Shown here in pieces: positions 1 to 64,000 of a stretch of 64,000 nucleotides of DNA. This DNA comes from Oscillospiraceae bacterium (lineage in GTDB: Bacteria > Bacillota > Clostridia > Oscillospirales > Oscillospiraceae): contig JAFUGY010000099.1 of the NCBI GenBank assembly GCA_017469115.1, positions 12,079 through 76,078 on the forward strand, given 5' to 3'. Position 1 is the first letter of the stretch, and the number at the start of each line of letters is the position of its first letter. Under the pieces are notes generated by a model. The model ran no database searches and had not been told where the DNA came from. It worked only from the letters and a program-made list of their open reading frames with translations. The translations under genes were made by a program, and so were the position numbers.

Positions 1-224
1 CACACTACCGTTTTTCATGCTTTTTCTCCATCAAGTATTTTTATATGAGAGTATACAGGGAAAACCGAGATCTGTAAAGGAAAACGCAAACAGAGGCTTC
101 ACTATGCGTAGGAAGTTTCAGATAGAAAGAGCTTGCTATTTTTAAAGAATAGGTTATAATGGTTAAACGGACCTAATAATTAATAGCTATTGCTAATTTA
201 ATAAACGATTCGGAGGACTACACT

Positions 225-1010
225 ATGAAAGCAGATTATAAAAACTGGGTTCCCAACGGGATGACGGCTGGGTTTGCCGCTGCCACAGCGGCGTTGGCTG
301 CAGGTGCAATGCTCGCCGGAAAAGCCCCTGTGAAGCCTGTTGTGAAAAAATCGCTTGCGGGAGCGCTTTCTCTCGGAGCAGCTGGCTGCGGCGCGTGGAC
401 GACTTGGTGTGTTTATGCTCATAACCGTTTTTCTTATGAAGGAAAGCGTAAACTCTCAAAACAGATTATCGATGGAGTAGCAAACTATATTACTCTGCCG
501 GACGGTGGAGTATGTCTGGATGTCGGGTGCGGCAGTGGTGCACTTGGTATTCAGGTGGCACTTCGAAATCCTCAGGGGAGAGTTGTCGGCATAGACCGGT
601 GGGGAGCGGAGTATGCATCCTTCAGCAAGGAGCGCTGTGAAACCAACGCGAAAGCAGAAGGTGCAGAAAACATTACCTTCCGCAAGGGCGATGCGAATCA
701 CCTGGAATTCCCGGATGGATGTTTCGATGCGGTGACGAGCAACTATGTTTATCATAACATCAGCGGTGTTGATAAACAGAAGCTGCTGCGAGAGACGTTC
801 CGTGTCCTGAAAAAAGGCGGGACCTTTGCCATTCACGATCTGATGGGGAAATCCCGCTATGGAGATATGGATCAGTTTGTAAAAGAGCTGAAAGAGGAAG
901 GCTTTGAAGAGATTCGTATGATACCTACAGCCGACGGGATGTTCATGAATAAAACAGAATCCAGGCTTATGTTCCTCAGCGATTCTATGCTGCTCGTCGG
1001 GAAAAAATAA
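225..1010 (+). CDS. class I SAM-dependent methyltransferase with hydrophobic N-terminal segment
   Basis: 261-aa ORF with GGAGG 8 nt upstream of the ATG. SAM motif I 'LDVGCGSGALG' and 'VLKKGGTFAIHD' are typical of class I methyltransferases. The N-terminal ~70 aa are hydrophobic. Confidence 0.8.
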   Translation: MKADYKNWVPNGMTAGFAAATAALAAGAMLAGKAPVKPVVKKSLAGALSLGAAGCGAWTTWCVYAHNRFSYEGKRKLSKQIIDGVANYITLPDGGVCLDVGCGSGALGIQVALRNPQGRVVGIDRWGAEYASFSKERCETNAKAEGAENITFRKGDANHLEFPDGCFDAVTSNYVYHNISGVDKQKLLRETFRVLKKGGTFAIHDLMGKSRYGDMDQFVKELKEEGFEEIRMIPTADGMFMNKTESRLMFLSDSMLLVGKK

Positions 1011-1025
1011 GAAGTTTCAATCATT

Positions 1026-1051
1026 CTGCCCCGGAAATGATTCCGGGGCAG
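1026..1051. terminator. bidirectional intrinsic terminator hairpin between convergent genes
   Basis: Perfect 11-bp stem ctgccccggaa / ttccggggcag with a 4-nt loop (atga), followed by ttcatttt. Confidence 0.75.
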
Positions 1052-1082
1052 TTCATTTTGTCGGAGGATGAGGAAGAATTGC

Positions 1083-1823
1083 TTATTGTTGAGAGCGTTT
1101 CTTCAGGAATAGTTCAAATAAAACCAGCACGATGACGATGAGAATCCCGCGTGCAAACAGAGCAGTTTGTCTGCCGTGAGTAAAGATTGCATTCATCATA
1201 CTCATGAATAATGCAATATCCAGCCCGAGGATATAGGGCAGCGGTTTGTGGTTACCGAGCAGTTTTTTAATCGGTTTGGCTCTAACGAAAAAGGGAAGAA
1301 AAACTGCAGCCAGCCCAAACAGGGAAGAACTGGCAGCAATCCAGAACCAGCTTCCATGGGTGTAGAGGCATATTACACCCAGCAATACCACAAGGCTGGC
1401 GCAAAAAGAGCAGAACATCCAGAACAGCTTATCTTCATGAACAATAATCGGCACAATGGTCAGGGAAGCTGCCACACAGAGTGAAGCCAATACGATGAAA
1501 AACCAGCCGGGTGTTGCCCCAAAAACAAAGTTGAGATACAAACAAACCAGAATTGGAATCATAAAGGAGCCAGAGATGGCTGACCCCACGGCAGCAGACC
1601 GCCGTTTGAATTGCCTGATACCGTATTCGATTACTTCATTTTTCTCATTGTGAAGATTGGTTTCAATTTCAGAACTCTGGAGCCTGTGCAGATAATCCTG
1701 GCAATCCGGACACTCCCGGAGATGCTCATCCACTGCTTCCCGGCTTTTTTCGCTGCAGGCGTTATCGGTATAGAGCGGCAGGAGATCTCTGATAACAGCA
1801 CAATCAAATTTCATTTCAGTCAC
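1083..1823 (-). CDS. membrane anti-sigma factor (zf-HC2 type)
   Basis: 246-aa ORF overlapping the upstream sigma gene by 8 nt. The N-terminus carries 'HLRECPDCQDYLHRL' (zinc-finger anti-sigma signature), followed by about six hydrophobic helices. Confidence 0.75.
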   Translation of the reverse strand: MTEMKFDCAVIRDLLPLYTDNACSEKSREAVDEHLRECPDCQDYLHRLQSSEIETNLHNEKNEVIEYGIRQFKRRSAAVGSAISGSFMIPILVCLYLNFVFGATPGWFFIVLASLCVAASLTIVPIIVHEDKLFWMFCSFCASLVVLLGVICLYTHGSWFWIAASSSLFGLAAVFLPFFVRAKPIKKLLGNHKPLPYILGLDIALFMSMMNAIFTHGRQTALFARGILIVIVLVLFELFLKKRSQQ

Positions 1824-2325
1824 GCATCCTTTCCTGTAATTTGAGCCTGGCGCGGTGATAAGTGACCCTCGCCCAGTTTTCGGTTTTGCTGAAGATCATT
1901 CCGATCTCCCGAAAACTCAATTCACCAAACACTCTCAGCTCGAATACTTCCCGGTATGGCTCTTCCAGATGATGGAGTGCCAGATGAATCCGAAAAGAGC
2001 TGTCCCGATCGGCCGTAGCCTGTTCGAGGGTATCTCCCGCTTCGGGCAGTTCTTCCGGAAACGGTTCATTTCTGCTCTGACGGCGTTTTTCATCCAGAAA
2101 GCAGTTACGCGCAATAGCACAGAGCCACGTTACTTCATCGGACTCTCCCCGGAAATCCTTGCTCCTGGAAAAAGCCCGAAAGAACGTTTCCTGTGTAATC
2201 TCCTCTGCATCTGAGCGATTTCCCGCCAACGTCATTACATAGGAAAACACCTTCATATAATAGGTTTCATAGATTTTTTCGCTGTTGTTCAGGGCCACAT
2301 TCTCACCTCCTTTTGTCATACTCAT
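1816..2325 (-). CDS. ECF-type RNA polymerase sigma-70 family factor
   Basis: Region 2 ('AEEITQETFFRAF') and region 4 HTH ('LSFREIGMIFSKTENWARVTYHRARLKL') are present. The longest ORF starts at 2325. The in-frame GTG at 2298 has a much better SD (AAGGAGGTG, 7-nt spacer) and fits the ECF promoter at 2330-2357. Confidence 0.85.
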   Translation of the reverse strand: MSMTKGGENVALNNSEKIYETYYMKVFSYVMTLAGNRSDAEEITQETFFRAFSRSKDFRGESDEVTWLCAIARNCFLDEKRRQSRNEPFPEELPEAGDTLEQATADRDSSFRIHLALHHLEEPYREVFELRVFGELSFREIGMIFSKTENWARVTYHRARLKLQERMRD

Positions 2326-2329
2326 AGAT

Positions 2330-2357
2330 TAGACGGAGAGAAAAGGTTTTCGTTACA
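2330..2357 (-). promoter_or_regulatory. ECF-type autoregulatory promoter candidate (TGTAAC-N16-CGTCTA)
   Basis: Minus strand reads TGTAAC gaaaaccttttctctc CGTCTA immediately upstream of the sigma gene. This resembles the AAC / CGT(C) ECF promoter architecture. Confidence 0.5.
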
Positions 2358-2545
2358 GGAAAAAATAAAATTTCTCAGAATTTCATTTTACAAGGATAAA
2401 AACGTAAGAAATGCCTTGCAAGGTATCCTTTCGTCCAGTACAATAGGAGAACAAACGGGCACCTGTTTCATACGGGTTCTTGACATCGATAAAAACGGGA
2501 ATAAATTTGGAAAAGCAGAAAAGGATGCTTTGAAAGGAGAAAGAA

Positions 2546-3184
2546 ATGGCATTTGATTTCAAAAAAGAATATAAAGAATTCTACATGCCGAAAAACACGC
2601 CCGGAATTGTAACGGTGCCACCCATGAACTATATCGCCGTTCGCGGGCAGGGCGATCCGAATCTGGAGGATGGTGCCTATAAACAGTCCATCGGGTTGCT
2701 GTACGGTATTGCATTTACCATCAAGATGAGCAAGATGGGCGATCACTGCATTGAGGGTTATTTTGACTATGTGGTTCCCCCGCTGGAAGGTTTCTGGTGG
2801 CAGGACGGTGTATTCGGGATTGACTACACGCATAAAGAGCAGTTCCGGTGGATCTCTGTAATCCGCCTGCCGGATTTTGTGACCGGGGATGATTTCGAAT
2901 GGGCAGTGGAAGAAGCTACCAGGAAAAAGAAGACAGACTTTTCAAAAGTGGAGTTTCTGCATTATGACGAGGGGCTGTGCGTTCAATGCATGCATATCGG
3001 CCCATATGATGAGGAACCTGAGACCGTTTCCCGTATGCATGCTTACATGGAGCAGCAGGGTTATGTGCTGGACATCACCGCTGAGCGCTTGCACCATGAG
3101 ATCTATTTGAGCGATGCCAGAAAGACTGCTCCGGAGAAGTTGAAGACGGTGATTCGCCACCCGATCAGGAGACCTGAAGCATGA
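2546..3184 (+). CDS. GyrI-like small-molecule-binding domain protein
   Basis: 212-aa ORF with AAAGGAG SD. The N-terminal 'FDFKKEYKEFYMPKNTPGIVTVPPMNYIAVRGQGDPN' and the later 'CVQCMHIGPYDEEPETV' are typical of GyrI-like/effector-binding proteins. Confidence 0.65.
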   Translation: MAFDFKKEYKEFYMPKNTPGIVTVPPMNYIAVRGQGDPNLEDGAYKQSIGLLYGIAFTIKMSKMGDHCIEGYFDYVVPPLEGFWWQDGVFGIDYTHKEQFRWISVIRLPDFVTGDDFEWAVEEATRKKKTDFSKVEFLHYDEGLCVQCMHIGPYDEEPETVSRMHAYMEQQGYVLDITAERLHHEIYLSDARKTAPEKLKTVIRHPIRRPEA

Positions 3185-4008
3185 GGGAAAGTATTTTTGA
3201 AACCCGATGTGGCGCAATTCATTACTGGGTGAATGATGGCTTTCCGGAAAACGGCATAACACTCATTTTTCTGCCGGGGCTGACTGCAGACCACCGCCTT
3301 TTTGACAAGCAGATGGAATATTTTGCGAAGAAGGTTCGTGTGTTTGTTTGGGATGCCCCAGGGCACGCTGCTTCCTGGCCTTTTGATTTTTCCTTTAACC
3401 TCATGGACAAAGCCAGCTGGCTGAATGAGATTTTCAGAAAGGAGCAGATCCGTAATCCCGTTATCATCGGGCAATCCATGGGAGGCTATGTCGGGCAGGC
3501 TTATTCACAGATGTTCCCGGATAAACTGCGAGGGTTCATCTCGATTGATTCAGCTCCTCTGCAAAGAGAATACGTGACGGCTGCAGAAATCTGGCTGCTG
3601 AAACGGATGGAGCCGGTTTATCGACACTATCCATGGAAGTGGCTTTTGCAATCCGGGACGAATGGTGTGGCTACCACTGAATATGGCAGACAGCTGATGC
3701 ATGATATTATGATGGTGTACGATGGTGATCAGGAACGATATGCAAAGATATCCGGCCATGGTTTCCGCATGTTAGCGGAAGCAATGGAAGCGGATCTGCC
3801 TTATGAACTGAAATGCCCGGCGTTGTTGATTTGCGGGGAAAAAGACCGTGCCGGTTCCTGCATTCGCTACAACAAAGCATGGCATAAGAAAACCGGAATT
3901 CCCATCCAATGGATCAGAAATGCAGGCCACAATTCCAATACCGATCAACCGGAGACAGTGAATTCTCTGATAGAACAATTTTTGGTACAGCTTTCCATGG
4001 ATACCTGA
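3181..4008 (+). CDS. alpha/beta-fold hydrolase
   Basis: 275-aa ORF overlapping the previous gene by 4 nt. It has 'FLPGLTADHRLF', the nucleophile elbow 'GQSMGG' and a C-terminal 'NAGHNSNTDQPE' His region. Confidence 0.8.
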   Translation: MRESIFETRCGAIHYWVNDGFPENGITLIFLPGLTADHRLFDKQMEYFAKKVRVFVWDAPGHAASWPFDFSFNLMDKASWLNEIFRKEQIRNPVIIGQSMGGYVGQAYSQMFPDKLRGFISIDSAPLQREYVTAAEIWLLKRMEPVYRHYPWKWLLQSGTNGVATTEYGRQLMHDIMMVYDGDQERYAKISGHGFRMLAEAMEADLPYELKCPALLICGEKDRAGSCIRYNKAWHKKTGIPIQWIRNAGHNSNTDQPETVNSLIEQFLVQLSMDT

Positions 4009-4037
4009 AAGTGACGCTTATCTTTACATAAAAACAG

Positions 4038-4079
4038 CAGCAACACCGTTTGGCCGAGTATGGTTCAGAGGTGTTGCTG
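4038..4079 (-). terminator. intrinsic terminator after the lyase pseudogene / end of ABC operon
   Basis: 10-bp stem (cagcaacacc / ggtgttgctg) with a 22-nt loop. On the minus strand it is followed by CTGTTTTTAT. Confidence 0.45.
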
Positions 4080-4122
4080 TTGTGCTATCCCCGCAACGAG
4101 GCAGATGCAGCGGCATCCGCGT

Positions 4123-5067
4123 TCATTTAACGGAAGGAGATGTTGCTTTGATTTGTTTCACAAGATCCAGCCCGATGGCTTCCGTTTCATCCAGTTCCAA
4201 CAGGCTGCGGACAAGGAACTCCGCTTCCTCTTCTGTGAAGTTGGTAAATGGGCGTCTTGCATATCCGGCGGGTATGCCTGCACACCGTAGCCATAGTTTC
4301 AAGCATGCCATCATGCTGCCGGATTTTACTCCCAACATGATAATCTGTAAGGCTTTCCGCTGCAGGATAGAAGCTGTCTGCACATCGGAATTTTTGACAG
4401 CTTTCCAGATCTTCAAGTACAGGTCAGGGATGCAGTTGTAGAACGATCCTATGATTCCATCGACACCAAGTGCTATGTTGGAAGAGCCAAGCTCGTCACA
4501 TCCACCGTAGATCTGAAAATCAGGTTTGCAGGCATCGCGAATCTGTGTGACCTCATAGAGCGCTGTCCCGGTATACTTTACGCCCTTTACGTTTTCAATT
4601 TAGGATAATCGCTCAATCATGCCAACAGTCATCATTCCGGCGAGAGGAATATTATAAACAATCATGGGCAGATCTGTAGCTTCAGCAATATCCCGATAAT
4701 AATTGAAAATCTGCTCCTCGTTAAATTTGAAGTAAAAAGGCGGAACACTGGAGATACCTGCGGCGCCTACACTTTTGGCGTGTTCAGCCAGAGCAATGGA
4801 TTCTCTCGTTGAAATTGCCCCTACATGAACGACAACCGGCAAAGCCTCGCCGACTTCATCCATGACGATTTCAACCAGACGTTTCCGCTCCTCAGAGTTC
4901 ATCAAAAATGCTTCACCGGTCGAGCCGGTAAGGTAGAGTCCACCAATCTCATAACGCATGAGATGGCGAATGAATGCTCTGGTGTCTTGCTCGTTGAGAT
5001 TCTCGTTCTTATCGAATACAGAAAGAACTGCCGGGATAACACCCTTAAAATCACGAATTGTTTTCAT
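4123..5067 (-). pseudogene. N-acetylneuraminate lyase / dihydrodipicolinate synthase (DapA/NanA) family gene interrupted by an in-frame TAA
   Basis: One reading frame of 314 codons. The N-terminal part contains 'GLYLTGSTGE' and 'YNIP'. A TAA at 4600-4602 is followed in the same frame by 'IENVKGVKYTGTAL...' (Schiff-base Lys motif GVKYT) through to the C-terminus. The start ATG overlaps the upstream stop (ATGA). Confidence 0.8.
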
Positions 5068-6101
5068 TTGGATCTCTCCGCTTTGATTCCTTTTGCTTCC
5101 AGTGCCGCCTTGACCTTGTGACAGGAGACGAAGTGGCTTACTCCGTTGATGATATATTCTTCCAAAATCGGCCGCTCTGTTTTGCATTGTTCGGCACAAT
5201 CAGGACACCTCGGATGAAATGTGCAACCGGAGGGCGGATTGGCTGGAGATGGTACATCCCCCTGAAGCGGAATACGTTTTTTCTTCTTTGTGGGGTCTGC
5301 AATGGGAATAGCGCTGAGCAAGGCTTTTGTATAAGGATGCAGAGTGTTGGCAAATAATTCTTCTGATGTTGTGAGCTCTACAATTCTGCCAAGATACATG
5401 ACGGCAATCCGATCGGCAAGATATTCTACCACCGAAAGATCATGAGTAATGAAGATATAGGTCAGCTTCCGCTCTTCTTTCAGTTTGTTGAGAAGCTTTA
5501 GAACTTGTGCTTGTATGGAAACATCCAACGCAGAGACAGCCTCATCACAGATAATCAGTTCAGGATCAACAGAAAGAGCTCTTGCAATGCCGATTCTCTG
5601 CCGCTGACCACCGGAAAATTCATTGGGGTAGCGCGTCATGTAATCGCGCGGGAGATTGACGTCTTCCAGCAGTTTACCGATCTTTTCTATACGCTCTTTT
5701 TTATCTTTGATACCAAATTTAATAAGAGGATCTTCCAAAGAACCAAATATGGTAAAAGCGGGGTTCAGAGAGGAGTATGGATCCTGAAATACGATCTGAA
5801 TTTTTTTCCTGGCATTATCGAGTTCTGTACGGGAAAGTTTTCGTAGATCCTTGTATCCATCTTCAAACTTGTACTCCATGCTGCCATCTGTAACCGGCAC
5901 TAACTGAAGGATGGATTTTCCAAGGCTCGATTTCCCGCAGCCCGATTCCCCGACGAGGCCAAGAGTCTCTCCCCGATAAACATCAAGGCTGATATCATCG
6001 ACAGCTTTTACATAGCCTACTGTTTTTTTCAGCACGCCTTTTTTGATTGGAAAATATGTTTTTGCGTTTCTGACTTTCAGAAGTATTTCTTTATTTTCCA
6101 T
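5064..6101 (-). CDS. oligopeptide/dipeptide-type ABC transporter ATP-binding protein (OppF/DppF-like)
   Basis: Walker A 'GESGCGKSS', signature 'FSGGQRQRIGIARAL', Walker B 'LIICDEAVSALD', and the C-terminal Opp-type extension 'HPYTKALL...CTFHPRCP'. Confidence 0.9.
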   Translation of the reverse strand: MENKEILLKVRNAKTYFPIKKGVLKKTVGYVKAVDDISLDVYRGETLGLVGESGCGKSSLGKSILQLVPVTDGSMEYKFEDGYKDLRKLSRTELDNARKKIQIVFQDPYSSLNPAFTIFGSLEDPLIKFGIKDKKERIEKIGKLLEDVNLPRDYMTRYPNEFSGGQRQRIGIARALSVDPELIICDEAVSALDVSIQAQVLKLLNKLKEERKLTYIFITHDLSVVEYLADRIAVMYLGRIVELTTSEELFANTLHPYTKALLSAIPIADPTKKKKRIPLQGDVPSPANPPSGCTFHPRCPDCAEQCKTERPILEEYIINGVSHFVSCHKVKAALEAKGIKAERSK

Positions 6102-7119
6102 CTTTCATCACCTCCCTGAAGTGGAAGCAGCGTGTGTAATGGCCTTCCTTAACCCATTCTTCAGACGGCATTTCTGTCTCACATCGTTCTCCGGCGTAAT
6201 CACATCGGGGGCAGAACTGACATCCTTTCGGTCGGTTGAAAGGATCCGGTGTCACACCACGGATTGGTTCAAGCTGTTGGTTTCGGCCTTTGCCGAGAAC
6301 CGGAATAGACCGCAGCAGAGCCTTGGTATAGGGGTGTGTCGGATTGGCAAACACATCTTCCACTTTTCCGTATTCCACAATGTTTCCCATGTACATAACG
6401 GCTACTTCGTCAGCCATTTCTGCCACAACGCCCATATTATGAGTGATCATCATAATTGCTGTTCCGTGGTCTCGTTTCAGGCCATTCATGAGGTCGAAAA
6501 TCTGAGCACTGATGGTTACATCCAACGCTGTGGTAGGTTCATCGGCAAGCAGTATTTTTGGTTCACAGGACATACCCATAGCAATCATTGCCCGCTGCCG
6601 CATTCCGCCGGAAAACTGGTGGGGATACTCACCGTCACGAATTTCAGCTGCAGGAATGCCCATTTCAGCGAGATCCTGAATGGATTCCTGTTTGAGCTGT
6701 TGCTTTGTTAACCCTGGTTTGTGTTCTTTAATGATTTCCCGGATCTGATGTCCAACAGTATAAACCGGGTTTAAAGCAGTCATCGGATCCTGAAAGATAA
6801 TGGCGATATCTTTTCCTCTCAGGCTTCGCATCTCTTTGCCGTTTTTCTCAAGCTGGTCAAGGCGAACTTCAGTGCCGTCTTCTTTGTAATAAGTGATGGA
6901 TCCGGATTCAATACGGGAAAGGTCCGGAAGCAACCGTAGAATAGAGTTGGCAGTGACCGATTTCCCACATCCCGATTCCCCTACAATACAAAGGGTTCTG
7001 CCTCTGCGAATGTCAAAACTGACACCTCTGAGAACATTATTGCATCTTTGATTGGTATAGAAGCTGACATGCAGATCCTTTACTCGCAAAACAACGTCAT
7101 TATTATTGTTTTCTGGCAT
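6091..7119 (-). CDS. oligopeptide/dipeptide-type ABC transporter ATP-binding protein (OppD/DppD-like)
   Basis: Walker A 'GESGCGKSV', 'FSGGMRQRAMIAM', 'LLADEPTTALD' and 'HPYTKALL...CQFCPRC'. Confidence 0.9.
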   Translation of the reverse strand: MPENNNNDVVLRVKDLHVSFYTNQRCNNVLRGVSFDIRRGRTLCIVGESGCGKSVTANSILRLLPDLSRIESGSITYYKEDGTEVRLDQLEKNGKEMRSLRGKDIAIIFQDPMTALNPVYTVGHQIREIIKEHKPGLTKQQLKQESIQDLAEMGIPAAEIRDGEYPHQFSGGMRQRAMIAMGMSCEPKILLADEPTTALDVTISAQIFDLMNGLKRDHGTAIMMITHNMGVVAEMADEVAVMYMGNIVEYGKVEDVFANPTHPYTKALLRSIPVLGKGRNQQLEPIRGVTPDPFNRPKGCQFCPRCDYAGERCETEMPSEEWVKEGHYTRCFHFREVMKDGK

Positions 7120-7131
7120 GTTTCTCCCTCC

Positions 7132-8079
7132 TTAACCGATCTGCGTCGGGTCGCTTGCATCACGCAGCCCATCGCCGATGAAGTTGATTGACAAAACGAA
7201 TAGGATCAACATGATGGCACACGGCAGCCACATCCACCAATATCCGAGCCAGTCATAACGAATCACACCTGCATTTGTGATGACATTGATAATGTTACCC
7301 CACGTGGCAATTTCCTGTGGTACGCCATAGCCGAGCACGGAAAGAGACGCTTCCTGAAGAATGAACATGGCGGTAGAAAGCGTAATGTTGACAACAATCG
7401 GCCCTACCGTATTGGGGAGCATATGTTTAAAGGCGATTTTCAGATCAGAAATCCCAAAGGCACGCAGAGCCTGAACAAACTCCTCTTCTTTGAGCGAGAG
7501 TACTTTGCTCCTTGCCATACGGTACATGCTTGGCCACCCGGTCAGAATGAAAATGATAATCATATTGTTCAGGCTTTGACCGACGAGAGCCACAATGATG
7601 ATGATCAGAACCATCTGCGGGAAGGATAGAAAAACGTCAGATATTTTCAGAATAATAGCATCCAGCCAACCACCCTTATAACCAACAAACATACCGAGAG
7701 AAACACCGATGAGGGCAGCCCCGAGGGCGCTCCCGAGACCGACGATTATACTGATTCGCCCACCATACAGCATTCTCGACCAGATATCACGCCCCATCTG
7801 ATCAGTGCCAAAAAGATGTTCTGCACATGGCCCAATCATCCTTTCACGCAGACTGATTTGTGTTGGTGCCCATTTTGTAAAGAGCGGAGCTGCAAAGCAC
7901 AAAATACATATAACAACAAACATAACAGCACCGAATACGGCCAGCTTGTTTGCCATCAGTTTCCGAAGTGTACGGTTTGTCAGTTTCGTACCGAGCTTTC
8001 CGCTTTCCTCCAGCGCCCGGATTTTATCCATTTTCCGGTCGAGTGCTGTTCTTCTGATCCCTTTACTGATACTACTCAT
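7132..8079 (-). CDS. ABC transporter permease (OppC/DppC-like)
   Basis: 315 aa with multiple TM helices. It has the N-terminal OppC-type extension and a BPD-transporter EAA-like region 'EEFVQALRAFGISDLKIAFKHMLPN'. Confidence 0.88.
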   Translation of the reverse strand: MSSISKGIRRTALDRKMDKIRALEESGKLGTKLTNRTLRKLMANKLAVFGAVMFVVICILCFAAPLFTKWAPTQISLRERMIGPCAEHLFGTDQMGRDIWSRMLYGGRISIIVGLGSALGAALIGVSLGMFVGYKGGWLDAIILKISDVFLSFPQMVLIIIIVALVGQSLNNMIIIFILTGWPSMYRMARSKVLSLKEEEFVQALRAFGISDLKIAFKHMLPNTVGPIVVNITLSTAMFILQEASLSVLGYGVPQEIATWGNIINVITNAGVIRYDWLGYWWMWLPCAIMLILFVLSINFIGDGLRDASDPTQIG

Positions 8080-9026
8080 GACAGTTTCACCCTCGGATCC
8101 AACACTGCTGTAAATATATCTACAAGCAGGCTTGACAGCAACACCAACAGTACCATGAAGAGACCGACCGACATGATAATCGGGGTATTCTGCGTTTTCA
8201 CGGCATCAGTAAACCATCTGCCGACACCCGGCCACTGAAAGATGTTCTCAATTACTATGGAGCCGCTAATCAGCATCGGGAGACGAAAACCGATCAGCAC
8301 CATCACCGGAGTACAGGCGACACGGAATCCGTGGAAGAGGTTTACTTTCCACTCCGGCAACCCTTTTGCTCTGGCTGTTTTGACATAGTCCCGATTCATC
8401 GAGTCCAACATACTGGAGCGGGAATACCGCATAACACCGGCGGTCATGGAGATACCAAGTACAAATGCCGGCAGAAACAGATGATGCAGCTCGTCCCCAA
8501 GGCCTCCCGTTCCTCTCTGCCCGACAGGAAACCACTTGAGGTTAAGGCAGAAGATGATGATACAGAACACACCAAATAGAAATTGTGGGATTGCTACACC
8601 GATCATGCCTGCAATTGTCAACAGGTTGTCAGACAGCCGCCCCTTACGCAGTGCAGAAATCACACCAAGCAGAATACCCAACACTGTGGAGATAAACAGC
8701 GCTGCAAGGGAAAGCTCAATTGTTGCGGGAAGCTTTTGCATCATCAATTCGCCTACCGGCATATTATTCTGCAGAGAATAGCCGAGATCACCTTTGCAGA
8801 TATCTTTAAGCCAGTTGAAATAACGCACGATCATTGGCCCGTCCAGACCTTTTGCGGCTTTGAAAGCGTCAACCTGCTCCGGCGTCATCTCTGCAAGCTG
8901 ATCCATCGGGATCAGAAAATCCATCACGTCGCCGGGCATTAATTCCACGCCGAGATAAATCAAAAAAGTGATGATCAACAGCATTGGAATCATGCTCAAC
9001 AGCTTCCGGATGATATAATTCAGCAT
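8076..9026 (-). CDS. ABC transporter permease (OppB/DppB-like)
   Basis: 316 aa with the OppB-type start 'MLNYIIRKLLSMIPMLLIITFLIY' and the EAA region 'DYVKTARAKGLPEWKVNLFHGFR'. It overlaps the next gene by 4 nt. Confidence 0.88.
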   Translation of the reverse strand: MLNYIIRKLLSMIPMLLIITFLIYLGVELMPGDVMDFLIPMDQLAEMTPEQVDAFKAAKGLDGPMIVRYFNWLKDICKGDLGYSLQNNMPVGELMMQKLPATIELSLAALFISTVLGILLGVISALRKGRLSDNLLTIAGMIGVAIPQFLFGVFCIIIFCLNLKWFPVGQRGTGGLGDELHHLFLPAFVLGISMTAGVMRYSRSSMLDSMNRDYVKTARAKGLPEWKVNLFHGFRVACTPVMVLIGFRLPMLISGSIVIENIFQWPGVGRWFTDAVKTQNTPIIMSVGLFMVLLVLLSSLLVDIFTAVLDPRVKLS

Positions 9027-9060
9027 AGCCGTGCTCCTTTCTTGTCAGGATATAAAACAA

Positions 9061-9086
9061 GGGGCTATCCTGTAGGAGATAGCCCC
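9061..9086 (-). terminator. intra-operon hairpin (partial terminator/stabiliser) between binding-protein and permease genes
   Basis: 9-bp perfect stem ggggctatc / gatagcccc with an 8-nt loop. On the minus strand it is followed by CTTGTTTTAT. Confidence 0.5.
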
Positions 9087-9124
9087 GATATTGCGGGATT
9101 GTAAATATCCAGGCCGGTAATTGA

Positions 9125-10708
9125 TTATCTTTCGAACATGTTGACGAAGATATACCGCGGGAAGGTGACGTTTACAGTCTCGACGGTGTAGCCGTCCAGA
9201 TTCAACAGTTGCTGAACCTGAGAGGAGTCTTTACAGAATGCATAGTCAATCTGGCCTGCCATGGCATTGGTGATGAGGTTTTCATCGCCTGCGTCGGTGG
9301 AAGGATAGAGATACAGCTTTTCAATATTGCCGCTGCCTTGGATGAAGTAATCCGGGTTACGTGTGAGAATGGTATACTCGCCAAGCTTCACAGTATCTAC
9401 CTTGAACGGGCCTGTACCGATCGGATTCTGCCAGAAGGTGTCCGCAGAGAAATTCTCAGGGGTAACCTTCTCCAGGCAGTGCTTCGGCAGAACAGGCCAC
9501 TGGGAGAAGACCGTCAGAGCGTTCGGCTGCGGATTATTAAACTCAAAGGTTACTTTGTTGCCGTCTACCGTGATGGTTTTGGTGTCAGTTATTACATCGG
9601 TCATAACAGAGTTGGCACCGGGGACCGTCGGATAATACTCAAAGGTCCACTTCACATCATCTGCAGTGAAGGGTTCGCCATCATGCCATTTTACACCGTC
9701 TCTCAAAGTGAAAGTGATTACAGTGCCGTCTTCAGATACCTCAAAGCTTTCTGCCAGCTGACCATCTGTCGGAGCAAGGCTTTGATTGGCATTGAGCAGG
9801 CGGTCAAATACAACTTCCTGATGCCAGAAGAGAGCCGGGTTGGTTGCAGGATGCTCGAGGAAGTTTACAGCGCCGGTGTTGGTGTACATCGTATTGTCCG
9901 GCCTGTCAGTCGTCCAGTCGAGAATGTTTTTCTGATAGGCAAATTGATCATTACCTGCCGGGTTACCTTTCATGTCAAGATGGGAAGAGGTCACGACCCA
10001 GGAAGGAATATAGAACAGAGGAATCACTTCGACATTCTCATTTTCGTAAAGCTGGATAGAGTCATAGGCAACCTTCTGATCTTCCATCGTAACAGCAACC
10101 TTGGCTGTCTCGATCAGAGCATCGAGAGTCGGATCAGGGAGAACAGTGGAGTTGTTGGCTGCAGTGCTGTGATGACGATTATAGAATTCGCCTAGGGTCA
10201 GTGCGTTGGTGCCTGCAAAGCAGATGTCCCAATCGACAGCAGAGTGTACTCCGTCAGGAGAAGGAGTCCACAGCAAAGCGGTGAGGTTGTCAGTCAAAAG
10301 CTGGAACTCCATCTTTACACCGACATCAGCCCAGAATTGCTGGATGACTGTGATGGTGTCGAGCAGGTTGCCAGTGTAGTAAACAGCCTGGATGGTGTAG
10401 CTGCCATCCCAACCGGCTTCAGCGAGGAGCTCTTTTGCCTTTTCCGGATTGTAGGTGTACTCAGTCAAGCCATCAGCCTGCCAGTACCCTTCTGGAACGA
10501 GCGACTTGTGTGCAGCTGTTACGGTGCCGTTCCACAGCGCATCCACAATAGCGTCCATATCAATGGCATACCATAGCGCCTGGCGGACCCGGACATCCTG
10601 CAACGGGTTGGGATAAGCAGTCCCGCCCACGCCGTCAGCAGAAGCGGAGAAAGCACACAGTGCAAACAACATGCACAGTGCAAGAAGCATTGCGAGTAGT
10701 TTTTTCAT
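9125..10708 (-). CDS. ABC transporter substrate-binding protein, family 5 (OppA/DppA-like), exported
   Basis: 527 aa with AAGGAGG SD and the signal peptide 'MKKLLAMLLALCMLFALCAFSASA'. The length and overall composition fit peptide/nickel/opine family SBPs. Confidence 0.85.
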   Translation of the reverse strand: MKKLLAMLLALCMLFALCAFSASADGVGGTAYPNPLQDVRVRQALWYAIDMDAIVDALWNGTVTAAHKSLVPEGYWQADGLTEYTYNPEKAKELLAEAGWDGSYTIQAVYYTGNLLDTITVIQQFWADVGVKMEFQLLTDNLTALLWTPSPDGVHSAVDWDICFAGTNALTLGEFYNRHHSTAANNSTVLPDPTLDALIETAKVAVTMEDQKVAYDSIQLYENENVEVIPLFYIPSWVVTSSHLDMKGNPAGNDQFAYQKNILDWTTDRPDNTMYTNTGAVNFLEHPATNPALFWHQEVVFDRLLNANQSLAPTDGQLAESFEVSEDGTVITFTLRDGVKWHDGEPFTADDVKWTFEYYPTVPGANSVMTDVITDTKTITVDGNKVTFEFNNPQPNALTVFSQWPVLPKHCLEKVTPENFSADTFWQNPIGTGPFKVDTVKLGEYTILTRNPDYFIQGSGNIEKLYLYPSTDAGDENLITNAMAGQIDYAFCKDSSQVQQLLNLDGYTVETVNVTFPRYIFVNMFER

Positions 10709-10859
10709 AGTTTCCTCCTTAAATAATTTCTGTTACACCCAAACAATTTGTCAAATGGATGTCGTATCACTATTTTACCGAAAAATACTCGTTCCGTCAA
10801 CTATATTTTTGTGCAAATCTCCAAAACTTAAAGAATTGTTTTTCTGCTAGCCGTTCTTC

Positions 10860-11462
10860 TTATGCTTCATCCGGCTGCTGGCCGTCGTGGGCTTTCCAGG
10901 CGCATTCGGTGAGGTTCATATCGGTAAATACTGCTTTAAAACTGGAATCTTCCGGGCTGCAGGCATAAACGCCGAAGCGGATTTTATCTCTGCCTTCCCA
11001 CATGTGGCATACACGCATTTGGGTGAAGTTTTCACCGTCCTGAGAACATTCGATGCAGTAATCATCCTCTCTCCGGCTGAATCGGTACCACATGGTTTTC
11101 ACATCAGCCGGGATTGCAGTTGTCGCCCAATCGGAATAGCCGTGGTTGGTGACTACCGACCCGAGGTGCTGGAACTGCTCATTTTCAAATTCCACCGACC
11201 CTTTCAGCCAGTTTTCCGAATCCAGATACATGACGATTCCACACTGATCAAAGCGATGACGGCTTTCCGTGAAATCTGTTTTCACCACAAAAGAGAAAAA
11301 CTTCTCTTCCGTTTCAATCTGTAAAACCGGAGCGTTGTCATTCCGAAAATGATAATAGGTTCTCTGCCAAAGATCTGTGTGGGGCATAGTTGTGATTTCA
11401 ATTCGATCGGAAGAGATGGAATAGTTCTCTGGCTCTCTGATCCATTTCATATTTTCAGTCAT
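10860..11462 (-). CDS. DUF1349-family (concanavalin-like, Ree1-like) protein
   Basis: 200 aa containing 'WIREPENYSISSDRIEITTMPHTDLWQRTYY...RNDNAP', 'DQCGIVMY' and 'RFGVYACSP', all characteristic of DUF1349. Confidence 0.7.
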   Translation of the reverse strand: MTENMKWIREPENYSISSDRIEITTMPHTDLWQRTYYHFRNDNAPVLQIETEEKFFSFVVKTDFTESRHRFDQCGIVMYLDSENWLKGSVEFENEQFQHLGSVVTNHGYSDWATTAIPADVKTMWYRFSRREDDYCIECSQDGENFTQMRVCHMWEGRDKIRFGVYACSPEDSSFKAVFTDMNLTECAWKAHDGQQPDEA

Positions 11463-11696
11463 AATGTTTTTCTCCTTTTTTTAAATTGGCTGTGTTTCTT
11501 GTAAACATTTCCGAAAAGAAATGCCTTCTTACCAGGATAGCATAACAAAAACAGATTGATTTATCAATCTCGATTTGGCGGAATGAAGATATTCGCTGTA
11601 AGCTCTGTTTCTCGCTTTCTTTTTTGCCCTCTACGTGATATACTCAAAAACACCTGAATGGAATCTGCACAGCGGTAAAAGCAGAATAATATTAGC

Positions 11697-11803
11697 ATTG
11701 GCTCAAACATTTTGAAATGAGCCAATGGATGAGAGAGCCCTTCAACAGGGGGCTGTTGCCCATTGGCTCAATGAGCCGATGGGCAGAGAAGATGAGCCAA
11801 TGC
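11697..11803. repeat. array of five copies of a 10-nt motif TGAGCCAATG (both orientations) upstream of ackA
   Basis: Copies at 11697-11706 (inverted), 11719-11729, 11761-11771 (inverted), 11773-11783 (one mismatch) and 11794-11803. Two pairs form palindromes. Confidence 0.8.
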
Positions 11804-11825
11804 ACAAAGAGAATGGAGGTTTTGT

Positions 11826-13010
11826 ATGCTGATTCTTGTTTGTAATGTAGGCAGTACCTCTCTGAAATATAAAATGTTCCGTATGCCGGAAGAAACTGTC
11901 CTCGCGGAAGCGAGGACGGAACGCGTCGGGAGAAAAGATGCAATCTTTTCTTATACCAACGCAAAAACCGGATGGTCAGTAAAGTGTGAAAACCAGGATA
12001 TTCCGGATTACGCATCCGGAATTCGTCTGTTTCTTGATGTTCTTCTCAACAGCGAGGGCAAAGTGCTGGATGATCTTGCGCAGCTGGATGCGGTCGGGTT
12101 CAAAACGGTGCTTGCAAAGGGATATTACGGCGTTCATGACCTTACCGACGAGGTTATGGACGCTATGAAGGAATACGTGAATGTTGCCCCGGCACATAAT
12201 CCGCCGTATCTGCAGGCAATCGGGGTGTTTCGCAATCTTCTGCCGGGAAAGCGGATGGTAGGATGCTTTGAAACAGCCTTTCATCAAACGATTCCTCTTT
12301 CCCGCAAGCTGTATGCGCTTCCTTATGAGTGGTATGAAAAATACGGAATTCAGCGCTTCGGCTACCATGGAGCAAGCCACAGTTATATTGCCGATCAAAT
12401 TTCGCAGGAAGCCGGCAGCACGTATAAGCTGATTTCCTGCCATTTGGGAGGCAGTGGCTCGATTTGCGCCATTGAGAATGGCTGCTCGGTAGACACTTCT
12501 TTCGGGTTTTCCCTTCAGACCGGTATCCCTCATGCCAATCGCAGTGGGGATATGGATGCCTATATCATCCCGTATCTGCTCCAGCAGGGAATGCCGATGG
12601 AAGAAATCCTGTTCGGAATGGATAAAAAGGGCGGATTGCTCGGGATATCAGGCGTCAGCAATGATCTGCGTGAGATTCAGCAGGCAGCAGACGAAGGCAA
12701 TCAACGCGCTCTTCTGGCAGTGGATGCCTACTGCAATGCTATCCTGAAGTATATCGGCGCTTTTTATGCGGAATTAGGCGGGCTTGACTATCTGGTTTTC
12801 ACCGGCGGGATCGGGGAAAACTCGTCTGTAGTCCGTGCGAATATCTGCTCCGCTCTTGCGCACCTCGGAATTGCCTTTGATGCTGAGAAAAACAAACAGG
12901 GGAAGGGAAGATTTTCCATTTCAAAGGAAGATTCCAGGGTGAAAGTATATGTAATTCCTGCAAATGAAGAGCTTGGCATTGCACGGTCTGTTTTTCGCAA
13001 AATGCAGTAG
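11826..13010 (+). CDS. ackA: acetate (propionate) kinase
   Basis: 394 aa with 'ILVCNVGSTSLKYKMF', 'GYHGASH', 'CHLGGSGSICAI', 'FTGGIGENS' and 'IPANEELGIA'. Confidence 0.92.
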   Translation: MLILVCNVGSTSLKYKMFRMPEETVLAEARTERVGRKDAIFSYTNAKTGWSVKCENQDIPDYASGIRLFLDVLLNSEGKVLDDLAQLDAVGFKTVLAKGYYGVHDLTDEVMDAMKEYVNVAPAHNPPYLQAIGVFRNLLPGKRMVGCFETAFHQTIPLSRKLYALPYEWYEKYGIQRFGYHGASHSYIADQISQEAGSTYKLISCHLGGSGSICAIENGCSVDTSFGFSLQTGIPHANRSGDMDAYIIPYLLQQGMPMEEILFGMDKKGGLLGISGVSNDLREIQQAADEGNQRALLAVDAYCNAILKYIGAFYAELGGLDYLVFTGGIGENSSVVRANICSALAHLGIAFDAEKNKQGKGRFSISKEDSRVKVYVIPANEELGIARSVFRKMQ

Positions 13011-13046
13011 GAATTATCAATTCCTGTCATGGGAATAAAGAATCTA

Positions 13047-13091
13047 AAGCGATAGCTGCCCTGATCGGTTTATCATGGGCAGCTATCGCTT
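13047..13091. terminator. bidirectional intrinsic terminator between ackA and leuB
   Basis: 15-bp perfect stem aagcgatagctgccc / gggcagctatcgctt with a 15-nt loop, between convergent genes. Confidence 0.7.
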
Positions 13092-13123
13092 TCATTATGA
13101 TGAAATTAGAGCAGGGTTGCTCT

Positions 13124-14197
13124 TTATAATCTCTGCAGAATTGCCTCCGTCATTTCATCACAGGAGAGAATTGTATTGTCATCATCTGCAATATCTCTCG
13201 TCCGGCAGCCGTCACGCAGAGCCTGATCGACGGCAGCTTCGATCCGGTCTGCAGCTTCAGCCTGATTCAGAGAGTATCGCAGCATCATGGCACCCGAGAG
13301 GATCGTGGCAATCGGATTGCAGCGCCCTGTTCCGGCATATTTTGGTGCAGAACCGTGAATCGGTTCATAAAGGCCTCTTGTTCCGTCTCCGAGAGAGGCA
13401 GAGGGCAGCATACCGATTGATCCGGTGAGCTGGCTCATCTCATCAGAGAGAATATCTCCAAACATATTGGAAGTGACGATCACATCAAATTGAGAAGGAT
13501 TTCGGATGAGCTGCTGTGCCGTGTTGTCTACAAGCATGTCTTCCACGGTTATGCCTTCATATTCTTCCGCAATCCGATGTACCGTTTCTCTCCAAAGTCG
13601 GGAAGATTCCAGTACATTAGCCTTGTCCACGCTTGTTACTTTGCCGCGTCGTTTCTGTGCTGTCGAGCACGCGACGCGGGCAATTCGTTCGATCTCCATA
13701 ACGGAGTAGCATTCCGTGTCATATGCTTCCGGACCGTATGGTCCTGTTCTGCGGCCGCGCTCTCCGAAATAAATGCCTCCCGTCAATTCGCGGACGATCA
13801 CAAGATCAAAACCGTCGGCAACAAGATCTGCACGCAGCATGCATTTTTCAGCCAATGCAGGATACAGCCTGGCAGGGCGGAGATTTGTATAAAGGCCAAG
13901 AGTGCTGCGAATCTGCAAAAGACCTTTTTCCGGGCGTATTGCTGCGGGAAGGTTGTCCCATTTCGGCCCGCCGACGGCACCCAGCAACACCGAGTCAGAG
14001 GCAAGGCAACCGTCAATGGTTTCCTGCGGAAGAGGCACTCCTGTCTCATCAATGGCGATTCCACCGATCAGATAGTCATGAAAGTTCAAAGAAAAGCCGG
14101 AAAGTTCTCCGGTTTTTTTCAAGACAGCTGTTGCACTCTCAACGATTTCCGGGCCGATGCCGTCCCCTTTCAGTAAAGCAATTTGATATTCTGTCAT
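13124..14197 (-). CDS. leuB: 3-isopropylmalate dehydrogenase
   Basis: 357 aa with 'LLKGDGIGPEI', 'NLRPARLY', 'VDKANVL' and 'NMFGDILSDE'. Confidence 0.95.
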   Translation of the reverse strand: MTEYQIALLKGDGIGPEIVESATAVLKKTGELSGFSLNFHDYLIGGIAIDETGVPLPQETIDGCLASDSVLLGAVGGPKWDNLPAAIRPEKGLLQIRSTLGLYTNLRPARLYPALAEKCMLRADLVADGFDLVIVRELTGGIYFGERGRRTGPYGPEAYDTECYSVMEIERIARVACSTAQKRRGKVTSVDKANVLESSRLWRETVHRIAEEYEGITVEDMLVDNTAQQLIRNPSQFDVIVTSNMFGDILSDEMSQLTGSIGMLPSASLGDGTRGLYEPIHGSAPKYAGTGRCNPIATILSGAMMLRYSLNQAEAADRIEAAVDQALRDGCRTRDIADDDNTILSCDEMTEAILQRL

Positions 14198-14200
14198 TTC

Positions 14201-14692
14201 TTATCCTTCCTGGCGAGCCTTCAGATAGGGGAGAAGACCGCCGTATGCAATAATGTTTTCGATAAAGGGAGGGAATGCTGCTGCCTGAAAAACCTTCCCT
14301 GTTGTCTCATCTCGAATCATCCCGGTTTTATAATCGACGGATACGGTATCTCCGCTCTCAATTGCCTCGGCGGCTTCCGGGCACTCGAGGATGGGAAATC
14401 CGATATTGATGGCATTCCGGTAGAAGATGCGGGCGAAGCTTGCAGCTATCACGCAGGCAATGCCGCTTGCCTGAATGGCAATGGGCGCGTGTTCACGGGA
14501 AGAGCCGCAGCCGAAATTCCATCCTCCCACCATGATATCTCCGTGATGAGGGACGGTTGCAAAAGAAGTGTCGATATCTTCCATGCAGTGTTTCGCCAGC
14601 TCATCCGGAGAAGGTGCATTTAAGTAACGTGCCGGGATGATGACATCTGTGTCGATATTATTGCCGTATTTATATACTTTTCCGGTAACCAT
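14201..14692 (-). CDS. leuD: 3-isopropylmalate dehydratase small subunit
   Basis: 163 aa with 'DNIDTDVIIPARYL' and 'GWNFGCGSSREHAPIA'. Confidence 0.93.
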   Translation of the reverse strand: MVTGKVYKYGNNIDTDVIIPARYLNAPSPDELAKHCMEDIDTSFATVPHHGDIMVGGWNFGCGSSREHAPIAIQASGIACVIAASFARIFYRNAINIGFPILECPEAAEAIESGDTVSVDYKTGMIRDETTGKVFQAAAFPPFIENIIAYGGLLPYLKARQEG

Positions 14693-14710
14693 TGAAAATC
14701 CTCCTTCTTC

Positions 14711-15970
14711 TTAAAGATCTGCCGGGGACGCGAGGCAGCCTTTTATGGCGCTTGCTGCAGCAACTGCGGGGGAAGCGAGAATTACCTCACTCTTCGTGTG
14801 CCCCATTCGCCCGACAAAGTTCCTGTTTGTGGTGGAAACGGCGCGTTCTCCTTCTGCCAGGCATCCCATGTGCCCACCCAGGCAGGGGCCGCAGGTCGGC
14901 ACAGAGAACACACAGCCTGCTTTCAGAAAGATTTCGGTCAGCCCCTCCTGCAGGCACTGCAGGCTGATCTCCTGCGTAGCGGGGATTACAATGCATCGAA
15001 TTCCGTCAGCGACTGTTCTGCCTTTCAGCAGGCTCGCAGCTGCTCGCATGTCGGAAATCCTCCCGTTTGTGCAGGAACCGATAACCACCTGATCAATTTT
15101 CATCCCTTTTACTTCATCAATTGTGCGGGTGTTGGAAGGGAGATGCGGCAATGCAACGGTTGGCTGAAGTGCTTCGAGGTTGATGGTTACGGTCGATTCA
15201 TATTCTGCGTCCGGATCAGGGGCGAAGGAAGTCCACGGCCGATTCACCCTTGTTTTTACATATTCTTTTGTATGCTCATCCACCGGGAAGATCCCGTTCT
15301 TTGCCCCGGCTTCAATTGCCATATTGGCAATCGTAAAGCGGTCGTCCATGGAAAGCTCGGCAACGCCGTCTCCTGTGAATTCCAGCGAGCGATACAGCGC
15401 ACCGTCAACTCCGATTTCCCCGATCAAATGAAGAATCACATCTTTACCGCTGACCCACCTGGCCGGTTTCCCTGTCAGCATAACCTGAATGGCGGAGGGA
15501 ACTTTGAACCAGTTTTCCCCGGATGCCATTCCGGCGGCCATATCGGTCGAGCCGACTCCTGTGGAAAAAGCGCCCAATGCGCCATAGGTGCAGGTATGGC
15601 TGTCAGCTCCGATTACCACTTCTGCCGGAGCAACCAATCCTTTCTCCGGCAGCAGCGCATGCTCAATACCGACCTGACCGACATCATAAAAGTGCTTGAT
15701 GGAAAACCGTTTCGCAAATTCCCGTGCTGTTTTGCATAGCTGGGCAGATTTGATATCTTTGCAGGGCGTATAATGGTCTAACAGAATGGCTATTTTGTTT
15801 GGGTCAAATACCTTTGTGAAGCCTGTTTCATCGAAAACTTTCACGGCAACAGGGGTTGTCACATCATTTCCCATCACCAGATCCAGTTTCGCCTCAATCA
15901 GATCTCCTGCCTTCACGGAAGGGAGACCTGCATGTGCGGCAAGGATCTTTTGTGTCATTGTCATTCCCAT
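14711..15970 (-). CDS. leuC: 3-isopropylmalate dehydratase large subunit
   Basis: 419 aa, aconitase family, with '[11 protein letters not shown]', '[15 protein letters not shown]', 'IGSCTNGR' and '[12 protein letters not shown]'. Confidence 0.95.
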
Positions 15971-15973
15971 TGT

Positions 15974-17509
15974 TCAGCTCTCCTTTTTTTCTGTGGCGGC
16001 ACACAGCTTGTTAACCGCCGTAATATAGGCAATAATGCTCGCTTCCATTACGTCCGTGGAAAGTCCTTTCCCGGTGTAGGTCCGTCCCCCTGACACCAGC
16101 TTCACGGTGACGTCTCCCAAGGTGTCTTTCCCCTGTGAAACGGAGTGAATATTATAGATGTCGAAGGTGTGTTCTGCCGGCTGTACAATTCTGTCAATTG
16201 CATTGAACGCAGCGTCAATCGGCCCGTCACCGAGGCAAACATCTTCAAACTTTTCTCCGTCTTTCTCCAGGCTGATGGTGCAGGTTGCTGTTGTAAAGTT
16301 AGAGGTGTGCATGGAGAACCAGTTCAGCTTATAGCCCTTCAACTCCACGTCTTCTTCGGAACGAATGCAGTGTTCGGCAATCGCTCCGAGGTCATCGTCT
16401 GTGATTTCCTTTTTCTTGTCACAGAGATCCTTGAATTCAGCAAAGCAGGCCAGGAGCTCTTCTTTCGTGAGGCTGTACCCGAGCTCGTGAAGCCGTTCTT
16501 CCACGGCATGCTTTCCGGAATGCTTCCCCAGAACGATATTGTTGGTCTGTATGCCGAGAGCTTCAGGAGTCATGATTTCGTAGGTCTGCTTATTTGCCAG
16601 AACTCCATGCTGATGAATGCCTGATTCATGGGCGAATGCATTTCGCCCTACAATGGGTTTGTTGAGCGGGGCGGTTTGCCCGATGATGTTATACACCGTT
16701 TTGCTTGCCCGGGAGATCTGTGTTGTGTCGATACGGGTGAAATAGGGATAGAGGCCGGGCCGTGTATGCATGGCCATGATTACTTCTTCCAAAGCGGTGT
16801 TTCCTGCGCGTTCTCCGAGGCCGTTGATGGTGCACTCGATCTGTCGCGCCCCGCCGAGAACGCCTGCAAGGGAGTTGGCAGTGGCAAGGCCCAGGTCATC
16901 ATGGCAGTGAACGGAAAAAACCGCTTTGTCACTGTCCGGAACGTTTTCCCGCAGATAGACAATCAGATCCCGCATTTCACTTGGCGTTGTATAGCCGACG
17001 GTATCCGGAATATTCACGGTAGTGGCTCCGGCACGGATGGCGGTATCGACTACTTTTACGAGGAAATCCCAGTCAGATCTGGTTGCATCTTCAGCCGAAA
17101 ATTCAACATCACTGCAATATTTTTTTGCATGTCTGGTCATGGCAGCCGTTGCTTCCAGAACCTGCTCCGGCGTCATTTTAAGCTTATATTCCATGTGGAG
17201 CGGGCTTGTTGCGAGAAACAGATGAATTCTGGGAGAAACAGCTTCCCTGACGGCTTCCCAGGCGGTGTCGATGTCCTTTGCGTTGGCACGGGCAAGGGAA
17301 GCAACAGCGCAGTCTTTTACGGTGCCTGCGATCGTTTTGACAGATTCGAAATCACCGGGGGAGGAAATGGCAAATCCCGCCTCGATAATATCCACTTTCA
17401 ATCGCTCCAGACGATGGGCAACTTCTATTTTTTCTTTGAGATTCATGGAACAGCCGGGGGATTGTTCGCCGTCGCGCAGGGTTGTGTCAAAAATGACGAT
17501 CTGGTCCAT
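15974..17509 (-). CDS. leuA: 2-isopropylmalate synthase
   Basis: 511 aa with 'IFDTTLRDGEQSPG', 'HCHDDLGLATANSLAG' and 'HESGIHQHG', plus the C-terminal LeuA dimerisation/regulatory domain. Confidence 0.95.
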   Translation of the reverse strand: MDQIVIFDTTLRDGEQSPGCSMNLKEKIEVAHRLERLKVDIIEAGFAISSPGDFESVKTIAGTVKDCAVASLARANAKDIDTAWEAVREAVSPRIHLFLATSPLHMEYKLKMTPEQVLEATAAMTRHAKKYCSDVEFSAEDATRSDWDFLVKVVDTAIRAGATTVNIPDTVGYTTPSEMRDLIVYLRENVPDSDKAVFSVHCHDDLGLATANSLAGVLGGARQIECTINGLGERAGNTALEEVIMAMHTRPGLYPYFTRIDTTQISRASKTVYNIIGQTAPLNKPIVGRNAFAHESGIHQHGVLANKQTYEIMTPEALGIQTNNIVLGKHSGKHAVEERLHELGYSLTKEELLACFAEFKDLCDKKKEITDDDLGAIAEHCIRSEEDVELKGYKLNWFSMHTSNFTTATCTISLEKDGEKFEDVCLGDGPIDAAFNAIDRIVQPAEHTFDIYNIHSVSQGKDTLGDVTVKLVSGGRTYTGKGLSTDVMEASIIAYITAVNKLCAATEKKES

Positions 17510-17560
17510 TGCAATAAATCCTTTCTTTCATGTGGGAGTTGCTTTTTTCTGCCGGAAAAG

Positions 17561-17599
17561 AATAAAAAACCGCGCGATCCGAAAAGTCAGATCACACGG
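17561..17599 (-). terminator. leader (attenuator) terminator upstream of leuA
   Basis: Minus strand reads CCGTGTGATC-tgacttttcg-GATCGCGCGG (10-bp stem including two G-U pairs) followed by TTTTTTATT. It lies 51 nt upstream of the leuA ATG and downstream of the promoter at 17807-17835. Confidence 0.7.
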
Positions 17600-17663
17600 T
17601 GACAGAAACACGATAGGAAGAGAAAACCTAAATCCGTATATTCTTCGGCCGGAATCTTTCCGG

Positions 17664-17777
17664 TCACGATGTTTCAACCGTATTCAGAGCATGACTTTTC
17701 GCGCCGTTTCTGCGATTGGTAAGTCGCAAAGAAGCAGCGCTGGTAAGCAGCAGATTGCCCTGAACGGAAGATTTCAT
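17664..17777 (-). CDS. candidate 37-codon leucine-rich leader peptide of the leu operon
   Basis: Translates to MKSSVQGNLLLTSAASLRLTNRRNGAKSHALNTVETS. AAAGGAG lies 9 nt upstream of the ATG. There are three consecutive Leu codons (CTG CTG CTT) plus Leu17, Leu19 and Leu31. The ORF sits between the promoter and the leader terminator. Confidence 0.35.
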   Translation of the reverse strand: MKSSVQGNLLLTSAASLRLTNRRNGAKSHALNTVETS

Positions 17778-17806
17778 AAAAGGCTTCTCCTTTAAAAGTT
17801 GTTGCG

Positions 17807-17835
17807 ATAGTAACACAGGTTCGTTTTAAAGTCAA
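17807..17835 (-). promoter_or_regulatory. sigma-A-type promoter of the leu operon
   Basis: Minus strand reads TTGACT - 17 nt - TACTAT. Confidence 0.6.
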
Positions 17836-17879
17836 GAATGAAAATGGATTTTTATGAAGTTTTTTGGATTGACGGATTT

Positions 17880-18818
17880 TTAAAATGCTCCCAGTGTCTT
17901 AAACAAAACGCACCATCCAAACAGCGTCAGGCAGGAAAAGAGGGATGTCGAGACGACGAGATCTCCCGCCAGATCTGCATCTCCTCCCATTTGCTGGCTC
18001 ATGGTGAAGGAGGAAACTGCAACCGATGAAGCAAAAACGCCAATCAGCCCGGCAAATTCCATTCCGCGAAAGCCGAGCAGATAACCAAGCGTCAGGAAAA
18101 CCCCGGGATTCACAATCAGCTTAAAAACTGTTGTCACTGTGATCTGCCTGGCATATTTTCCGAGACTTTCAAAATGGAAGAATGCGCCAAGGAGGAACAG
18201 CATGACAGGGGAAGCGGCAGAGCCCATGGCATTGATCGCCCGCTCCACGCTCTCAGGGAAGTGGATTTTCAGCACCATGCAGGCAATCCCTGCAGCAGTT
18301 GCAAGGATCAATGGGTTTTTGGCAATGCGCAGAGCAACTTCCTTCGGTTGAACGGTTTCCCCGCTGTATAAAGAAAGACAGACGACAGCCAGTACATTGA
18401 ATGCCGGGATGACAACAACGGAGAGCATGGCAACCGGGGCAATCTCTTCCGTTGGAACCAGCACTTCCGCGATTGCCAGTCCGATCAGCGTGAAGTTGGA
18501 CCGAAAAACTCCCTGGATAATAACACCCTTCTGATTGGGATGGGTGCTGATTCGTCCTGCAACAAAAATGCCGATCAAAAACTCCAAAAGGATTCCCAAC
18601 AGCGTAAAGAGAAGCAGCTTCGGCCTCAACGCTGTGCTGAGGTCGGAGTTGTGTACTGCTTTGAATACACTCAAAGCCAGAAAAACGCGGAATATGACTT
18701 TATTGAATTTTGAAACATCTTCATCATCGAGGAGCTTGCCGAGTTTTGCGAGATATCCCACTACCATGTAGAGAAACAGCGGTAACACGGCATTCAGGCT
18801 GATTCGGAGGCTTTCCAT
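17880..18818 (-). CDS. AEC (auxin efflux carrier) family transporter
   Basis: 312 aa with about 10 TM helices. The start 'MESLRISLNAVLPLFLYMVVGYL' and overall layout are typical of the AEC/malate-permease-like family. Confidence 0.75.
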   Translation of the reverse strand: MESLRISLNAVLPLFLYMVVGYLAKLGKLLDDEDVSKFNKVIFRVFLALSVFKAVHNSDLSTALRPKLLLFTLLGILLEFLIGIFVAGRISTHPNQKGVIIQGVFRSNFTLIGLAIAEVLVPTEEIAPVAMLSVVVIPAFNVLAVVCLSLYSGETVQPKEVALRIAKNPLILATAAGIACMVLKIHFPESVERAINAMGSAASPVMLFLLGAFFHFESLGKYARQITVTTVFKLIVNPGVFLTLGYLLGFRGMEFAGLIGVFASSVAVSSFTMSQQMGGDADLAGDLVVSTSLFSCLTLFGWCVLFKTLGAF

Positions 18819-18830
18819 AGAAATCCTTTC

Positions 18831-19535
18831 TCAGAGAGAGAACAACTGGCGAATCCATTCTTCGCATTCGTCTATCCATCCGGCAACGTGTTCATCCGGG
18901 TATCGGTTTGCTTCCGGTTGGCTCACTTCTTCGGTTGCAAGGGAAAGCCCGTGTGCTCCGAATGGATAGATATGTGCTTCAAAGGGTACCTTCGCTTTAC
19001 TGAGTGCGGAGGCAAACAGCAGGGTATTTTCCACAGGGACGTCCCGGTCTGAAGCGGTGTGCCAGAGAAATACCGGGGGTACGTCGGGGGAGACATGCTT
19101 TTCCAGCGAGAAGAATTCACGGTTTTCATCGCCGGTCAGATTGCGGAAACTCTCTTCGTTAATATATTGTGGATCGGCTGTAATAACGGGATAAGAGAGA
19201 ATCAGTCCGTCCGGGCGCTCCAGACCAAGCTTTTTCCAATGCACGCCCAATGTAGCCGCGAGATGTGCTCCGGCTGAAAAACCGCAAACGAGCACCGGTA
19301 TATCCGGCGATATTTTTTTGATGTTCTGCACGCAGTCGGAAAGCTGGTGAACCGGCGCAAGGTCGAGAGGAGGCAGACTCTGGTCCTCACGAATGCTGTA
19401 GGCCAGAATTTCTGAGTTCAATCCCATCTTGCCAAAGGCGCGTGCAACGGGCTCGCTTTCCCGCGGCGAAAGATGGCGATAGGCGCCGCCGGGACAAATG
19501 ATTATGACAGGTTTTTCTTTCATGTTTTTTCCCAA
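18831..19535 (-). CDS. alpha/beta hydrolase (esterase/lipase-like)
   Basis: 234 aa with 'IIICPGGAY' (oxyanion region), nucleophile elbow 'GFSAGAHLA' and a C-terminal 'GAHGLS' His region. Confidence 0.8.
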   Translation of the reverse strand: MGKNMKEKPVIIICPGGAYRHLSPRESEPVARAFGKMGLNSEILAYSIREDQSLPPLDLAPVHQLSDCVQNIKKISPDIPVLVCGFSAGAHLAATLGVHWKKLGLERPDGLILSYPVITADPQYINEESFRNLTGDENREFFSLEKHVSPDVPPVFLWHTASDRDVPVENTLLFASALSKAKVPFEAHIYPFGAHGLSLATEEVSQPEANRYPDEHVAGWIDECEEWIRQLFSL

Positions 19536-19569
19536 TACCAGGCAGTTTTTTGCTGAGGCAGTTTGCTGT

Positions 19570-20547
19570 TTATGCCTTACGCGGCTTATTCACGACGTTC
19601 ACCGGAGCCCCGTTGATGTACGAACGAAGATTTTCAACAGAACAATCCATAATCCGGATTCGTGCTTCTTTCGGTGCCCAGGAGATGTGCGGCGTGATCA
19701 GGCAGTTTTTGGCCTTCAACAACGGATTGTCACCTCTGATGGGCTCTGTGGAGACAACGTCCAACCCTGCTGCATAAACCTTGCCGGAGTTCAGTGCGTC
19801 CGCCAGATCCTGCTCTTTAACAAGCTGGCCGCGGCTGTTGTTGATGAGGATAACCCCGTCTTTCATTTTGGCGATGCTCTCCCTGTTGATCATACCCTCC
19901 GTTTCAGGGAACAGCGGGCAGTGTAGCACAACAACGTCAGAACGGGCATACAGCGTTTCAAGATCGACATATTCTGCTATTGCTCGGCCCTCATCCGTCG
20001 GTCTGCTTCCGCTGGCAAGGACGGTCATTCCGAGCGCTTTGGCAATTCTCCCGGTAGTCTGCCCGATTTTTCCAAAGCCGATGATGCCCATGGTTTTTCC
20101 GGCCAACTCGATGAGAGGATAGTCCCAGAAGCACCAATCCGGGTTCGTTTCCCAGCGCCCTTCGTGCACCGCTTCAGAGTGATGCGCCGCATGGTGGCAG
20201 ATCTCCAGCAGCAGTGCAATAGCAAATTGACCTACGGCTGCAGTCCCGTAAGTCGGTACGTTGGATACGGGTATCCCTTTTTCCCAGGCATAGGTGTAGT
20301 CCACAATGTTATATCCGGTAGCCAGCACCGAAATATATTTCAGGTTCGGACAACGATCCATAACGGCTTTGCGGATCGGGCATTTGTTGGTGAAAACAAC
20401 TTCTGCATCTCCGATTCTTTGGGCAATTTCATCATCCTCATAGGGGGTGCGGTCATAGACAGTCAGGTCGCCGTATGCCTGCAGAGCTTCCCAGGTCAAA
20501 TCTCCCGGGTTTTCAGTATATCCGTCCAGAACAACGATTTTCATCAA
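19570..20547 (-). CDS. D-isomer-specific 2-hydroxyacid dehydrogenase (glycerate/hydroxypyruvate reductase-like)
   Basis: 325 aa with the NAD fold 'GIIGFGKIGQTTGRIAKALGM', 'LINNSRGQLV' and 'ITPHISWA'. Confidence 0.88.
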   Translation of the reverse strand: MMKIVVLDGYTENPGDLTWEALQAYGDLTVYDRTPYEDDEIAQRIGDAEVVFTNKCPIRKAVMDRCPNLKYISVLATGYNIVDYTYAWEKGIPVSNVPTYGTAAVGQFAIALLLEICHHAAHHSEAVHEGRWETNPDWCFWDYPLIELAGKTMGIIGFGKIGQTTGRIAKALGMTVLASGSRPTDEGRAIAEYVDLETLYARSDVVVLHCPLFPETEGMINRESIAKMKDGVILINNSRGQLVKEQDLADALNSGKVYAAGLDVVSTEPIRGDNPLLKAKNCLITPHISWAPKEARIRIMDCSVENLRSYINGAPVNVVNKPRKA

Positions 20548-20844
20548 AGTTGCCCTCCTTCAAATTGTTAATTGTATGATCTGTTCCAGGGAACAAATCT
20601 ATTGTTGCACCGAGTGAATCAAATGTCAACGCTTTTTTCTTCCCGGAAGAAAAGACAGAAAAGTGTTTCAAAAACAGAAAAACCACAGGAGTGTAACCTC
20701 TATCACCCCTTTTCCCAATGGCAGTGCTGCAATTTCTGTTAATGATCCGACAGATAGAAAAAGCACTGGAACAGAGAGTAGAAACGTGTTATAGTTATAA
20801 ATCAGAATAATTTCTACACAGGAACACAGAGGAGAATCCATTGC

Positions 20845-23010
20845 ATGAAAACCATACGGGGAATCAAAATCGGAGGGTTACAGCAAAAAATCTTTAACCT
20901 GATGCTGATCTTCATCGTAGCACTGATTGGCGTTTTTGTTGCAGTGTCAGTCTATCAGCAGAGAAGCCTTACCAACATTGTGCAGAAAGCCAGTGTGGAG
21001 CAGCAGGAATCCATTACGGAAGTTTCTGAGGAAACCATGAAAGCCGTTCTGGAAACATCCATGCTGCGGTCGACAGCCCTTCAAGCCTATATTGCCAATG
21101 ACCTGTTCGGAGACGTGCAGACAGATGTTTTGACGCTGCAGGCGTTTGCTTCCGAGCTTTTTGCACATGCCGACAGCTTTCCCCCGCATCCGTTTTATGA
21201 GCCTGACCCTGCTCAGGATGGTAAGGCCACAGTACAGATGCAGCATGAGCAGGGGGTCGATCCGGAAGATTCGCAGCCGCTTTCTCTGGTCGCGAACATG
21301 AGCGAGATTATGCTTGCTATGTTTGAAAGCTCGGATAAGCTCAATTCCTGTTTTGTGGCGACTGCCGACGGATGTATTCTCTACGTGGATGATCGTTCGG
21401 GGTCTTACATTTCTGAAGAGGGTGAGATTTATACTTTCGATGTCCGCCAAAGGCCGTGGTACAAACAGGCGGTTGAAGCAGGCCAACTGATTTTCACCGG
21501 GGTGGAGCTGGACGCTTTCACGGAGATCCCGGGGCTCGTTTGTGCAGCTCCTGTCTATCTGGACGGGGAGCTTGTGGCTGTCGTCGGCGCGGATATTTTC
21601 CTGACATCCATCAGTGATTATGTTAAGAATACCTCTTCGGAGAACGGATTCCTCTGTGTGATCAACCAGAACGGTCAGGTTTTGTTTTCACCGGCGGAAG
21701 AAGGCGCTTTTAAAGCGGAAGTTTCCGGCGAAGCCGAAGATCTCCGTTCCGGTGAGAATGAAGACCTCGCCCGTTTTGTTACCCAGGCGCTCAGCGAACG
21801 CACGGCTCTGACGCTGCTCTCTGTCGACGGGAAGGAATATTATCTCTCGGGAGCGCCGATGGAAACACTGGGATGGGCAGTCCTTTCCGTGGTGGATCAG
21901 GAGATTACCTACAAGCCGACAGCGGCTATGCTGGCAAGATATGAAGAGATTAATGACGAAGCGCTCGGCACCTATGAAGAAGGGGCAAAACGTTCTGCGC
22001 AGACGTTCCTGATTGCAACCTTCATCGTCGTCCTGCTTGCTGTTATCGGTGCGCTGGTGCTGGCGTCCAGAGTGGTCAAACCTCTGGAGCATATGACGAA
22101 GCGCATCAATGCCCTGAGCGGGAGTGATCAGGCCTTTGAGATGGAACCTGTTTACCGCACGGATGACGAAATTGAAATTCTGGCGGAATCGTTTGCTACC
22201 CTTTCCAAACGTACAAGAGATTATATCACCCGGATTACAGAGATTACGGCGGAAAAAGAACGCATCGGCACCGAACTGGCACTAGCAACGCGGATTCAGG
22301 AAGATATGTTGCCCAACATTTATCCGGCATTTCCGGAGCGGTCAGAGTTCGATATCTATGCCACTATGGATCCGGCCAAAGAGGTCGGCGGCGATTTTTA
22401 CGACTTTTTCCTGATTGATGAGGATCATCTGTGTATGGTAATTGCCGATGTTTCCGGAAAAGGCGTGCCGGCAGCGCTGTTTATGATGGCATCCAAAATC
22501 ATTCTGGCCAATAACGCCATGATGGGGAAATCCCCCGCACAAATTCTCACGGATGTGAATGCTGCCATCTGCTCCAACAACCGGGAGGAGATGTTTGTTA
22601 CCACCTGGCTGGGAATCCTGGAACTTTCAACCGGTAAGCTGACGGCTGCCAACGCCGGCCATGAGTATCCCGTCATTCGCCGTGCTGACGGTTGCTATGC
22701 GCTTTTCAAGGATAAACACGGGTTTGTGATCGGCGGCATGGACGATGTGCGGTATAAGGAATATGAGCTCCGGCTGAAAAGCGGTGACAGACTATTCGTC
22801 TATACCGATGGTGTGCCCGAAGCTACCAATGAAAAAAACGAACTGTTCAGTACAGAGCGAATGATCACGGCACTCAATACTGAGCCGGAAGCAGATCCGG
22901 AACAGGTGCTGAAGAATGTGCGGGCGGCTGTAGATGATTTCGTCGAGGGCGCGGAGCAGTTTGATGACCTGACGATGCTCTGCCTCGAATATAACGGTCC
23001 CCAAAATTGA
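20845..23010 (+). CDS. membrane sensor PP2C/SpoIIE-family serine phosphatase (Cache-like extracytoplasmic domain + HAMP + SpoIIE)
   Basis: 721 aa with two TM helices flanking a ~360-aa extracytoplasmic region. The HAMP-like segment is 'VVKPLEHMTKRINALSG'. The phosphatase core has 'GGDFYDFF', 'ADVSGKGVPAALFM', 'NAGHEYP', 'YTDGVPEA' and 'DDLTMLCLE'. Confidence 0.85.
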   Translation: MKTIRGIKIGGLQQKIFNLMLIFIVALIGVFVAVSVYQQRSLTNIVQKASVEQQESITEVSEETMKAVLETSMLRSTALQAYIANDLFGDVQTDVLTLQAFASELFAHADSFPPHPFYEPDPAQDGKATVQMQHEQGVDPEDSQPLSLVANMSEIMLAMFESSDKLNSCFVATADGCILYVDDRSGSYISEEGEIYTFDVRQRPWYKQAVEAGQLIFTGVELDAFTEIPGLVCAAPVYLDGELVAVVGADIFLTSISDYVKNTSSENGFLCVINQNGQVLFSPAEEGAFKAEVSGEAEDLRSGENEDLARFVTQALSERTALTLLSVDGKEYYLSGAPMETLGWAVLSVVDQEITYKPTAAMLARYEEINDEALGTYEEGAKRSAQTFLIATFIVVLLAVIGALVLASRVVKPLEHMTKRINALSGSDQAFEMEPVYRTDDEIEILAESFATLSKRTRDYITRITEITAEKERIGTELALATRIQEDMLPNIYPAFPERSEFDIYATMDPAKEVGGDFYDFFLIDEDHLCMVIADVSGKGVPAALFMMASKIILANNAMMGKSPAQILTDVNAAICSNNREEMFVTTWLGILELSTGKLTAANAGHEYPVIRRADGCYALFKDKHGFVIGGMDDVRYKEYELRLKSGDRLFVYTDGVPEATNEKNELFSTERMITALNTEPEADPEQVLKNVRAAVDDFVEGAEQFDDLTMLCLEYNGPQN

Positions 23011-23041
23011 AAGAAGAATCATCGAGAGACGACAAACGAGA

Positions 23042-23620
23042 ATGAGAAGAATTATTTGTTTGGGGGATTCCAATACATATGGTTATGATCCCTGTTCCTA
23101 TGTGGGATCGCGATATCCGGAAGAAGTCAGGTGGACGGAACTCCTGCGCGATTCGGAAACAGAAGTGATCAATTGCGGGCAGAACGGGCTTTGCATTCCA
23201 ACGGAATCCCAGTATTCTCTTTATCGTGCGTTGGTTCAAAGGTATGTTCCTGTCGATACAATCATTATCATGTTAGGCAGTAATGACCTCCTGGAAGGGG
23301 AAAACCTCGATGAAATCTCTGAAAAAATGGCGGGGTTTGCTCAGTTTTTGAAAGAACTTGTGCCGAATACCGACGTTATCCTTGTATCCCCTCCGACAAT
23401 GCAATATGGTGAATGGGTGCCGACACAGGAACTGATTGAGCGATCCGACCAGCTCGGCAGGGTATACAGTGCTATTTCCGGCCGGATGGGGATAAGATTT
23501 GCTGACGCCAACGATTGGAATGTCACACTGACGTATGATGGAGTACATTTCACAGAGGAAGGGCATATGGCGTTTGCTTCCGGTATAAGCAAAAAGCTGA
23601 AAAAGAATACTCAATATTGA
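23042..23620 (+). CDS. SGNH/GDSL hydrolase family protein
   Basis: 192 aa with block I 'ICLGDSNTYGYD', block III 'MLGSNDL' and block V 'DGVHFTEEGH'. Confidence 0.85.
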   Translation: MRRIICLGDSNTYGYDPCSYVGSRYPEEVRWTELLRDSETEVINCGQNGLCIPTESQYSLYRALVQRYVPVDTIIIMLGSNDLLEGENLDEISEKMAGFAQFLKELVPNTDVILVSPPTMQYGEWVPTQELIERSDQLGRVYSAISGRMGIRFADANDWNVTLTYDGVHFTEEGHMAFASGISKKLKKNTQY

Positions 23621-24000
23621 ATCATAATAAAAGAGCTGAAGAGTTTAAGGCAAGCGTTCGACCTGAAATAGATGCCAATAGGACAAAAGGGAAGATTTTC
23701 AAACTTTTCCAATCAAACGGCTTGAAAAGATAGCACTTTTGGAGTATCATAGTAAAAGAAGGCTAACAAACTATTTTCGCCCATCGTACAGTAGTCTGAA
23801 GAAGGATATCGTATGTTGGGCGATATATTCAAACTGCAGGTTAGCCGTGTTTAATCCAAAATACGAATATGCTTATTAATGATGTTCGGCAGCTTATTAT
23901 ACGGTACCGATTAATGGGAGCGGAACATCAAAACGAGTCTCCATGCGATGCCTAAAACAAAAAATAGATAACAAATCAGCTGCGGAAGAAGGGAAAACCA

Positions 24001-24771
24001 ATGAGATTTGATGAAATGGGCAATAAATCCGGAAAAACTCTGATGCTGTTACCGGGAACGGCATGTGACTACCAGACGAATTTTGGCACGGTGCTGGAAA
24101 GACTTGGAGAGAAATACCACCTGATTTGCGTCAATTACGACGGTTTTGATGGCAGTGACAAAATCTTTCCTGATATGATCACAGTTACAGAGAAGATAGA
24201 AAACTATATCAAAGAGAACTATAACGGGAAAATCGACGGCGCGATTGGATCCTCTCTGGGCAGCAGTTTTGTGGGGCAATTGATTCAGCGGGAAAATATC
24301 CACATCGATCACGGTATTTTCGGCAGTCCGGATCTTGACCAGAGCGGAAAAGTCAGTGCATGGCTGCAGTCGAAGCTGGTGGTTCCGCTTTTAACCAGTT
24401 TTACGAAAAATGAAAAGAAGAAGGCAAAAACCAAAGAAAAGCTTAAAAACTTTTTCGAAATGAGTGATGAAACGGCAGATAAGTTTATGGGCTGCTTTGC
24501 AAAATTCAGCCCGGAGTCCATCAAAAATGAGTATTACACTGATTTGCTCACCTGGCTCAAGGATGATATCCATGTGGAAAACACGAAGGTCCATTTCATC
24601 TACGCGAACAAAATGGGTGAAAAATACCGGAAGCGCTATAAAAAGTATTTCCGGGATCCTGAAATCCGGGAGTTTGATATGCAGCATGAACAGTGGCTTT
24701 TCGGCGGTGAGCAATATGCCGTACCGGTGTTGAAGGCAATTGATGAGTTTATGGAATCGGCATCAGATTGA
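24001..24771 (+). CDS. alpha/beta hydrolase
   Basis: 256 aa with 'LMLLPGTACD' and nucleophile elbow 'GSSLGSS'. Codon usage is AT-richer than the flanking core genes. Confidence 0.65.
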   Translation: MRFDEMGNKSGKTLMLLPGTACDYQTNFGTVLERLGEKYHLICVNYDGFDGSDKIFPDMITVTEKIENYIKENYNGKIDGAIGSSLGSSFVGQLIQRENIHIDHGIFGSPDLDQSGKVSAWLQSKLVVPLLTSFTKNEKKKAKTKEKLKNFFEMSDETADKFMGCFAKFSPESIKNEYYTDLLTWLKDDIHVENTKVHFIYANKMGEKYRKRYKKYFRDPEIREFDMQHEQWLFGGEQYAVPVLKAIDEFMESASD

Positions 24772-24903
24772 GGAACGATACAGGCTTCTGACGCGCTGTT
24801 AATCTGAGAGCAAAAAGAAGCATAAAATATTGCTTGCAGTGGTTTTGGCGTTGATCGTAAGTAATTTAATGATTCTTATGAGGAGAAGAAAGAGCAGAGT
24901 GCT

Positions 24904-25773
24904 ATGAAATATCATATTGAGAAAAATACGGTTCAGGAGACGCTGGTCATTCCTCTTTTTGGAAGACTGGTGTGTTCCGAGCATTTCCCAGCACTGTTTT
25001 CAGATCCGGAGGCGAAAAGGATCTGCGACAGCCTGGACTATGATTTCGCGGATAAGCGAAAGAAAATGGAATCTGCTGCAGGGCTTTTCGGGGCACTTGA
25101 AGTGGCACAGCGCCAATATGATCTTCGCTGTGAGGTGGAGCTATATCTGAAGGATCACCCGAAGGCAGCCGTTGTGAATCTTGGCTGCGGTTTGGATGAT
25201 ACATTTTCCAAAGTCGATAACGGGCAGTGCAAAGGATATAATATTGATCTGCCGGATGTAATCCGAGTGCGAAATGACCTCCTTCCGGCAGGAGCAAGGG
25301 AAACAAATATTTCCTGTGATCTGAATGATTTTTCCTGGATGAACAGGATCGATGCATCGGATGGAGCAGTCTTCTTCGCAGCGGGTGTTTTCTATTATTT
25401 CAGAACAGCAGATGTAAAAACACTGTTCCACACGATGGCAGAGCATTTCCCCGGAGGAGTGCTGGCTTTCGATTCATGCAACGAGCGCGGAGCAAAACTC
25501 ATGCGAAAGACTTGGCTGAAGGAGGCAGGGATCACAGATGTCAGTGCTTTCTTCTCTCTGGAAAATGAGTCGCAACTTTTGGGGTGGAGCGATTGTTTTG
25601 CTTCGGTTACAGCCAAAAGCTATATGCGCGGATATCGGGATATATACAAAAATGTCAGCTTCTTTCATAAGCTGATGATCCGTTTCTGTGACGGGCTGGT
25701 CAACATGAAGATTATCAGAATCGTTTTCAGAGGACGAGCCAATGACGCGGAAAGAACTGATCAAAGTGCTTAG
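24904..25773 (+). CDS. class I SAM-dependent (LCM/TcmP-like) O-methyltransferase
   Basis: 289 aa with 'VQETLVIPLFGR' (typical N-terminus of this family), motif I 'VVNLGCGLDD' and 'FFAAGVFYYF'. Confidence 0.7.
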   Translation: MKYHIEKNTVQETLVIPLFGRLVCSEHFPALFSDPEAKRICDSLDYDFADKRKKMESAAGLFGALEVAQRQYDLRCEVELYLKDHPKAAVVNLGCGLDDTFSKVDNGQCKGYNIDLPDVIRVRNDLLPAGARETNISCDLNDFSWMNRIDASDGAVFFAAGVFYYFRTADVKTLFHTMAEHFPGGVLAFDSCNERGAKLMRKTWLKEAGITDVSAFFSLENESQLLGWSDCFASVTAKSYMRGYRDIYKNVSFFHKLMIRFCDGLVNMKIIRIVFRGRANDAERTDQSA

Positions 25774-26253
25774 AAGCGGACAGACGGGCATGCCGGCGTC
25801 TATGTCGGAATGATGACCTGTTCTACCTTGCCGGGAAAGCGATTTGCCGGACTGTTTGGAATATGAGCGGGGAAAAGAACCTTCAGTATTTGGAGAAAGC
25901 TCTGTCTGGTATTCCAGAATAATTTTCCGGGAAGCTGTTGGAAGTTCCCATTGGGATCGGATGCTTCTGCGTTTGGCATGAAATATTGAATATGAGCTTC
26001 TCAGGCGCTCTGCTCTTCTTCGAGAGTAGGGCGCTTTTTTCTATATCTTAGGGTGGTAGAGAATAGCGATCTGTGCTATAATAAAGACATATTTTCTTAG
26101 GTCCAAATGCTGTAAAATCCGTCGCTCATTCCATCGATGCTTCAATCAAAGGACATAGCGGTTTTTTTGAAAATCTTTTTGGAGAATTTATTAAGCATGA
26201 CATAATATGTCTATCTCGTTTGCTATACTGCTGTCGTAACATAGGAGGTAGCT

Positions 26254-26490
26254 ATGAAAAATGATTTGAAAGGTGATCAGATCGGTCGAGTCTTACAAAT
26301 ATATTCCAAGCTGATGGACGGCTACATCGTCAATAAATCCGAAGAAGCCGTACGGTATGGTGTTAACGAGCGCAGTATCCAGCGTGACATCGATAATATT
26401 CGCAATTTTCTCGATGAAGACTCAGAGCGCACAGGAATTATCAATACGATGTTTACGGCATCATTATGGCATAGATGCGGAGATCGCTGA
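26254..26490 (+). pseudogene. truncated HTH regulator (YafY/WYL-family-like N-terminal wHTH only)
   Basis: 78-aa ORF. 'QIGRVLQIYSKLMDGYIVNKSEEAVRYGVNERSIQRDIDNIRNFL' matches the N-terminal HTH of ~300-aa YafY/WYL-type regulators. The reading frame ends after ~65 conserved residues. A 13-nt palindrome GACATAATATGTC (26198-26210) lies upstream. Confidence 0.5.
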
Positions 26491-26539
26491 GTAGTCTAAA
26501 GATTGTCGAGGCCAGAAAACCAGGAGGCTTTAAAGAGCT

Positions 26540-27502
26540 ATGTCTGCAGAATATGAAACAATAACAAGAAACGGGCGTACACGGCCTGCTCATGATTACC
26601 TGGTGGAAGATGTTCTCGGACAGCCGTTGGCTAAAAATGAGATTGTTCATCATATCAATGGAAATAAGCGGGATAACAGTCTGGAAAACCTGGAAGTAAT
26701 GGACCGCGGAGAGCATACCAGAATGCATAAAACAGGGATTTCGCCCACACCCGCAACACTGGCAAAACTCAGCAAGTCTCAGGCCGGTCGGATTAATCCA
26801 AATCGAAAACTGTCACCGGATATGGTTGTTACAATCGCGGAGAGCCTGATTCAGGGTGACGCAATAGCGGCGATCTCGCGGGAAACCGGAGTTCCTGTTC
26901 ACACCATCTCAGCGATCAGGGATGGAAAACGGTATCGAGATTGTCTCCCGAATCTCGAAGATTCTGCATTTCCCCTTCAGGAAAAGAAGCGTACAGAAAG
27001 GCCGCCTTCCACTTTGAGAAACCTCTCTCCGGCTGAAGTGAGCAAAATCCGTATAGAATTGATACAGGGCCACTCCGTTCGCTTTATTGCAAAACAGGCC
27101 GGTGTATCTGAGAGTACGGTCAGGGCAATCAAAGCCAATGAAACCTATCAGGATATTCCGTGGCCAATGGAGATTGCCAGATATGAGCAGATACGTAATG
27201 TGCCAAAGCTTGCCCGCATTTTGCTGGAAAGCCCAATGAGTGAAACAGCAGATGAGAGGAAAGCATTGTTGGAAGACTATCATATCGTTCCGGACGTATC
27301 AGCTGTTTTGATGCTGAAATTGGTCCAGAGGGCAATGTCCGGGGATGCAGAGCTTGCCATGCTCCTCTTGCTTCTTGCCGGTTATGAAAATGAGATCTCA
27401 CAAATCTTTCTGGAAAACTCTGAAATACTGAGTGCGTTATTTTCTTCAGAAGAAATTTTATGTAGTAATGATGTTAAGGAGACACCGGAAGATGAGATTT
27501 AG
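26540..27502 (+). CDS. HNH endonuclease with two tandem HTH-like modules (homing-endonuclease-like)
   Basis: 320 aa with CCAGGAGG SD and the HNH motif 'EIVHHINGNKRDNSLENLEVMDRGEHTRMH'. Two homologous modules follow: 'LSPDMVVTIAESLIQGDAIAAISRETGVPVHTISAIRDGKRY' and 'LSPAEVSKIRIELIQGHSVRFIAKQAGVSESTVRAIKANETY'. Confidence 0.75.
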   Translation: MSAEYETITRNGRTRPAHDYLVEDVLGQPLAKNEIVHHINGNKRDNSLENLEVMDRGEHTRMHKTGISPTPATLAKLSKSQAGRINPNRKLSPDMVVTIAESLIQGDAIAAISRETGVPVHTISAIRDGKRYRDCLPNLEDSAFPLQEKKRTERPPSTLRNLSPAEVSKIRIELIQGHSVRFIAKQAGVSESTVRAIKANETYQDIPWPMEIARYEQIRNVPKLARILLESPMSETADERKALLEDYHIVPDVSAVLMLKLVQRAMSGDAELAMLLLLLAGYENEISQIFLENSEILSALFSSEEILCSNDVKETPEDEI

Positions 27503-27890
27503 ACATACCAATCGGCCGGGGTTTTTACTCGGATTCATTGATTTTTTCACCGCGGGGTTATTCTTTCTGTGTTATATGCCGCTCAACGGCTTGCAGGATG
27601 AACTGGATGAAATCCTCGGTCACAAAACGCAGAAGTATTGGAAGGCTTATCTGCTGGGCATCCCGACGTTGTTTATCTATCCATTGATCTGGATGGCTCG
27701 AATATCGGAGGGGTTGAAAGCAAAAGCAATGGAGCTTGGGGTCAAGGGCCCGTATACCTCGTGGTGGCACATGTTTGGCTGGAACATCTTTGGGCTTCTC
27801 CTTTTTGGACCGGCGGTTGCCACGCATCGCTTTTTCAAAACCCTCAACCGGATTGAACTCGAATTGAATCGGAGAAGCAGCGAGGAATGA
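27492..27890 (+). CDS. small membrane protein (DUF4234-like)
   Basis: The start at ATG 27492 has AAGGAG 9 nt upstream. There are two or three TM helices. 'YWKAYLLGIPTLFIYPLIWMARISEGL' resembles DUF4234. Confidence 0.5.
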   Translation: MRFRHTNRPGFLLGFIDFFTAGLFFLCYMPLNGLQDELDEILGHKTQKYWKAYLLGIPTLFIYPLIWMARISEGLKAKAMELGVKGPYTSWWHMFGWNIFGLLLFGPAVATHRFFKTLNRIELELNRRSSEE

Positions 27891-27997
27891 AACAGCGTGC
27901 AAGGCTTATTCTTGTATCTCCTCAAAGGATATGATAAAACAATCGGAGCAACAACATCCCGGCTTCCGTAAAATGTAACAAACTGCAGGAGACAGTT

Positions 27998-28654
27998 ATG
28001 GACAGAAAAACAATCGTCAGCCAATGGCTTCAGATCGTTCTTGGCTTGCTGGTGTTTGCCTTTGGCGTGCATCTTACGATCTGGGCAAATATCGGCCTTG
28101 CTCCCTGGGATTGCCTTGGGATGGGAATCTCCTATCACACACCACTCAATTACGGCCTGTCCATGACGGCAATCGCCGTTTTGGTTCTCGTGATAGATCT
28201 TCTTATGAAAGAACGCATCGGGTACGGCACGATCATCGATGCGCTCCTCACCGGCAATTTCGTTCAGATGTATAACGACCTTTCTCCCATCCCGGAAAAC
28301 GGGAATCTGTGGCTGGGGATTGCTGCCATGCTTGTCGGATTTGTGTTTATGGCTCTCGGCATGTGGCTCTACATGCGCGCCGGTCAGGGGTGTGGGCCGC
28401 GGGATGCGTTGCTGATTGCTCTCGGAAAAAGAATGCCGAAGATTCCGATCGGATTTGTCGAAGTGCTGCTCTGGGCAGTTGTTCTGGTAATCGGCTGGCT
28501 CTTGGACGGACCGGTAGGAATCGGAACCCTGATCTGTACGTTCGGCGCAGGCTCCGTCATGCAGCTGGTTTATTCCGTCCTCCGCTTTGAACCGAGAGAC
28601 GTGAAGCATCGTGATCTGTTCGAAGTAACCTCCGCATTGCTGCGAAAGAGTTGA
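27998..28654 (+). CDS. YczE-like integral membrane protein
   Basis: 218 aa with about 6 TM helices. It contains 'LVFAFGVHLTIWANIGLAPWDCLGMGIS' and 'RAGQGCGPRDALLIAL', as in the YczE/DUF6198-type family. Confidence 0.55.
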   Translation: MDRKTIVSQWLQIVLGLLVFAFGVHLTIWANIGLAPWDCLGMGISYHTPLNYGLSMTAIAVLVLVIDLLMKERIGYGTIIDALLTGNFVQMYNDLSPIPENGNLWLGIAAMLVGFVFMALGMWLYMRAGQGCGPRDALLIALGKRMPKIPIGFVEVLLWAVVLVIGWLLDGPVGIGTLICTFGAGSVMQLVYSVLRFEPRDVKHRDLFEVTSALLRKS

Positions 28655-28752
28655 CCGACATCAGTTCAAATATTTTGTCATCTTGTCATCTCCTGAGAAG
28701 GGATGATGTTTCCGGCACTCTTATGTGCCGTCTGAAAAGAAAATATTAGAGT

Positions 28753-29634
28753 GTGTTTATGAAAGAACGATCTTCCCCAAATGGGGAACTGACAACGCAT
28801 CAATCCGAAGCCCTTATGGCAGCGGTGATTATCGCCAGGAGTACTTCCTTTGTAATCTCCAAAACAGCAGTGGCTGCTATGAGCCCTTTCAATATTCTTG
28901 CAGTTCGCTTCCTCACGGCCTTTGCCATTCTGATCCTCCTGTTTCATCAACAGTTGAAGAGATGCACCCAACGGATTTTCCGGAACGGAATCCTTCTCGG
29001 CATCACCTATACCTTTGTCATGGGGTTTGAAATGATGGGCATTCAGTTTGCCGAGACTTCCGTTGCCTCTCTGATTGAAAATTCTGCCTTTATGCTGGTT
29101 CCGTTCCTTGAAATTATTTTTCTGCATGCTTTCCCAAAAAGAAAGGTGATCATCGGGATGTTGCTGGCTTTCTGCGGGCTTCTGGTGCTGAATGTTTCTC
29201 CCGGCATGAGATTTCAAACGGGATGGCTTTACCTGTTTGCTGCAATGGCGTTTTATTCTGTTGCCATTTTTCTCACTTCTGTTTTTGCGAAAGAAGGGGA
29301 GCCTCTTCTTGTCGGTATCATCCAGATCGGCACAATGGGCTTTCTCTCATTGGCCTGTTCTCTCCTCTTTGAGCAGTTTCGGCTTCCGTCTTCCGGCAAA
29401 GAATGGATGATGATTCTGATGCTGGCTGTGGTCTGCAGTGTGTTTGGCTTTACGCTTCAACCGGTGGCACAGCGGGGTCTGGATGCTGACCGTGCCGGAA
29501 TGTTCTCGGTCCTGAATCCGCTCGCCGCAATTGTCTGGGGAAACCTGATTCTGAAAGAACCGATTACTCCGGCAAAAATCATAGGCGCATCATTTATCCT
29601 GCTCGGAATCATATTTCCCGTAATTCTTCAATAA
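28753..29634 (+). CDS. EamA/DMT-superfamily transporter
   Basis: 293 aa with about 10 TM helices in two EamA-like halves. Confidence 0.75.
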   Translation: MFMKERSSPNGELTTHQSEALMAAVIIARSTSFVISKTAVAAMSPFNILAVRFLTAFAILILLFHQQLKRCTQRIFRNGILLGITYTFVMGFEMMGIQFAETSVASLIENSAFMLVPFLEIIFLHAFPKRKVIIGMLLAFCGLLVLNVSPGMRFQTGWLYLFAAMAFYSVAIFLTSVFAKEGEPLLVGIIQIGTMGFLSLACSLLFEQFRLPSSGKEWMMILMLAVVCSVFGFTLQPVAQRGLDADRAGMFSVLNPLAAIVWGNLILKEPITPAKIIGASFILLGIIFPVILQ

Positions 29635-29681
29635 TGATTGTTTCAGATGACTCGGTATTTTCCGATAAGAAAGGATTTGCA

Positions 29682-30941
29682 ATGCGTTTCGAATTAGGTT
29701 TCGGCAAAGGGGTTCAGCCGGTTGAAATTGATGAGAGCTGTTTGTTGGATGTGCTTTTGCCGAACCCGGTAACAAAAGCTCTGACGGGGGAAGCGGAGGT
29801 TCGGCGTGCGCTTGCTGAGCCGATCGGAGCGCCTCTTCTCCGTGAGATAGTAAAACCGGGAGAAAAAATAGCCATTATCACAAGTGATATCACACGTCCG
29901 GTCCCGACGTGGAAGATCATGCCTGCCCTTCTGGATGAGCTTTACGCTGCCGGCTGTAAGGCAGAGGATCTGCTTCTTGTATTTGCCTTGGGAAGCCATC
30001 GGGCGCAGTCAGTAGAGGAACAGCGCCATCTGGCCGGGGAACGGGCATGGGCAGAAATCCGTTGCGTCGATTCCGATGGAAGGGACTGCGTTCATCTCGG
30101 CGTTACCAAAAATGGCACTCCGGTGGACATTTTCCGCCCCGTGGCGGAAGCGGACAAAGTGATCTGCATCGGCAATATTGAGTATCACTATTTTGCCGGT
30201 TACTCAGGCGGGGCGAAAGCCGTCATGCCCGGTGTTTCAACGAGAGAGGCCATTCAGGCCAATCACAGCCGTATGGTAAAGCCCGAGGCTTGTGCCGGAA
30301 GGCTGGAAGGGAATCCGGTCCGGGAAGATATCGAAGAAGCTGCCTCTATGCTCGGCATCGATTTTATTGTGAATGTCGTTCTGGACGAACACAAGGAGAT
30401 CATCCGCGCTTTTGCGGGGGACGTTACAAAGGCTCACCGTGCCGGCTGCGCGTTTCTGGATACGCTCTACAGCAAACCCATTGATCGGCGGGCAGACATC
30501 GTGATTGTTTCACAGGGCGGTGCCCCGAAAGATCTCAATCTTTATCAGACGCAGAAAGCACTTGACAATGCAAAACATGCTGTTCGGGACGGCGGCATTA
30601 TCATCCTTGTCGGTTCCTGCCGGGAAGGCCTCGGAGAGAAAACCTTTGAGCAATGGTTGACTTCTGCTCCAAGTCCGCACTCTCTTGTAGAACGGATTGA
30701 GCGTGAGTTTAAACTCGGTGGGCACAAAGCGGCAGCGATTGCCATGGTGCAGGAGCGAGCTGACATCTATCTTGTATCTGAAATGGATCCTGATTTTGTC
30801 AGAAGTCTTTTCATGGCGCCCTTTGCTTCTGTGGAAAAAGCCTATGCTGCGGCAAAAGAAAAACTTGGAGAATATGCAGCGGTGATCCTCATGCCCTACG
30901 GAGGATCCACCCTGCCGAAAGATACAGCAACATCAATTTAA
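29682..30941 (+). CDS. larA: LarA-family nickel-pincer-dependent 2-hydroxyacid racemase/epimerase (DUF2088)
   Basis: The start at MRFELGFG has an AAAGGA SD. Conserved LarA positions are visible: 'TSDITRP', 'ALGSHR', 'EYHYFAGYSGGAKAVMPGV' (tethering Lys) and 'QANHS'. Confidence 0.82.
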   Translation: MRFELGFGKGVQPVEIDESCLLDVLLPNPVTKALTGEAEVRRALAEPIGAPLLREIVKPGEKIAIITSDITRPVPTWKIMPALLDELYAAGCKAEDLLLVFALGSHRAQSVEEQRHLAGERAWAEIRCVDSDGRDCVHLGVTKNGTPVDIFRPVAEADKVICIGNIEYHYFAGYSGGAKAVMPGVSTREAIQANHSRMVKPEACAGRLEGNPVREDIEEAASMLGIDFIVNVVLDEHKEIIRAFAGDVTKAHRAGCAFLDTLYSKPIDRRADIVIVSQGGAPKDLNLYQTQKALDNAKHAVRDGGIIILVGSCREGLGEKTFEQWLTSAPSPHSLVERIEREFKLGGHKAAAIAMVQERADIYLVSEMDPDFVRSLFMAPFASVEKAYAAAKEKLGEYAAVILMPYGGSTLPKDTATSI

Positions 30942-30954
30942 GGAGAAAAGCACC

Positions 30955-32130
30955 ATGAATTACGCAGAAGAGTCACTGAAAAAGCACTTTGAATGGAAGG
31001 GAAAAATCGAAGTCATCTCCCGTGCTCCCGTCGACAGCAAGGAGAACCTGTCTCTCGCCTATACGCCGGGCGTTGCGCAGGCTTGCCTGGAAATCCAGAA
31101 GGATGAAAAGCTCAGTTATGATCTGACGCGCCGCTGGAATACCGTGGCGGTAGTAACAGACGGTACTGCGGTCCTCGGCCTGGGGGATATCGGCCCTGTT
31201 GCTGGTATGCCGGTGATGGAAGGAAAATGCGTCCTTTTCAAAGCCTTTGGCGATGTGGATGCAATTCCGCTTTGCATTGCGTCGAAAGATGTGAACGAGA
31301 TTGTCAATACCGTTGCCCTGCTGGAAGGCTCCTTCGGCGGTGTCAATCTGGAAGACATTTCCGCTCCCCGCTGCTTTGAAATTGAAAAAAAGCTGAAAGA
31401 ACGCTGCAGCATTCCCATTTTTCATGATGACCAGCATGGCACGGCGGTGATTACCCTTGCCGGCCTGACAAACGCATTAAAGCTCGTGAAAAAGAATCTG
31501 CCGGAGATCCGGATTGTTGTCAACGGGGCAGGCGCTGCAGCCACAGCCATTACCAAACTGCTGATTTCCGCAGGAGCCGTTGATGTAACCCTCTGCGATC
31601 GCAGCGGAGCCATCTATGACGGGCGCACGGATCATATGAATCCCGCCAAGCAGGAAATCGCAGCCCTTACAAATCCGCAGAAGCGCCGGGGGAGCCTTGC
31701 GGATGTCCTGAAAGGCGCAGACGTCTTTATCGGTGTTTCAGCGCCGGGCATGGTTTCGACTGAAATGGTAAAAACCATGAATCGCGATGCAATCATTTTT
31801 GCCTGCGCCAATCCCACGCCCGAAATCTTTCCGGAAGATGCCAAAGCAGGCGGCGCGAGGGTTGTTTCCACCGGCCGCAGCGATTATCCCAACCAGATAA
31901 ACAATGTTCTTGCATTCCCGGGGATTTTCCGCGGCGCGCTGGATGTCCGCGCAAGCGATATCAACGATGCCATGAAGATTGCTGCCGCAAAAGCCCTCGC
32001 CGGCCTGATTTCGGACGAAGAGCTTTCTGCCGATTATATCATCCCTGCAGCCTTCGATCCCCGCGTGAAGGATGCTGTGGCCGAAGCCGTCAAAGCAGCT
32101 GCCTATGCAACCGGCGTAGCAAGAATTTAA
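30955..32130 (+). CDS. NAD(P)-dependent malic enzyme (short form)
   Basis: 391 aa with 'LSLAYTPGVA', 'VAVVTDGTAVLGLGDIG', 'MEGKCVLFKAFG', 'VVNGAGAAATA' and 'NNVLAFPGIFRGALD'. Confidence 0.92.
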   Translation: MNYAEESLKKHFEWKGKIEVISRAPVDSKENLSLAYTPGVAQACLEIQKDEKLSYDLTRRWNTVAVVTDGTAVLGLGDIGPVAGMPVMEGKCVLFKAFGDVDAIPLCIASKDVNEIVNTVALLEGSFGGVNLEDISAPRCFEIEKKLKERCSIPIFHDDQHGTAVITLAGLTNALKLVKKNLPEIRIVVNGAGAAATAITKLLISAGAVDVTLCDRSGAIYDGRTDHMNPAKQEIAALTNPQKRRGSLADVLKGADVFIGVSAPGMVSTEMVKTMNRDAIIFACANPTPEIFPEDAKAGGARVVSTGRSDYPNQINNVLAFPGIFRGALDVRASDINDAMKIAAAKALAGLISDEELSADYIIPAAFDPRVKDAVAEAVKAAAYATGVARI

Positions 32131-32173
32131 AAGAGAGCGGAATCAATCCGCCGCACAATTCCATGAAATCATA

Positions 32174-32211
32174 CAGCCTGCCTGAAAAGCAAATGCTTCC
32201 CGGGCAGGCTG
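32174..32211. terminator. bidirectional terminator hairpin between convergent genes
   Basis: 9-bp stem cagcctgcc / ggcaggctg with a 20-nt loop, followed by gtatatttt. Confidence 0.5.
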
Positions 32212-32235
32212 GTATATTTTCATCAGGGAACAGAA

Positions 32236-32985
32236 TTAAAGATAGATCTCTGCCTCCACAAACAATCGGTCTTTTCTTGACCGTCCGCCGACTTGCACGA
32301 TTCTCCCTTTCCCTTTTCCTCTCACGGAGAGAACGTCTCCTTCCTTGATGGCGGCATCCGTCTTTTCACAGACGGAATAATTCAGCGTAACGGCCCCGAG
32401 CCGGATGAGCTCCGCGGCGCTTGTGCGCGACATGCCGAATAAATCTCCCGTTACGGCGTCCAGCCGCAGGCTTTTTACGGTGAAGGAGAGTTTCTTGACT
32501 TTTCTGACAGGCGGCGGCACCTGTGCAAGCGATACCTGTTCGGTCTTTACGCTGATTCTGCCCACCTTGTCAAGCTCATGAAGAATCATCTCACAAACGG
32601 TAGACAGGCAGAAAACGTAGGCAAGATCATCAAAGATAAAAATATCCCCGATTCTGTCACGCTCAATGCCGAGGCCGAGAAGTGCGCCCAGATAATCACG
32701 GTGCCCCGGGGTTCCGAAAAAGCTCCTGATTTTGACGGCTTTGATCGTCTCCTCCGCATCGAATTCTGCCTCCTCCCAATAGGGAGGGAGGAAGAAAGCC
32801 ACTTTCCGCTCACTCTCTTCCGTTCCGCCGAAGAGAAAAACCGTCACATCTTCGGTGTAAAATCGCCCCGATTCCAAGGGAAAATACTCAGCCGGAGTCA
32901 GAAAAGCCGTGTTTGTCACGCAGTTTTTCCTGGCGCATCGCTGTGCCAGATCTGCTATTCTTTTTTGCAATTCAATCTGTTCCAT
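32236..32985 (-). CDS. YlmH-like RNA-binding protein (S4 domain)
   Basis: 249 aa with 'FLTPAEY' and a central RRM-like region. The C-terminal S4 domain is 'LRLDAVTGDLFGMSRTSAAELIRLGAVTLNYSV'. Confidence 0.7.
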   Translation of the reverse strand: MEQIELQKRIADLAQRCARKNCVTNTAFLTPAEYFPLESGRFYTEDVTVFLFGGTEESERKVAFFLPPYWEEAEFDAEETIKAVKIRSFFGTPGHRDYLGALLGLGIERDRIGDIFIFDDLAYVFCLSTVCEMILHELDKVGRISVKTEQVSLAQVPPPVRKVKKLSFTVKSLRLDAVTGDLFGMSRTSAAELIRLGAVTLNYSVCEKTDAAIKEGDVLSVRGKGKGRIVQVGGRSRKDRLFVEAEIYL

Positions 32986-33141
32986 ATGGCTGTATGATAA
33001 TCGATTCCGGGAAGACCGTCAATAGAAAAAACCTTTCAAGACACACAACTTTTGTTGACATGGCATTGACGATGCGGTAAAATAAACGTATACGCCGTGT
33101 ATTACGGGTTAGCATGAACCATTTATAGGAGGGAGATAAAA

Positions 33142-34353
33142 GTGAAAGATCTGAAGCACCTAATCTTTTTTGAGAATCTACTTCAGGAAGCAAATAACGA
33201 GCTTGTCCGCAAAGGCAAGGAGGAAGGGCTCCGTGCCATCGGCTACACCTGTTATTTTATGCCTGAAGTTCTGCTCGACCTGCCCGGTTGCTTCTCCGTG
33301 CGTCTGCGTGCACCGCGCTGCACCTCGCCGGACATCGCAACCTACTATCTGTCATCCCGCGTCTGCCATTATGCCCGTTCCCTGATGGAGCGCGCCCTGG
33401 AAGGCGGCTTTAATTTCCTGGATGCGCAGATGGCCACCGAGACGTGCACCGCAACCTGCCGCTTCCAGGAGCATTTGCAGCAAAAGCATCTGGATACCGT
33501 GCAGGACATGCAGATTATTGAGAATCCCGACTTTTTTGTCAGCTTCAGTGATGTTCCGTTCAAAAACACGGAACTCAGTTATGAGCATTTCCGGAAGCAG
33601 CTTCGTGCCCATGTGCTCGATGAACTGACAGCTCATTTCGGAATTGACACTTCGGATGAAGCAATTCTCAAGGCTGTCGAGCAGCATAACGAGGTCTGCA
33701 GGCTCATCAATGAAATCGGCGATTACCGCAAGCTGGAGAATCCGACGATTACCGGCTATGAATTTGCCGTGATCCAGCTCTGCTCCCTGACCTGCCCGAA
33801 GCACCTGATTCTTCCTTATCTGCGTGAAACGGCCGAGCAGCTGAAAACCCGTGAGCCGGACGACAAAAAGCAGTTCCGCTGCAAGGTCGTTCTCTGCGGT
33901 TCCGAGAATGACGATCCCGATTTTGTCAAGCTCATCGAAAGCTGCGGTGCCCTCGTCGTGTGCGACAGGTATTGCTACGGCGCGGTGGAATCCCGTGTCC
34001 CCATCGAAATCAAAGAAGGCCAGGACCCGCTGGATGCCATTGCCCGCCACTATCTGCTTACCAGCAACTGCCCGCGCTTTATGCCGCAGGATGAAATGCG
34101 TGGCCGGAAAAAGCGCCTTGCAGAGCTCTGCAAAGAGTACCATGCCGATGGCCTGATTGTTGCTTCCAACAAGTTCTGCGAGTACTGGAGCTATGAGCGC
34201 GTCATTGACACGGTTGTCATGCGTCGTGACTACGGCATCCCGGTATGCTCCATTGAAAAAGAGTATATCAATACGGCTTCCGGCCAGCTGCGTACGCGTT
34301 TCCAGGCTTTCGTTGAAAGTGTTGAACTGAAACAGATCAAGGAGGACAAGTAA
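33142..34353 (+). CDS. 2-hydroxyacyl-CoA dehydratase / benzoyl-CoA reductase family subunit (HgdB/D-component-like)
   Basis: 403 aa with a GTG start preceded by GGAGGGAG. It contains 'AIGYTCYFMPEVLL' and 'ADGLIVASNKFCEYWSYE', typical of the HGD-D family. Confidence 0.7.
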   Translation: MKDLKHLIFFENLLQEANNELVRKGKEEGLRAIGYTCYFMPEVLLDLPGCFSVRLRAPRCTSPDIATYYLSSRVCHYARSLMERALEGGFNFLDAQMATETCTATCRFQEHLQQKHLDTVQDMQIIENPDFFVSFSDVPFKNTELSYEHFRKQLRAHVLDELTAHFGIDTSDEAILKAVEQHNEVCRLINEIGDYRKLENPTITGYEFAVIQLCSLTCPKHLILPYLRETAEQLKTREPDDKKQFRCKVVLCGSENDDPDFVKLIESCGALVVCDRYCYGAVESRVPIEIKEGQDPLDAIARHYLLTSNCPRFMPQDEMRGRKKRLAELCKEYHADGLIVASNKFCEYWSYERVIDTVVMRRDYGIPVCSIEKEYINTASGQLRTRFQAFVESVELKQIKEDK

Positions 34354-34354
34354 G

Positions 34355-35962
34355 ATGATCGACAGGAAAAAAGTCAAAAAAGCCCTTCGCGATTTCTGGT
34401 ACGGTAAACCCCACGGAGAGCGTCGGCTGGGAGAAATCCTGGAGGACAAAACCGGCCTTTATAAACACAGAGAATGGCGCGGCGTAAAAGATACAAGCTA
34501 TTACTTCTGGAATATCTGGTGCTATAACTACTTCCAGATGGTGATGGACATTATGAAGAACGGCGGTCCCATCGTCTTTGCAAAAGGCCTCTGGCGCTAT
34601 CGCTGGGTTGGGCAGACCTATCTTCCGGTTCTTCACTGGTTCGATCGCGGCCTCCAGGGCCTCCGCGGCGAAGCGATGAAGGCCTCCGCCTGGCATTACC
34701 GTGCCATGGTTGCCACAACAATTCGCCAGTTCCAGAGAATGTTTGTCTGCGATGCAAAAATCAACGGCGGCAAAATCAACGAGCAGCATGAACACACCAT
34801 CGCCATCAATGAGACGGTTTGGGGCGGCATCTTCTATCCCTGGGATGGAAAGCTCGTCTCCGTCCCGATGGAAATGATCCCTTACTTCGTCACCTGCCAT
34901 GTCAATTCCCATACGGTGCTCAATTACATCGATGCCGTCCAGTCCATCGGCCTCCCGGGCGACCCGTGCCCGATGTGCCAGGCGGAATCCGGCCTCTTTG
35001 TTCTCGATGATATGCCGGATTATGCCAAAGCCATGGTTACCTGTAATGAGGCGTGCGATGCTTCCGTCGCAACCTCCATCCTGCAGGACTGGTTTTTTGA
35101 CAAACCCCTCTTTGCCCTTCCCATGCCGATGCAGTTCGATGATCCTCTGGTCAAAGAAAACTGCATGAAGGAAATTGAGCAGTGCTGGCGCTTTATCGAG
35201 CAGCAGTACGGCATCCCCTTCAATTGGGAAAAGCTGAAAGAGAAGATTGAGCAGCAGAATGAGCTTCAGCGTTTTGAATGGGAAAAATGGGATGTTGCCG
35301 CGCACACGAACAACTATCCGATCAACGGCGTTGCGCAGGCTCTCTACCGCATTTATCAGACGCAGTACGGCGATTGGGAAATCTGGCATCAGGTGGACAA
35401 GAAGGTCCGCAAGATTATGGAAAAGTGTGTGCAGAAGAATATCAACACCTTCCCGCAGACGCGCCACAGAGTGATTGCCTGGTCCTGTGCTCCGCTGTAT
35501 TATTCCAACTGGTGCACCTGGGCTTATAACTGCTGGGGCCTGAATGTTGTCATCAATATGGACTCTCTGATGTTCGACATGACCATCCGTACCGACACCT
35601 ATGATCACGCCCTGGAAGACATGGCCACCTATCATATGTGGGCGCCGATGCGCCGCATGGCTGTCGGCGGCATGAACCACATCTTCGAGCTCTGGGAGAA
35701 TATGGAAAAGTTCAACTGCGACATGGTTGCCATGTACGACCAGCTGCAGTGCAAAGGCATGCAGGGCGTCCACGGTTTGTTCGAAGACGAGTTCCGCCGC
35801 AGAAATATCAACGCATTCTGGCTGCCCCATGCCCTGCCTGACTGCAGAACCGTTTCCCGTGCCGAAATCCGCAATGCCATCAATGACTATATGACGACTG
35901 TCATGCATGAAGAGCCGCTGGATCCCTCTCTTCTTGATTTTGACGATTCCATGACATGGTAA
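34355..35962 (+). CDS. 2-hydroxyacyl-CoA dehydratase family subunit with ~140-aa N-terminal extension
   Basis: 535 aa with AGGAGG SD, starting 2 nt after the previous stop. It contains 'LPGDPCPMCQAESG', 'VTCNEACDAS', 'VIAWSCAPLYY' and 'CDMVAMYDQLQCKG', as in HGD-D family large subunits. Confidence 0.65.
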   Translation: MIDRKKVKKALRDFWYGKPHGERRLGEILEDKTGLYKHREWRGVKDTSYYFWNIWCYNYFQMVMDIMKNGGPIVFAKGLWRYRWVGQTYLPVLHWFDRGLQGLRGEAMKASAWHYRAMVATTIRQFQRMFVCDAKINGGKINEQHEHTIAINETVWGGIFYPWDGKLVSVPMEMIPYFVTCHVNSHTVLNYIDAVQSIGLPGDPCPMCQAESGLFVLDDMPDYAKAMVTCNEACDASVATSILQDWFFDKPLFALPMPMQFDDPLVKENCMKEIEQCWRFIEQQYGIPFNWEKLKEKIEQQNELQRFEWEKWDVAAHTNNYPINGVAQALYRIYQTQYGDWEIWHQVDKKVRKIMEKCVQKNINTFPQTRHRVIAWSCAPLYYSNWCTWAYNCWGLNVVINMDSLMFDMTIRTDTYDHALEDMATYHMWAPMRRMAVGGMNHIFELWENMEKFNCDMVAMYDQLQCKGMQGVHGLFEDEFRRRNINAFWLPHALPDCRTVSRAEIRNAINDYMTTVMHEEPLDPSLLDFDDSMTW

Positions 35963-35976
35963 AGGAGGACAGAGTA

Positions 35977-36213
35977 ATGAAAAAAGGTGGATGCTCTCTG
36001 GGGAAGATGCTGTTGAAACTGTTCCTGAAGCTGTTCGGGATCTGCTTCGCGGCAATTGCCGTGCTGTTCACGATCTTCTTCTTTGACCTTGACGGAAAAC
36101 TTCTCTTCTATGTGGTTGAGCCCTTCCTGAAGAAGCATTATGACGACATGGAAAGAAAAGACGTCCTGAAAGATTTGTATGATGTAGATAAATATCCCAA
36201 ACGTGAGTTTTAA
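35977..36213 (+). CDS. small single-pass membrane protein of unknown function
   Basis: 78 aa with a strong SD (AAGGAGG, 8-nt spacer). One TM helix 'LFGICFAAIAVLFTIFFF' is followed by a charged tail, and a terminator comes directly after the stop. Confidence 0.55.
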   Translation: MKKGGCSLGKMLLKLFLKLFGICFAAIAVLFTIFFFDLDGKLLFYVVEPFLKKHYDDMERKDVLKDLYDVDKYPKREF

Positions 36214-36217
36214 GTGA

Positions 36218-36247
36218 GATCTGCCCGGCTGTTACCAGCCGGGCAGA
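36218..36247 (+). terminator. intrinsic terminator closing the dehydratase-like operon
   Basis: 13-bp perfect stem atctgcccggctg / cagccgggcagat with loop ttac, followed by ttgcacttttctttt. Confidence 0.8.
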
Positions 36248-36318
36248 TTTGCACTTTTCTTTTATCCTGTTTTACGGTATAATGACAACAGAATACCATA
36301 CCGGAGGGAAAACAGAAC

Positions 36319-36969
36319 ATGAAGCAGTATTTTGAAATTGTAGATGTGACAGCAAGAGAAGTGGTCGGATTGAAGTTTGAGCCGACTGTTGAGGTGGAGA
36401 TTACCCTGGATGACGAAACGGTTGGCAGGGCATCTGTTCCGTCCGGAATGAAGAATGCGCGGGAAGTCTCCATTGCCGTTGACAACGTGAATATGGAAAT
36501 TTCAGAAGCGCTGGTCGCAATGAATGCTCTGGATCAGCCCTCAATTGACAGGCTCCTTCTGGAGATCGACGGGACGGAGTCTACCTCCCGCTTGGGAGCA
36601 AATGCGCTGATGGCTGTTTCTCTTGCCTGTGCAAAGGCGGCAGCATCGTCATCCGGGCTCTCGCTCTATAATTATATCGGGGGCGTTAACGCAAAGATGA
36701 TTCCCAAAATCCGGGAAGAGGGGGATGCCATCTGTCTTGAAGATTTTGCTACACTCACGCAATTTCTCAATGCGGTTGCCGCGAAGAAAAAGACCGGCAA
36801 GCCCATCGTCCTTTCTGCTGGAAAGGGAGAGGCAGAAGATGAAGCAATGGCCGACCTTGCTGTTGCCGTGAATGCCGAAGGCCTCATCACCTCCTCACCG
36901 ACGGTCTATAATGAACTGATGAGGATTGAAGAAGAGTTGTTTGACGTGCCGGAGTATCCGGAAGCCTGA
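36319..36969 (+). CDS. enolase-like protein lacking most of the catalytic barrel (N-terminal domain fused to the last ~85 residues)
   Basis: 216 aa. 'IVDVTAREV', 'LGANALMAVSLACAKAAA' and 'LYNYIGG' match the enolase N-domain. 'GEAEDEAMADLAVAVNA' and 'YNELMRIEEEL' match the enolase C-terminus. The SGASTG loop and the metal-ligand/catalytic segments are absent. Confidence 0.6.
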   Translation: MKQYFEIVDVTAREVVGLKFEPTVEVEITLDDETVGRASVPSGMKNAREVSIAVDNVNMEISEALVAMNALDQPSIDRLLLEIDGTESTSRLGANALMAVSLACAKAAASSSGLSLYNYIGGVNAKMIPKIREEGDAICLEDFATLTQFLNAVAAKKKTGKPIVLSAGKGEAEDEAMADLAVAVNAEGLITSSPTVYNELMRIEEELFDVPEYPEA

Positions 36970-36982
36970 GGCGTCTTTTGCA

Positions 36983-38140
36983 ATGACAGCACAGAAGCGA
37001 AATAACAGGAACTGCAGAGCGATAAAGCTGTTTACAGGCATCCTGATGCTTGCTCTTTTTGCAGGCATTCTGACGGCATGCGGCGTGAAAAAGATGCAGG
37101 TTTCTTCCATTACCTCTGGTGAAGTTCAGCTGAGAGGCGGTAAAATACAGGAAGTCTCTTTATCTGCTGAAGAAACCCGTGCCATGTCAAACTACATGTT
37201 GGCAGGCCGGTTCGTTCACAGCGGAAAAACCCTATATGGGTCCCGGCATGACGAGGCAGGCGACCCTTATCTCGCCCGCATGAAGTTTACCGCCGGGGAA
37301 AAGGGCATGTACGTCCGTGAAACGGAGACGATCGAGCAAAAAGTCGATGCCCAATACCTGATCCTCCGGGATTCTACGCTCTATTATCTGCGAAGGGAAC
37401 TCTCATCCGAGAACACTTCCATTGTCCGTGTTGCAGCACCTGCTGGATCGGAAGCAAAACCGGAAGTTCTTTACGCTGGCCCCTGTGATTTCCTCTTCGG
37501 GAAAGGGGACAGGCTTTATTTTACCGATGCCTCAAACCACCTCCTTTCCATGGCGCTTGACGGTAGTGATGTGCAGCCGGTTGTTTCCGACAAGGCTATC
37601 TATTATCCTTATCTCCTGACCGGGGATCTCCTCCTCTACCAGGATGATGCAGACGGCGAGAGCCTCCATATGCGGTATCTTCCGACGGGGTTTGACATGA
37701 GGATTGCACAAGGCCGCGTCTGCTGCTATGTTGTGAGAGGCAGTGAAGTCTGGTTTGTTCGTGCGGATGAACAGGGCAGTGAAAAATGCAGGCTCTGTCG
37801 GGCAGACCTTAATGAATTTTTGCACTCGTTTGATCCAACCGCACGGCCTGACGCCTCCTTTGTGTTTTCCATAGAAGAGTCAGGCAATTATATGGGGCCG
37901 TTGTTTTCCATCAATGCCGATCATATCAATGCCTCCAATTATCAGGTCGCAAATCTTTCAGATTGGCAATCCCTTTCCGATAATGCCTGGCAGGTTGGCT
38001 ATCGGGCGGCATGCCAGTATGTGGCGGAAGATTTTGAACTGTTCTATGATTACAATGAGGAAGGCCTCATCACCGATATGCTCTTTTACGAGCCGAACCT
38101 GAAACGAAAAGGGTTTATTGAGATCTATAAATATTCCTGA
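36983..38140 (+). CDS. lipoprotein with beta-propeller-like repeats (DUF5050-like)
   Basis: Basic N-region followed by lipobox 'GILTAC'. Recurrent 'LYY/LYF..D....L..(M)..DGS' segments are present, for example 'LYFTDASNHLLSMALDGSDVQPV'. Confidence 0.5.
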   Translation: MTAQKRNNRNCRAIKLFTGILMLALFAGILTACGVKKMQVSSITSGEVQLRGGKIQEVSLSAEETRAMSNYMLAGRFVHSGKTLYGSRHDEAGDPYLARMKFTAGEKGMYVRETETIEQKVDAQYLILRDSTLYYLRRELSSENTSIVRVAAPAGSEAKPEVLYAGPCDFLFGKGDRLYFTDASNHLLSMALDGSDVQPVVSDKAIYYPYLLTGDLLLYQDDADGESLHMRYLPTGFDMRIAQGRVCCYVVRGSEVWFVRADEQGSEKCRLCRADLNEFLHSFDPTARPDASFVFSIEESGNYMGPLFSINADHINASNYQVANLSDWQSLSDNAWQVGYRAACQYVAEDFELFYDYNEEGLITDMLFYEPNLKRKGFIEIYKYS

Positions 38141-38163
38141 ATCTGTAGGTTCTCCCATTGCTG

Positions 38164-38207
38164 ACAGCACCGAATTTCGTATCGCTATCATACGAAATCG
38201 GTGCTGT
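38164..38207 (+). terminator. intrinsic terminator
   Basis: ~18-bp stem acagcaccgaatttcgtat / atacgaaatcggtgctgt with a 7-nt loop, followed by ttcc. Confidence 0.65.
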
Positions 38208-38313
38208 TTCCATGAAAAAAGATTTACACTGAAGCCAACTTGTAGTATATTATTAGAGTTGTTTTTCCCGAATGTTGAAGTTTGCCAAATTCAATGGTAA
38301 AGGAGAAAATACT

Positions 38314-39513
38314 ATGAGTCGTTTGGTTGGAACCATATCACGTGGAATCCGTGCCCCCATTATCCGCGAGGGAGATGACATCGCACAGCTGGTCACCGAT
38401 GCCGTTCTCACAGCTTCTCAGGATGAGGAATGGGGCTTCCGTGTTCGTAACAGAGATATCATCGCCATGACGGAGGCTATTGTTGCCCGCGCCCAGGGCA
38501 ACTATGCCACTGTTGACGATATAGCCGATGATGTGAAAGCAAAGTTCGGCGGAGAGACGGTCGGCGTCATCTTCCCCATTCTCAGCCGTAACCGTTTTGC
38601 CATCTGCCTGCGGGGCATTGCCTCCGGCGCAAAGAAGATTGTTCTGATGCTCTCCTATCCCGCAGATGAAGTGGGCAACCACCTTGTCTCCCTTGACGAT
38701 GTCGAAAAAGCCGGAGTTGACCCGTATACCGACGTCCTCTCTCTCGAGAAGTACCGTGAGCTCTTCGGCTATAAAAAGCATCGCTTCACCGGTGTGGACT
38801 ATGTGGAGTATTATGAACAGCTCATCCGTGAGTCCGGCGCTGAGTGTGAAATCGTCTTTGCCAATAACCCGACAGCGATTCTGAGCTATACCGATCGCGT
38901 CCTCTGCTGCGATATTCATACCTGCCCCCGCACCAAGCGCATCCTGAAGGAAGCCGGCGCAGCTGTCGTCCTCGGTCTGGATGAAATCCTGAATGCTCCT
39001 GTCAATGGCTCCGGCTATAATGAAGATTACGGTCTCCTCGGCACCAACAAAGCCACCGAGTCAACGGTCAAGCTCTTCCCGCGTGACAGCCAGTATCTGG
39101 TCGAAGCCATCCAGAAAAATATTTTCGAAGCAACCGGCAAGCATGTTGAAGTCCTTGTCTATGGCGACGGCACCTTCAAAGACCCCGTCGGCGAGATCTG
39201 GGAATTTGCCGATCCCGTCGTTGCTCCGTTTTATACTGCCGGCCTCGAGGGCACTCCCAACGAGCTGAAAATCAAGTATCTCGCAGACAACGACTTCTCC
39301 GATCTCAACGGCGAAGAGCTCCGCAACGCCATCAAGGGCGAAATTGAAAAGAAGGACGCCAACCTCGTCGGCAAAATGGCCTCCGAGGGCACAACCCCCC
39401 GCCGCCTGACCGATCTCATCGGTTCCCTGTGCGACCTGACCTCCGGCTCCGGCGACAAGGGCACCCCGATCGTCTACATTCAGGGTTACTTTGATAACTA
39501 TACCACTGAATAA
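38314..39513 (+). CDS. CofE-like (F420-0:gamma-glutamyl ligase fold) protein with large insertion
   Basis: The start at MSRLVG has AAGGAG 8 nt upstream. 'PIIREGDDIAQLV', 'RDIIAMTEAIVARAQGNY' and 'SGSGDKGTPIVYIQG' parallel the CofE motifs (PLIKEGDDL.., ..VISKAEGR, ..GEGGDGIPAVVVRG). Confidence 0.55.
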   Translation: MSRLVGTISRGIRAPIIREGDDIAQLVTDAVLTASQDEEWGFRVRNRDIIAMTEAIVARAQGNYATVDDIADDVKAKFGGETVGVIFPILSRNRFAICLRGIASGAKKIVLMLSYPADEVGNHLVSLDDVEKAGVDPYTDVLSLEKYRELFGYKKHRFTGVDYVEYYEQLIRESGAECEIVFANNPTAILSYTDRVLCCDIHTCPRTKRILKEAGAAVVLGLDEILNAPVNGSGYNEDYGLLGTNKATESTVKLFPRDSQYLVEAIQKNIFEATGKHVEVLVYGDGTFKDPVGEIWEFADPVVAPFYTAGLEGTPNELKIKYLADNDFSDLNGEELRNAIKGEIEKKDANLVGKMASEGTTPRRLTDLIGSLCDLTSGSGDKGTPIVYIQGYFDNYTTE

Positions 39514-39532
39514 TCCTTTCCGACATCTAAAT

Positions 39533-39572
39533 ACAAACCCGGGCTGCAGCTTTTTCTGCAGCCCGGGTTTGT
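39533..39572. terminator. bidirectional intrinsic terminator
   Basis: 17-bp perfect stem acaaacccgggctgcag / ctgcagcccgggtttgt with a 6-nt loop, between convergent genes. Confidence 0.8.
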
Positions 39573-39588
39573 CCTGCCTGTGTGTACA

Positions 39589-41151
39589 CTAATTATCGGC
39601 AAAACGCGGCACAACCACCGAGAACTTCCCGTGAGGCTCAATGTCATAAAGCTCGGGAGGAAAGCGGCTCAAATCATCCGTTGCAGCCACGTAAACGGCG
39701 TCCTCTTCCGGGTTCGGGTCAAAAGGAATCTGAAACGTAAACTGTTGATGAAACTCTGGATTCTGATACTCTTTTGAATCGATATCCATATAAAACAGCG
39801 TCAAAATCTCGCTCACGTGCCCATACCCTTTGTATTGCGCATCGGCGGAGATGTATACTTTCTGAACCTCCGCGCCTTTGATCGCCGTAACCGCCTCTCC
39901 AAAGTCCTGCATAAAGTCATCCGCAGCCTGCGCAGCATAAGTGGTGAAGTAGGTATTGACAAAAAGACAAAATGCCGCACAATAGGCGAGAGGGAGTGCC
40001 AAACGCACAATCTTCCAGCCCTTCTTTTCCCCGAGAAAGCGCATCGTCCCCCAAATCCCGATGGCCGTGAAGAGGATCATCGGGTAGAAAATGATGTTGA
40101 TCCGGTTGATGTTCACATTGGCAGTGATCAGCCCTGCCGCCACCCCCGTCAAAAACCAGAGGACGGTCAGTGCTGCGCCGATATTTTTCCGATAGCGCCG
40201 AAAAGCCAGCATTATCCCGATGAGCATAAACGGAGTAGAGAAAACGTAAAGCGTGCCGAACCCGCGGATCTCATTCCACCTCGGCCCGCTGTATACCTGG
40301 AACAGAATCTTCAGGAGTGCGACCGCGTTCTGCTGCAGCTGGGAAAACGGTTGTGCGGAGAAAAACAGAATGTCATTTGAGCGCATCGAATACGGGAAGT
40401 AAGGGATCGTGAAAAGCGGCGTCTCAATGGTCGGCAGCTGTAATGCATTGATGATCATGCAGGCGAGAAACGGCCAGGCAATCAGCAGGTAGATTCCCAC
40501 ACAACCGAGTACCTGCCAGATAGTCACCTTTCTGCGCCGCAGCAATAAGATGCTCGCAGCCAGCAAAAAAAGCGGCACGGTGTAGATGGAAATCCCGTAG
40601 CAGTACATGCTCAGGCTGAAAAACACCATGGAGCCATACAGCCAGCCTTTTTCCCGTTCTACCCCGCACTGCAGTGCAAATACGCCTGCCAGTACAAAGT
40701 GCGGAAAGAGGTTGCAGTCCAGCGCCCAGCGGCTTTGCATGATGTGCCATGGGTTAATGACTGCCAGCAGAAGCACGACAAGTGCTGTGTTCTTTCCCGC
40801 AAAGTTACGGGCAAAGCAGTACAGCACCCCCAGCGAGGTAAGGCTCACCAGCAGCATCGGCAGCCTTGCCGAGAAAACCGAAAGGCCGAACAACTTGATC
40901 GGCACGATCATCAGATAACTCAGCAGTGCGCTCATCTGCCCGAAACCCCAGGCCGTCAGATGCACCGGCCAGCGCATGCCAAAACGGTCCGTTCCGTAAT
41001 CAGCAAGGGCTTTCGCATCCACCGCAGCCATGGCACCGTCCTGGTTCATTCCGCCCGGTATTAACCCAAATTGGTAGACTCGGACGAAGACGGCAATCAC
41101 AATAGCCTCAACCAGCAGCATGATATAAAACTTTTTGTTGACCTTTTTCAT
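39589..41151 (-). CDS. glycosyltransferase family 39 (ArnT/PMT-like) membrane protein
   Basis: 520 aa with about 12 TM helices. The N-terminal 'FGLIPGGMNQDGAMAAVDAKALADYGTDRFGMRWPVHL' is typical of clostridial GT39-like proteins. Confidence 0.7.
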   Translation of the reverse strand: MKKVNKKFYIMLLVEAIVIAVFVRVYQFGLIPGGMNQDGAMAAVDAKALADYGTDRFGMRWPVHLTAWGFGQMSALLSYLMIVPIKLFGLSVFSARLPMLLVSLTSLGVLYCFARNFAGKNTALVVLLLAVINPWHIMQSRWALDCNLFPHFVLAGVFALQCGVEREKGWLYGSMVFFSLSMYCYGISIYTVPLFLLAASILLLRRRKVTIWQVLGCVGIYLLIAWPFLACMIINALQLPTIETPLFTIPYFPYSMRSNDILFFSAQPFSQLQQNAVALLKILFQVYSGPRWNEIRGFGTLYVFSTPFMLIGIMLAFRRYRKNIGAALTVLWFLTGVAAGLITANVNINRINIIFYPMILFTAIGIWGTMRFLGEKKGWKIVRLALPLAYCAAFCLFVNTYFTTYAAQAADDFMQDFGEAVTAIKGAEVQKVYISADAQYKGYGHVSEILTLFYMDIDSKEYQNPEFHQQFTFQIPFDPNPEEDAVYVAATDDLSRFPPELYDIEPHGKFSVVVPRFADN

Positions 41152-41207
41152 GCTCTTATTATACTATGGAACCGTTCATTCAGCAAGAGAAGGAAGGATG
41201 AAAAACC

Positions 41208-42092
41208 ATGTTTGATGTAGTATGCGTCGGGCAGGCAGTGCTGGACTGTATCACCCGAGGGAAGGAAACCGCTCCTTACAAGCCGAATGTCTACCGCGCG
41301 GAGACCATCCGCCTCCATACGGGCGGCGATGCGGTGAATGAGTCCTGGGCCCTGGCTGCCATGGGGTTTCAGGTCGCCGTTGTTTGCGGCGTTGGCAGAG
41401 ATCTTGCAGGGGACATTCTCCTTTCGGAACTTACGAAAGCCGGAGTCAATACCGATCGCGTCAGAAGAATGGAGATGGATACGCCCATTGCCAATCTCCA
41501 GGTGGCACGGGACGGGAGCAGAATTTCCGTCAATTCCGAGGCGACGAGGCTCCCCGGCTACAGCATCGCTCCACAGGAACTCCCGGAAGCCAAAATCATT
41601 TCCTTTGCCAGCATTTTCCGCCCGCCCCTGGAAGATCCTGTCTGCATCAAGGCGCTGCTCCAGACGGCAAAGCAGAAAGGCAGCATCGTTAGTGTAGATA
41701 CCAAGCTTCCGTTGTCAGGAGCTCTCCGGCTGGATGATCTGGCAGAGATTTTACCTCTGATTGATTACATCTTCCCCAATGAAAAGGAAGCCGCTTACTA
41801 TACCGGCAGAGAAACAATCCCCGAGATGGCTCACGCTCTGAGAGATGCCGGCATCCGGAATGTGATTATCAAAACCGGGCCGGATGGATGCTATTGCTGC
41901 AATGCCGAAGAAGAATTTGCCCTGCCTGCTCTGCCGGTGCCGCAAGTGGTAGACACCACCGGCGCGGGTGACCATTTTGTGGCGGGTTTCCTTTCCGGAA
42001 TCCTGCAGCAAGCCTCCTTCCGCGATTGTGCAACCCTTGGCCTGCAGCAGGCAGCCCGGGCAATCATGCACACCGGTGGCGGAAACTCATAA
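41208..42092 (+). CDS. PfkB-family carbohydrate kinase
   Basis: 294 aa with 'HTGGDAVNES' and PfkB signature 2 'DTTGAGDHFVAGF'. Confidence 0.85.
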   Translation: MFDVVCVGQAVLDCITRGKETAPYKPNVYRAETIRLHTGGDAVNESWALAAMGFQVAVVCGVGRDLAGDILLSELTKAGVNTDRVRRMEMDTPIANLQVARDGSRISVNSEATRLPGYSIAPQELPEAKIISFASIFRPPLEDPVCIKALLQTAKQKGSIVSVDTKLPLSGALRLDDLAEILPLIDYIFPNEKEAAYYTGRETIPEMAHALRDAGIRNVIIKTGPDGCYCCNAEEEFALPALPVPQVVDTTGAGDHFVAGFLSGILQQASFRDCATLGLQQAARAIMHTGGGNS

Positions 42093-42096
42093 TAAA

Positions 42097-42125
42097 AACG
42101 ACATGGAAAACCATGCCGTTTTTTT
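42097..42125. terminator. intrinsic terminator (bidirectional)
   Basis: Stem aacgacatgg / ccatgccgtt (9 of 10 positions paired) with loop aaaa, followed by a T-run. Confidence 0.6.
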
Positions 42126-42154
42126 AAGGAACGTTTTATGAGTGAAAAGTGTGA

Positions 42155-45100
42155 TTATCCTGCCGGGCTCCACACGGCGTAGAGGGTGACTGTCTCGTTG
42201 TTGGAGGAGGCAAGATCTGTTACTCTTGCCCTATTGAGATAGGTGGGGGTGCCGGCATTCGGATCGGTGCTCCAGCCGAGGAAGACGTAGCCGGGCAGGC
42301 GGAAGCTGTTGCTTGTGAGCGCATAGGTTCTGCCGAAGAGACGATTGGTGAGATCTCTCATGGTGCCGGTCACCTTGCCACGGCCCTGGGCATTGCTGTC
42401 AAAAGCAATGTTGTATTTCAGCTGCGTCCATTTTGCATAAACCGTGACGGCTCCGCTGCCGGACTTATTTTCGTTGATGGTGATAACCGGAGTGCGGAAG
42501 GAGGAATCGCTGTACCATCCGGAGAACAGATAACCGGCACGGCTGGGAGCCTGAAGCACAACGCTCTGCTTTGTAGTATAAGCAGCGGGATTCGGGTTGC
42601 TGTCGGAGGAGAGAATATTGCGATAGGTAATGCGATAGGTTACCTCAGCCCATTGTGCATAAAGGGTTACGATTGCGCCGTTTTCTGTGGCGAGGGAAGT
42701 GACGCGCGCCCTGTTCGCATAACTGTTGCCGGAACCGTCAGGAGCTGTATTCCATCCGGTAAAGGTGTAGCCGGCACGTTTGAAAACGTTGTTTTTCAGC
42801 GAATAGCTGCGCGAGGCAATGCAGCCGGAGAGAGGATCCATTGTACCGGTGCCGCCGTTGGCTTCAAATACGATGGTGTAGGAATAGGGCAGCCACTGGG
42901 CATAGAAGGTGAGATTACCGGTAGTTCCCTGCGGGATTGAAGTGACAGGATTGGTGTAGCGGGAATCTGAATACCATCCGCCGAAGATGTATCCCGACCG
43001 GCTGAGCCCTGAGAGCGTAATTGCGGCATCTTTCGCCGTATAGACGGTCGGATTTGGATTGTTGTCAGATGCGGTAACATTCCGGTAGGTAATGTTATAC
43101 GAAAGGGGAGCCCATTGCGCATAGAGTGTGATAACAGATCCGTCACCGGAAGCAAAATTCGCCTGGCGTGCACGGTTGGTATAGGCAGTTCCGCTGCCAT
43201 CCGGAGCTGTATTCCACCCGGTAAAGGTGTAGCCTGTTCTGCGGTAGGCATTGGATGTGAGCGTAACGGTGTTGCCGTACAGCCGGTTTTCCAGCGCACG
43301 CATGGTGCCGGAAGTTGCTCCGTTGCCGTCAAATTGAATGGTGTAGCTGTGCGCAGCCCAGACGGCGTAAAGTGTGACAGTCTGCCCGTTCCCGGTAGTC
43401 AGATTGGAGACAGACGCTCCGTTATCGTATACAACTTTACCACGGGCAGCAGTTGCCCAGCCGTCGAAGGTATAGCCTTCTCTTGTGAAAGTGCAGGCGG
43501 GCAGTGTGTAGGCGGTGCCATAGGTGTACCGGAGAGAGGCCATCTCGCCGCTGCCACCATTGGGATTGAAAGCGAGGAAATAGCCATTCGTCATCCATAC
43601 TGCAAATAAGGTGACGGTTCCGCCGGCTTCCGCCGTCAGATTGCTGACTGACTGCCTGTCGGTGTATTCATATGTGGTAGCTGAAGGATTGACTGACCAG
43701 CCTGCAAAGGCAGCGCCGTCTTTCCGGAAGGAGTTTGCCGTGAGAGCGACCTGCCGGTCATAGGTCATCGTCTGCGAGCGATGGCTGCCGGCACCGCCAT
43801 TCGGATCGTAGATGACAGTATAGGTGTTGGCCTTCCATTTGGCATATAGCGTGAGATTACCTGTCGTTCCGGAAGAAAGGACGGATACCGGTGTTCCGGA
43901 CAGAGAGGAGGTTTGATACCAGCCTTCAAAGGTATAGCCTGTGCGGGATGGTGCAAGTAGCGTCAGTTCTTCTTCTCCCGTATAGGAAGCCGGATTTTCC
44001 TTCGCGTTGGTGCCGCCGTTGCATTCATACAGAATCTGATATTCAGACGGTTCAGGTTCTTCCTCCGGATCAGTGGTAGTGCTCTCCGAATAATCCGTAT
44101 CCGGAACCGGGTAGGAAGAAGCAAAGGAAGCGCTGTTGAACTTATCTCCCTTATAGGAGAGGCCGCTTTGCTTGTGGTTTTGCAGCCACCAGGTGTTTCC
44201 GCGCAGGAAGTAAAGATAATTGGATCGTCCTGCATCCCAGGTTGCATCAAGATGATAATATTTGCTTCCGACCCGCGCAATATTCCAGGCATGCTGCATG
44301 GCTTTGCTGTCGATAACGCGGGCGTTTACACCCGCTTCCAGACAAAGCCGATAAAACGCTACCGAATAACCCTGGCATACTGCCGTCTTCTGTACGAGGG
44401 CAGCATACCCTGTATACTTCAGCGTATAAGCGGCATCACTGGCATGCGCATCGTCGTATGTTACGTTGGCGCAGAGATAATCATAAATCGCTTTGATCTT
44501 CTGGTAGTCCGTTTTTCCAGAAAGGTTGAGTTGGGAGAGAACAGAGTTCACTTTACTCGTCATTTCACTTTCCTGGGCTGCGGTAGTATAGTAGAGCGGC
44601 GCGTAGTTGAAAAGATAAGAATACTGGTTGGATCCATCCAGCTTGACCGGGCCGGCACCTGTAGCGTTGTAACCCCCGAATTCATAAAGCAGATAATCAC
44701 CTTCGGTAGGAGCACCGGTATGGGAAACTGCATTTGCATAGATGTTGGAGCACAGCGTGTTCCAGTTCAATTGTTCGGAGGATTGATAGAAAATACGGAT
44801 TTCGGAATTCCGAGCGATCATGGCGTTTTTCAGTGCACTTCCGGCAGAAGAGGTATCCTGGTAAAACGTGTCAGCAGAAGAGAATAAAGCGCTTGGAGCG
44901 GCCTGAAAAGTAACGGAGTAACTTGCCTGATTACCGGTGTTGGCTTCTACATAGTCCGCAATGGTATCTCCGATTTGCTGTAGCAGATCGGCACACTCGT
45001 CCGGTGTAGTGGATGCGCCGGGTATATCCGATGTGTCCAACACCGCTTCATAGATGGGGTTGACCATTGTCACAGAGTGGACTTCCATGTCAATAATCTG

Positions 45101-45835
45101 ATCCATAACAGATGGTGCAGGCGTCAGAACGAGGTCAACCTTCCGTTCCGGTTTGTCCCATTCCACCAGGAAAGGGGTATACTCAATTGCTTCAAATTTA
45201 CCGCTTTCATCCCGGAAAGAATAGGCATAGATGCCCGGCGCAAGGTAATAGGTGCCGTAGACAGGCTGCAAGGTTGAAGGGTCCGTATAAGGGCTTACCG
45301 GCTGCCAGTTCGAGTCATAGATCTGAAGCCCGGAAAGGTCTTCCGATTGCTCACAGGAGAAGAGAACCTTTACAACAGCGTATACGGTCATGCCGTCTGA
45401 CTCTGCCAGAATCTCAGCCGTAGGGAGAGGGGCAGGGGTAGACGAAGGTTCGGGAGTTCCCTCCTTGATTGACTTAGCAGTGGGCTCGGCAGCCTGGACA
45501 ACAGGTTCCTGAGCCGGGATAACAGTCGGGTTCGGGCTTGGTGCCGCAGTTGGTTCCGGGCTAGGGGCTGTGGTTGGTTCCGGGCTTTGGGCGGTAGTTA
45601 CCTCGGGAGCTGATTCGACAGTCGGTTCCGAATTCGGAGTGGCAGTCGGCTCCGGAGATGACTTATCCGTTGCCTCGGTAGACTGTGGAATCGTGAGCTG
45701 AATGCCGTTCGGCATCAGCGCTGCCCCGGTGTCAGAATCGGTTGTATCGCTGGTTATTGCAAAAGCAGAAGCCTGCACCATGGAAAGGCAGAGCGCCACA
45801 GTCAGAAGCAGTGAAAGTGTTTTTTTAGGAAACAT
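42155..45835 (-). CDS. large secreted surface protein: signal peptide, Pro/Thr-rich linker, transglutaminase-like cysteine protease core, >=8 Listeria-Bacteroides (Flg_new) repeats
   Basis: 1226 aa with signal peptide 'MFPKKTLSLLLTVALCLSMVQASAFA' and a 'SPEPT(A/T)AP' linker. The C/H/D core is 'CQGYSVAF...HAWN...HLDATWD'. Repeats have the form 'GY(T/I/L/V)F.GW.....G...Y.......(V/L)T(L/F/V)YA.W'. Confidence 0.8.
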   Translation of the reverse strand: MFPKKTLSLLLTVALCLSMVQASAFAITSDTTDSDTGAALMPNGIQLTIPQSTEATDKSSPEPTATPNSEPTVESAPEVTTAQSPEPTTAPSPEPTAAPSPNPTVIPAQEPVVQAAEPTAKSIKEGTPEPSSTPAPLPTAEILAESDGMTVYAVVKVLFSCEQSEDLSGLQIYDSNWQPVSPYTDPSTLQPVYGTYYLAPGIYAYSFRDESGKFEAIEYTPFLVEWDKPERKVDLVLTPAPSVMDQIIDMEVHSVTMVNPIYEAVLDTSDIPGASTTPDECADLLQQIGDTIADYVEANTGNQASYSVTFQAAPSALFSSADTFYQDTSSAGSALKNAMIARNSEIRIFYQSSEQLNWNTLCSNIYANAVSHTGAPTEGDYLLYEFGGYNATGAGPVKLDGSNQYSYLFNYAPLYYTTAAQESEMTSKVNSVLSQLNLSGKTDYQKIKAIYDYLCANVTYDDAHASDAAYTLKYTGYAALVQKTAVCQGYSVAFYRLCLEAGVNARVIDSKAMQHAWNIARVGSKYYHLDATWDAGRSNYLYFLRGNTWWLQNHKQSGLSYKGDKFNSASFASSYPVPDTDYSESTTTDPEEEPEPSEYQILYECNGGTNAKENPASYTGEEELTLLAPSRTGYTFEGWYQTSSLSGTPVSVLSSGTTGNLTLYAKWKANTYTVIYDPNGGAGSHRSQTMTYDRQVALTANSFRKDGAAFAGWSVNPSATTYEYTDRQSVSNLTAEAGGTVTLFAVWMTNGYFLAFNPNGGSGEMASLRYTYGTAYTLPACTFTREGYTFDGWATAARGKVVYDNGASVSNLTTGNGQTVTLYAVWAAHSYTIQFDGNGATSGTMRALENRLYGNTVTLTSNAYRRTGYTFTGWNTAPDGSGTAYTNRARQANFASGDGSVITLYAQWAPLSYNITYRNVTASDNNPNPTVYTAKDAAITLSGLSRSGYIFGGWYSDSRYTNPVTSIPQGTTGNLTFYAQWLPYSYTIVFEANGGTGTMDPLSGCIASRSYSLKNNVFKRAGYTFTGWNTAPDGSGNSYANRARVTSLATENGAIVTLYAQWAEVTYRITYRNILSSDSNPNPAAYTTKQSVVLQAPSRAGYLFSGWYSDSSFRTPVITINENKSGSGAVTVYAKWTQLKYNIAFDSNAQGRGKVTGTMRDLTNRLFGRTYALTSNSFRLPGYVFLGWSTDPNAGTPTYLNRARVTDLASSNNETVTLYAVWSPAG
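42158..44017 (-). repeat. tandem coding repeats (~70-80 aa Flg_new units, approximate bounds)
   Basis: At least eight units end in ...LYAKW, LFAVW, LYAVW, LYAQW, FYAQW, LYAQW, VYAKW and LYAVW. Two units share 'GYTFTGWNTAPDGSG..Y.NRAR' almost verbatim. Confidence 0.7.
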
Positions 45836-46025
45836 GAATGAACTCCTCCCGGGTATGGAATACGATTCCGACCGAGCTTTTTTACCCGGTAATCGTATGA
45901 AACGCAGAAAACTTATTCTGAAACAACGATACTATACACCAAATGTAATAAAATTGCAATTAAATTTTCTTAATTAAAAGAATTTGATTGCAAAATAAAA
46001 ACAATGACGAAACGTCCTTTCGAAT

Positions 46026-46043
46026 AATCCCCTCCGGGGGGTT
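46026..46043 (+). promoter_or_regulatory. CsoR-type operator candidate (C-tract/G-tract pseudo-palindrome)
   Basis: AATCCCCTCCGGGGGGTT lies about 30 nt upstream of an extended -10 (TGgTATTAT, 46072-46080) and 63 nt upstream of the csoR-like ATG. Confidence 0.5.
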
Positions 46044-46105
46044 CCGAAAATCCATAAAACATGGTATTATAACAAAAAGAGATAAAAATTGGGAAGGCAG
46101 AAGAT

Positions 46106-46468
46106 ATGCACGACGAGGAAATCTATTATCATGATCATGGGGATGGAGTGATCCACAGCCACACGGTGATCCATGGGGAAGAGGGATCAGCGCATGAGCA
46201 TACCCATGCCCATGTACATACGCAAACCAAGGTTGTTGTCAATCGCCTGGCAAGAGCAATCGGCCATCTGGAGCATGTGAAACGGATGGTAGAAGAGGGG
46301 CGGGATTGCACGGAAGTTTTGATTCAGCTTGCCGCGGTGCGCTCAGCCTTAAACAGCACAGCAAAAATCATTATCAAAGACCATATTGAGCACTGCATCA
46401 CAGATGCCGACAGCGGAAGCGAAGAAAGCCTGAAGGAGCTCAACGAGGCAATAGATAAGTTTATTTAA
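46106..46468 (+). CDS. csoR: CsoR/RcnR-family metal-sensing repressor with His-rich N-terminal extension
   Basis: 120 aa. The core 'RLARAIGHLEHVKRMVEEGRDCTEVLIQLAAVRSALNSTAKIIIKDHIEHC' carries the x-C-H-C ligand pattern. The N-terminal ~40 aa contain 11 His. Confidence 0.8.
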   Translation: MHDEEIYYHDHGDGVIHSHTVIHGEEGSAHEHTHAHVHTQTKVVVNRLARAIGHLEHVKRMVEEGRDCTEVLIQLAAVRSALNSTAKIIIKDHIEHCITDADSGSEESLKELNEAIDKFI

Positions 46469-46574
46469 TGTCGTTCTTTGTGTGATGTAACCTGCTCGCG
46501 AGACGACTATTTACCTCGAATTCGATCCGATATTGCAATCAAGTATGAGAAGGCTGACCAGTAAAGAATAGCAA

Positions 46575-46618
46575 AACAGCAGAGTTGAAGCCCAATGGAG
46601 GGTGACAGCTCTGCTGTT
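46575..46618. terminator. bidirectional terminator hairpin between csoR and ccsA
   Basis: 10-bp perfect stem aacagcagag / ctctgctgtt with a 24-nt loop, between convergent genes. Confidence 0.5.
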
Positions 46619-46639
46619 TGTTAGGTTAAGGAAGATAAT

Positions 46640-47455
46640 TCAGGCGTAGCTGTGGATCCCGGGGAGGAAGGTGTTGACGCCGAGATAGGTAAACATTACG
46701 CAGACAAAACCCACCACGGCAAAGATGGCGGCGGACTTCCCCTGCCAGCCGCGTCGAAGGCGAAGATGCAGGTAAGCTGCATAGACAAGCCATGTGACAA
46801 GAGACCAGGTTTCCTTCGGATCCCAGGACCAGTAGCTTCCCCACGCTCGTTCTGCCCAGATGGCACCGGTGACGATGGTGAAGGTCAGAAACAGAAGCCC
46901 GAGAGAAACGCTGCGGTAACTGATGACGTCCAGCTTTTCCCGGTTTGGAATATGCTGATCTAAAAAACCCTTTTCTTTCATACGGTCACGCAGGAGAAAG
47001 ATGATGGACAGCACAAAGGAAACACCGAAAGAACCGTAAGCAATGATTGCCGTTGAAACATGAAAACCCAGCCAGTTGCTGCGCAGCGCCGGCATCAGCT
47101 CATGCACCTCTTTGCTCTGCATGGCTGCGTAGCCGATGATGACGAAAACCAGCGGGGCGGCAAAAGCGCCGAGCACCGGAAAATGAAATCGCAGCACAAA
47201 AATAAGGCTGACGAGGCAGAGCCCCCAGGCAAATGAGGTTGCAAATTCATACTGGTTGGTAAGCGGGAGTCGACCGGCTCCGATGCCTCTACAGATCAGC
47301 GCGATTGTGTGGAGGACAAAACCGATAATCTGAAGCAGAATTGCCACTCTGGAAAAGGAATCGCGTTTGAAGGCAATAAATAAGAAGTAAAGGATCATTG
47401 CGGCAAAGTAGAGAAGCATAACGATGGTAGAAAGCGTGTTTTCAATCTGCAGCAT
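46640..47455 (-). CDS. ccsA: cytochrome c biogenesis (system II) heme-handling protein CcsA/ResC
   Basis: W-rich motif 'WGSYWSWDPKETWSLVTW' and 8 TM helices. The start was chosen at MLQIEN (ATG 47455) with AAAGGAG 7 nt upstream. The longest ORF reaches 47485. Confidence 0.88.
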   Translation of the reverse strand: MLQIENTLSTIVMLLYFAAMILYFLFIAFKRDSFSRVAILLQIIGFVLHTIALICRGIGAGRLPLTNQYEFATSFAWGLCLVSLIFVLRFHFPVLGAFAAPLVFVIIGYAAMQSKEVHELMPALRSNWLGFHVSTAIIAYGSFGVSFVLSIIFLLRDRMKEKGFLDQHIPNREKLDVISYRSVSLGLLFLTFTIVTGAIWAERAWGSYWSWDPKETWSLVTWLVYAAYLHLRLRRGWQGKSAAIFAVVGFVCVMFTYLGVNTFLPGIHSYA

Positions 47456-48740
47456 GGTTAATCTCCTTTCCGGCTCCGCCGGCACGGGCGGCAGCCAGGA
47501 ATTTTTCCTGAAAGAGGATCCCGCTTTTTGCGCTGCCGTGGACAGCCCAGGAGCCGGATCCTTCCTTTATGGCCCATACTTTGGCCGGCTGAACATAGAA
47601 AGCAAGCAAAAGCCCGATCACGGTTACGAAGCCACCGAGAAACGCAAGCCAGGTAAAGGAATCCTTTTTGGCCTGAATCAGGGTATAGTTCCGGGGTTCA
47701 GAAAAGATTACGGTATACTCATCAATCGTCAGCTCTTCTTCTCCTATGAGCACATTCATCCCCAGAATCTGATCCTGATAATAGACGGTATAGAGCGTTG
47801 CCGGGTTGTTGAGATGACCGGATACGGTCTTGGGGCCGCTGCCCGGAACAAAAACGTAGTCCGGATAAAAAGCGTTGAAGTAAATGACGAGGTCTGGTTT
47901 ATCGGAAATGCGCAGATATTCTCCGGCACAAAGCAGTTCAGCCTGAAGAGGTTCTCCGTTTTCTGTCACGGTTATCTGCTCTGCCCATCCGGTGGAATTC
48001 TGATAAAACTTCCATCCCAAAAGCGTTGCAGGATGGTTAACGCTGACAGTTGCACTCTGTACGGTTCCCTTTGCAGGATCGCCGACGGTGAGGTCGGCTG
48101 TGTATTGCTCCACCGTGTCATCTTCCCGAAGACCGATCCGGAAATCATCAATGGTGAGGATGAGGCCGGTGTCTCCAACAGGTTTTGTCTGCCCCGCAAT
48201 ACCGTAAACGCTTGCCTGCTGCTGCGTGATCTGACCGAGGCTGAAGCCCGCAATCAGAAACAGAATCCCGAGATGGCAAACCCAGGCACCCCACAGGCCG
48301 ATGCTGTTTTTGGAAGCATAGAGCACTTCACAGCCGTTTTCGTCCGATCCCCGGGAAGGGGACATATGGAGGTGCTGAAACACTGCGTCGGGGTCTGTGA
48401 TATCCTGTGCTGAAAATGCAGCGGTGCTGTTCTTCGGAGGGGAGGACTGGGCCTTTACCCGCTGCCGGATCTGCGGGAAGCGGATGATATTGCAAAACAG
48501 CAGATTGAGGCAGAGGAAAAGCGCAATCAGTAGAAACCACCAGCTGTGAAACGCGTCATCCAGATGCAGTGCCAAAATCAGGGCGGCAGTGCGTTCGGAA
48601 TAGTGTTGTGCATACCAGGTGTAAGACTGGCCTTGTGTGATAAAGCTTGCAGCAGAACAGGCCCCTGCCAGAATGACAAGCAGCAAAATGGCAAAACGCA
48701 TGGAAGAGAGAAACTTCCAGATCTTTTTAATGGAAGACAT
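47442..48740 (-). CDS. resB: cytochrome c biogenesis protein ResB/Ccs1
   Basis: 432 aa with 'MSSIKKIWKFLSSMRFAILLLVILAGAC', a large extracytoplasmic loop and a C-terminal TM helix. It is adjacent to ccsA. Confidence 0.78.
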   Translation of the reverse strand: MSSIKKIWKFLSSMRFAILLLVILAGACSAASFITQGQSYTWYAQHYSERTAALILALHLDDAFHSWWFLLIALFLCLNLLFCNIIRFPQIRQRVKAQSSPPKNSTAAFSAQDITDPDAVFQHLHMSPSRGSDENGCEVLYASKNSIGLWGAWVCHLGILFLIAGFSLGQITQQQASVYGIAGQTKPVGDTGLILTIDDFRIGLREDDTVEQYTADLTVGDPAKGTVQSATVSVNHPATLLGWKFYQNSTGWAEQITVTENGEPLQAELLCAGEYLRISDKPDLVIYFNAFYPDYVFVPGSGPKTVSGHLNNPATLYTVYYQDQILGMNVLIGEEELTIDEYTVIFSEPRNYTLIQAKKDSFTWLAFLGGFVTVIGLLLAFYVQPAKVWAIKEGSGSWAVHGSAKSGILFQEKFLAAARAGGAGKEINHAAD

Positions 48741-48756
48741 GGCAGCCCTCCTTTCT

Positions 48757-48799
48757 GAGAAAAATAACAGAAGAGAACAGAGAAACCTATTCTCTTCTG
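48757..48799 (-). terminator. internal terminator-like hairpin between nrfA and resB
   Basis: Minus strand reads CAGAAGAGAA-taggtttctctg-TTCTCTTCTG followed by TTATTTTTCTC, immediately before the resB SD (AAAGGAGG). Confidence 0.55.
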
Positions 48800-48879
48800 C
48801 CGAAAGAGATCTGATTTGTTTCGTGTTCTATGAGGCTAAAACACAAAAAAGGGGGTGTTTGGCAACTGAATACGATCCT

Positions 48880-50160
48880 TTATGCGCCGAGGAGAGCCAT
48901 CGCTTCTGCAATTTTTGCCTCCGAGGTATCCAGACAGGAGAAAGCGAGATCGGAGTTGTGGGCACCTTCAGAATTTTCCACATAACAGAAATCGAAGAAC
49001 CACTGTGCTTCCCGGTGCAGCTTGCGCACGGCATCAAGCTCCTCTTCATTCATCTTTCCTTCCGAAATAGCTGCTGCCAGCGTATCCTTGAGGGTGGAAA
49101 GTTTGTTCCCTACAGCAGTTTCCCGCGCCGTGACACGGCTCTGAAGGCGGTGCACCATATTCACCATGTCAGTGTCGCCGTGGCAGGTTGCACAGGTGGA
49201 GAGGAGAGTTTCATTCTCCAGAGGGCTTGCAAGATAATGGCTGTGGTAGATTGTTCCGTCATCTGCCTGCTCAATCGCCATGTGGCAGTCCGCACAGTTC
49301 AGCAAAGCGGCATGCTTGCCCTGAAGGAAGGTCTCAAATTCCGGATGCTGTGCTTTCAGCATTTTTGTGCCTGTAGCTTCCTGAATCCAGTCGTAGAAGT
49401 CGAAAGAATCGTAATAGGCAAGAATCTCTGCGGGGTTCATGCTTGCAATATCATGATATGGCATCATGGTCTCGCTGTCTTCGCGGGTGAAGTAATATTC
49501 GATATGGCACTGGCCGCAGGACATTGTGGCAGGATCGATTTCTTCAATGGTGTTGCCGAGCGCTTTGATGGCATAGGAATGGGTGACGGTGAGCTTTCCG
49601 TTGCTGCCGGCATCGTTGGCATGGCAGGTATAGCAGCTGATGTTTTCCTCCATCATTCCGAGCACTTCATCAAAGGGCATGGAGTAGATGCCGACACCCT
49701 GGTCATTCACCAGTTTTGCAAAGTTGGGAGTTTTGCAGGTCAGGCAGTTTGCTTTCGGATGCGGGCGCTGGGTCTTGGCAACATCTGCAAGGGTATACTC
49801 ATGGCCGCGGGCACTGCCGTAGTCCTTGGCAAATCCATACCCCTCGTAAATGTTGGTTAGATACGGATCCTGCTCCAGATAATCGGTTACATAGCTGTTT
49901 TTATCGTTGGCACGCATGGAAGCCACGATATACGGATAAGATTCTGCCCAGTCCTGCGCATTGACAGTGCCGTCGTTGCTTGTTGCCTCCGGAGCCTCAA
50001 GGTCTTGATAGGCAATGTCCGATCGTGTGAGTGGACCGAGAGCACCGCGGTTTTTCAGATGATACATCATGTCTCCGCCTGCAAGGCCGCTCATAAAGCC
50101 AATCGCCAGGACAAGCAGAAGAACTGCAACGATTATTTTGTTCAGTTTGATTTTTTCCAT
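48880..50160 (-). CDS. nrfA: pentaheme cytochrome c nitrite reductase (ammonia-forming) NrfA, N-terminally membrane-anchored or exported
   Basis: 426 aa with five heme motifs: CLTCK (active-site CxxCK), CYTCH, CGQCH, CADCH and CATCH. It also has 'GFAKDYGSARGHEYTLADV' and the N-terminal helix 'KIIVAVLLLVLAIGFMSGLAG'. Confidence 0.9.
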   Translation of the reverse strand: MEKIKLNKIIVAVLLLVLAIGFMSGLAGGDMMYHLKNRGALGPLTRSDIAYQDLEAPEATSNDGTVNAQDWAESYPYIVASMRANDKNSYVTDYLEQDPYLTNIYEGYGFAKDYGSARGHEYTLADVAKTQRPHPKANCLTCKTPNFAKLVNDQGVGIYSMPFDEVLGMMEENISCYTCHANDAGSNGKLTVTHSYAIKALGNTIEEIDPATMSCGQCHIEYYFTREDSETMMPYHDIASMNPAEILAYYDSFDFYDWIQEATGTKMLKAQHPEFETFLQGKHAALLNCADCHMAIEQADDGTIYHSHYLASPLENETLLSTCATCHGDTDMVNMVHRLQSRVTARETAVGNKLSTLKDTLAAAISEGKMNEEELDAVRKLHREAQWFFDFCYVENSEGAHNSDLAFSCLDTSEAKIAEAMALLGA

Positions 50161-50174
50161 CGTCCATTTCCCCC

Positions 50175-50990
50175 TTAAGTGGAAGCTTCCGGTTTTTTAA
50201 AACCGAGCGGAAGGGTAATAACCTTGGAGGGGCATTTTTCGGCGCATTTGCCGCATTGCACACAGTTTTCATAGGTGACGCGGGCGAGGTTATCGGTCAC
50301 GTGGATGGCATCGTGCTCGCATTGCCTGACGCACATCGCGCATCCGATGCACCCGGCCGTGCAAACTTTCTTGACCAGTGGCCCTTTGTCCCTGCTGGAG
50401 CACTGCACCGAAACATGTTTGCTCTCTGGGACAAGGTCAATCAGGCTGCGAGGGCATGCCTTTGCGCATAGGCCGCAGCCGACGCATTTCATGCGGTGTA
50501 CAACTGCGACTCCGTTGATTACGTGGATGGCGTCATGAGGGCAGGCAGCCACGCAGGAGCCGAATCCCAGGCAGCCAAAGCTGCATTCCGTCACAGGGAT
50601 CCCTGCGAATACGGCGCTGCGGCAGTCCTGAATGCCGACGTAGTTGCCCTGATTGTGGGTGACGTCGCAGTCTCCTTTGCACTGTACGAATGCAACCTTC
50701 CGCTCTACATCCTCTGCGGTAGTGCCCATGATGGCAGCGACTTTTGCCGCTACCGGTGCACCCCCCACAGGGCAGCCGTTTACGGGCGCTTGGCCGGAAA
50801 CGATTGCCGCAGCCATGGCATCGCAACCTGCAAAGCCGCATGCACCGCAGTTGTTGCCCGGGAGGCATTCACGCACGGCTGTCTCACGCTCATCTACTTC
50901 CACGTGGAATTTTTTCCCTGTATAGACGAGCCCATACCCTACAATAATACCGATAATGGTGATAACCAGAGTAGTGAGTAATATGATCAT
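50175..50990 (-). CDS. rnfB: Rnf complex subunit B (polyferredoxin)
   Basis: 271 aa with an N-terminal TM helix, 'LPGNNCGACGFAGCDAMAAAIV...GCPVGG' and several CxxCxxCxxxCP ferredoxin motifs. Confidence 0.9.
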   Translation of the reverse strand: MIILLTTLVITIIGIIVGYGLVYTGKKFHVEVDERETAVRECLPGNNCGACGFAGCDAMAAAIVSGQAPVNGCPVGGAPVAAKVAAIMGTTAEDVERKVAFVQCKGDCDVTHNQGNYVGIQDCRSAVFAGIPVTECSFGCLGFGSCVAACPHDAIHVINGVAVVHRMKCVGCGLCAKACPRSLIDLVPESKHVSVQCSSRDKGPLVKKVCTAGCIGCAMCVRQCEHDAIHVTDNLARVTYENCVQCGKCAEKCPSKVITLPLGFKKPEAST

Positions 50991-51003
50991 AAAGCTCCTC
51001 CTA

Positions 51004-51582
51004 TCAGAATTTCAGACTTGAGAAGCCCATGAAAGCGATGGACATCAATGCCGCGGAAATCAACACAATTGGAGCGCCGCGAAGAGGGGCGGGAATGTCC
51101 TCCTCGTGGATTCTGGAGCGGATGCTGGCGAGGAGAACAATGGCAATGGTATAACCGACTGCCGTTCCGAACCCGCTGAGAACGCTCTGGATAAAGTTAT
51201 ATCCATCCTGCACATTTGTCAGCGCAACACCGAGTACGGCGCAGTTTGTGGTGATCAGCGGGAGATAGATCCCAAGTGCCTTGTAAATGGCAGGAGAGGT
51301 TTTCTTCAGGAACATCTCGACGATCTGAACGAGAGCTGCGATAACAAGGATGAAGACGATGGTCTTCATAAAGTCCATTCCGAGAGGGGCGAGAATATAG
51401 TCATACAAAAGGTTTGCAACGGCAGAAGCGATTGTGATGACGAAGATAACGGCTACACCCAGGCTGGCAGAAGCCTTGATTTGCTTGGAAACGCCGAGGA
51501 AGGAACAGATGCCGAGGAACTGATTGAGAACAACATTGTTGATCAACGCGCTTGTGATCACGATAAGAATCAGGCTTTTCAT
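51004..51582 (-). CDS. rnfA: Rnf complex subunit A
   Basis: 192 aa with 'NNVVLNQFLGICSFLGVS' and 'LPLITTNCAVLGVAL'. Both conserved Cys are present. Confidence 0.92.
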   Translation of the reverse strand: MKSLILIVITSALINNVVLNQFLGICSFLGVSKQIKASASLGVAVIFVITIASAVANLLYDYILAPLGMDFMKTIVFILVIAALVQIVEMFLKKTSPAIYKALGIYLPLITTNCAVLGVALTNVQDGYNFIQSVLSGFGTAVGYTIAIVLLASIRSRIHEEDIPAPLRGAPIVLISAALMSIAFMGFSSLKF

Positions 51583-52268
51583 TTCTCAGCGTCTCCTTCC
51601 TCTTTTTCACATGGGGAAGCACAATTACTGCAGCAGCCGTCACATCCGCTTTCCACAAGCTTTTTCTGCCGGGTTTTGATACCAATGGCATTCATAATTG
51701 TGATGATAAAGGCAATGACGAGGAATGCTCCCGGAGGCTGAACAAAGATGCCGATGGGCGGAATGCTCTCCGGCAGAATCTGAGCTCCGAACAGCGTTCC
51801 GTTGCCGATGAGCTCACGGATGGAGCCCGCAATGGTAAGAGAAATGGTGAAGCCAAGGCCCATCCCCAGACCATCCATGGCGGAAACGCCGGGTTCATTT
51901 TTGTTGGCATAAGCTTCCGCGCGGCCGAGGATAATGCAGTTGACGACGATCAGTGGGATATAAATGCCGAGGGCTTCGTAAAGCGAGGGAAGATAAGCTT
52001 CAATCAGCAGTTCTGCTACCGTGACGAGAGAGGCCACAATCACGATGTAAGCCGGAAGACGGACTTCGTCCGGGATCGCTTTGCGCAGGATGGAAATAAC
52101 AATATTGGAGAGAATCAGAACGGCTGTGGTAGAAAGCCCCATGCCGATGCCATTGATGGCGCGGGTTGAAACGGCAAGCGTCGGGCACATGCCGAGCATC
52201 AGAATCATGGTCGGATTTTCTTTGACAATACCGTTATAGAGACGTTCCAGATATTTATTCATCTTCAC
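51579..52268 (-). CDS. rnfE: Rnf complex subunit E (with Cys-rich C-terminal tail)
   Basis: 229 aa with 'NPTMILMLGMCPTLAVST' and 'IPLIVVNCIILGRAEA'. The C-terminal tail is 'SGCDGCCSNCASPCEKEE'. Confidence 0.92.
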   Translation of the reverse strand: MKMNKYLERLYNGIVKENPTMILMLGMCPTLAVSTRAINGIGMGLSTTAVLILSNIVISILRKAIPDEVRLPAYIVIVASLVTVAELLIEAYLPSLYEALGIYIPLIVVNCIILGRAEAYANKNEPGVSAMDGLGMGLGFTISLTIAGSIRELIGNGTLFGAQILPESIPPIGIFVQPPGAFLVIAFIITIMNAIGIKTRQKKLVESGCDGCCSNCASPCEKEEGDAEK

Positions 52269-53848
52269 ATCGCTCCCTTCACAACAGAATAATAGAAGTC
52301 AAGCGCTGCGTTAACAGCATTGACGACTGCCCCGGATGTGGTGGACGCGCCGGATACGGAGTCGATTTCATTTTCAGCCGTAGAACCGCCGGTTTTGTTC
52401 AGAATAAACTGCGTCACGGTTTTCCCACTGAACTGGTCTTTAAAGGCGGGTTCGCCGGCTCGCATACCCATGCCGGGGGTTTCGTTGAGCTCAGTAAAGG
52501 AGATACCGGTAACCGTCCCGTTGCTGTCAATGCCGACGGAAAGCGTGATGTCACCGTCAAAACCGTCTCCACTTGTTACGCTGATTGCATGACCGATGAT
52601 AGATCCGGTGTCATCTTTTCCGATGACGACCTCCCGGATCATGGCACGGCCGAAGTTCGTGCCGTAAATGTCTCCGTCGAGATCTGCCAGTGCTTCTTCA
52701 ACAGCATCATCAAATTCAAAGGAAGCCGCATCCGGTAGAACGGAACGGTAGGAGGCAGCTTTGGCAGCCCGTTTCTGTGCTTCAATGGTGTCCTTCGTCA
52801 TAGCGTAGACGCCGCTGAGAGCAATGCCCGAGATGAGTGCAATCACCGTCAGCACCACAACAGGCTTCGGGATGCTGTCTTTCAGGGATTTCTTTGCTCC
52901 GGCTTCTCCGCTGCGCATTGCAATTGCCTTTCTGGTATAGGCAAATGGCTTCGGGTAGATGAACATATCAATCAGGGGCACAAACAGGTTACCGATGATA
53001 ATGGAATAACTGAAAGAGTCGGATGCGCCGCTTTTGACGCGGAAAAGCCCGCCAAGCACACCGATGATGATGCCATAGACCATTTGCCCGAGCTTGCTGA
53101 CCGGAGATGTGGCATAATCAGATGCCATAAAGAATGCTCCCATGACGACACCGCCGCCGCAGATATGAGCCAACAAATATTTTGGGTCAAATCCCTGACC
53201 GCCGAAGAGCCCCATAAAAACGGTAAAGGAGATCAGAACGGAAAAGCAGATTTCACCGTGAATGATATCCATAGCCCACAGAACAAGCCCGCCGAGGAGC
53301 ATGCAGGCAGTGGAACTGCCGATTACGTCATTCGGCACACCGAGGAACATTTTCGTAATGTTGACGGCTTTGCCCTGCATCAGCATTGCCACCGGGGTGG
53401 CGGAGGAAACGCCGTCAACTGTATAAGTCGTCATGAGGGTGCCGAATGAGATCAGCAGGAAGCACCTTGCTGCAAGAGCGGGGTTCACAAAATTTTTTCC
53501 GAGACCACCGAAACAGCATTTCACAATCAGAATTGCAAATACCGAGCCAAGGATCGGAAGAAACAGAGGAACGCTGGGGGAGAGAGTCAAAGCCAGCATC
53601 AATCCGGTGATAACTGCGCTGCCGTCCTTCCAGGTGTCCGGTTTTTTGGCAAAGCGGTCAAAGAGTAATTCCGTCAACACGGCTGCGACCACCGAACAAG
53701 CCGCAACCAGAAAAGCGTGGAATCCGTTGATGGCGATGCCTACAATGGTTGCCGGGAGCATGGAAAGAATGACGGCCCGCATGATAAACATAGTCGTCCA
53801 TCTGTCCCTTACATGAGGCACGGGCGAGATATTCAATGTTTGATTCAT
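52265..53848 (-). CDS. rnfD: fused Rnf subunits D and G
   Basis: The start at MNQTLNISP forms an ATGA overlap with the rnfC stop. The RnfD part has 'GLGKNFVNPALAAR', 'DGVSSATP' and 'MASDYATSP'. A TM helix is followed by an RnfG FMN-binding domain: 'ETPGMGMRAGEP' and 'IDSVSGASTTSGAV'. Confidence 0.88.
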   Translation of the reverse strand: MNQTLNISPVPHVRDRWTTMFIMRAVILSMLPATIVGIAINGFHAFLVAACSVVAAVLTELLFDRFAKKPDTWKDGSAVITGLMLALTLSPSVPLFLPILGSVFAILIVKCCFGGLGKNFVNPALAARCFLLISFGTLMTTYTVDGVSSATPVAMLMQGKAVNITKMFLGVPNDVIGSSTACMLLGGLVLWAMDIIHGEICFSVLISFTVFMGLFGGQGFDPKYLLAHICGGGVVMGAFFMASDYATSPVSKLGQMVYGIIIGVLGGLFRVKSGASDSFSYSIIIGNLFVPLIDMFIYPKPFAYTRKAIAMRSGEAGAKKSLKDSIPKPVVVLTVIALISGIALSGVYAMTKDTIEAQKRAAKAASYRSVLPDAASFEFDDAVEEALADLDGDIYGTNFGRAMIREVVIGKDDTGSIIGHAISVTSGDGFDGDITLSVGIDSNGTVTGISFTELNETPGMGMRAGEPAFKDQFSGKTVTQFILNKTGGSTAENEIDSVSGASTTSGAVVNAVNAALDFYYSVVKGAM

Positions 53849-55194
53849 TTCTTCCCTCCCACTGCCGCGCGCTTCTGCGCAAGTATTTCTGCTTTCGTCC
53901 GCATAAAGGTCTGTGTTAAAGGCCGCTTGGCCGGGCAGATATAGCTGCAGCAGCCGCACTGGATACACTCAAGCCCGTAGAGCTTCTTTTCATAGCGCTC
54001 CAGATCTCCTGCCTGCACGGCATCAGCCAGCATTTGCGGTAGAAGCCCCACCGGGCATACTGTTGTGCACCTTCCGCACCGCAGGCACGACGTCATGATA
54101 GACGCTGCAACCTCGCTTTGATCCACTGTCACGAGGGCGACGCCGCTGCTTGTTTTCTGAATCGGCACATCGAGGTTCGGAATCGCGATGCCCATAATCG
54201 GCCCGCCGACGATGGCTTTTTTTACAACCGCGCCTTCTTTAAGGCCGCCGGCTGCTTCGATCAATTCAGAAAAGCTCATCCCATCCCGCACGATAAAGTT
54301 ACCCGGGGTTTTCACGGCATCCCCCGTTAAGGTGAACGTATGGGTGAACAACGGTTCCAGATAGGCGACAGCACGGTCAATGGCATAAATGGTGCAGGCA
54401 TTCTGCACAATGCATCCGACCTCTGCCGGAAGCATGGAGGAGGGATAATTGATCCCGGCGACGGTTTCAATCAGCATTTTTTCCCCGCCCTGGCCGTATT
54501 TTGCTTTGGCTGCGAGCACAGAGAGTTTATCATTCCCAGCCGAAGCCTTCCGCATGGCTTCAATGGCTTCGGGCTTGTTGTCTTCAATCACGATAACGCC
54601 TTCAGCGTTCGGAAACAGGCGGAGCATTAGAGAAAGGCCTTCTGCAATGGAGTCTGCCTGGGAGCGCATCAGCTGATCCGTCCCGGTGAGATAAGGCTCA
54701 CATTCCGAACCGTTGGCAATGACATAACGGATAGCATCGGGATTTTTGGGAGAAAGCTTTACATGGGTGGGGAATCCTGCCCCGCCCAGGCCAACAATCC
54801 CGGCCTCCCGGATTCTCCGGAGAATTTCTTCTTTGCTGAGAGAAGAAATATCCTGCCTTACTCCGATGCCTTCCATGCGGGAATACTGCCCGTCATTGTC
54901 GACGACAATGCATTCAACCATCTGTCCGTTCTGTACACGGCGTTTTTCCACAGCCTTCACTTTACCCGAGCAGGAAGAGATGACATGCGCGGAAATCAAA
55001 CCATCGGCTTCTCCGATTTTCTGGCCGGCGAGAACTTCATCCCCCTTTTTTACGAGAGGTTTAGCGGGTTTGCCGATATGCTGCAAAAGGGGGAAAACCA
55101 TTTCACCTTTCGCATTCAGGACACGCAGCGGGACATCGCGTGTCAGCTCCTTGTGGCTGATCGGATGTACACCGCCGCGAAACGTGTTTTTCAC
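53845..55194 (-). CDS. rnfC: Rnf complex subunit C
   Basis: 'TFRGGVHP', 'GLGGAGFP', 'NGSECEPYLT' and two ferredoxin motifs 'CLRCGRCTTVCP' / 'CIQCGCCSYICP'. The start was chosen at GTG 55194 (AAAGGAG with 8-nt spacer). The longest ORF reaches 55203. Confidence 0.92.
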   Translation of the reverse strand: MKNTFRGGVHPISHKELTRDVPLRVLNAKGEMVFPLLQHIGKPAKPLVKKGDEVLAGQKIGEADGLISAHVISSCSGKVKAVEKRRVQNGQMVECIVVDNDGQYSRMEGIGVRQDISSLSKEEILRRIREAGIVGLGGAGFPTHVKLSPKNPDAIRYVIANGSECEPYLTGTDQLMRSQADSIAEGLSLMLRLFPNAEGVIVIEDNKPEAIEAMRKASAGNDKLSVLAAKAKYGQGGEKMLIETVAGINYPSSMLPAEVGCIVQNACTIYAIDRAVAYLEPLFTHTFTLTGDAVKTPGNFIVRDGMSFSELIEAAGGLKEGAVVKKAIVGGPIMGIAIPNLDVPIQKTSSGVALVTVDQSEVAASIMTSCLRCGRCTTVCPVGLLPQMLADAVQAGDLERYEKKLYGLECIQCGCCSYICPAKRPLTQTFMRTKAEILAQKRAAVGGKK

Positions 55195-55255
55195 GAACCT
55201 CACTCCTTTCAGAGATTTAAGAGAACTGCAGGTGAGAGAAACAGCAGTTTTGTCT

Positions 55256-55284
55256 ATTTTAACAAAGGCAGTGTGGTTTGTAAA
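55256..55284 (-). promoter_or_regulatory. sigma-A-type promoter of the rnf-nrfA operon
   Basis: Minus strand reads TTTACA - 17 nt - TAAAAT, about 60 nt upstream of the rnfC start. Confidence 0.5.
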
Positions 55285-55297
55285 TGCTAATTCACAT
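55278..55297 (-). promoter_or_regulatory. Rex-like operator candidate overlapping the -35
   Basis: Minus strand reads ATGTGAA-ttagca-TTTACAA, against the Rex consensus TTGTGAA-N6-TTCACAA (12 of 14 half-site positions match). Confidence 0.4.
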
Positions 55298-55404
55298 AAA
55301 AATCGTAAAAAGTGCTAAATAAGTGTGAAAAACAAATCGATCTCTGAATTTCTGTACAGAAAGTTCAGAAAATTGTTTTTTCGGTGAGTCTTGTTGCGAT
55401 TGTG

Positions 55405-55434
55405 TTGACGGAAACGGCAGAAATAGAGTATAAT
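55405..55434 (+). promoter_or_regulatory. sigma-A-type promoter of the XpaC-like gene
   Basis: TTGACG - 18 nt - TATAAT, 36 nt upstream of ATG 55470. Confidence 0.55.
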
Positions 55435-55469
55435 ACTTTCAATTATTTTTATGAGCAGGTGTGCGGTCT

Positions 55470-56681
55470 ATGGACAACAGAAATAACAAACACAATCAAA
55501 AAACGGAGTTTTTCTCCTGGTTTATTATCATTCTCCTGTTTGCCGGAGGCGGGTGGCCGATTGCGCTTTTCCTCCTGATCCGGAAGCTGTTTTCCTCTGA
55601 TATCCCGCGCTCGCAGCGGAGGGAAGCCCCGTCTCTTTCCAGAGAAGAGGAGCTTCGGCAGCAGCAGGAAGAGCTGGAGCGTATGAAAAAGAAGGTTCAG
55701 CAGAAGGAGACCTCACAGAAAGCAAAGCAGGCAATCCGGTCTTTTCTGCAGTCACCAAAGGAGGATAAGACGACATCCTGGGTGCTGACCATTGCAGGCG
55801 CGTTCATTATGGTTGCAGCTGTTTTTTGGGGAATCAACGTGGCTGCACCGAGCGGATCGGTTTATTCCATGGCCACAGCAGTGGCTTCACTTCTCGGTGG
55901 CGGATGTATGCTTGCAAGCGGCATTCTGACGAAGCGCGCAATGCAGCGGTACACGGCTTATCTTGCCATCATTGGGCCGAACGAAGCGATGGAGATTGAA
56001 ACGGTCGCCAAAAAAGTCGGCGTAAGCCGGAAGCAGGCAGAACGGGATCTGCAGAAAATGATTGAGAAGGGCTACTTCGGTGAGGCTGCTTACATTAACA
56101 AGGAACTCGGCTATATCTTTATGAGCAGCCGGGCAGATGAGGAGTTGGCCAGGGCGAGGGAAGCCGCAATGAAGAAGACGCGCGAGGCTTCGAAAAAAGA
56201 AGCTGTGAAGCAAAATGCGGAGGCTTATGACCAGATTCTTGCCAAAATCAGAGACCTGAATGACAGAATTCCCGATGCCGCAATGACGGAAAAGATTTCG
56301 CAGATCGAGTCCATCACCAGGGAGATTTTCCGGGCGGTTGAGCAGCAGCCGGAAAAACGCGGAAAAATCGACCGGTTTATGAGTTACTTCCTGCCGACAA
56401 CGCTGAAGCTGCTGGAGTCGTATGCAAATCTTGAAAAGACCAATATTGACGGAAAAAACATCAACCAGAGCATGCGCTCCATTGAAATCGCCATGGATAC
56501 GGTGGTCGACGGATTCAAACATCAGCTTGATGAACTCTATAAATCCGATGCTGTTTCAATTGAGACCGAAATTGACGTTTTAACCAAAATGATCAACAGA
56601 GAAACTGCTACCGCACAACAGGAATTCGGCCTCGGCGGGCAGGCTGTTCAGACGGCTCCGCAGCAGAAAAAACAGGAGTAG
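55470..56681 (+). CDS. XpaC-like (5-bromo-4-chloroindolyl phosphate hydrolysis family) membrane protein with internal wHTH-like segment
   Basis: N-terminal and central TM helices plus a coiled-coil. It contains 'IETVAKKVGVSRKQAERDLQKMIEKGYF'. The C-terminal 'IDRFMSYFLPTTLKLLESYANLEK' is typical of the XpaC family. Confidence 0.55.
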   Translation: MDNRNNKHNQKTEFFSWFIIILLFAGGGWPIALFLLIRKLFSSDIPRSQRREAPSLSREEELRQQQEELERMKKKVQQKETSQKAKQAIRSFLQSPKEDKTTSWVLTIAGAFIMVAAVFWGINVAAPSGSVYSMATAVASLLGGGCMLASGILTKRAMQRYTAYLAIIGPNEAMEIETVAKKVGVSRKQAERDLQKMIEKGYFGEAAYINKELGYIFMSSRADEELARAREAAMKKTREASKKEAVKQNAEAYDQILAKIRDLNDRIPDAAMTEKISQIESITREIFRAVEQQPEKRGKIDRFMSYFLPTTLKLLESYANLEKTNIDGKNINQSMRSIEIAMDTVVDGFKHQLDELYKSDAVSIETEIDVLTKMINRETATAQQEFGLGGQAVQTAPQQKKQE

Positions 56682-56787
56682 TAGAGCCTTTTCATATAGC
56701 AAGATTGATGCTGCTAACCACAGTAAATTATGCATAACTTGGTTGCTTTTCTTTCCTGAAAATCATCACTTTCATACAAGATGCTGA

Positions 56788-56816
56788 TTGACATTCCTGC
56801 GGTTTGATGATACTAT
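56788..56816 (+). promoter_or_regulatory. sigma-A-type promoter
   Basis: TTGACA - 17 nt - TACTAT, 50 nt upstream of ATG 56866. Confidence 0.6.
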
Positions 56817-56865
56817 GACAATGACCAAATCCATTGGATCAAATACACTTATAGGAGAAAACAAA

Positions 56866-57864
56866 ATGAAAAAAATTCTCGCAATCACGCTTCTTCTCTG
56901 CATGATGCTCGTCATGGGTGCATGGTCTGCTTCCGGAGAAGAGTACACTCTTGGTATGGGTGTTGTTGTCAGCACGGATTCTTCCGATACCAACAATGCA
57001 CAGGTTGATGCAACGGTTGCTGCCGTTGTTCTCGACAAGGACGGCAAGATTGCTGCCTGCCGGATTGACTGCGCACAGAGCAAGATGGATGTTACCGACG
57101 GCGAAGTCGACGCAGAGAAGGAATTCCTCTCCAAAGTCGAGCTGAAGGAAGACTACAACATGGTCAAGTTCTCCGATGCTACTCTCGAGTGGTATCAGCA
57201 GGCTGCCAACTTCGAGGAGTTCTGCGTCGGTAAGACGGCTGACGAAGTCCTCGCCACTGAAACTGTTCTCAACGATGAAGGCCACACCGTTTTTGTCGAT
57301 GAGACGCTCCACGCTTCTGTTTCTATTTCTGTTGCTGACATGCAGCAGGCTGTTGCCAAGGCATGTGCTGACGATCAGGCTGTTACCTTCACTGCCAACG
57401 GTGATGTAACCTTCGGTCTCGCCTGCAACACGGAAGCCACCGAGTCTGTTGCCGCAACCGACGATGCTGACGGTGTTGTCAAGATGTACACCGATTTTGC
57501 TGCTGCTGTTGTGGATGCTGACGGCAAAGTTCTCGCAAACCTCCAGGATGCTATCCAGCCTCAGATCGTCATTGATATTGACGGCGAGATTGGCGACATT
57601 ACCTTCCGCGGCACAAAGCGTGAGCTGAAGGAAGACTATAACATGGTCAAGTTCTCCGATGCTACTCTCGAGTGGTATCAGCAGGCTGCCAACTTTGAAG
57701 CCTATGCCAACGGCAAGACGGCTGAAGAGCTCGCCGGCGTTGAGACGGTTGTCAACGAAGAAGGCCACCAGGTCTTTGCAGATGAAACGCTGCTTGCTTC
57801 CGTTTCCATCAGCATCGACGGTATGACCGACGTCCTTGTCAAGGCAATCGGCTACGCACGCTGA
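56866..57864 (+). CDS. exported tandem FMN-bind-like domain protein (PplA-like) with non-canonical flavinylation motif
   Basis: The start at MKKILAITLLL has AGGAG upstream and a signal peptide. Two homologous ~150-aa halves each contain '(E/R)LKEDYNMVKFSDATLEWYQQAANFE..GKTA(D/E)E(V/L)' and end in 'DETL(H/L)ASVSIS', where FMN_bind domains carry D..SGAT.TS. Confidence 0.55.
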   Translation: MKKILAITLLLCMMLVMGAWSASGEEYTLGMGVVVSTDSSDTNNAQVDATVAAVVLDKDGKIAACRIDCAQSKMDVTDGEVDAEKEFLSKVELKEDYNMVKFSDATLEWYQQAANFEEFCVGKTADEVLATETVLNDEGHTVFVDETLHASVSISVADMQQAVAKACADDQAVTFTANGDVTFGLACNTEATESVAATDDADGVVKMYTDFAAAVVDADGKVLANLQDAIQPQIVIDIDGEIGDITFRGTKRELKEDYNMVKFSDATLEWYQQAANFEAYANGKTAEELAGVETVVNEEGHQVFADETLLASVSISIDGMTDVLVKAIGYAR

Positions 57865-57888
57865 ACTTATCATCAATAAAAACAGGAG

Positions 57889-58965
57889 ATGGTTTCAATT
57901 CATTCCGGCAGATGGTTTCGTTTCTTTATCCTGATGATGGCGGCTGCGCTCCTTCTGGCGGGCTGCGGCAGTCAGGTTCAGGAAACCAAACCCATTGAGC
58001 CGAAAGGGAAGGTTTATTTTACCTATTTTGATACGGTCTCCTACATCTATGATTATTCTGGCGATTCGGCAGAACGGTTTGACGACCGTTCTGCCGAAAC
58101 ATCACTTCTGCTGGAAGAATATCACCGTCTTTTTGATATTTACCACGAATATGCAGGCATCAACAACCTCTGCACACTGAACAAAAAGGCAGGGGGGGAA
58201 GCCCTTCCTGTTGACGAAAAGCTGATCGATTTTCTCCTGTATGCCAAAGAGATGGAGAATTTGACACACGGAGAAATGAATGTGATGCTCGGTGCTGTCC
58301 TGCGTTTGTGGCATGAATGCCGGGAGGAAGCGTCCGAGTCCCCCTCCAAGGCCAGAATTCCGACAGAAGAGGCTCTGTACGCAGCTTCTGCCCATACGTC
58401 GATTGATCTGCTGGAGATCGACCCGGAGAAGAAAACTGTGCGTATTTCTGACCCGGAAGCATCCATAGATGTCGGAGCACTGGGGAAGGGCTATGCCACA
58501 GAAATGGCAGCCCGTATGCTCGAGGAGAAAGGTGCTCTTGGCTATGTGCTCAACATCGGGGGGAATATCCGCATCATCGGGTCCCGCCCGGACGGTACCG
58601 GCTGGAAGACCGGCATTCGCAATCCGTCTGATCCTGACGGTGCTTTTGCCATGCAGATCTATATTTCCGACACGGCATGCGTCAGTTCCGGCGTCTATGA
58701 GCGGTTTTTTGTGGCGGAAGGAAAACGCTGGCATCACATCATCGACCCGGATACGCTTTATCCGGCTGCAACTTTCAGTGCACTGACGGTCATCACAAAA
58801 GACAGCGGCCTTGCTGATGCCCTCTCCACGGCGTTATTCTGTATGGATTACGAGCAGAGTCGCAGCCTGGTGGATTCGCTGGACGGGGTTGAGGTATGCT
58901 GGTTCTTCCCGGATGGAGAACAGCGAATGACGGAAGGATTTTCCAAACTCATCGTAAAAGAATAG
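57889..58965 (+). CDS. apbE: FAD:protein FMN transferase (ApbE family) lipoprotein
   Basis: 358 aa with lipobox 'LLLAGCGS', 'GEMNVMLGAV', 'IDVGALGKGYA', 'NIGGNIR' and 'ACVSSGVYERFF...HHIIDPDT'. Confidence 0.88.
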   Translation: MVSIHSGRWFRFFILMMAAALLLAGCGSQVQETKPIEPKGKVYFTYFDTVSYIYDYSGDSAERFDDRSAETSLLLEEYHRLFDIYHEYAGINNLCTLNKKAGGEALPVDEKLIDFLLYAKEMENLTHGEMNVMLGAVLRLWHECREEASESPSKARIPTEEALYAASAHTSIDLLEIDPEKKTVRISDPEASIDVGALGKGYATEMAARMLEEKGALGYVLNIGGNIRIIGSRPDGTGWKTGIRNPSDPDGAFAMQIYISDTACVSSGVYERFFVAEGKRWHHIIDPDTLYPAATFSALTVITKDSGLADALSTALFCMDYEQSRSLVDSLDGVEVCWFFPDGEQRMTEGFSKLIVKE

Positions 58966-59032
58966 GTTTTTCGTATACAAAGATTCTATAGATACAGTTC
59001 CTTATTATTAACAGGAAAGCAGGGATTCATCC

Positions 59033-60370
59033 ATGGCTTTATTTACCAAAAAAATCTCAGCTGTAAAAGTTCCGCATCATAAAAATACAGCTGCACTCGC
59101 ATCTGTTGTTGCACCGCCACCTCCGGAAGTGCTCATTCCCACAAACATGCAGTCCGGAGATGCATGTGTGCCTGTTGTCTCAGTCGGAGATACGGTGAAA
59201 GTCGGGCAGGTGATTGCCAAGGCAGGCGGCAGAAATTCAGTTCCGCTGCATGCAACGGTATCCGGTACCGTAACAGCCATTGAACCGTATAAACTGACCG
59301 GTCGTGCCGCTGAGGCGATCCGCATTCAGTCTGACGGGAAAATGGAACGCGACCCCAACCTCGCGCCTCCCGTTGTCAGTGATCTTGACGGCTTTCTTCA
59401 GGCTGTGAATGATTCCGGCGTGGTCGGTCTTGGCGGCGCAGCATTCCCGGTATGGGCCAAGCTGGACGCAATTCGGAAAAATCCAATCCCCACAGTGCTT
59501 GTCAATGGGGCAGAGTGTGAGCCCTTTATCACAAGTGACCACCGCATGATGCTCGAGCATGCCGACTGGATTAAAAAAGGCATCGAGCTTCTGAAGGAAT
59601 ATCTCCATTCCGAGGAGTTCATCATCGGCATCGAAAAGAATAAGCCGGATGCCATTGAGCATCTGACACAGTTCTTTGCCGAAGACAACACCGTGCGCGT
59701 GATGCCGCTGGAAAGCGTCTATCCCCAGGGGGCCAAGCAGGTTCTGCTCTACAATGCCACCGGCAAAGTTGTCGGACCCGGACAGCGTCTTGCATCTCTC
59801 GGCGTAATCATCATCAATGTTACAAGCCTTGCCATGGTCGGCCGCTATTTTACCGACGGGACGCCTCTTGTCAGCCGCAGCATTACGGTGGACGGTTCTG
59901 CCGTTTCCGAGCCGAAAAATATCGAGTTCCCGATCGGAACGCCGATTTCCTACGTTTTTGAACAGTGCGGCGGGTTGAAGAATTCCCCACGTAAAATCAT
60001 CTACGGCGGCGCGATGATGGGCAAAACGGTGACGGATCTGAACGCCCCTGTCCTCAAGGCAACCAATGCCATTCTAGCTTTTGGCGAAGAGGACAGCAAA
60101 AAGAAGCCGGCCGCTCCCTGCATTCACTGCGGAAGATGCGTCGAAGCCTGCCCCCTGAATCTGAATCCGACGGAGTTCTCCCACGCGATGGAAATTGATG
60201 ACGAGGATCGCCGTGCAGAAATTCTGACCCGAGAGCAGGTCTCCCTTTGCATGGAATGCGGATGCTGCTCCTTTGTCTGCCCGGCTCACAGGCCGCTGGC
60301 GGAAAACAATACCGCGGCCAGAGGCTTCATCCGGAAGTACAATGCCGCAAAGAAAGAAGGAGGGAAGTGA
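59033..60370 (+). CDS. rnfC: RnfC-like subunit (second cluster)
   Basis: 445 aa with 'GLGGAAFP', 'NGAECEPFITSDHR' and ferredoxin motifs 'CIHCGRCVEACP' / 'CMECGCCSFVCP'. Confidence 0.88.
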   Translation: MALFTKKISAVKVPHHKNTAALASVVAPPPPEVLIPTNMQSGDACVPVVSVGDTVKVGQVIAKAGGRNSVPLHATVSGTVTAIEPYKLTGRAAEAIRIQSDGKMERDPNLAPPVVSDLDGFLQAVNDSGVVGLGGAAFPVWAKLDAIRKNPIPTVLVNGAECEPFITSDHRMMLEHADWIKKGIELLKEYLHSEEFIIGIEKNKPDAIEHLTQFFAEDNTVRVMPLESVYPQGAKQVLLYNATGKVVGPGQRLASLGVIIINVTSLAMVGRYFTDGTPLVSRSITVDGSAVSEPKNIEFPIGTPISYVFEQCGGLKNSPRKIIYGGAMMGKTVTDLNAPVLKATNAILAFGEEDSKKKPAAPCIHCGRCVEACPLNLNPTEFSHAMEIDDEDRRAEILTREQVSLCMECGCCSFVCPAHRPLAENNTAARGFIRKYNAAKKEGGK

Positions 60371-60371
60371 T

Positions 60372-61310
60372 ATGGAAGTGAATCTGATCTCTTCAGCTTC
60401 TCCGCATATCCACAGTGGTTCTTCCAGCCGCCTGATTATGGCTGATGTGATTCTTGCACTGGTTCCTGCAGCCATTGCTTCCGTTGTCCTGTTTGGCACT
60501 TATGCCCTTTGGATGATCGTGGTGTGTGTGGCTTCTGCGGTCATTTCCGAGTTTGTGTTCAATTCCGTTATCGGAAAAGAACAGACGCTCGGCGATCTCA
60601 GTGCTGTGGTGACGGGGCTTCTCCTTGCACTGAATCTCAGCACCAATGTTGCGCTCTGGCAGTGTGCGCTCGGGGCTTGTTTTGCTATCATTGTGGTAAA
60701 ATGCCTGTTTGGAGGCATGGGCAACAACTTTGCCAACCCTGCCATTACTGCCCGTGTGTTTCTGCTTCTTGCCTTCTCCTCTGTCGCAGGCGGGGCCAAT
60801 CCTGTCTTTCGTGCGGCAGCAGATGCCGTCAGTTCCGCAACCCCGCTGGAACTGATTGCCCAGAAAAGCACCGATGCTCTCCCCGCACTGAAAGATATGT
60901 TCCTCGGCCTGCGTGGCGGTACCATTGGCGAAACGTGCATTCTCGCGCTCCTGGTCGGCTATGTTTATCTGGTTGCCCGCAAGGTGATCAAATGGTACAT
61001 CCCTGCCATCTTCGTATGCACGGTGTTTGTTTGTTCCTGGCTGATTACGGGCAGCCTGAATCTCGCCCTGTACGAGATCCTCTCCGGAGGCCTTGTTCTG
61101 GGGGCAGTGTTTATGGCGACGGATTATGTCACAACACCGATTCATGCCGGTGGGCGGATGCTGTTTGCTCTCGGCTGCGGTCTCATCACAGTGGCGATCC
61201 GTTTCGTGTTCTCCTATCCAGAAGGCGTTTCCTTCTCAATCCTGTTGATGAACATCCTCACTCCGTGGATTGAAAAGCTTACGCGCAACAAGCCGCTGGG
61301 AGGTGTCTGA
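60372..61310 (+). CDS. rnfD: RnfD-like subunit (second cluster)
   Basis: The start at MEVNLISSASPHIH is one nt after the rnfC stop. It contains 'GMGNNFANPAITAR', 'DAVSSATP' and 'MATDYVTTP'. Confidence 0.88.
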   Translation: MEVNLISSASPHIHSGSSSRLIMADVILALVPAAIASVVLFGTYALWMIVVCVASAVISEFVFNSVIGKEQTLGDLSAVVTGLLLALNLSTNVALWQCALGACFAIIVVKCLFGGMGNNFANPAITARVFLLLAFSSVAGGANPVFRAAADAVSSATPLELIAQKSTDALPALKDMFLGLRGGTIGETCILALLVGYVYLVARKVIKWYIPAIFVCTVFVCSWLITGSLNLALYEILSGGLVLGAVFMATDYVTTPIHAGGRMLFALGCGLITVAIRFVFSYPEGVSFSILLMNILTPWIEKLTRNKPLGGV

Positions 61311-61311
61311 T

Positions 61312-62610
61312 ATGGAAGTTAAAAACAATGGTCTGACGAAGGGCCTTTTGACCCTGGTTCTGATTGTAGCCGTTTTTTTCTGCATTCTTTTCGGCATCAA
61401 CTCTTATACTGCCCCCATCATTGAATGGAATGACAACGCTGCTCTTCTGGCTCCTCTTTTCAAGCTTCTGCCCGATGCGCCAGGATTCGAGCTGCTGTAT
61501 GACTATACCGTTCCTGATAATTCTTCCTTGGCAAATATTCCGTCTACTGTGCGGTATATCCATGCCATTGCGGAAAACGGCGGTTATGCCGTTCAGCTTT
61601 CCACAACCGAAGGCTTTACCGGCGACCCGATTGATCTCTCCTTTGCGGTTGATCCCGACGGAAAGATTCTGAACGCTCAGGTAGATGCTTATGCTGATAC
61701 CAAGGATATGGGTGTTGATGACTATCCGCTCACCTATATCGGCCAGGATTCTGCTCTTTCCGATGTCAGCATTGTTGCCGGGGTTACGTATTCTTCTTCT
61801 GCATTCAAACGCGCAATTGCTGACGGCTTCCTGGCTCTGACGGAGAACGGCCTTGTGGCTGAGGGATATAAAGATCCTGTTCAAGCCCTAACGGAAGTCC
61901 TTCCCCTCGTCTTCCCGGGGATTGCCAATAATGCCGGTGTTGTTCAGGCGGAAGAAACACAACCCACCGGTGCGCTTCTCAGTTCTGCAATGAAATCCAC
62001 CATCGATACCGGTATGGCGTACTTTGCCGGCGAAGGAGATGATCTCTATCTGATTACGGTCAATGCCTTCGGCGTGGTCAAAGCTTACGATACCAAGGGT
62101 CGTGACATTACCGATTCTGCTCCTGCAGAAGCTCTGGAGCAGGCAAAGGCAGATGCCGAAGCTTCTGCTGCTGACTTCCTGAAAAAAGATACCCGGGCAT
62201 TCAAAAAGCTGACGGGAGACGATATGGAGCTCACCGAGCTTTCTCTCAACACCTTTAATTCCGTGACGGGTGCTTACAAGCTTCTCTCCGGCGGTAATAC
62301 CTATTATGGCTTCACTTCCCGTACTTTTGGCTTTGGTGATATGGCAATTGTCACACGCTATGTGCTGGATGAAAACGGCGCAATCGTGAAAATGAATGCC
62401 GATGAGCTGATCCTCGAAAAGGACTACTTCTCCAATTACACGCTGGATGAAGCCTCTTACAAAGAAGGTTTCCAGGGTCTCACAGAGAGCACCTTTACCG
62501 GGGATGAAACGCTGATCACCGGTGCTACCATGACTTCAAATGCCGTGAAGTCTGCAGTCCGGGACATCTTTGAAGCCTTTCACGATCTCAAAGAGAACGG
62601 AGGGATCTGA
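61312..62610 (+). CDS. rnfG: RnfG-like subunit with duplicated FMN-binding domain (432 aa)
   Basis: The start at MEVKNNG is followed by a TM helix. The first FMN_bind-like domain ends 'VSIVAGVTYSSSAFKRAI'. The second ends with the canonical 'LITGATMTSNAVKSAV'. Confidence 0.75.
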   Translation: MEVKNNGLTKGLLTLVLIVAVFFCILFGINSYTAPIIEWNDNAALLAPLFKLLPDAPGFELLYDYTVPDNSSLANIPSTVRYIHAIAENGGYAVQLSTTEGFTGDPIDLSFAVDPDGKILNAQVDAYADTKDMGVDDYPLTYIGQDSALSDVSIVAGVTYSSSAFKRAIADGFLALTENGLVAEGYKDPVQALTEVLPLVFPGIANNAGVVQAEETQPTGALLSSAMKSTIDTGMAYFAGEGDDLYLITVNAFGVVKAYDTKGRDITDSAPAEALEQAKADAEASAADFLKKDTRAFKKLTGDDMELTELSLNTFNSVTGAYKLLSGGNTYYGFTSRTFGFGDMAIVTRYVLDENGAIVKMNADELILEKDYFSNYTLDEASYKEGFQGLTESTFTGDETLITGATMTSNAVKSAVRDIFEAFHDLKENGGI

Positions 62611-62612
62611 TC

Positions 62613-63272
62613 ATGACGGAACATAAATCTTTGCGTGCCTTTGCAGCGGAAAATCCAGCTCTGATCCTTGTTCTGGGGATTTGTCCGCTCTATGCTTCTA
62701 CGGTGGACGTCCGTGCAGCCTTTGCCATGGGATGCCTTGTGTTGGCAGCGCTGCTGGTTTCCGGGTTGATCATGGCGCTTCTGAAGCGCTGCATCCCCCA
62801 GCAGTTTACCCTCCCCGCAGCCTTTCTTGTCTGTGCCGGGGTTGTTTCAGTGTTTGAGTTGCTCTTCCATGCCTGGTTTCCGGATATTTACAAGATTCTC
62901 GGAGTCTATGTTTCTGCCCTATCCGTTAATCTTCTGCTGGTTGCCGCTGCGGCAGACAGCTGTGAGCAAAAGGCCGAAAAGGCAATCGGTCAGGCTTTGC
63001 TGCTGGGGTTCATTTTCCTCGCAAGTCTGCTTGCCGTTGCTGTCATTCGCGAAGTCTTTGGCAACGCAAGCTTTGCCGGGATTGAAATTCCCTCTCTGAA
63101 GGACTATCGAATCAATGTGCTCCTCCAACCCGGCGGTGCGCTGCTGATCGGGGCTTTTCTTGCCGCTGCGTTAAATGCAGTTGCTGCAAAAGCACTCTCG
63201 TCCGATTCTTTCTCCGGATGGTTCGGTTCTTCCTTCCCGAATGCTGAAAAAGAAGAGGAGAGTGAATCATGA
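62613..63272 (+). CDS. rnfE: RnfE-like subunit (second cluster; one of two conserved Cys lost)
   Basis: 219 aa. 'ENPALILVLGICPLYAST' retains its Cys, but 'SALSVNLLLVAAA' replaces the ...VVNC..LG motif. Confidence 0.8.
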   Translation: MTEHKSLRAFAAENPALILVLGICPLYASTVDVRAAFAMGCLVLAALLVSGLIMALLKRCIPQQFTLPAAFLVCAGVVSVFELLFHAWFPDIYKILGVYVSALSVNLLLVAAAADSCEQKAEKAIGQALLLGFIFLASLLAVAVIREVFGNASFAGIEIPSLKDYRINVLLQPGGALLIGAFLAAALNAVAAKALSSDSFSGWFGSSFPNAEKEEESES

Positions 63273-63844
63273 TGGAGTCCTATACTGTAAAATCTTTGAT
63301 TCTGTTGATCATTGGCGGTGCACTGGCGGGCAACTACGCGCTGGAAAAGCTGATGGGTGCTGCGCCTGTTTTCGGTCTTTCCCGTAAGGAGAAAGCTCTT
63401 CCTGCCCTTGGCATCGGCGTGCTGGTTGTTATGCTCCTTACGGCGCCCTTGCTCCGGGCAGTGCACACGGCTTTCCTTGCCCCTGCAAATCTGCTCTATT
63501 TGCAGAATCTCTGCTTTACCGCGCTGATTCTTTGTGTAGCCTATCTGGTTTCTCTGCTTGCCAAAGCTGTTCTGAAGAAGCCTCTGGGGCCGTATTTCCT
63601 GATTCTTGCGGTCAACAGCGCTGTCTTTGGGCTGGCAGTCAACGTTATCACGGACGGGCTCTCCCTCACCGCAACCATTCTGACGGCCTTTGGCGTCGGC
63701 CTCGGATATTTGTTTACACTGTTTGTATTGGCCGGTGTGCGGGAAAAGGTTGACGATTTTTATGTGCCGAAGGCATTTCGCGGGCTCCCGGTTCAGCTGC
63801 TGGCAGCGGCAATCATTTCCATGGCGCTGCTTGGGTTCAAATGA
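63269..63844 (+). CDS. rnfA: RnfA-like subunit (second cluster; both conserved Cys lost)
   Basis: 191 aa. 'LEKLMGAAPVFGLS' replaces ..FLG.C.FLGVS, and 'LILAVNSAVFGLAV' replaces ..TNCAVLGVAL. Confidence 0.8.
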   Translation: MMESYTVKSLILLIIGGALAGNYALEKLMGAAPVFGLSRKEKALPALGIGVLVVMLLTAPLLRAVHTAFLAPANLLYLQNLCFTALILCVAYLVSLLAKAVLKKPLGPYFLILAVNSAVFGLAVNVITDGLSLTATILTAFGVGLGYLFTLFVLAGVREKVDDFYVPKAFRGLPVQLLAAAIISMALLGFK

Positions 63845-64000
63845 GTTTTGACCGTAAAGTACTCCGCCGGGATCTCCTGCTGATTCTGTTCTTCCTGCTT
63901 CTTTCTGCTGCGATGTTCGCTTTTTCGCACTTCCGGCAGCAAGAAGGAGGATGGGCAGTTGTCACTGTCAATTCCAAAGAAGTAGCCCGGTATTCTCTCC
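63841..64000 (+). CDS. NusG-domain-II (DUF1312)-like membrane protein, 5' part only (runs off window)
   Basis: ATGA overlap with the rnfA-like stop. The sequence is 'MSFDRKVLRRDLLLILFFLLLSAAMFAF...GGWAVVTVNSKEVARYSL', a TM anchor followed by the characteristic '(V/I)...(V/I)..(D/N)GKEV.RYSL' start of NusG_II proteins. Confidence 0.5.
   Translation, partial: MSFDRKVLRRDLLLILFFLLLSAAMFAFSHFRQQEGGWAVVTVNSKEVARYSL

Follow-up and report, generated by a model that had tools for sequence, protein, structure and literature searches.

A short gene in the window (the whole stretch of 64,000 nucleotides that was analyzed) raises the question of what an enolase may be kept for once the parts that make it an enzyme are gone. 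Enolase is a textbook "moonlighting" enzyme whose roles outside glycolysis are difficult to tell apart from its catalysis, since eno is usually essential. The product of this gene, here called the mini-enolase, had been described in an initial annotation as an enolase derivative that retains the N-domain and extreme C-terminus without the catalytic barrel. The host of the window is a rumen/gut Clostridium.

The mini-enolase gene and its transcription unit

The ORF that the initial annotation had placed at this site is present and intact (Table 1). It follows an intrinsic terminator that closes an upstream operon made up of an HGD-D-like pair and the gene for an 85-aa membrane protein, and this terminator bears out one side of the annotated claim that the gene has its own transcription unit. 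The other side requires amendment. A sequence scan found no terminator between the mini-enolase and the gene for a DUF5050 lipoprotein that follows after 13 nt, so the unit probably runs on into the latter and the two genes are probably co-transcribed. The same gene order was found in relatives (loci L004-L006 and L084-L086). A consensus promoter scan did not call a full promoter at the candidate -10 box. The Shine-Dalgarno sequence, this box, and the upstream terminator are signals consistent with production of the protein.

Table 1. Features of the mini-enolase locus (positions in the window) and the basis of each assignment.
Feature	Positions	Strand	Description	Basis
Intrinsic terminator	36217..36250	+	15-pair stem, 9 G-C pairs, 4-nt loop, T-rich tail	Scan
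Candidate -10 box TATAAT	36278..36283	+	-35 weak	Read from sequence
Shine-Dalgarno GGAGGG	36303..36308	+	10 nt 5' of the mini-enolase ATG	Read from sequence
Mini-enolase gene	36319..36969	+	216 aa plus stop codon; ATG start	ORF
Enolase N-domain	36319..36705	+	Residues 1-129; three strands, four helices; 17-residue deletion of loop L1; LYNYIGGVNAK linker conserved	Enolase_N match, gap after VPSGM, model DSSP, dN/dS ~0.02
beta1 remnant (KIR) and variable junction	36706..36732	+	Residues 130-138; site of the ~195-residue internal deletion	Highest column entropy of the protein (2.5 bits); strand 130-132 in the model
Last three beta-alpha units	36733..36942	+	Residues 139-208; beta6-alpha6, beta7-alpha7, beta8-alpha8/alpha12	Four-stranded half barrel with the beta1 remnant in the model; dN/dS 0.05-0.14
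Acidic tail DVPEYPEA	36943..36966	+	Residues 209-216; conserved in the 215-221-aa subfamily; predicted disordered	pLDDT <50 for residues 211-216
DUF5050 (beta-propeller) lipoprotein gene	36983..38140	+		Pfam DUF5050; lipobox ...LTAC in the translation

Domain architecture and loss of the catalytic residues

The N-terminal capping domain is present end to end, with residues 7-120 matching Pfam Enolase_N over profile positions 1-131 of 131 (E 7e-32). Residues 141-213 match Pfam Enolase_C over only profile positions 209-287 of 296 (E 1e-8), and the model contains four short parallel strands in place of a complete eight-stranded barrel. The score against TIGR01060 (enolase) was 147.9 bits, about half of the cut-off of 300. 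The architecture described initially, with the N-domain and extreme C-terminus kept and the barrel lost, is thus confirmed.

Alignments to solved enolases show the SGASTG loop to be lost, as had been noted, through a 17-residue deletion directly after VPSGM. The alignment then jumps from residue 143 to residue 339 of the Bacillus subtilis enzyme, so that ~195 residues are gone. The three carboxylate Mg ligands and the general-acid Glu, which we take to be Asp246, Glu295, Asp320, and Glu211 in yeast numbering, fall in the deleted stretch. The initial annotation had assigned these residues and the catalytic-base Lys to a missing region of roughly 190 residues; this holds for the Mg ligands and the acid, whereas the position of the Lys still aligns and is substituted by Cys139. 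The His, Arg, and Ser of SHRSGETED are replaced by Ala167, Gly168, and Lys169, and the Lys of QIKTG by Ile190; at the columns of these substitutions the enolase residue occurs in none of 54 family members. Because the region of the Mg ligands and acid Glu and loop L1 are deleted and the remaining catalytic positions are replaced in every member, we conclude from the sequences that the mini-enolase is unable to catalyze the enolase reaction. A six-frame TIGR01060 search of the genome that contains the window (G000) found no separate barrel piece of a split enolase.

Predicted fold

The AlphaFold2 model of the 216-aa protein is compact (pLDDT 93.7, pTM 0.90). In a Foldseek comparison with the PDB, the matches listed (best 50) were all enolases with query-normalized TM scores of 0.82-0.89, the best of them superposing at 0.86-0.89. 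The two retained pieces pack as in enolase at high model confidence; by this prediction, the mini-enolase is a folded protein in which the N-domain lies against a four-stranded half barrel composed of the beta1 remnant and beta6-beta8 with their helices. A basal 289-aa member, which keeps beta1-beta2-alpha5, is predicted to fold as well (pLDDT 89).

Conservation, selection, and origin

The same short architecture is common to more than 100 homologue clusters of 199-289 aa from Oscillospiraceae MAGs and metagenomes, at identities from 100% down to ~40%, and the frame is intact in the mini-enolase and in all homologues read. Strong purifying selection was found, with dN/dS values of 0.03-0.09 overall, among them 0.06 at dS 0.85 and 0.087 at dS 0.15. 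Both halves are constrained, the N part at ~0.02 and the C part at 0.05-0.14. Among close relatives the mini-enolase is 85-87% identical, compared with 66-73% for the neighboring YlmH. Divergence extends along the entire protein, as had been proposed: the N-domain shares 65-70% identity with the parental enolase type and the C-part 40-44%, and the branches of the reduced forms are 10-50 times longer than enolase branches.

All 24 reduced forms placed in the tree make up one clade within the Oscillospiraceae-type enolases (UFBoot 98, SH-aLRT 96), and they form a ladder that descends from a 394-aa dead form through forms of 269-289, 240, and 221 aa to those of 199-221 aa. On the evidence of this tree, the reduced enolases have a single origin after death of the active site, and the barrel was shrunk stepwise. 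The gene product combines homology to an enzyme and loss of the essential residues with purifying selection across species, and we regard it as a pseudoenzyme derived from the enolase type native to Oscillospiraceae. The more general claim of the initial annotation, that the gene is a maintained non-catalytic derivative and not a recent pseudogene, is upheld because of the more than 100 homologues, the dN/dS range given above, and the compact, confidently predicted enolase-like model. Neither NCBIfam nor Pfam has a model for the mini-enolase family, and a literature search for truncated, pseudo-, or non-catalytic enolases returned only a remark on Butyrivibrio and the archaeal paralogues considered below, not this family.

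Subunit interfaces

In Staphylococcus aureus enolase, the dimerization elements are beta1-beta3, alpha5, and alpha12, and the octamer contacts are made by Tyr133, Tyr135-Asn140, Lys142, Leu350, Thr351, Phe354, Asp355, Glu358, Lys362, and Asn389 (PMC4667285). The equivalents of the octamer-contact residues in the mini-enolase (residues 117-126, 146-158, and 185) average 0.76 bits of entropy, compared with 1.32 bits overall; the 216-aa forms have lost alpha5, one of the three dimerization elements. Across 54 aligned members Arg13, Glu25, Asn198, and Arg202 are invariant and Glu205 is nearly so; P0001, the nearest database sequence, has Val in place of the otherwise invariant Glu25. These residues presumably correspond to those that form the ion pairs Arg8-Glu417 and Glu20-Arg414 between subunits of the yeast enzyme. 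Of the positions that the parental enolases conserve, those at interfaces have stayed conserved in the reduced forms in 13 of 18 cases and the others in 55 of 161 (Fisher p = 0.002, with a short list of interface positions). A search for a new active site, by way of positions that the reduced forms conserve and that differ or vary in parental enolases, yielded only Ala99, Gly168, Leu65, and Glu205, and the absence of a new conserved site specific to the mini-enolases fits subfunctionalization. The "interface" residues could also have been kept merely for fold stability, as in the case of the YNYIGG linker that ties both domains together.

Full-length enolases in carrier genomes

The separate full-length eno of the window's own genome, which the initial annotation had suggested locating, lies on contig C9 (667 bits against TIGR01060), a contig other than that of the mini-enolase, and is of a Lachnospiraceae-like type. 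Full-length eno accompanies the mini-enolase in G000, G153, G154, and G155, and is absent from the other three of the seven carriers (G151, G152, and G157; these are MAGs and possibly incomplete), all of which have PGK. In G151, the site syntenic to the eno of G000 is contiguous sequence, with 95 nt replacing the eno-bearing 5.1 kb. The parental enolase type was found in none of the seven carriers; their full-length enolases are 59-64% identical to it, and the mini-enolase and full-length eno genes are never adjacent. About a quarter of the high-quality genomes in the family have no enolase at all.

Gene context across the family

Examination of 11 gene contexts revealed neighborhoods that recur but differ from one another, none being universal: an upstream HGD-D pair with a small membrane protein, a divergent ylmH, a transglutaminase/T2SS cluster, an FeThRed_B-like gene with thioredoxin, and an aldolase-SDR-PHP-ADH operon. 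Because the surroundings vary within the family, they point to no partner. PADLOC gave no match for the mini-enolase or its neighbors that would link them to a defense system. We also considered whether the mini-enolase is the in situ remnant of an enolase gene native to its locus. Such adjacency occurs in 1 of ~70 full-length loci, namely L031, where the orthologous HGD-HGD-small block is followed by an activator ATPase and then by a full-length parental-type eno; in the same-genus genomes G004 and G137 the HGD operon is distant from eno, and the idea was set aside as weakly supported.

Proposed function and alternative explanations

The loss of the catalytic parts, combined with retention of the surfaces that join enolase subunits, points most readily to a non-enzymatic scaffolding role. 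Selection would keep a subset of the ancestral non-catalytic properties, above all these surfaces: those of the dimer (strands beta1-beta3 and the C-terminal helix) and those of the octamer-type contact between dimers (the YxYIGGxN linker together with the TLTxxLD helix and AVNA turn). From these sequence patterns and the model, we propose with moderate confidence that the mini-enolase is a pseudoenzyme that acts, independently of catalysis, as a scaffold assembling with itself or as a module that binds partners. It would continue a non-glycolytic ("moonlighting") role of enolase, for instance as an interaction hub for RNA-processing or envelope-associated partners, and that role would be independent of any catalytic enolase in the cell. 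A bolder extension, which we advance tentatively and regard as rather doubtful, is that the family is a natural separation-of-function allele: once the cell could do without enolase catalysis, or a foreign enolase had assumed it, the native gene would have been pared down to a minimal oligomeric hub (e.g. for RNase Y/degradosome-type partners) that performs enolase's ancient second job, and the half barrel may pair with that of a second copy into a pseudo-barrel. If this were true, the family would mark which part of enolase carries out its long-debated non-glycolytic role in Firmicutes.

Conservation of both kinds of contact surface, and the full-length eno in four of the carriers, would also suit a regulatory or "poison" subunit that co-assembles with full-length enolase and tunes its activity, oligomeric state, or recruitment. 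We nevertheless judge this quite improbable, given the three carriers that lack a full-length enolase (with the contiguous eno-less site in G151), the never-adjacent genes, and resident enolases of a different type, for which interface compatibility is not a given; hetero-oligomer formation with the cell's own enolase was downgraded as a main role because of those three genomes. Also unlikely is an envelope or pilus accessory factor that works with a secreted transglutaminase-like protein and a pilus-type T2SSF/T2SSE cluster, or alongside the DUF5050 lipoprotein, either by helping assembly from within the cytoplasm or as part of the cell surface after export by a non-classical route. Enolase exposed at the surface is a familiar finding in Firmicutes, and several loci fit such a factor: at L089 and L109 the stop codon of the mini- or midi-enolase gene overlaps the start of the transglutaminase-like gene heading a T2SSF...T2SSE cluster, at L090 the gap to that gene is 31 nt (these lineages being only ~40-60% identical), the DUF5050 gene that comes next in the window and in relatives closes the same T2SS cluster at L089, and at L110 a Flg_new_2 surface protein is encoded 22 nt upstream. 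On the other hand, the mini-enolase lacks a signal peptide, the transglutaminase/T2SS cluster of G000 is on another contig (C142), other members reside in unrelated settings (the aldolase operon, the FeThRed_B-like gene with thioredoxin, or beside an H+-PPase), and we presume that the internal plasminogen-binding motif and C-terminal lysines of surface enolases correspond to parts deleted or replaced here.

A remnant that still binds 2-phosphoglycerate, PEP, or a related phospho-acid and reports glycolytic flux might explain why the active-site-capping N-domain is well conserved and why the G-E-x-E-D stretch of SHRSGETED survives in part as (G)ExED. Such a sensor is highly improbable in view of the fate of the phosphate and carboxylate holders: the Ser of loop L1, Arg and Ser in SHRS, the two Lys residues, and the three metal ligands are deleted or have become small or hydrophobic, several of these columns are variable, and no new conserved polar cluster is present. 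The patchy spread of the gene (found only in the window's own genome among 151 sampled genomes of the family, and missing from two same-genus genomes) and its very fast evolution relative to enolase are what a decaying, functionless paralogue with a frame open by chance would show. This pseudogene reading is contradicted by the selection and conservation data from sequence comparison and is scarcely credible: the frame is open at similar length in all those clusters down to ~40% identity, dN/dS is low where synonymous sites are at or close to saturation, the fold is predicted with confidence, a strong Shine-Dalgarno sequence precedes the gene and a terminator lies ahead of it, and P0015, a variant that shares 85% identity with the mini-enolase of the window, occurs on 106 contigs.

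Relation to known enolases and implications

Compared with canonical enolase (TIGR01060; Enolase_N plus Enolase_C; PDB 4A3R, 5BOE, and 3UJ2), the mini-enolase shares 65-70% identity with the Oscillospiraceae-type N-domain, the arrangement of the retained parts (TM 0.86-0.89), and the same subunit-contact residues; it differs in lacking the ~195 barrel residues, loop L1, and all catalytic, metal-binding, and substrate-binding residues, in a TIGR01060 score at half the cut-off, and in evolving 10-50 times faster. The short archaeal enolase paralogues (NF006223/PRK08350, 341 aa), which we assume may be the second paralogues of Thermococci and Methanococci, likewise stand beside a normal enolase. 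They are of independent origin in another domain of life, are far less reduced, and sit in a ribosomal superoperon; the window protein reaches 86.1 bits against NF006223 (cut-off 624), with a match confined to the N-domain. For the second paralogues of Thermococci and Methanococci, subfunctionalization into an ancillary role outside glycolysis has been proposed (PMC4390880).

The "truncated enolase" of rumen Butyrivibrio (Hungate1000) is reported as representing stages of gene loss in Lachnospiraceae, with no evidence of conservation given (PMC6118326). It shares with our case the setting of rumen Clostridia that lose or shorten enolase, where enolase-negative genomes are unusually common, but by its description it differs from the mini-enolase family, which belongs to Oscillospiraceae and is old, diversified, and under purifying selection. 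Human MBP-1, an N-terminally truncated non-catalytic product of ENO1, acts by binding and has no enolase activity. It arises by alternative translation of a working gene and lacks the N-terminus while keeping the barrel, whereas the mini-enolase is encoded by a separate gene, has kept the N-domain, and has lost the barrel core.

The family displays what selection keeps without catalysis, namely the N-domain, the barrel's final three beta-alpha units, and the residues at subunit contacts, in a small defined construct that allows direct tests of binding partners and assembly. It also offers an unusually clear series of stepwise reduction from a 394-aa dead enzyme to a 200-aa core, and a natural protein of N-domain plus half barrel bears on the evolution of barrels from half barrels. 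Where the mini-enolase is the sole enolase-like gene, metabolic reconstructions of rumen/gut Oscillospiraceae would wrongly close glycolysis. The findings also sharpen the puzzle of the genomes in this family that lack enolase. In public data these proteins are labeled "enolase" or "hypothetical protein".

A reduced enolase without the catalytic core

The initial annotation described a 216-aa ORF that keeps the N-domain and C-terminal end of enolase and lacks the barrel core, and the ORF, Pfam matches, and alignments all agree with this description. Enolase_N was matched completely (residues 7-120 versus profile positions 1-131 of 131, E 7e-32; numbering of the window protein), only the last quarter of Enolase_C was matched (residues 141-213 versus 209-287 of 296, E 1e-8), and the score against the enolase equivalog model TIGR01060 was 148 bits compared with a curated cut-off of 300. 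Alignment to solved enolases located two gaps. Seventeen residues are gone just past VPSGM, so that the SGASTG catalytic loop is absent, as had been noticed, and ∼195 residues are absent between the equivalents of Bacillus subtilis enolase residues 143 and 339. The claim that catalytic residues are missing holds for the three Mg ligands and the general-acid Glu, which fall inside the second stretch, but needs amending for the base Lys, which aligns and is substituted (C139). The SHRSGETED His, Arg, and Ser and the QIKTG Lys are likewise aligned but substituted (A167, G168, K169, and I190, respectively); the enolase residue was found at these five columns in none of the 54 members of the family alignment, and several of the columns are variable. 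The gene had also been assigned its own transcription unit. The terminator ahead of it was seen, but none was detected 3′ of the gene by the scan, and a DUF5050 lipoprotein gene begins 13 nt downstream; judging from the sequence, the transcription unit therefore probably includes the lipoprotein gene.

Coordinates of the mini-enolase gene and related features
Feature	Position	Strand	Remark
Mini-enolase ORF	36319..36969	+	ATG start, 216 aa
Intrinsic terminator upstream of mini-enolase	36217-36250		terminator scan
TATAAT (candidate -10)	36278-36283		read from sequence
GGAGGG	10 nt upstream of mini-enolase ATG		read from sequence
HGD-D-like pair and 85-aa membrane protein	window 33142-36213; L109:840-3933; L031:1616-5711
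Mini/midi-enolase with transglutaminase/T2SS cluster	L089:5001-10394; L090:5001-10378; L109:4001-8870
Members followed by FeThRed_B-like and thioredoxin genes	L091:1679-2929; L092:231-1357
T2SS-type cluster of the window's genome	C142:15.6-20 kb
Segment of the window's genome with the full-length enolase	contig C9:330-5452 (L107)		5.1 kb
Protein P0121	L114:1093-2277		394 aa

A conserved family under purifying selection

A search limited to proteins of comparable length recovered homologues of the same short architecture in >100 sequence clusters (199-289 aa, identity from 100% down to ∼40%), all with the pattern of N-domain plus C-terminal piece; their sources are ruminant and gut metagenomes and MAGs assigned to Oscillospiraceae, "Ruminococcaceae," and Eubacteriales. 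One member, P0015, is 85% identical to the window protein and was found on 106 contigs. Of the columns in the 54-member alignment, 28 are invariant and 33 more are nearly so, and these are distributed over both halves. Nei-Gojobori dN/dS values for gene pairs from the fetched loci were 0.06 for L004/L005 (dS 0.85), 0.087 for L032/L035 (dS 0.15), and 0.03-0.055 for other close pairs, in which dS is nearly saturated; this range of 0.03-0.087 is far from neutral. By part, the values were ∼0.02 for the N-part and 0.05-0.14 for the C-part. Among syntenic relatives the mini-enolase is 85 to 87% identical, compared with 66 to 73% for YlmH and 65 to 71% for the lipoprotein. Family conservation and purifying selection bear out the earlier proposal of a maintained non-catalytic derivative rather than a pseudogene. 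The only carrier among 151 sampled genomes of the GTDB family was the window's own, which makes for a narrow, patchy distribution.

Single origin and stepwise reduction

The evidence shows the mini-enolase to be a genuine derivative of enolase that is folded, maintained by selection, and non-catalytic; it arose once and was reduced progressively. The reduced forms constitute one clade over 216 shared columns (SH-aLRT 99 in a first tree; UFBoot 98 and SH-aLRT 96 in the careful tree), which is nested in the radiation of Oscillospiraceae-type enolases, to which the N terminus MKQYFEIVDV is common, and has branches 10 to 50 times longer. Related loci in the species genomes were mostly ordinary 430-aa enolases that match residues 1-129 only. 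Besides P0121, only about six clusters of reduced forms (50% level) emerged when 1.8 billion representatives were searched exhaustively with a profile. P0121, known from one 4.2-kb contig only, keeps the barrel and the three metal ligands; its base Lys and acid Glu are lost, as are the loop Ser and the His and Arg of SHRS. The careful tree places it as sister to all reduced forms, after which forms of 269-289 aa, 240 aa, and 221 aa branch in turn, followed by a crown of 199-221 aa to which the window protein belongs. This order is read most simply as death of the active site followed by progressive deletion of the barrel.

Predicted fold and conserved surfaces

The AlphaFold2 model built from the family alignment, with no templates, had a mean pLDDT of 93.7 and a pTM of 0.90, with disorder predicted in the last six residues only. 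The best 50 Foldseek matches listed from the PDB were all enolases, with query-normalized TM scores of 0.82-0.89 (best 0.86-0.89) and alignments across ∼410 target columns, which indicates that the retained pieces keep an enolase-like mutual placement; the question of whether both pieces pack is thus answered positively by the model. DSSP assigned three strands and four helices to the modeled N-domain and four short parallel strands (130-132, the barrel β1 remnant, and 138-139, 164-166, and 188-190, β6-β8) plus helices to the remainder, so that the C-terminal portion is a half barrel in the prediction. The 269-289-aa forms retain β1, β2, and helix α5, and the model of one of them (pLDDT 89) had a TM of ∼0.8 to enolases. 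Two of the PDB matches, 9no4 and 9no2, are recent cryo-EM structures of bacterial enolase within non-glycolytic complexes, one with the anti-CRISPR AcrIIIA2 and Csm and the other with RibD, a reminder that enolase surfaces serve as binding platforms.

Column-by-column comparison found 68 of 179 parentally conserved positions kept in the reduced forms and essentially no new conserved residue, which suggests, at the level of sequence, that a subset of ancestral properties was retained rather than a new site gained. Among the 54 aligned members E205 is nearly invariant, and R13, E25, N198, and R202 are fully so; we take these to be the probable counterparts of the inter-subunit ion pairs of yeast enolase. 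In the nearest database sequence, P0001 (215/216 identical), E25 is replaced by Val; either the Val is due to a sequencing error or this putative salt-bridge position tolerates the variant. The Staphylococcus aureus enolase structure assigns dimerization to β1-β3, α5, and α12 and lists dimer-dimer (octamer) contact residues (PMC4667285). Mapped through the B. subtilis alignment, with residue types agreeing except at S. aureus K362 (Arg in B. subtilis), these contacts correspond to 117-126 (Y-x-Y-I-G-G-V-N-x-K), 146-158 (L-T-x-x-L-D...), and N185, and their mean entropy was 0.76 bits versus 1.32 overall. Interface positions were kept at 13 of 18, compared with 55 of 161 other parentally conserved positions (Fisher p = 0.002, from a short interface list). 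The DSRGN loop, which in enolase touches α5 of the partner subunit through a Gly17-Thr185′ bond (PMC4667285), is otherwise strictly conserved and varies freely exactly in the forms without α5. The interface residues may also serve fold stability.

Catalytic enolases of the carrier genomes

The full-length gene that was to be located is present in the window's genome as one intact copy on contig C9 (426 aa, TIGR01060 667 bits), its only catalytic enolase. At 64% identity to Oscillospiraceae-type enolases it is other than the parental type, and among solved structures it is closest to the Anaerostipes (Lachnospiraceae) enzyme 3UJ2 (714 bits). In the close relative G151 the syntenic site is contiguous and holds 95 nt in place of the 5.1-kb enolase segment; by these comparisons the C9 gene looks like an acquired replacement. 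Carriers G154 and G155 have a further type, 62 to 64% identical to the parental type, G153 has a C9-type enolase cut by a contig end, and no full-length enolase was found in G151, G152, and G157 (three of the seven carriers). PGK is present in all seven, and a parental-type enolase in none; the parental type does occur, without a mini-enolase, in two genomes classed in the same genus. When 109 high-quality genomes of the GTDB family (completeness of at least 90%) were searched in six frames with TIGR01060 (controls 14/14), 29 had no enolase. Enolase loss seems common in this family, in line with the rumen bacteria described as enolase-negative by the Hungate1000 study (PMC6118326).

Gene context and possible roles

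In close relatives the gene order is ylmH (minus strand), two HGD-D-like genes, an 85-aa membrane protein, the terminator, the mini-enolase, the DUF5050 lipoprotein, a CofE-like gene, and PMT_2 (minus strand). The HGD-D-like pair and 85-aa block lies directly 5′ of mini/midi-enolases in lineages only ∼40% identical, including the deeply diverged L109. In L031 the block precedes a BcrAD/BadFG activator ATPase gene, with a full-length enolase next in line; no activator intervenes in the window. The stop codon of the mini/midi gene overlaps the start of a gene for a secreted transglutaminase-like protein at L089 and L109 (31-nt gap in L090); this second gene heads a T2SSF/DUF4860/small-pilin-like/T2SSE cluster, which in the window's genome lies on another contig. 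Two distant members (L091, 240 aa, and L092, 202 aa) precede a 64-65-aa Cys-rich FeThRed_B-like protein and then thioredoxin, with spacings of 15 nt or an 8-nt overlap that give an apparent three-gene operon. Other members lie within a sugar/polyol-type operon or beside an H+-PPase. PADLOC gave no match, and no gene partner was universal across the examined family loci.

We infer, with about an even chance of being right, that the mini-enolase would carry on a non-glycolytic role of enolase without depending on a catalytic enolase, serving as a scaffold that self-associates or as a module that binds partners. Service as an accessory of the envelope/pilus cluster is unlikely, for that context is recurrent but not universal, and a subunit that co-assembles with and modulates full-length enolase is quite unlikely, being weakened by the carriers that have no such enolase. 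A phospho-acid sensor is very improbable because all of the binding residues are gone. The selection data contradict a functionless relic, which is hardly credible.

We class the reduced family with the pseudoenzymes derived from glycolytic enzymes. Its members are publicly named "hypothetical protein" or "enolase," Pfam, NCBIfam, and PADLOC hold no model for the N-domain plus C-terminal-piece architecture, and full-text literature searches found no description of the family. Human MBP-1 is among the closest known cases. Others are the archaeal short enolase paralogues (PMC4390880), possibly the family modeled by NF006223, and the enolases of Butyrivibrio whose truncation has been reported as gene loss (PMC6118326). 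A 325-aa enolase-like protein of an unrelated lineage, P0244, has an internal deletion and altered motifs (SHSLGETED and GQIKIG) and may represent an independent enolase reduction.

Follow-up and report, generated by a model that had tools for sequence, protein, structure and literature searches.

An nrfA gene within the rnf operon of a rumen Clostridium: a probable quinone-independent connection between Rnf and nitrite reduction

Gene Organization of the rnf-nrfA Locus

In the window (the whole 64-kb stretch of DNA analyzed here), a rumen Clostridium carries nrfA inside the operon of its Rnf ferredoxin/NADH membrane complex. Eight genes, all on the minus strand, run in the order rnfC, rnfD~G, rnfE, rnfA, rnfB, nrfA, resB, and ccsA, just as a first-pass annotation of this DNA had placed them. 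The first, rnfC (53845..55203; 452 aa; Pfam RnfC_N, Complex1_51K, SLBB, and Fer4), encodes the NADH/FMN-binding subunit with 4Fe-4S domains, and is followed by an rnfD~rnfG fusion (52265..53848; 527 aa; Pfam NQR2_RnfD_RnfE and FMN_bind) that joins membrane RnfD to an outward-facing FMN-binding RnfG domain. The genes rnfE (51579..52262; 227 aa; Pfam Rnf-Nqr, E = 3.6e-66), rnfA (51004..51582; 192 aa; Pfam Rnf-Nqr), and rnfB (50175..50990; 271 aa; Pfam FeS (PF04060) and several 4Fe-4S domains) come next, the last encoding the ferredoxin-side Fe-S subunit with an N-terminal membrane anchor. Downstream are nrfA (48880..50160; 426 aa; Pfam Cytochrom_C552, E = 6.5e-76), which encodes a membrane-anchored pentahaem cytochrome c nitrite reductase, and two genes of System II cytochrome c biogenesis, resB (47442..48740; 432 aa; Pfam ResB, E = 3.5e-49) and ccsA (46640..47455; 271 aa; Pfam Cytochrom_C_asm, E = 1.3e-58). 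The latter encodes the haem handling/lyase subunit, and its translation shows a WGSYWSWDPKE (WWD) motif.

The genes are tightly packed, with ATGA overlaps at rnfC/rnfDG and rnfE/rnfA and a gap of 13 nt between rnfA and rnfB. The rnfB TAA and the nrfA ATG had been described as only 14 nt apart, with no room for a promoter, and both points hold: read from the sequence, exactly GGGGGAAATGGACG (50161..50174, minus strand) lies between the two codons and contains a Shine-Dalgarno sequence only. A candidate sigma-70-like promoter (TTTACA, 17 nt, TAAAAT, with TG; 10/12 matches) is located 5' of rnfC (55256..55284, minus strand), and in 33 of 56 related loci the 250 nt preceding rnfC also contain the 8-mer TTTACAAA that spans the -35 element. 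A search of the region upstream of rnfC turned up no regulator site of the nitrite- or NO-responsive kind. A strong intrinsic-terminator-like hairpin with a 16-bp stem and a U-run (48766..48801, minus strand) lies between nrfA and resB, that is, after nrfA and not after rnfB, and a similar hairpin with a T-run occurs in 35/68 related nrfA-resB spacers. A further terminator hairpin 3' of ccsA (46574..46619, minus strand; -23.2 kcal/mol, z = -5.8), followed by UUUUGCUAUUCUUU, closes the operon. Because of the 14-nt gap, the promoter 5' of rnfC, and the terminator 3' of nrfA, we assign nrfA to the rnf transcription unit.

The Rnf Complex and a Second rnf-Like Cluster

The rnfD~G product matches PDB 7zc6_D (E = 2.5e-66) and 9eri_G (E = 2.4e-21), with SSAT in the RnfD part and SGAS in the RnfG part at the positions expected for flavinylated residues, and the fusion is unbroken in 64/64 loci. 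RnfA aligns with RnfA of Acetobacterium woodii (9eri_A; E = 2.9e-64) including both cysteines, and the Cys pair is conserved in RnfE (66/66 loci) as well as in RnfA (70/70). As judged from its sequence, the Rnf encoded from rnfC to rnfB is thus complete and canonical, with all cofactor residues kept, which makes a branch on a housekeeping Rnf a better description of NrfA than the only outlet of an Rnf dedicated to it.

At a distance of 2.7 kb, on the plus strand, lies apbE (57889..58965; 358 aa; Pfam ApbE, E = 9.4e-61), encoding an FAD:protein FMN transferase with a lipoprotein-type signal; going by the known function of the family, its product is probably needed for flavinylating RnfD and RnfG. 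It is followed on the same strand by a second, divergent rnf-like cluster, rnfC2D2G2E2A2 (59033..63844), without the RnfA/E cysteines and without an adjoining rnfB, whose RnfG2 (432 aa) has two FMN_bind stretches.

NrfA and Its Maturation

The haem motifs previously recognized in NrfA, CLTCK and four CxxCH, are all present, the four being CYTCH, CGQCH, CADCH, and CATCH, and the hydrophobic N-terminal helix proposed for it is confirmed as helical at residues 2-27 in an AF2 model. NrfA aligns with its E. coli and Shewanella counterparts (E ~4e-46) across the RGH, EYY, and KAQHPE segments, and the best Foldseek matches of the model are NrfA structures (TM ~0.66). A role for the co-located ResB/CcsA pair as the dedicated CxxCK lyase is plausible from its position.

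NO, hydroxylamine, and sulfite are also substrates of NrfA enzymes in vitro, and the window showed no gene for a nitrate reductase. It might be asked whether the detoxification of any of these three compounds is the main task of the enzyme, in place of respiration or electron disposal on nitrite. We regard this as very unlikely, as the catalytic Arg, Tyr, and His segments and the Lys-ligated haem motif are kept as in bona fide nitrite reductases. Such a role would alter only what NrfA reduces and would be consistent with an Rnf donor.

Conservation of the Locus and the Search for Other Electron Donors

Relatives of the locus were compared in a set of 79 loci (1.25 Mb) from ruminant-gut MAGs labelled as Clostridia, Erysipelotrichales-type, and Sphaerochaetaceae. 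The adjacency of rnfB and nrfA, whose conservation the first-pass annotation had proposed to check, is clearly maintained: rnfB lies 5' of nrfA in 72/79 loci, with a gap of at most 150 nt in 68 of these 72 (median 15 nt). The order rnfC-rnfD~G-rnfE-rnfA-rnfB-nrfA-resB-ccsA is kept in nearly all 79 loci, and resB is downstream of nrfA in nearly all of them. Distance trees of NrfA and Rnf have most subclades in common, one of them a Sphaerochaetaceae-labelled clade that falls among Clostridia, a pattern suggesting that the rnf-nrfA cassette moves as one unit. In L035, the rnf operon holds, between rnfB and nrfA, tatA, tatC, and a gene for an FMN_bind flavoprotein reductase exported by Tat, and in L011 FMN_bind and a fumarate-reductase-like flavoprotein are inserted into NrfA itself.

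The conserved adjacency might reflect co-expression only, with nrfA riding on a strongly expressed housekeeping rnf operon and drawing electrons from a donor encoded elsewhere, such as an NrfH/CymA-type quinol dehydrogenase with menaquinone. The fully canonical nature of the window Rnf would agree with this, and so would three loci (L052, L062, and L072) where the 2.7-10 kb examined upstream of nrfA-resB-ccsA contain no rnf genes; nrfA can therefore occur without an adjacent rnf operon, and in these loci NrfA has to meet its donor in trans. The searches for a partner covered the window and the related loci. Within the window, the earlier claim that an NrfH-type partner is missing was upheld by a six-frame scan, in which no other ORF has more than one CxxCH motif, and Pfam scans of the other window ORFs found no NrfC, NrfD, NapC, or quinone-pathway gene. 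Across the 1.25 Mb of related loci NrfA is likewise the sole multihaem ORF, and none of the 79 nrfA genes has an NrfH/NapC/NrfB-like multihaem ORF within ~10 kb, whereas nrfH normally adjoins nrfA (PMC12285233). In addition, the full eight-gene cassette is present in Sphaerochaetaceae-labelled MAGs, and cultured Sphaerochaetaceae are without c-type cytochromes and respiratory chains (PMC3372971).

Gene fusions also argue against mere co-expression. In three separate lineages (L067, L073, and L078), rnfB has lost its stop codon and is fused in frame to nrfA. Five protein clusters with 59 member sequences contain such RnfB-NrfA fusions, and one fusion protein is identical across two independent assemblies. 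The topology of the fusions fits, since the cytoplasmic C-terminus of RnfB would lead into the NrfA transmembrane helix and from there to the domain outside. A second kind of fusion involves flavin-binding domains: about 105 of the best 120 protein clusters consist of NrfA fused to 1-6 FMN_bind (ApbE-type FMN-binding) domains, the flavinylated kind found in RnfG. In the representatives inspected, a transmembrane helix at the N-terminus is followed by [ST]GA[ST] flavinylation motifs. These fusions point to a flavin donor and not to a quinol or haem donor. On this evidence, we consider it unlikely that co-expression alone accounts for the arrangement.

A flavin donor other than the neighboring Rnf would be a separate ApbE-dependent system, such as the second rnf-like cluster, which would be NADH-driven and has no rnfB, or free/secreted flavins, with the first Rnf as a mere neighbor. 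In its favor, both apbE and the rnf-like cluster encoding the long RnfG2 lie 4 kb away, and many NrfA relatives have FMN_bind domains of their own. However, the second rnf-like cluster was found beside nrfA in no other locus, the FMN_bind-NrfA genes lie directly 3' of rnfB of a canonical rnfCDGEAB in 4/4 contexts examined, and it is RnfB of the canonical complex to which NrfA is fused, leaving a separate donor only a slim chance.

Proposed Electron Path

The idea that Rnf is the electron input of an extracytoplasmic NrfA is supported by comparative genomics, through synteny and through both the RnfB-NrfA and the FMN_bind-NrfA fusions. Because the same arrangement and fusions recur in many gut bacteria, we favor, with a probability of roughly 70%, a canonical Rnf (ferredoxin:NAD+ oxidoreductase) to which NrfA has been added as a terminal reductase that is fed directly and without quinones. 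NrfA and the six Rnf subunits would be made from one transcript, the uncleaved N-terminal helix would hold the exported NrfA on the outer face of the membrane, and the ResB/CcsA System II machinery would load its five haems. Electrons from reduced ferredoxin would enter at RnfB, pass on via the RnfA/E [2Fe-2S] cluster, and reach the covalent FMN of the outward-facing RnfG domain, where the path would branch, either inward via RnfD and RnfC to NAD+, as is usual, or outward to the haems of NrfA, at which nitrite would be reduced to ammonium. NADH could supply the same branch in reverse via RnfC and RnfD, and quinone, NrfH, and NrfBCD would all be dispensable.

The RnfG flavin is probably the exit point and donor to NrfA. 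The window NrfA has zero FMN_bind domains, and a direct contact between RnfG and haem is therefore an assumption. We likewise infer a physical contact between Rnf and NrfA and nitrite as the physiological substrate, and whether the module retains or has lost ion pumping is itself a matter of inference. Because electrons sent to an acceptor outside the cell carry charge against the membrane potential, the net energy yield is uncertain. The module would, as a minimum, give a fermenter a high-potential electron sink and a nitrite detoxifier.

Comparison with Known Systems

The NrfHA systems of Wolinella and Desulfovibrio and NrfABCD of E. coli have the same pentahaem NrfA, with the CxxCK active-site haem and the active-site segments, and in nrfHAIJ operons System II haem-attachment genes adjoin nrfA as they do in the window. 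By contrast, the loci in the window and in its relatives are without NrfH, CymA, and NrfBCD, the window NrfA supplies its own transmembrane anchor helix, the gene preceding nrfA is rnfB, and the proposed donor is ferredoxin/NADH via flavin where theirs is menaquinol. The partners of NrfA named in two 2025 reviews are limited to NrfH, CymA, and NrfB(CD), one of the reviews (PMC12285233) giving NrfH, CymA, and NrfB as the sole ones, and a connection between Rnf and nitrite appears in neither. If the proposed route is correct, Rnf would be a fourth kind of NrfA redox partner and a quinone-independent one.

The branching of Rnf to extracytosolic acceptors has already been proposed. In Methanosarcina, the multihaem c-type cytochrome MmcA is co-encoded with Rnf (bioRxiv 10.1101/2023.04.20.537704; review PMC12174285), and MmcA of M. 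acetivorans is likewise thought to accept Rnf electrons on the outside. However, MmcA has seven haems and belongs to the octahaem tetrathionate reductase family, whereas the window cytochrome is a terminal enzyme, a nitrite reductase, encoded by the last structural gene, and its hosts are bacterial. Meheust et al. (2021; PMC8238504) proposed a second, branching path from RNF to extracytosolic acceptors and reported Christensenellales RNF clusters with proteins joining FMN-binding domains and a multihaem domain, and the FMN_bind-NrfA fusions probably belong to this same class. In that paper, the haem domain is not named NrfA and RNF is not tied to nitrite; in its main text, "NrfA" is absent and "nitrite" occurs only for NirS with NapH-like systems. 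The window NrfA also differs in being without FMN_bind.

The NrfA of the quinone-free, Gram-positive Natranaerofaba carboxydovora (PMC8359318) likewise spans the membrane with one helix and comes without NrfH, and its donor was declared unknown; its gene lies with napAGHDF and not with rnf, and Rnf is cited there only as a Na+ pump. In the flavinylated extracytosolic reductase systems of Gram-positive bacteria (Listeria FrdA/PplA type), ApbE-flavinylated FMN_bind domains pass electrons to an outward-facing reductase, and flavoprotein reductases of this type are found within the rnf-nrfA operon in L035 and L011. The Listeria-type systems tap the quinone pool through Ndh2/EetAB, whereas Rnf is the only membrane module in the rnf-nrfA cassette.

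Organization and Transcription Signals of the rnf-nrfA Operon

The first-pass annotation had described eight genes in a row on one strand; in our analysis they lie on the minus strand, and strong Pfam matches support all eight assignments: rnfC (53845-55203; NADH/FMN and Fe-S domains), an rnfD~G fusion (52265-53848), rnfE (51579-52262), rnfA (51004-51582), rnfB (50175-50990; Fe-S domains), nrfA (48880-50160; PF02335, Cytochrom_C552), resB (47442-48740; ResB), and ccsA (46640-47455; Cytochrom_C_asm). The last two genes provide the ResB/CcsB and CcsA pair that defines System II cytochrome c biogenesis, with the WWD motif of CcsA read as WGSYWSWDPKE. The gene junctions were also as originally given, namely ATGA overlaps at rnfC/rnfD~G and rnfE/rnfA, a 13-nt gap between rnfA and rnfB, and exactly GGGGGAAATGGACG (14 nt) between the rnfB TAA and the nrfA ATG, a spacer with no space for a promoter, as had been stated.

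A promoter-like site (TTTACA, 17 nt, TAAAAT) is located 5' of rnfC (55284-55256, minus strand), and the 8-mer TTTACAAA over its -35 element is present 5' of rnfC in 33 of 56 relatives. A hairpin with a 16-bp stem followed by a U-run lies in the nrfA-resB spacer (48801-48766, minus strand), and a second terminator 3' of ccsA (46619-46574, minus strand; z = -5.8) closes the operon. Terminator-like hairpins 3' of nrfA were found in about half of the related loci (35/68). Judged by these promoter and terminator signals, and by the lack of promoter space before it, nrfA is linked more closely with the rnf genes than with the genes for its heme attachment. Neither FNR/CRP, FNR-type, or Rex boxes (300 nt 5' of rnfC) nor common palindromes (250 nt) exceeded shuffled controls across the 56 loci, and only the -35-like TTTACAAA was common.

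Convergent to ccsA is a plus-strand gene (46106-46468) for a metal-sensing repressor of the CsoR/RcnR type whose N-terminus is rich in His; it occupies the same position in the closest related loci (L003, L004, and L011; 84-85% identity). A minus-strand gene (42155-45835) encodes a surface protein of 1226 aa, in which a Pro/Thr/Ser-rich N-terminal region is combined with a transglutaminase-like core and seven Listeria-Bacteroides repeats.

Rnf and NrfA Proteins

RnfC, D, G, E, A, and B are all encoded in one operon according to Pfam, and the fusion of D and G is unbroken in 64/64 loci. The best PDB matches of the subunits were the solved Rnf structures 7zc6 and 9eri, as for RnfD (7zc6_D, E=2.5e-66) and for RnfA, which aligned with Acetobacterium woodii RnfA (9eri_A, E=2.9e-64) at both [2Fe-2S] cysteines. 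Cofactor ligands are present as Cys motifs in RnfA (GICSF and TNCA) and RnfE (GMCP and VNCI) and as Ser/Thr flavinylation motifs in RnfD (SSAT) and RnfG (SGAS), and the Cys pairs for the intramembrane [2Fe-2S] cluster are kept in every locus compared (RnfA, 70/70; RnfE, 66/66). By these features the Rnf in the window is canonical, with nothing special about the complex. NrfA is therefore best seen as a branch added onto a complex that is predicted to function as an ion-translocating ferredoxin:NAD+ oxidoreductase.

For NrfA, the active-site CLTCK, four CxxCH motifs, and N-terminal hydrophobic helix reported earlier were all recovered: the five heme c motifs read CLTCK (first), CYTCH, CGQCH, CADCH, and CATCH, and an AlphaFold model (AF2) places a helix at residues 2-27. 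Of 74 NrfA-like ORFs examined, 69 matched CLTCK, and at least one CxxCK is present in every one of the 79 homologues. Alignment with E. coli and Shewanella NrfA (E about 4e-46) matched the catalytic Arg/Tyr/His segments, and the RGH, EYY, and KAQHPE segments aligned to these proteins are invariant in 30 homologues. The top Foldseek matches of the model were all NrfA structures (TM 0.63-0.67); the NrfA fold is confirmed by this single-chain model of moderate confidence (pLDDT 69.7, pTM 0.71), which is silent on docking.

Conservation of the Cassette across Relatives

A single scan with the NrfA query across 185,579 species-representative genomes returned 79 distinct loci, nearly all in gut MAGs of cattle, sheep, goat, yak, buffalo, deer, and reindeer. 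Their taxon labels, as given by depositors, include Clostridia, Oscillospiraceae, Lachnospiraceae, Solobacterium/Erysipelothrix, and Spirochaetales/Sphaerochaetaceae; the nearest locus belongs to a Candidatus Limivicinus MAG (85% NrfA identity). More than 2,000 protein clusters (90% identity) matched at E<=1e-20, and the cassette is abundant in ruminant-gut assemblies.

Tblastn searches with the eight window proteins found the same gene order in nearly all loci with sufficient flanks. The rnfB-nrfA adjacency, for which a synteny survey had been proposed, proved widespread: rnfB lies 5' of nrfA in 72/79 loci, with a gap of <=150 nt in 68 of these 72 and a median of 15 nt. Three loci (L052, L062, and L072) have nrfA-resB-ccsA with no rnf genes within the available upstream DNA. 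In two others (L054 and L061), rnfCDGEAB-nrfA is kept and a Sua5/YciO-like gene takes the place of resB-ccsA, so the heme-attachment genes must be elsewhere in those genomes.

Mirror-tree correlations between NrfA and Rnf subunit distances were only moderate (r = 0.28-0.55), and the subclades common to both trees were therefore used as evidence instead. In neighbor-joining trees, NrfA and five Rnf proteins have most subclades in common, which suggests that the cassette has been inherited and transferred as one unit. The clade labeled Sphaerochaetaceae sits inside Clostridia in both the NrfA and the Rnf trees. Cultured Sphaerochaeta possess no c-type cytochromes or respiratory chains and have gained many genes from clostridia (PMC3372971).

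Absence of Classical Partners from the Searched Loci and a Second rnf-Like Cluster

The first-pass annotation had found no NrfH-type or NrfB/C/D gene in the 64 kb, and broader searches agree. A six-frame scan of the whole window revealed no ORF besides nrfA with more than one CxxCH, and in 1.25 Mb around the 79 homologues, the only ORFs with at least two CxxCH were the NrfA homologues themselves. Neither the window nor the 1.25 Mb of relatives contains a tetraheme NapC/NrfH-type quinol dehydrogenase with nrfA. Among the Pfam-scanned ORFs of the window there is no NrfB, NrfC, or NrfD, and scans of the remaining ORFs, which are fermentative and housekeeping genes, returned no NapC or quinone-pathway gene. 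Likewise, no men or futalosine genes occur within the 64-kb window; a generic methyltransferase (225-1010) has a weak match to the UbiE family and also matches nine further methyltransferase models.

A different candidate for the donor is encoded nearby. A second, divergent rnf-like cluster on the plus strand (59033-63844) comprises rnfC2, rnfD2 (about 60369-61310), a long rnfG2 (61312-62610; 432 aa, two FMN_bind stretches), rnfE2, and rnfA2, and is preceded by apbE (57889-58965, plus strand). Both [2Fe-2S] cysteines are lost in RnfA2 and the second one is apparently missing in RnfE2; no rnfB follows up to the window end, where a NusG_II-domain gene begins instead at 63841. From its sequence this cluster resembles an outward electron exporter that lacks RnfB and may run on NADH only. 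As a conserved donor of NrfA it was rejected, because neither the cluster nor apbE accompanies nrfA in other loci, and the canonical rnf operon upstream of nrfA is the preferred source of electrons.

Directly 5' of apbE is a plus-strand gene (56788-57864) for a 358-aa predicted secreted protein or lipoprotein with two internal repeats (…ELKEDYNMVKFSDATLEWYQQAANFE…); it matches no Pfam family significantly and lacks an [ST]GA[ST] motif. Elsewhere in the window, a 216-aa enolase-like ORF (36319-36969, plus strand) retains the N-terminal domain and, of the C-terminal barrel, just the final part; an enolase gene may have been truncated here or have lost an internal segment. A stretch of lower GC content at about 22000-28600 (0.45 versus about 0.50-0.54 elsewhere), with an HNH-endonuclease/HTH gene (26540-27502) and ORFs without Pfam match, may be a mobile-element remnant.

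Gene Fusions and Operon Variants

In three of the related loci (L067, L073, and L078), the rnfB stop codon is absent and rnfB is in frame with nrfA. RnfB-NrfA fusions also form five clusters in a large protein collection (P0121, P0122, P0125, P0126, and P0127; 59 member sequences), and they are not an assembly artefact, since P0122 has identical coding on contigs of two different samples. The three fused loci fall into three different subclades, which indicates that the fusions arose independently. The topology of such a fusion works on paper, with the cytoplasmic C-terminus of RnfB leading into the NrfA transmembrane helix and then to the heme domain outside; lysines precede the NrfA helix, which argues for an NrfA N-terminus on the inside.

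Fusions with flavin domains are also common. RnfG itself has the FMN_bind fold. In a search started from L080, about 105 of the best 120 clusters were proteins of 630-1190 aa in which FMN_bind (PF04205) and Cytochrom_C552 occur together. An N-terminal transmembrane helix is present in the representatives inspected, and several carry 1-6 FMN_bind domains with canonical [ST]GA[ST] flavinylation motifs, before or after the NrfA domain. In 4/4 genomic contexts examined, the fused gene lies immediately 3' of rnfB, in the order rnfC-rnfD~G-rnfE-rnfA-rnfB-[FMN_bind~nrfA]-resB-ccsA. The ApbE-type pattern (FMN_bind plus [ST]GA[ST], with an apbE gene) is found in the RnfG domain and in many NrfA relatives; Pfam detects no FMN_bind domain in the NrfA of the window. 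In L011, FMN_bind and a fumarate-reductase-like flavoprotein domain are inserted in NrfA. In L035, tatA, tatC, and a gene for a Tat-signal protein with FMN_bind and FAD_binding_2 (fumarate/urocanate-reductase-like) lie between rnfB and nrfA (L035:6504-9973), and one rnf operon therefore encodes two different outward-facing reductases. These fusions and variants indicate, at the level of sequence, that NrfA of this clade draws electrons from covalently bound flavin and that this Rnf operon serves as a platform to which outward-facing reductases are added.

Tandem NrfA-NrfA fusions with ten heme motifs per polypeptide occur as well (L039:10001-12421; P0123 and P0124, 811 aa; P0279, 870 aa). P0279, from locus L087, has FMN_bind at its N-terminus, and its gene lies inside an rnf operon and is followed by a NusG_II-domain gene.

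Proposed Electron Route

Overall, the earlier proposal that Rnf serves as the electron input of NrfA is supported by several independent comparative lines. Reduced ferredoxin would give its electrons to RnfB, and they would move on by way of the RnfA/E [2Fe-2S] cluster to the FMN of RnfG at the outer face and then to the hemes of NrfA, where nitrite would be reduced to ammonium. The usual route through RnfD and RnfC to NAD+ would compete with this branch, which NADH might also feed in reverse; outward electron flow would spend membrane potential. RnfG is described as moving back and forth at the outer side between RnfA/E and RnfD, with a conformational switch tied to reduction of the RnfA/E cluster (PMC12174285), and ion translocation could therefore be retained in the ferredoxin-to-NrfA route. 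At a minimum, the module would be a high-potential electron sink and nitrite detoxifier. In the most far-reaching reading, to which we give a probability somewhat short of even (about 0.45), Rnf and NrfA would form a supercomplex, with the RnfG flavin reducing NrfA heme 2 directly, and thus a respiratory chain that is complete without quinones and is encoded in one mobile cassette of eight genes, working as an ion-pumping ferredoxin(NADH):nitrite oxidoreductase.

If the supercomplex exists, it would represent a fourth class of NrfA redox partner, and many "purely fermentative" rumen Clostridia and Sphaerochaetaceae would be nitrite ammonifiers. A ferredoxin/NADH-fed, quinone-independent route would alter how nrfA matches in metagenomes are read and would give the known outputs of Rnf a terminal reductase. 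Nitrate is fed to ruminants to lower methane, with nitrite build-up as the toxic risk; there is therefore practical use in knowing which Clostridia remove nitrite and by what means. The natural RnfB-NrfA and FMN-domain-NrfA fusions are ready-made constructs for testing electron transfer from a flavin complex to a multiheme enzyme.

Comparison with Known Systems

No report of nrfA inside an rnf operon was found in the openly readable papers searched. In a 2025 review of NrfA, the only redox partners given are NrfH, CymA, and NrfB(CD), and Rnf is nowhere mentioned (PMC12285233); in current accounts, this review among them, these partners supply NrfA from the quinol pool. A review of RNF and NQR from the same year nowhere mentions nitrite, its sole Rnf-linked cytochrome being MmcA of Methanosarcina (PMC12174285). 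The likeness to Rnf-MmcA is functional only, as the cytochrome here belongs to the NrfA family and its gene comes last among the structural genes. In Natranaerofaba, which has neither NrfH nor quinones, NrfA is anchored by a transmembrane helix, and its donor was called unknown (PMC8359318). For RNF clusters with multi-flavinylated "RnfG" proteins, some of which in Christensenellales have a multiheme domain, Meheust et al. proposed a branch to extracytosolic acceptors (PMC8238504). NrfA is not identified in the main text of that paper, nor is RNF linked there to nitrite, and its multiheme "RnfG" proteins are probably the FMN_bind-NrfA fusions found here. The sequence comparisons thus support a system that may be described as nitrite ammonification by NrfA with a new module for electron input or, equally, as Rnf with a new terminal output.

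What the first reader, a model, noticed from the sequence alone, without database searches (positions are those of the whole stretch)
56866..58965. ApbE lipoprotein paired with a PplA-like two-domain exported protein whose flavinylation motif is replaced by L(H/L)AS
**Seen:**
- A promoter (TTGACA-17-TACTAT) drives an exported protein built from two homologous halves, followed 24 nt later by apbE.
- Each half resembles the long form of FMN_bind domains ('..LKEDYNMVKFSDATLEWYQQA..F...GKTA.E.').
- Where D..SGAT.TS is expected, the halves read 'DETLHASVSIS' and 'DETLLASVSIS'.
- No [ST]GA[ST] occurs anywhere in the protein.

**Established:** Listeria PplA is a two-FMN-domain lipoprotein flavinylated by an ApbE-like enzyme for extracellular electron transfer. 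ApbE substrates normally carry [S/T]GA[S/T].

**Inference:** one option is a new variant acceptor motif, with Ser as the acceptor. The other is non-covalent flavin binding. In either case the protein is positioned between two Rnf clusters.
Basis: partly seen in the sequence, partly recalled or inferred. Interest (0 to 1): 0.62.

Follow-up and report, generated by a model that had tools for sequence, protein, structure and literature searches.

The report
Variant-motif flavin carrier heading Rnf-like operon
The gene encodes an exported protein made of two divergent flavin-binding domains that most likely carries electrons outside the cell for a stripped-down Rnf complex, and its unusual attachment motif means that current surveys of flavin-tagged proteins miss this large family.

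Summary
Window 56866..57864 encodes a 332-aa exported protein with two homologous halves and no [ST]GA[ST]. A lipoprotein ApbE follows 24 nt later.

The halves are FMN_bind relatives of the long "FMN-bind2" subtype. Pfam itself misses them, but a family profile hits the FMN_bind structure 2KZX at E 2.3e-8.

The equivalent of [S/T]-G-A-[S/T] is A-S-V-S (residues 150-153 and 311-314), not L(H/L)AS. Across 552 related domains the acceptor column is only Thr (281) or Ser (271).

The family consensus is A-[G/S]-[C/V]-[T/S]. The operon's own RnfG domain 1 carries the same variant (A-G-V-T).

In all sufficiently long loci of 87 examined, from two phyla, the gene heads a fixed operon: carrier, ApbE, RnfC, RnfD, long RnfG, RnfE, RnfA, EetA, EetB. 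This operon has no RnfB, and RnfA/RnfE have lost the [2Fe-2S] cysteines.

Best reading: a PplA-like carrier, covalently flavinylated at a variant site, that takes electrons out of an NADH-fed, Rnf-derived one-way conduit. Flavinylation itself is untested.

The parts
56788..56816 (+). Sigma-70-type promoter: TTGACA, 17 nt, TACTAT, with a TG extension
   Evidence: Best-scoring site in the region at 10/12 matches. The operon starts here; upstream genes differ between related loci.
56853..56857 (+). Ribosome-binding site AGGAG, 8 nt before the ATG
   Evidence: Read directly from the sequence.
56866..57864 (+). Exported protein of 332 aa with two FMN-bind2-like domains (the target)
   Evidence: More than 2,000 homologues, all unnamed or 'hypothetical'. 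AlphaFold2 pLDDT 93.4, pTM 0.88.
56866..56934 (+). Signal peptide, residues 1 to ~21-23 (MKKILAITLLLCMMLVMGAWSA/S). SPase-I type, with no lipobox in this copy.
   Evidence: 72% of family members carry a lipobox instead.
56944..57375 (+). Domain 1, residues ~27-170
   Evidence: Family domain model, E 2.5e-58.
57313..57324 (+). Variant flavinylation-type motif A150-S151-V152-S153. S153 is the predicted acceptor.
   Evidence: Register. Acceptor column is Thr or Ser in 552 of 552 domains.
57433..57861 (+). Domain 2, residues ~190-332
   Evidence: Family domain model, E 2.7e-56. Single-domain AlphaFold2 model pLDDT 95.9.
57796..57807 (+). Variant motif A311-S312-V313-S314. S314 is the predicted acceptor.
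   Evidence: Same evidence as for motif 1.
57889..58965 (+). apbE: FAD:protein FMN transferase, a lipoprotein (LLAGC, Cys26)
   Evidence: PF02424 at 9.4e-61; NF007774 at 5.4e-35. Immediately downstream of the target in all related loci whose contig continues except the Rnf-less L089, where a RibU-like gene intervenes.
59033..60370 (+). rnfC-like gene: NADH/FMN module plus two 4Fe-4S motifs
   Evidence: Complex1_51K, RnfC_N, SLBB, Fer4.
60372..61310 (+). rnfD-like gene, with the flavinylation site D-A-V-S-S-A-T-P-L kept
   Evidence: A-T-P-L is invariant in 73 of 73 orthologues.
61312..62610 (+). Long rnfG (432 aa) with two FMN_bind domains. Domain 1 reads V-A-G-V-T; domain 2 reads T-G-A-T.
   Evidence: The domain 1 Thr is invariant in 72 of 72, with Val at the 'Ala' position in 46 of 72.
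62613..63272 (+). rnfE-like gene lacking one of its two [2Fe-2S] cysteines
63269..63844 (+). rnfA-like gene lacking both [2Fe-2S] cysteines
63841..64000 (+). Start of an eetA-like (NusG_II) gene, cut by the window end. In relatives an eetB-like FAD-exporter subunit follows.
   Evidence: EetB function from PMC9973259.

Best explanation
The target is an extracytoplasmic electron carrier built from two FMN-bind2-type domains, a PplA/Cad-like architecture.

Each domain most likely receives a covalent FMN from the ApbE encoded 24 nt downstream. The acceptors would be Ser153 and Ser314, within a family-specific variant of the ApbE motif: A-[G/S]-[C/V]-[T/S] in place of [S/T]-G-A-[S/T]. FAD for this reaction is exported by the EetA/EetB-type module at the end of the same operon.

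The carrier is the first gene of a conserved Rnf-derived operon that lacks RnfB and the [2Fe-2S] ligands of RnfA/RnfE. The ferredoxin branch of Rnf is therefore gone.

The inferred electron path is NADH -> RnfC (FMN, 4Fe-4S) -> RnfD flavin -> RnfG domain 1 -> RnfG domain 2 -> carrier flavins -> an external or cell-wall acceptor, or a flavin-dependent reductase.

Shown here: homology, motif register, conservation and operon structure. Inferred: covalent flavinylation, direction of electron flow and the identity of the acceptor.
For: **1. Homology to FMN_bind**
- The family profile hits PDB 2KZX at E 2.3e-8, and the matched 2KZX fragment scores on PF04205 at 1.6e-5. 2KZX is listed as a PF04205 member in PMC4348036.
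- hhalign against RnfG domain 1 gives P 8.4e-6.
- Five of 40 divergent family domains touch PF04205 weakly.
- P0221 fuses a canonical PF04205 domain (3.5e-15) to a pair of family domains.

**2. FMN-bind2 features (PMC11334425)**
- Domains are ~140-160 aa.
- Copy numbers are even: 2 domains in 245 proteins, 4 in 11, 6 in 2.
- The two-domain model is rigid, with pTM 0.88.

**3. The acceptor position**
- The acceptor-aligned column is Thr 281 / Ser 271 and nothing else.
- In 122 domains below 50% identity it is Thr 112 / Ser 10, among the seven most conserved columns.
- SGAT, SSAT and AGAT occur at the same column in rare members. They sit beside SSVT in one protein, P0166.

**4. The operon's RnfG domain 1**
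- This domain passes Pfam's FMN_bind threshold and carries A-G-V-T with Thr invariant in 72 of 72. The cognate ApbE therefore probably has to serve this motif class anyway.

**5. Tolerance of the changes**
- G-to-A and A-to-V substitutions leave about 50% flavinylation, D-to-A has a minor effect, and Ser is accepted (PMC12052999).
- RnfD sites in this window read S-S-A-T.

**6. Genomic context**
- The order target-ApbE-RnfCDGEA-EetA-EetB holds in all sufficiently long loci among 86 from Oscillospiraceae-type genomes, and in a Sphaerochaetaceae genome.
- Family members also sit next to ApbE and EetB without Rnf. In one case two FMN_bind + FAD_binding_2 reductases are alongside, which is the position PplA holds in Listeria.

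**7. Loss of the ferredoxin branch**
- No RnfB is present. Three of the four [2Fe-2S] Cys positions are never Cys, and the fourth is Cys in 24 of 69 (ligand roles from PMC12174285).

**8. Expression**
- Ruminant-gut metatranscriptome contigs 85-95% identical to the gene cover it.
Against: - No experiment exists. Covalent FMN has never been shown on an A-S-V-S or A-G-C-T site.
- In the window's copy all three motif positions before the acceptor differ from the canonical motif. The canonical Asp at -6 is Thr, and the acceptor is the less favoured Ser.
- The window protein does not hit Pfam FMN_bind at E <= 1.
- Foldseek with the two-domain and the one-domain models found no FMN_bind structure.
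- In the Rnf-type operons the presence of ApbE and EetAB is already explained by RnfD and RnfG. Guilt by association is therefore weaker there than it looks.
- Direction of electron flow and the acceptor are unknown. No reductase is encoded in the operon.
Confidence: 0.6

Rival explanations
1. The protein is a degenerate FMN-bind2 pair that is no longer covalently flavinylated. It binds FMN or riboflavin non-covalently, or acts as a flavin shuttle or dock. The neighbouring ApbE and EetAB serve only RnfD and RnfG.
For: - The motif departs from D-x-x-[S/T]-G-A-[S/T] at every position except the acceptor in this copy.
- Only 2 of 552 family domains are canonical.
- Pfam FMN_bind does not score the window protein.
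- RnfD (S-S-A-T) and RnfG domain 2 (T-G-A-T) give ApbE ordinary substrates in the same operon.
Against: - A non-acceptor position would not stay strictly Ser/Thr across 552 domains down to about 25-30% identity.
- The same variant motif sits in RnfG domain 1. In studied Rnf and Nqr complexes the equivalent FMN is covalently attached to RnfG/NqrC and lies on the electron path (PMC12174285).
- In locus L091 EetB-family protein-ApbE are contiguous and no other substrate gene is visible on the short contig.
- Canonical and variant sites alternate within single proteins.
Confidence: 0.22
2. The protein has a non-redox role. It could be a cell-surface or substrate-binding protein, or a chaperone that hands exported FAD from EetB to ApbE, reusing the FMN_bind fold.
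For: - No functional annotation exists anywhere; sources that name it call it 'hypothetical protein'.
- One relative places the domain pair at the end of a 1,574-aa dockerin/LRR protein in a cohesin/dockerin cluster.
- Transcript contigs appear more abundant than those of apbE or rnfC.
Against: - Constant linkage to ApbE and EetB across three different gene-cluster types.
- Fusion to a canonical FMN_bind domain in P0221.
- The invariant hydroxyl at the flavinylation position.
Confidence: 0.08
3. One reading: the motif equivalent is L(H/L)AS, and its Ser (S151/S312) is the acceptor.
For: Counting from the conserved Asp of D-E-T-L gives D-x-x-L-H-A-S, which matches the spacing of D-x-x-S-G-A-T.
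Against: - That column is Gly in 181 domains and Ser in only 324 of 552.
- All profile alignments place G of S-G-A-T on it.
- The conserved Asp lies at -8. The canonical -6 position is D, T, A or E.
Confidence: 0.03

Closest known systems
FMN-bind2 two-domain proteins (Huang, Meheust, Barquera and Light 2024, mSystems; PMC11334425)
   Same: - Extended FMN_bind subtype of about 160 aa.
- Occurs in even numbers (2, 4, 6) and is predicted to pair into a pseudo-symmetric unit.
- Extracytosolic, and given no InterPro/Pfam identifier in that paper's table.
   Different: - That paper treats the sites as flavinylated and does not report a non-[S/T]GA[S/T] consensus.
- Here the consensus is A-[G/S]-[C/V]-[T/S], and the family is tied to an RnfB-less operon.
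Listeria PplA / Enterococcus Cad (cAD1 precursor lipoprotein)
   Same: - Exported protein with two homologous FMN-binding domains.
- Encoded beside an ApbE-type transferase and EetA/EetB.
- Acts, or is predicted to act, as the extracytosolic electron carrier (PMC9973259, PMC7074142).
   Different: - PplA and Cad carry canonical S/TGAT sites and take electrons from Ndh2 and demethylmenaquinone.
- Here the sites are A-S-V-S, the donor is an Rnf-derived complex, and this copy is not a lipoprotein.
- PMC7074142 reports cad-apbE pairs only in genomes without rnf.
- Sequence homology to PplA itself was not tested.
2KZX, an uncharacterised FMN_bind (PF04205) protein of Clostridium thermocellum
   Same: Closest solved structure by sequence, at E 2.3e-8. 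It shares the Y-x-M-V...E-W-x-x-Q-A helix region and the terminal helix.
   Different: Single domain of 131 aa with a canonical D-A-I-S-G-A-T site. It was solved as the apo form (PMC4348036).
Multi-flavinylated RnfG clusters and two-subunit Nqr/Rnf-like systems (Meheust et al. 2021, eLife; PMC8238504)
   Same: Extra extracytosolic flavin domains attached to an Rnf or Nqr core, proposed to send electrons one way to outside acceptors.
   Different: [quoted passage not shown]
- Their Nqr/Rnf-like class has an RnfD-NqrF fusion and no RnfC, RnfE or RnfA.
- This operon keeps RnfC, D, G, E and A but has lost RnfB and the Fe-S ligands.
MmcA-Rnf of Methanosarcina acetivorans
   Same: By the cited titles and abstracts, that Rnf contains a multihaem cytochrome subunit, MmcA, which supports extracellular electron transfer.
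   Different: The cofactors there are haems rather than flavins, and that Rnf keeps RnfB. That mmcA is encoded with the rnf genes rests on my own knowledge and was not checked here. The likeness is functional only.

Membership tests
Pfam FMN_bind (PF04205) superfamily | Significant match to the PF04205 model | tested here: not met
   No hit at E <= 1 for the window protein. Five of 40 divergent family domains hit weakly, best 0.0011.
Pfam FMN_bind (PF04205) superfamily | Profile-level homology to an accepted member | tested here: met
   Family profile against 2KZX, E 2.3e-8. The matched 2KZX fragment scores on PF04205 at 1.6e-5, above the cut-off. hhalign against RnfG domain 1 gives P 8.4e-6, probability 83%.
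Pfam FMN_bind (PF04205) superfamily | Fold similarity to solved FMN_bind structures | tested here: inconclusive
ApbE substrates (D-x-x-[S/T]-G-A-[S/T]) | Ser or Thr at the acceptor position | tested here: met
   S153 and S314. The column is Thr or Ser in 552 of 552 domains.
ApbE substrates (D-x-x-[S/T]-G-A-[S/T]) | Canonical [S/T]-G-A before the acceptor, and Asp at -6 | tested here: not met
   The window reads T-L-[H/L]-A-S-V-S. Family consensus is A-[G/S]-[C/V]. Asp sits at -8 in 494 of 562 domains and at -6 in only 149.
ApbE substrates (D-x-x-[S/T]-G-A-[S/T]) | Covalent phosphoester-linked FMN | not testable with these tools
   Needs mass spectrometry or in-gel fluorescence after co-expression with ApbE.
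ApbE substrates (D-x-x-[S/T]-G-A-[S/T]) | Extracytosolic location and genomic linkage to apbE | tested here: met
   Signal peptide. apbE lies immediately downstream in the Rnf-type loci and L088/L091, and one gene further on in L089.
FMN-bind2 subtype (PMC11334425) | Domain of about 160 aa with insertions relative to FMN-bind1, in even copy numbers | tested here: met
   Domains of ~140-150 aa. Extra strands and helices lie between the core strands and the GKT helix. Copy numbers are 2, 4 and 6.
FMN-bind2 subtype (PMC11334425) | Two domains pack through their beta-sheets into a pseudo-symmetric unit | tested here: inconclusive
   The full-length model has pTM 0.88 and pLDDT 93.4, implying a fixed arrangement. 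Coordinates could not be inspected.
FMN-bind2 subtype (PMC11334425) | Sequence relatedness to the published examples (NTW96865.1, WP_312031774.1) | not tested
   The sequences were not retrievable. They were not among the cluster members read.
PplA/Cad lipoproteins | Lipoprotein with two FMN-binding domains carrying S/TGAT | tested here: not met
   Two domains are present, but this copy has no lipobox and no S/TGAT.
PplA/Cad lipoproteins | EET-type locus with Ndh2, DmkA/B, EetA/B and FmnA/B | tested here: inconclusive
   ApbE (FmnB-like), EetA and EetB are present. Ndh2 and Dmk are absent, and RnfCDGEA stands in their place.
ApbE (PF02424), second gene | Full-length match to the ApbE model, lipoprotein signal | tested here: met
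   PF02424 at 9.4e-61 over profile positions 18-265 of 266. Lipobox LLAGC.
Canonical Rnf complex (RnfABCDGE) | RnfB present, and four Cys in RnfA/RnfE holding the [2Fe-2S] cluster | tested here: not met
   No RnfB in the operon in any locus. Three of the four Cys positions are never Cys in about 68 orthologues. Ligand roles from PMC12174285.

The most novel reading that the evidence does not exclude
ApbE enzymes of this lineage recognise a second, unreported acceptor code, A-[G/S]-[C/V]-[T/S]. This code defines a very large family of multi-flavin carriers that motif- and Pfam-based surveys cannot see.

Together with an Rnf that has shed RnfB and its membrane [2Fe-2S] cluster, the family forms an NADH-driven outward electron wire in which every cofactor beyond RnfC's Fe-S clusters is a flavin. 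That wire has up to five covalent FMN sites: RnfD, RnfG domains 1 and 2, and the carrier's two domains. It appears to be transcribed in rumen and gut Oscillospiraceae.
Probability: 0.4. Interest if true: 0.8.

Novelty: new variant of a known kind. Interest (0 to 1): 0.66.

Why it matters
- **Surveys undercount.** Surveys of extracytosolic flavinylation find substrates through Pfam FMN_bind and the [S/T]GA[S/T] motif. This family has at least 1,214 clusters at 50% identity and more than 2,000 direct hits, and everywhere a source names it the name is 'hypothetical protein'. It escapes both filters. The flavinylated proteome of gut and rumen Clostridia is therefore probably undercounted.
- **A testable rule.** If Ser153 and Ser314 are modified, the recognition rules of ApbE widen in a defined way: Ala at position 1, Ser at the Gly position, Val or Cys at the Ala position. 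This also bears on flavin-tagging applications.
- **A possible new route.** The operon suggests a distinct way for fermentative anaerobes to dispose of NADH electrons outside the cell. It would use an Rnf derivative that has lost its ferredoxin arm.

Tried and rejected
- **Direct family scans.** Pfam and NCBIfam scans of the target gave nothing usable. The best hit, TbpB_B_D at E 7.6e-4, is below its cut-off and was rejected as spurious.
- **Fold search.** Foldseek against the PDB returned only shape-level noise for the two-domain model (MHC-like and YmcC-like platforms) and for the single-domain model. No NqrC, RnfG, 2KZX or 3O6U appeared. Fold evidence is therefore absent, not supportive.
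L(H/L)AS was rejected on column statistics.
- **Link to the published FMN-bind2 example.** Cluster look-ups did not return NTW96865.1 or WP_312031774.1.
- **NrfA as the acceptor.** I asked whether the neighbouring NrfA-type cytochrome could be the conserved acceptor. NrfA, ResB and CcsA are absent within 10 kb of the operon in 86 other loci. The adjacency to the first Rnf cluster ends at window 55470 in the closest relative. Rejected as a general partner.
- **RNA evidence.** Only assembled metatranscriptome contigs from relatives at 85-95% identity were available. They show transcription of the gene family. They give no transcript ends and no reliable ratios.
- **Literature.** Searches found no description of this motif variant or of an RnfB-less RnfCDGEA-EetAB operon.
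Full report
**What is in the sequence**

Window 56866..57864 (+) is an ORF of 332 codons. It is preceded by AGGAG and by TTGACA-17-TACTAT with a TG extension at 56788..56816. That site is the best promoter-like match between 56500 and 64000.

The product starts with a signal peptide, MKKILAITLLLCMMLVMGAWSA/S. It consists of two homologous halves that align over about 140 residues at about 49% identity, with a local score of 315. It contains DETLHASVSIS from residue 145 and DETLLASVSIS from residue 306, and no [ST]GA[ST].

Twenty-four nucleotides after the stop codon begins a 358-codon gene. It matches Pfam ApbE end to end (9.4e-61) and has the lipobox LLAGC. Both flanking Rnf clusters are real.

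**What the halves are**

Pfam and NCBIfam give no usable hit for the protein. Public sources call its relatives 'hypothetical protein', including RefSeq WP_322184153.1 of Neglectibacter caecimuris.

The family is large. A word-indexed search gave 2,038 hits. An exhaustive search of a library clustered at 50% identity gave 1,214 representatives, 778 of them at E <= 1e-10.

I built a domain model from the two halves and iterated it over 270 family proteins. It finds 562 domains: two per protein in 245 cases, four in 11 and six in 2.

Several results link the domain to FMN_bind:
- A profile of 40 divergent domains hits one solved structure significantly: 2KZX of Clostridium thermocellum, E 2.3e-8.
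- 2KZX is an accepted member of Pfam FMN_bind (PMC4348036), and the matched fragment scores above the Pfam cut-off (1.6e-5).
- hhalign of the family against the first FMN_bind domain of the operon's own RnfG gives P 8.4e-6 and probability 83%.
- Five of 40 divergent family domains touch PF04205 weakly.
- One relative, P0221, fuses a canonical PF04205 domain (3.5e-15) to a pair of family domains.

Three properties match the 'FMN-bind2' subtype described by Huang et al. 2024. These are the domain length, the even copy numbers and the rigid two-domain model. That paper's table gives the subtype no InterPro identifier.

**The motif register**

Every alignment to a canonical site puts [S/T]-G-A-[S/T] on A-S-V-S, not on L(H/L)AS:
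- 2KZX: I-S-G-A-T.
- 8P2B: H-S-G-A-T.
- RnfG domain 1: V-A-G-V-T.
- RnfG domain 2: I-T-G-A-T.

Column statistics agree:
- The position two residues later is Thr in 281 and Ser in 271, with no other residue.
- In 122 domains below 50% mutual identity this column is Thr 112 / Ser 10. It ranks among the seven most conserved columns.
- The family's commonest four-residue motifs are AGCT (139), ASCS (122) and ASVS (107). Canonical [ST]GA[ST] occurs in 2 of 552.
- Single proteins mix forms. P0166 reads SGAT, SSVT, SSAT, SSVT in its four domains.
- The well-conserved Asp lies at -8. The canonical -6 position is D, T, A or E.

Published mutagenesis suggests these changes are tolerated. G-to-A and A-to-V leave about 50% flavinylation, D-to-A has a minor effect, and Ser is accepted though less favoured (PMC12052999).

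**Genomic context**

The gene is not simply 'between two Rnf clusters'. It is the first gene of the second one.

Among 86 related loci, mostly rumen and gut Oscillospiraceae genomes, every locus long enough to show it has the same order: target, ApbE, RnfC, RnfD, a long RnfG, RnfE, RnfA, then a NusG_II protein and an Hpre_diP_synt_I protein. A Sphaerochaetaceae genome has the same operon behind a six-domain family member, followed by ECF ATPase and T-component genes.

PF07456 is EetB, the FAD-exporting ECF subunit of Listeria, and eetA is its usual neighbour (PMC9973259). The window ends inside the eetA-like gene, which starts at 63841.

The Rnf part of the operon is degenerate:
- No RnfB is present in these operons.
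- The four cysteines that hold the membrane [2Fe-2S] cluster of RnfA/RnfE (PMC12174285) are present in the window's first cluster. In the second cluster three of them are replaced, by Leu in RnfE and by Ala and Ser in RnfA.
- Across about 68 orthologues those three positions are never Cys, and the fourth is Cys in 24 of 69.
- RnfC keeps its NADH/FMN domain and two 4Fe-4S motifs.
- RnfD keeps D-x-x-S-[S/G]-A-T-P-L.

The long RnfG has two FMN_bind domains. The first passes Pfam's threshold and reads V-A-G-V-T, with Thr invariant in 72 of 72. The second reads [S/A/T]-G-A-T. The variant motif class is thus not peculiar to the target. It also sits in RnfG, the subunit that carries a covalently bound FMN on the electron path in studied Rnf complexes.

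Family members also occur without Rnf:
- In a Clostridiaceae genome a four-domain member lies among EetA, EetB, two FMN_bind + FAD_binding_2 reductases, a RibU-like subunit and ApbE.
- In another locus EetB, a four-domain member and ApbE are contiguous.
- A third variant has EetA, EetB, a family member, ApbE, RnfC, RnfD and a short RnfG, with no RnfE or RnfA.
- One relative places the pair at the end of a dockerin/LRR protein.

**Mechanism**

The best-supported reading is a PplA-like extracytosolic flavin carrier. EetA/EetB export FAD. ApbE transfers FMN to Ser153 and Ser314, and to RnfD and both RnfG domains.

Electrons from NADH enter at RnfC and pass to RnfD and RnfG. The RnfA/E-RnfB return branch is gone, so they leave through RnfG domain 2 and the carrier to an external acceptor or reductase.

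The homology, register, conservation and operon structure are shown here. Covalent attachment, direction of flow and the acceptor are inferred. Confidence is about 0.6 for the whole statement, about 0.95 for FMN_bind relatedness and about 0.7 for covalent flavinylation.

The main rival, at about 0.2, is a non-covalent or degenerate domain pair with ApbE serving only RnfD and RnfG. The strict Ser/Thr column and the Rnf-free ApbE/EetB contexts argue against it.

**Expression**

Four ruminant-gut metatranscriptomes hold contigs 85-95% identical to the gene. Assembler depths over the gene are well above those over apbE and rnfC. This shows that the gene family is transcribed in vivo and nothing more precise.

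**Comparison and novelty**

The fold class (FMN-bind2) and the general idea of multi-flavin extracytosolic carriers, including multi-flavinylated RnfG, are published (PMC8238504, PMC11334425). I found no description of three things:
- the family-wide A-[G/S]-[C/V]-[T/S] consensus;
- the fact that neither Pfam FMN_bind nor the motif search detects the family;
- its fixed position at the head of an RnfB-less, Cys-less Rnf operon with EetAB.

It is therefore a new variant of a known kind. It is of moderate to good interest because it makes a specific extension of ApbE specificity directly testable.

Noticed in passing
window 62613..63844 (rnfE-like, rnfA-like): Three of the four cysteines that hold the membrane [2Fe-2S] cluster in canonical RnfA/RnfE are replaced (Leu, Ala, Ser). 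Across about 68 orthologues these positions are never Cys. RnfB is absent from the operon. The first cluster's RnfE and RnfA keep all four.
   Followed up: yes
window 61312..62610 (long rnfG): A 432-aa RnfG has two FMN_bind domains. The first carries V-A-G-V-T (Thr invariant in 72 of 72 orthologues) and the second T-G-A-T. A Sphaerochaetaceae relative has a 649-aa RnfG with the first module duplicated.
   Followed up: yes
window 46640..50160 (-): An NrfA-type pentahaem cytochrome c552 (CLTCK plus four CxxCH; PF02335 at 6.5e-76) lies directly downstream of the canonical rnfC-DG-E-A-B cluster, with ResB and CcsA cytochrome-maturation genes. No NrfH was seen. This is an unusual pairing for a Clostridia-type genome. 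It is not linked to the target operon in other loci.
   Followed up: partly
window 52265..53968 (-): In the first Rnf cluster, RnfD and RnfG are fused in one ORF (PF03116 plus PF04205, with a canonical S-G-A-S site). The listed GTG start overlaps rnfC, so the true start is probably the internal Met (MNQTLNIS...).
   Followed up: no
window 56866..56934: This copy and its closest relatives (P0001-P0011) have an SPase-I type signal (…GAWSA/SG). About 72% of the family have a lipobox, so the lipid anchor was lost in this clade.
   Followed up: partly
window 55204..55470: Similarity to the closest related genome (L007, about 82% nucleotide identity) begins at 55470. The canonical Rnf cluster upstream is not adjacent there. 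The juxtaposition of the two Rnf clusters is specific to this genome, or is an assembly join.
   Followed up: partly
window 56854..60400: In four ruminant-gut metatranscriptomes, contigs over the target gene have word depths of roughly 10-200, against 0-10 over apbE. This may point to differential mRNA abundance within the operon. The data are contigs from 85-95% identical relatives, so the comparison is only indicative.
   Followed up: partly
L089 387..10998; L090 7320..12044; P0221: Family domains occur in other settings. One is beside two FMN_bind + FAD_binding_2 reductases, RibU-like, EetAB and ApbE without Rnf. One is at the C-terminus of a 1,574-aa dockerin/LRR protein in a cohesin/dockerin cluster. 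One is fused behind a canonical FMN_bind domain.
   Followed up: partly
family motif column -1 (window V152 and V313): The residue before the acceptor is Cys in 347 of 562 domains and Val in 188. A conserved Cys next to a presumed flavinylated Thr has no explanation yet.
   Followed up: no
window 55461..56681 (+): The upstream gene encodes a membrane protein with a Halogen_Hydrol (XpaC-like, PF10112) domain at 2.2e-18. It is conserved next to the operon in the closest relative but not in others.
   Followed up: no
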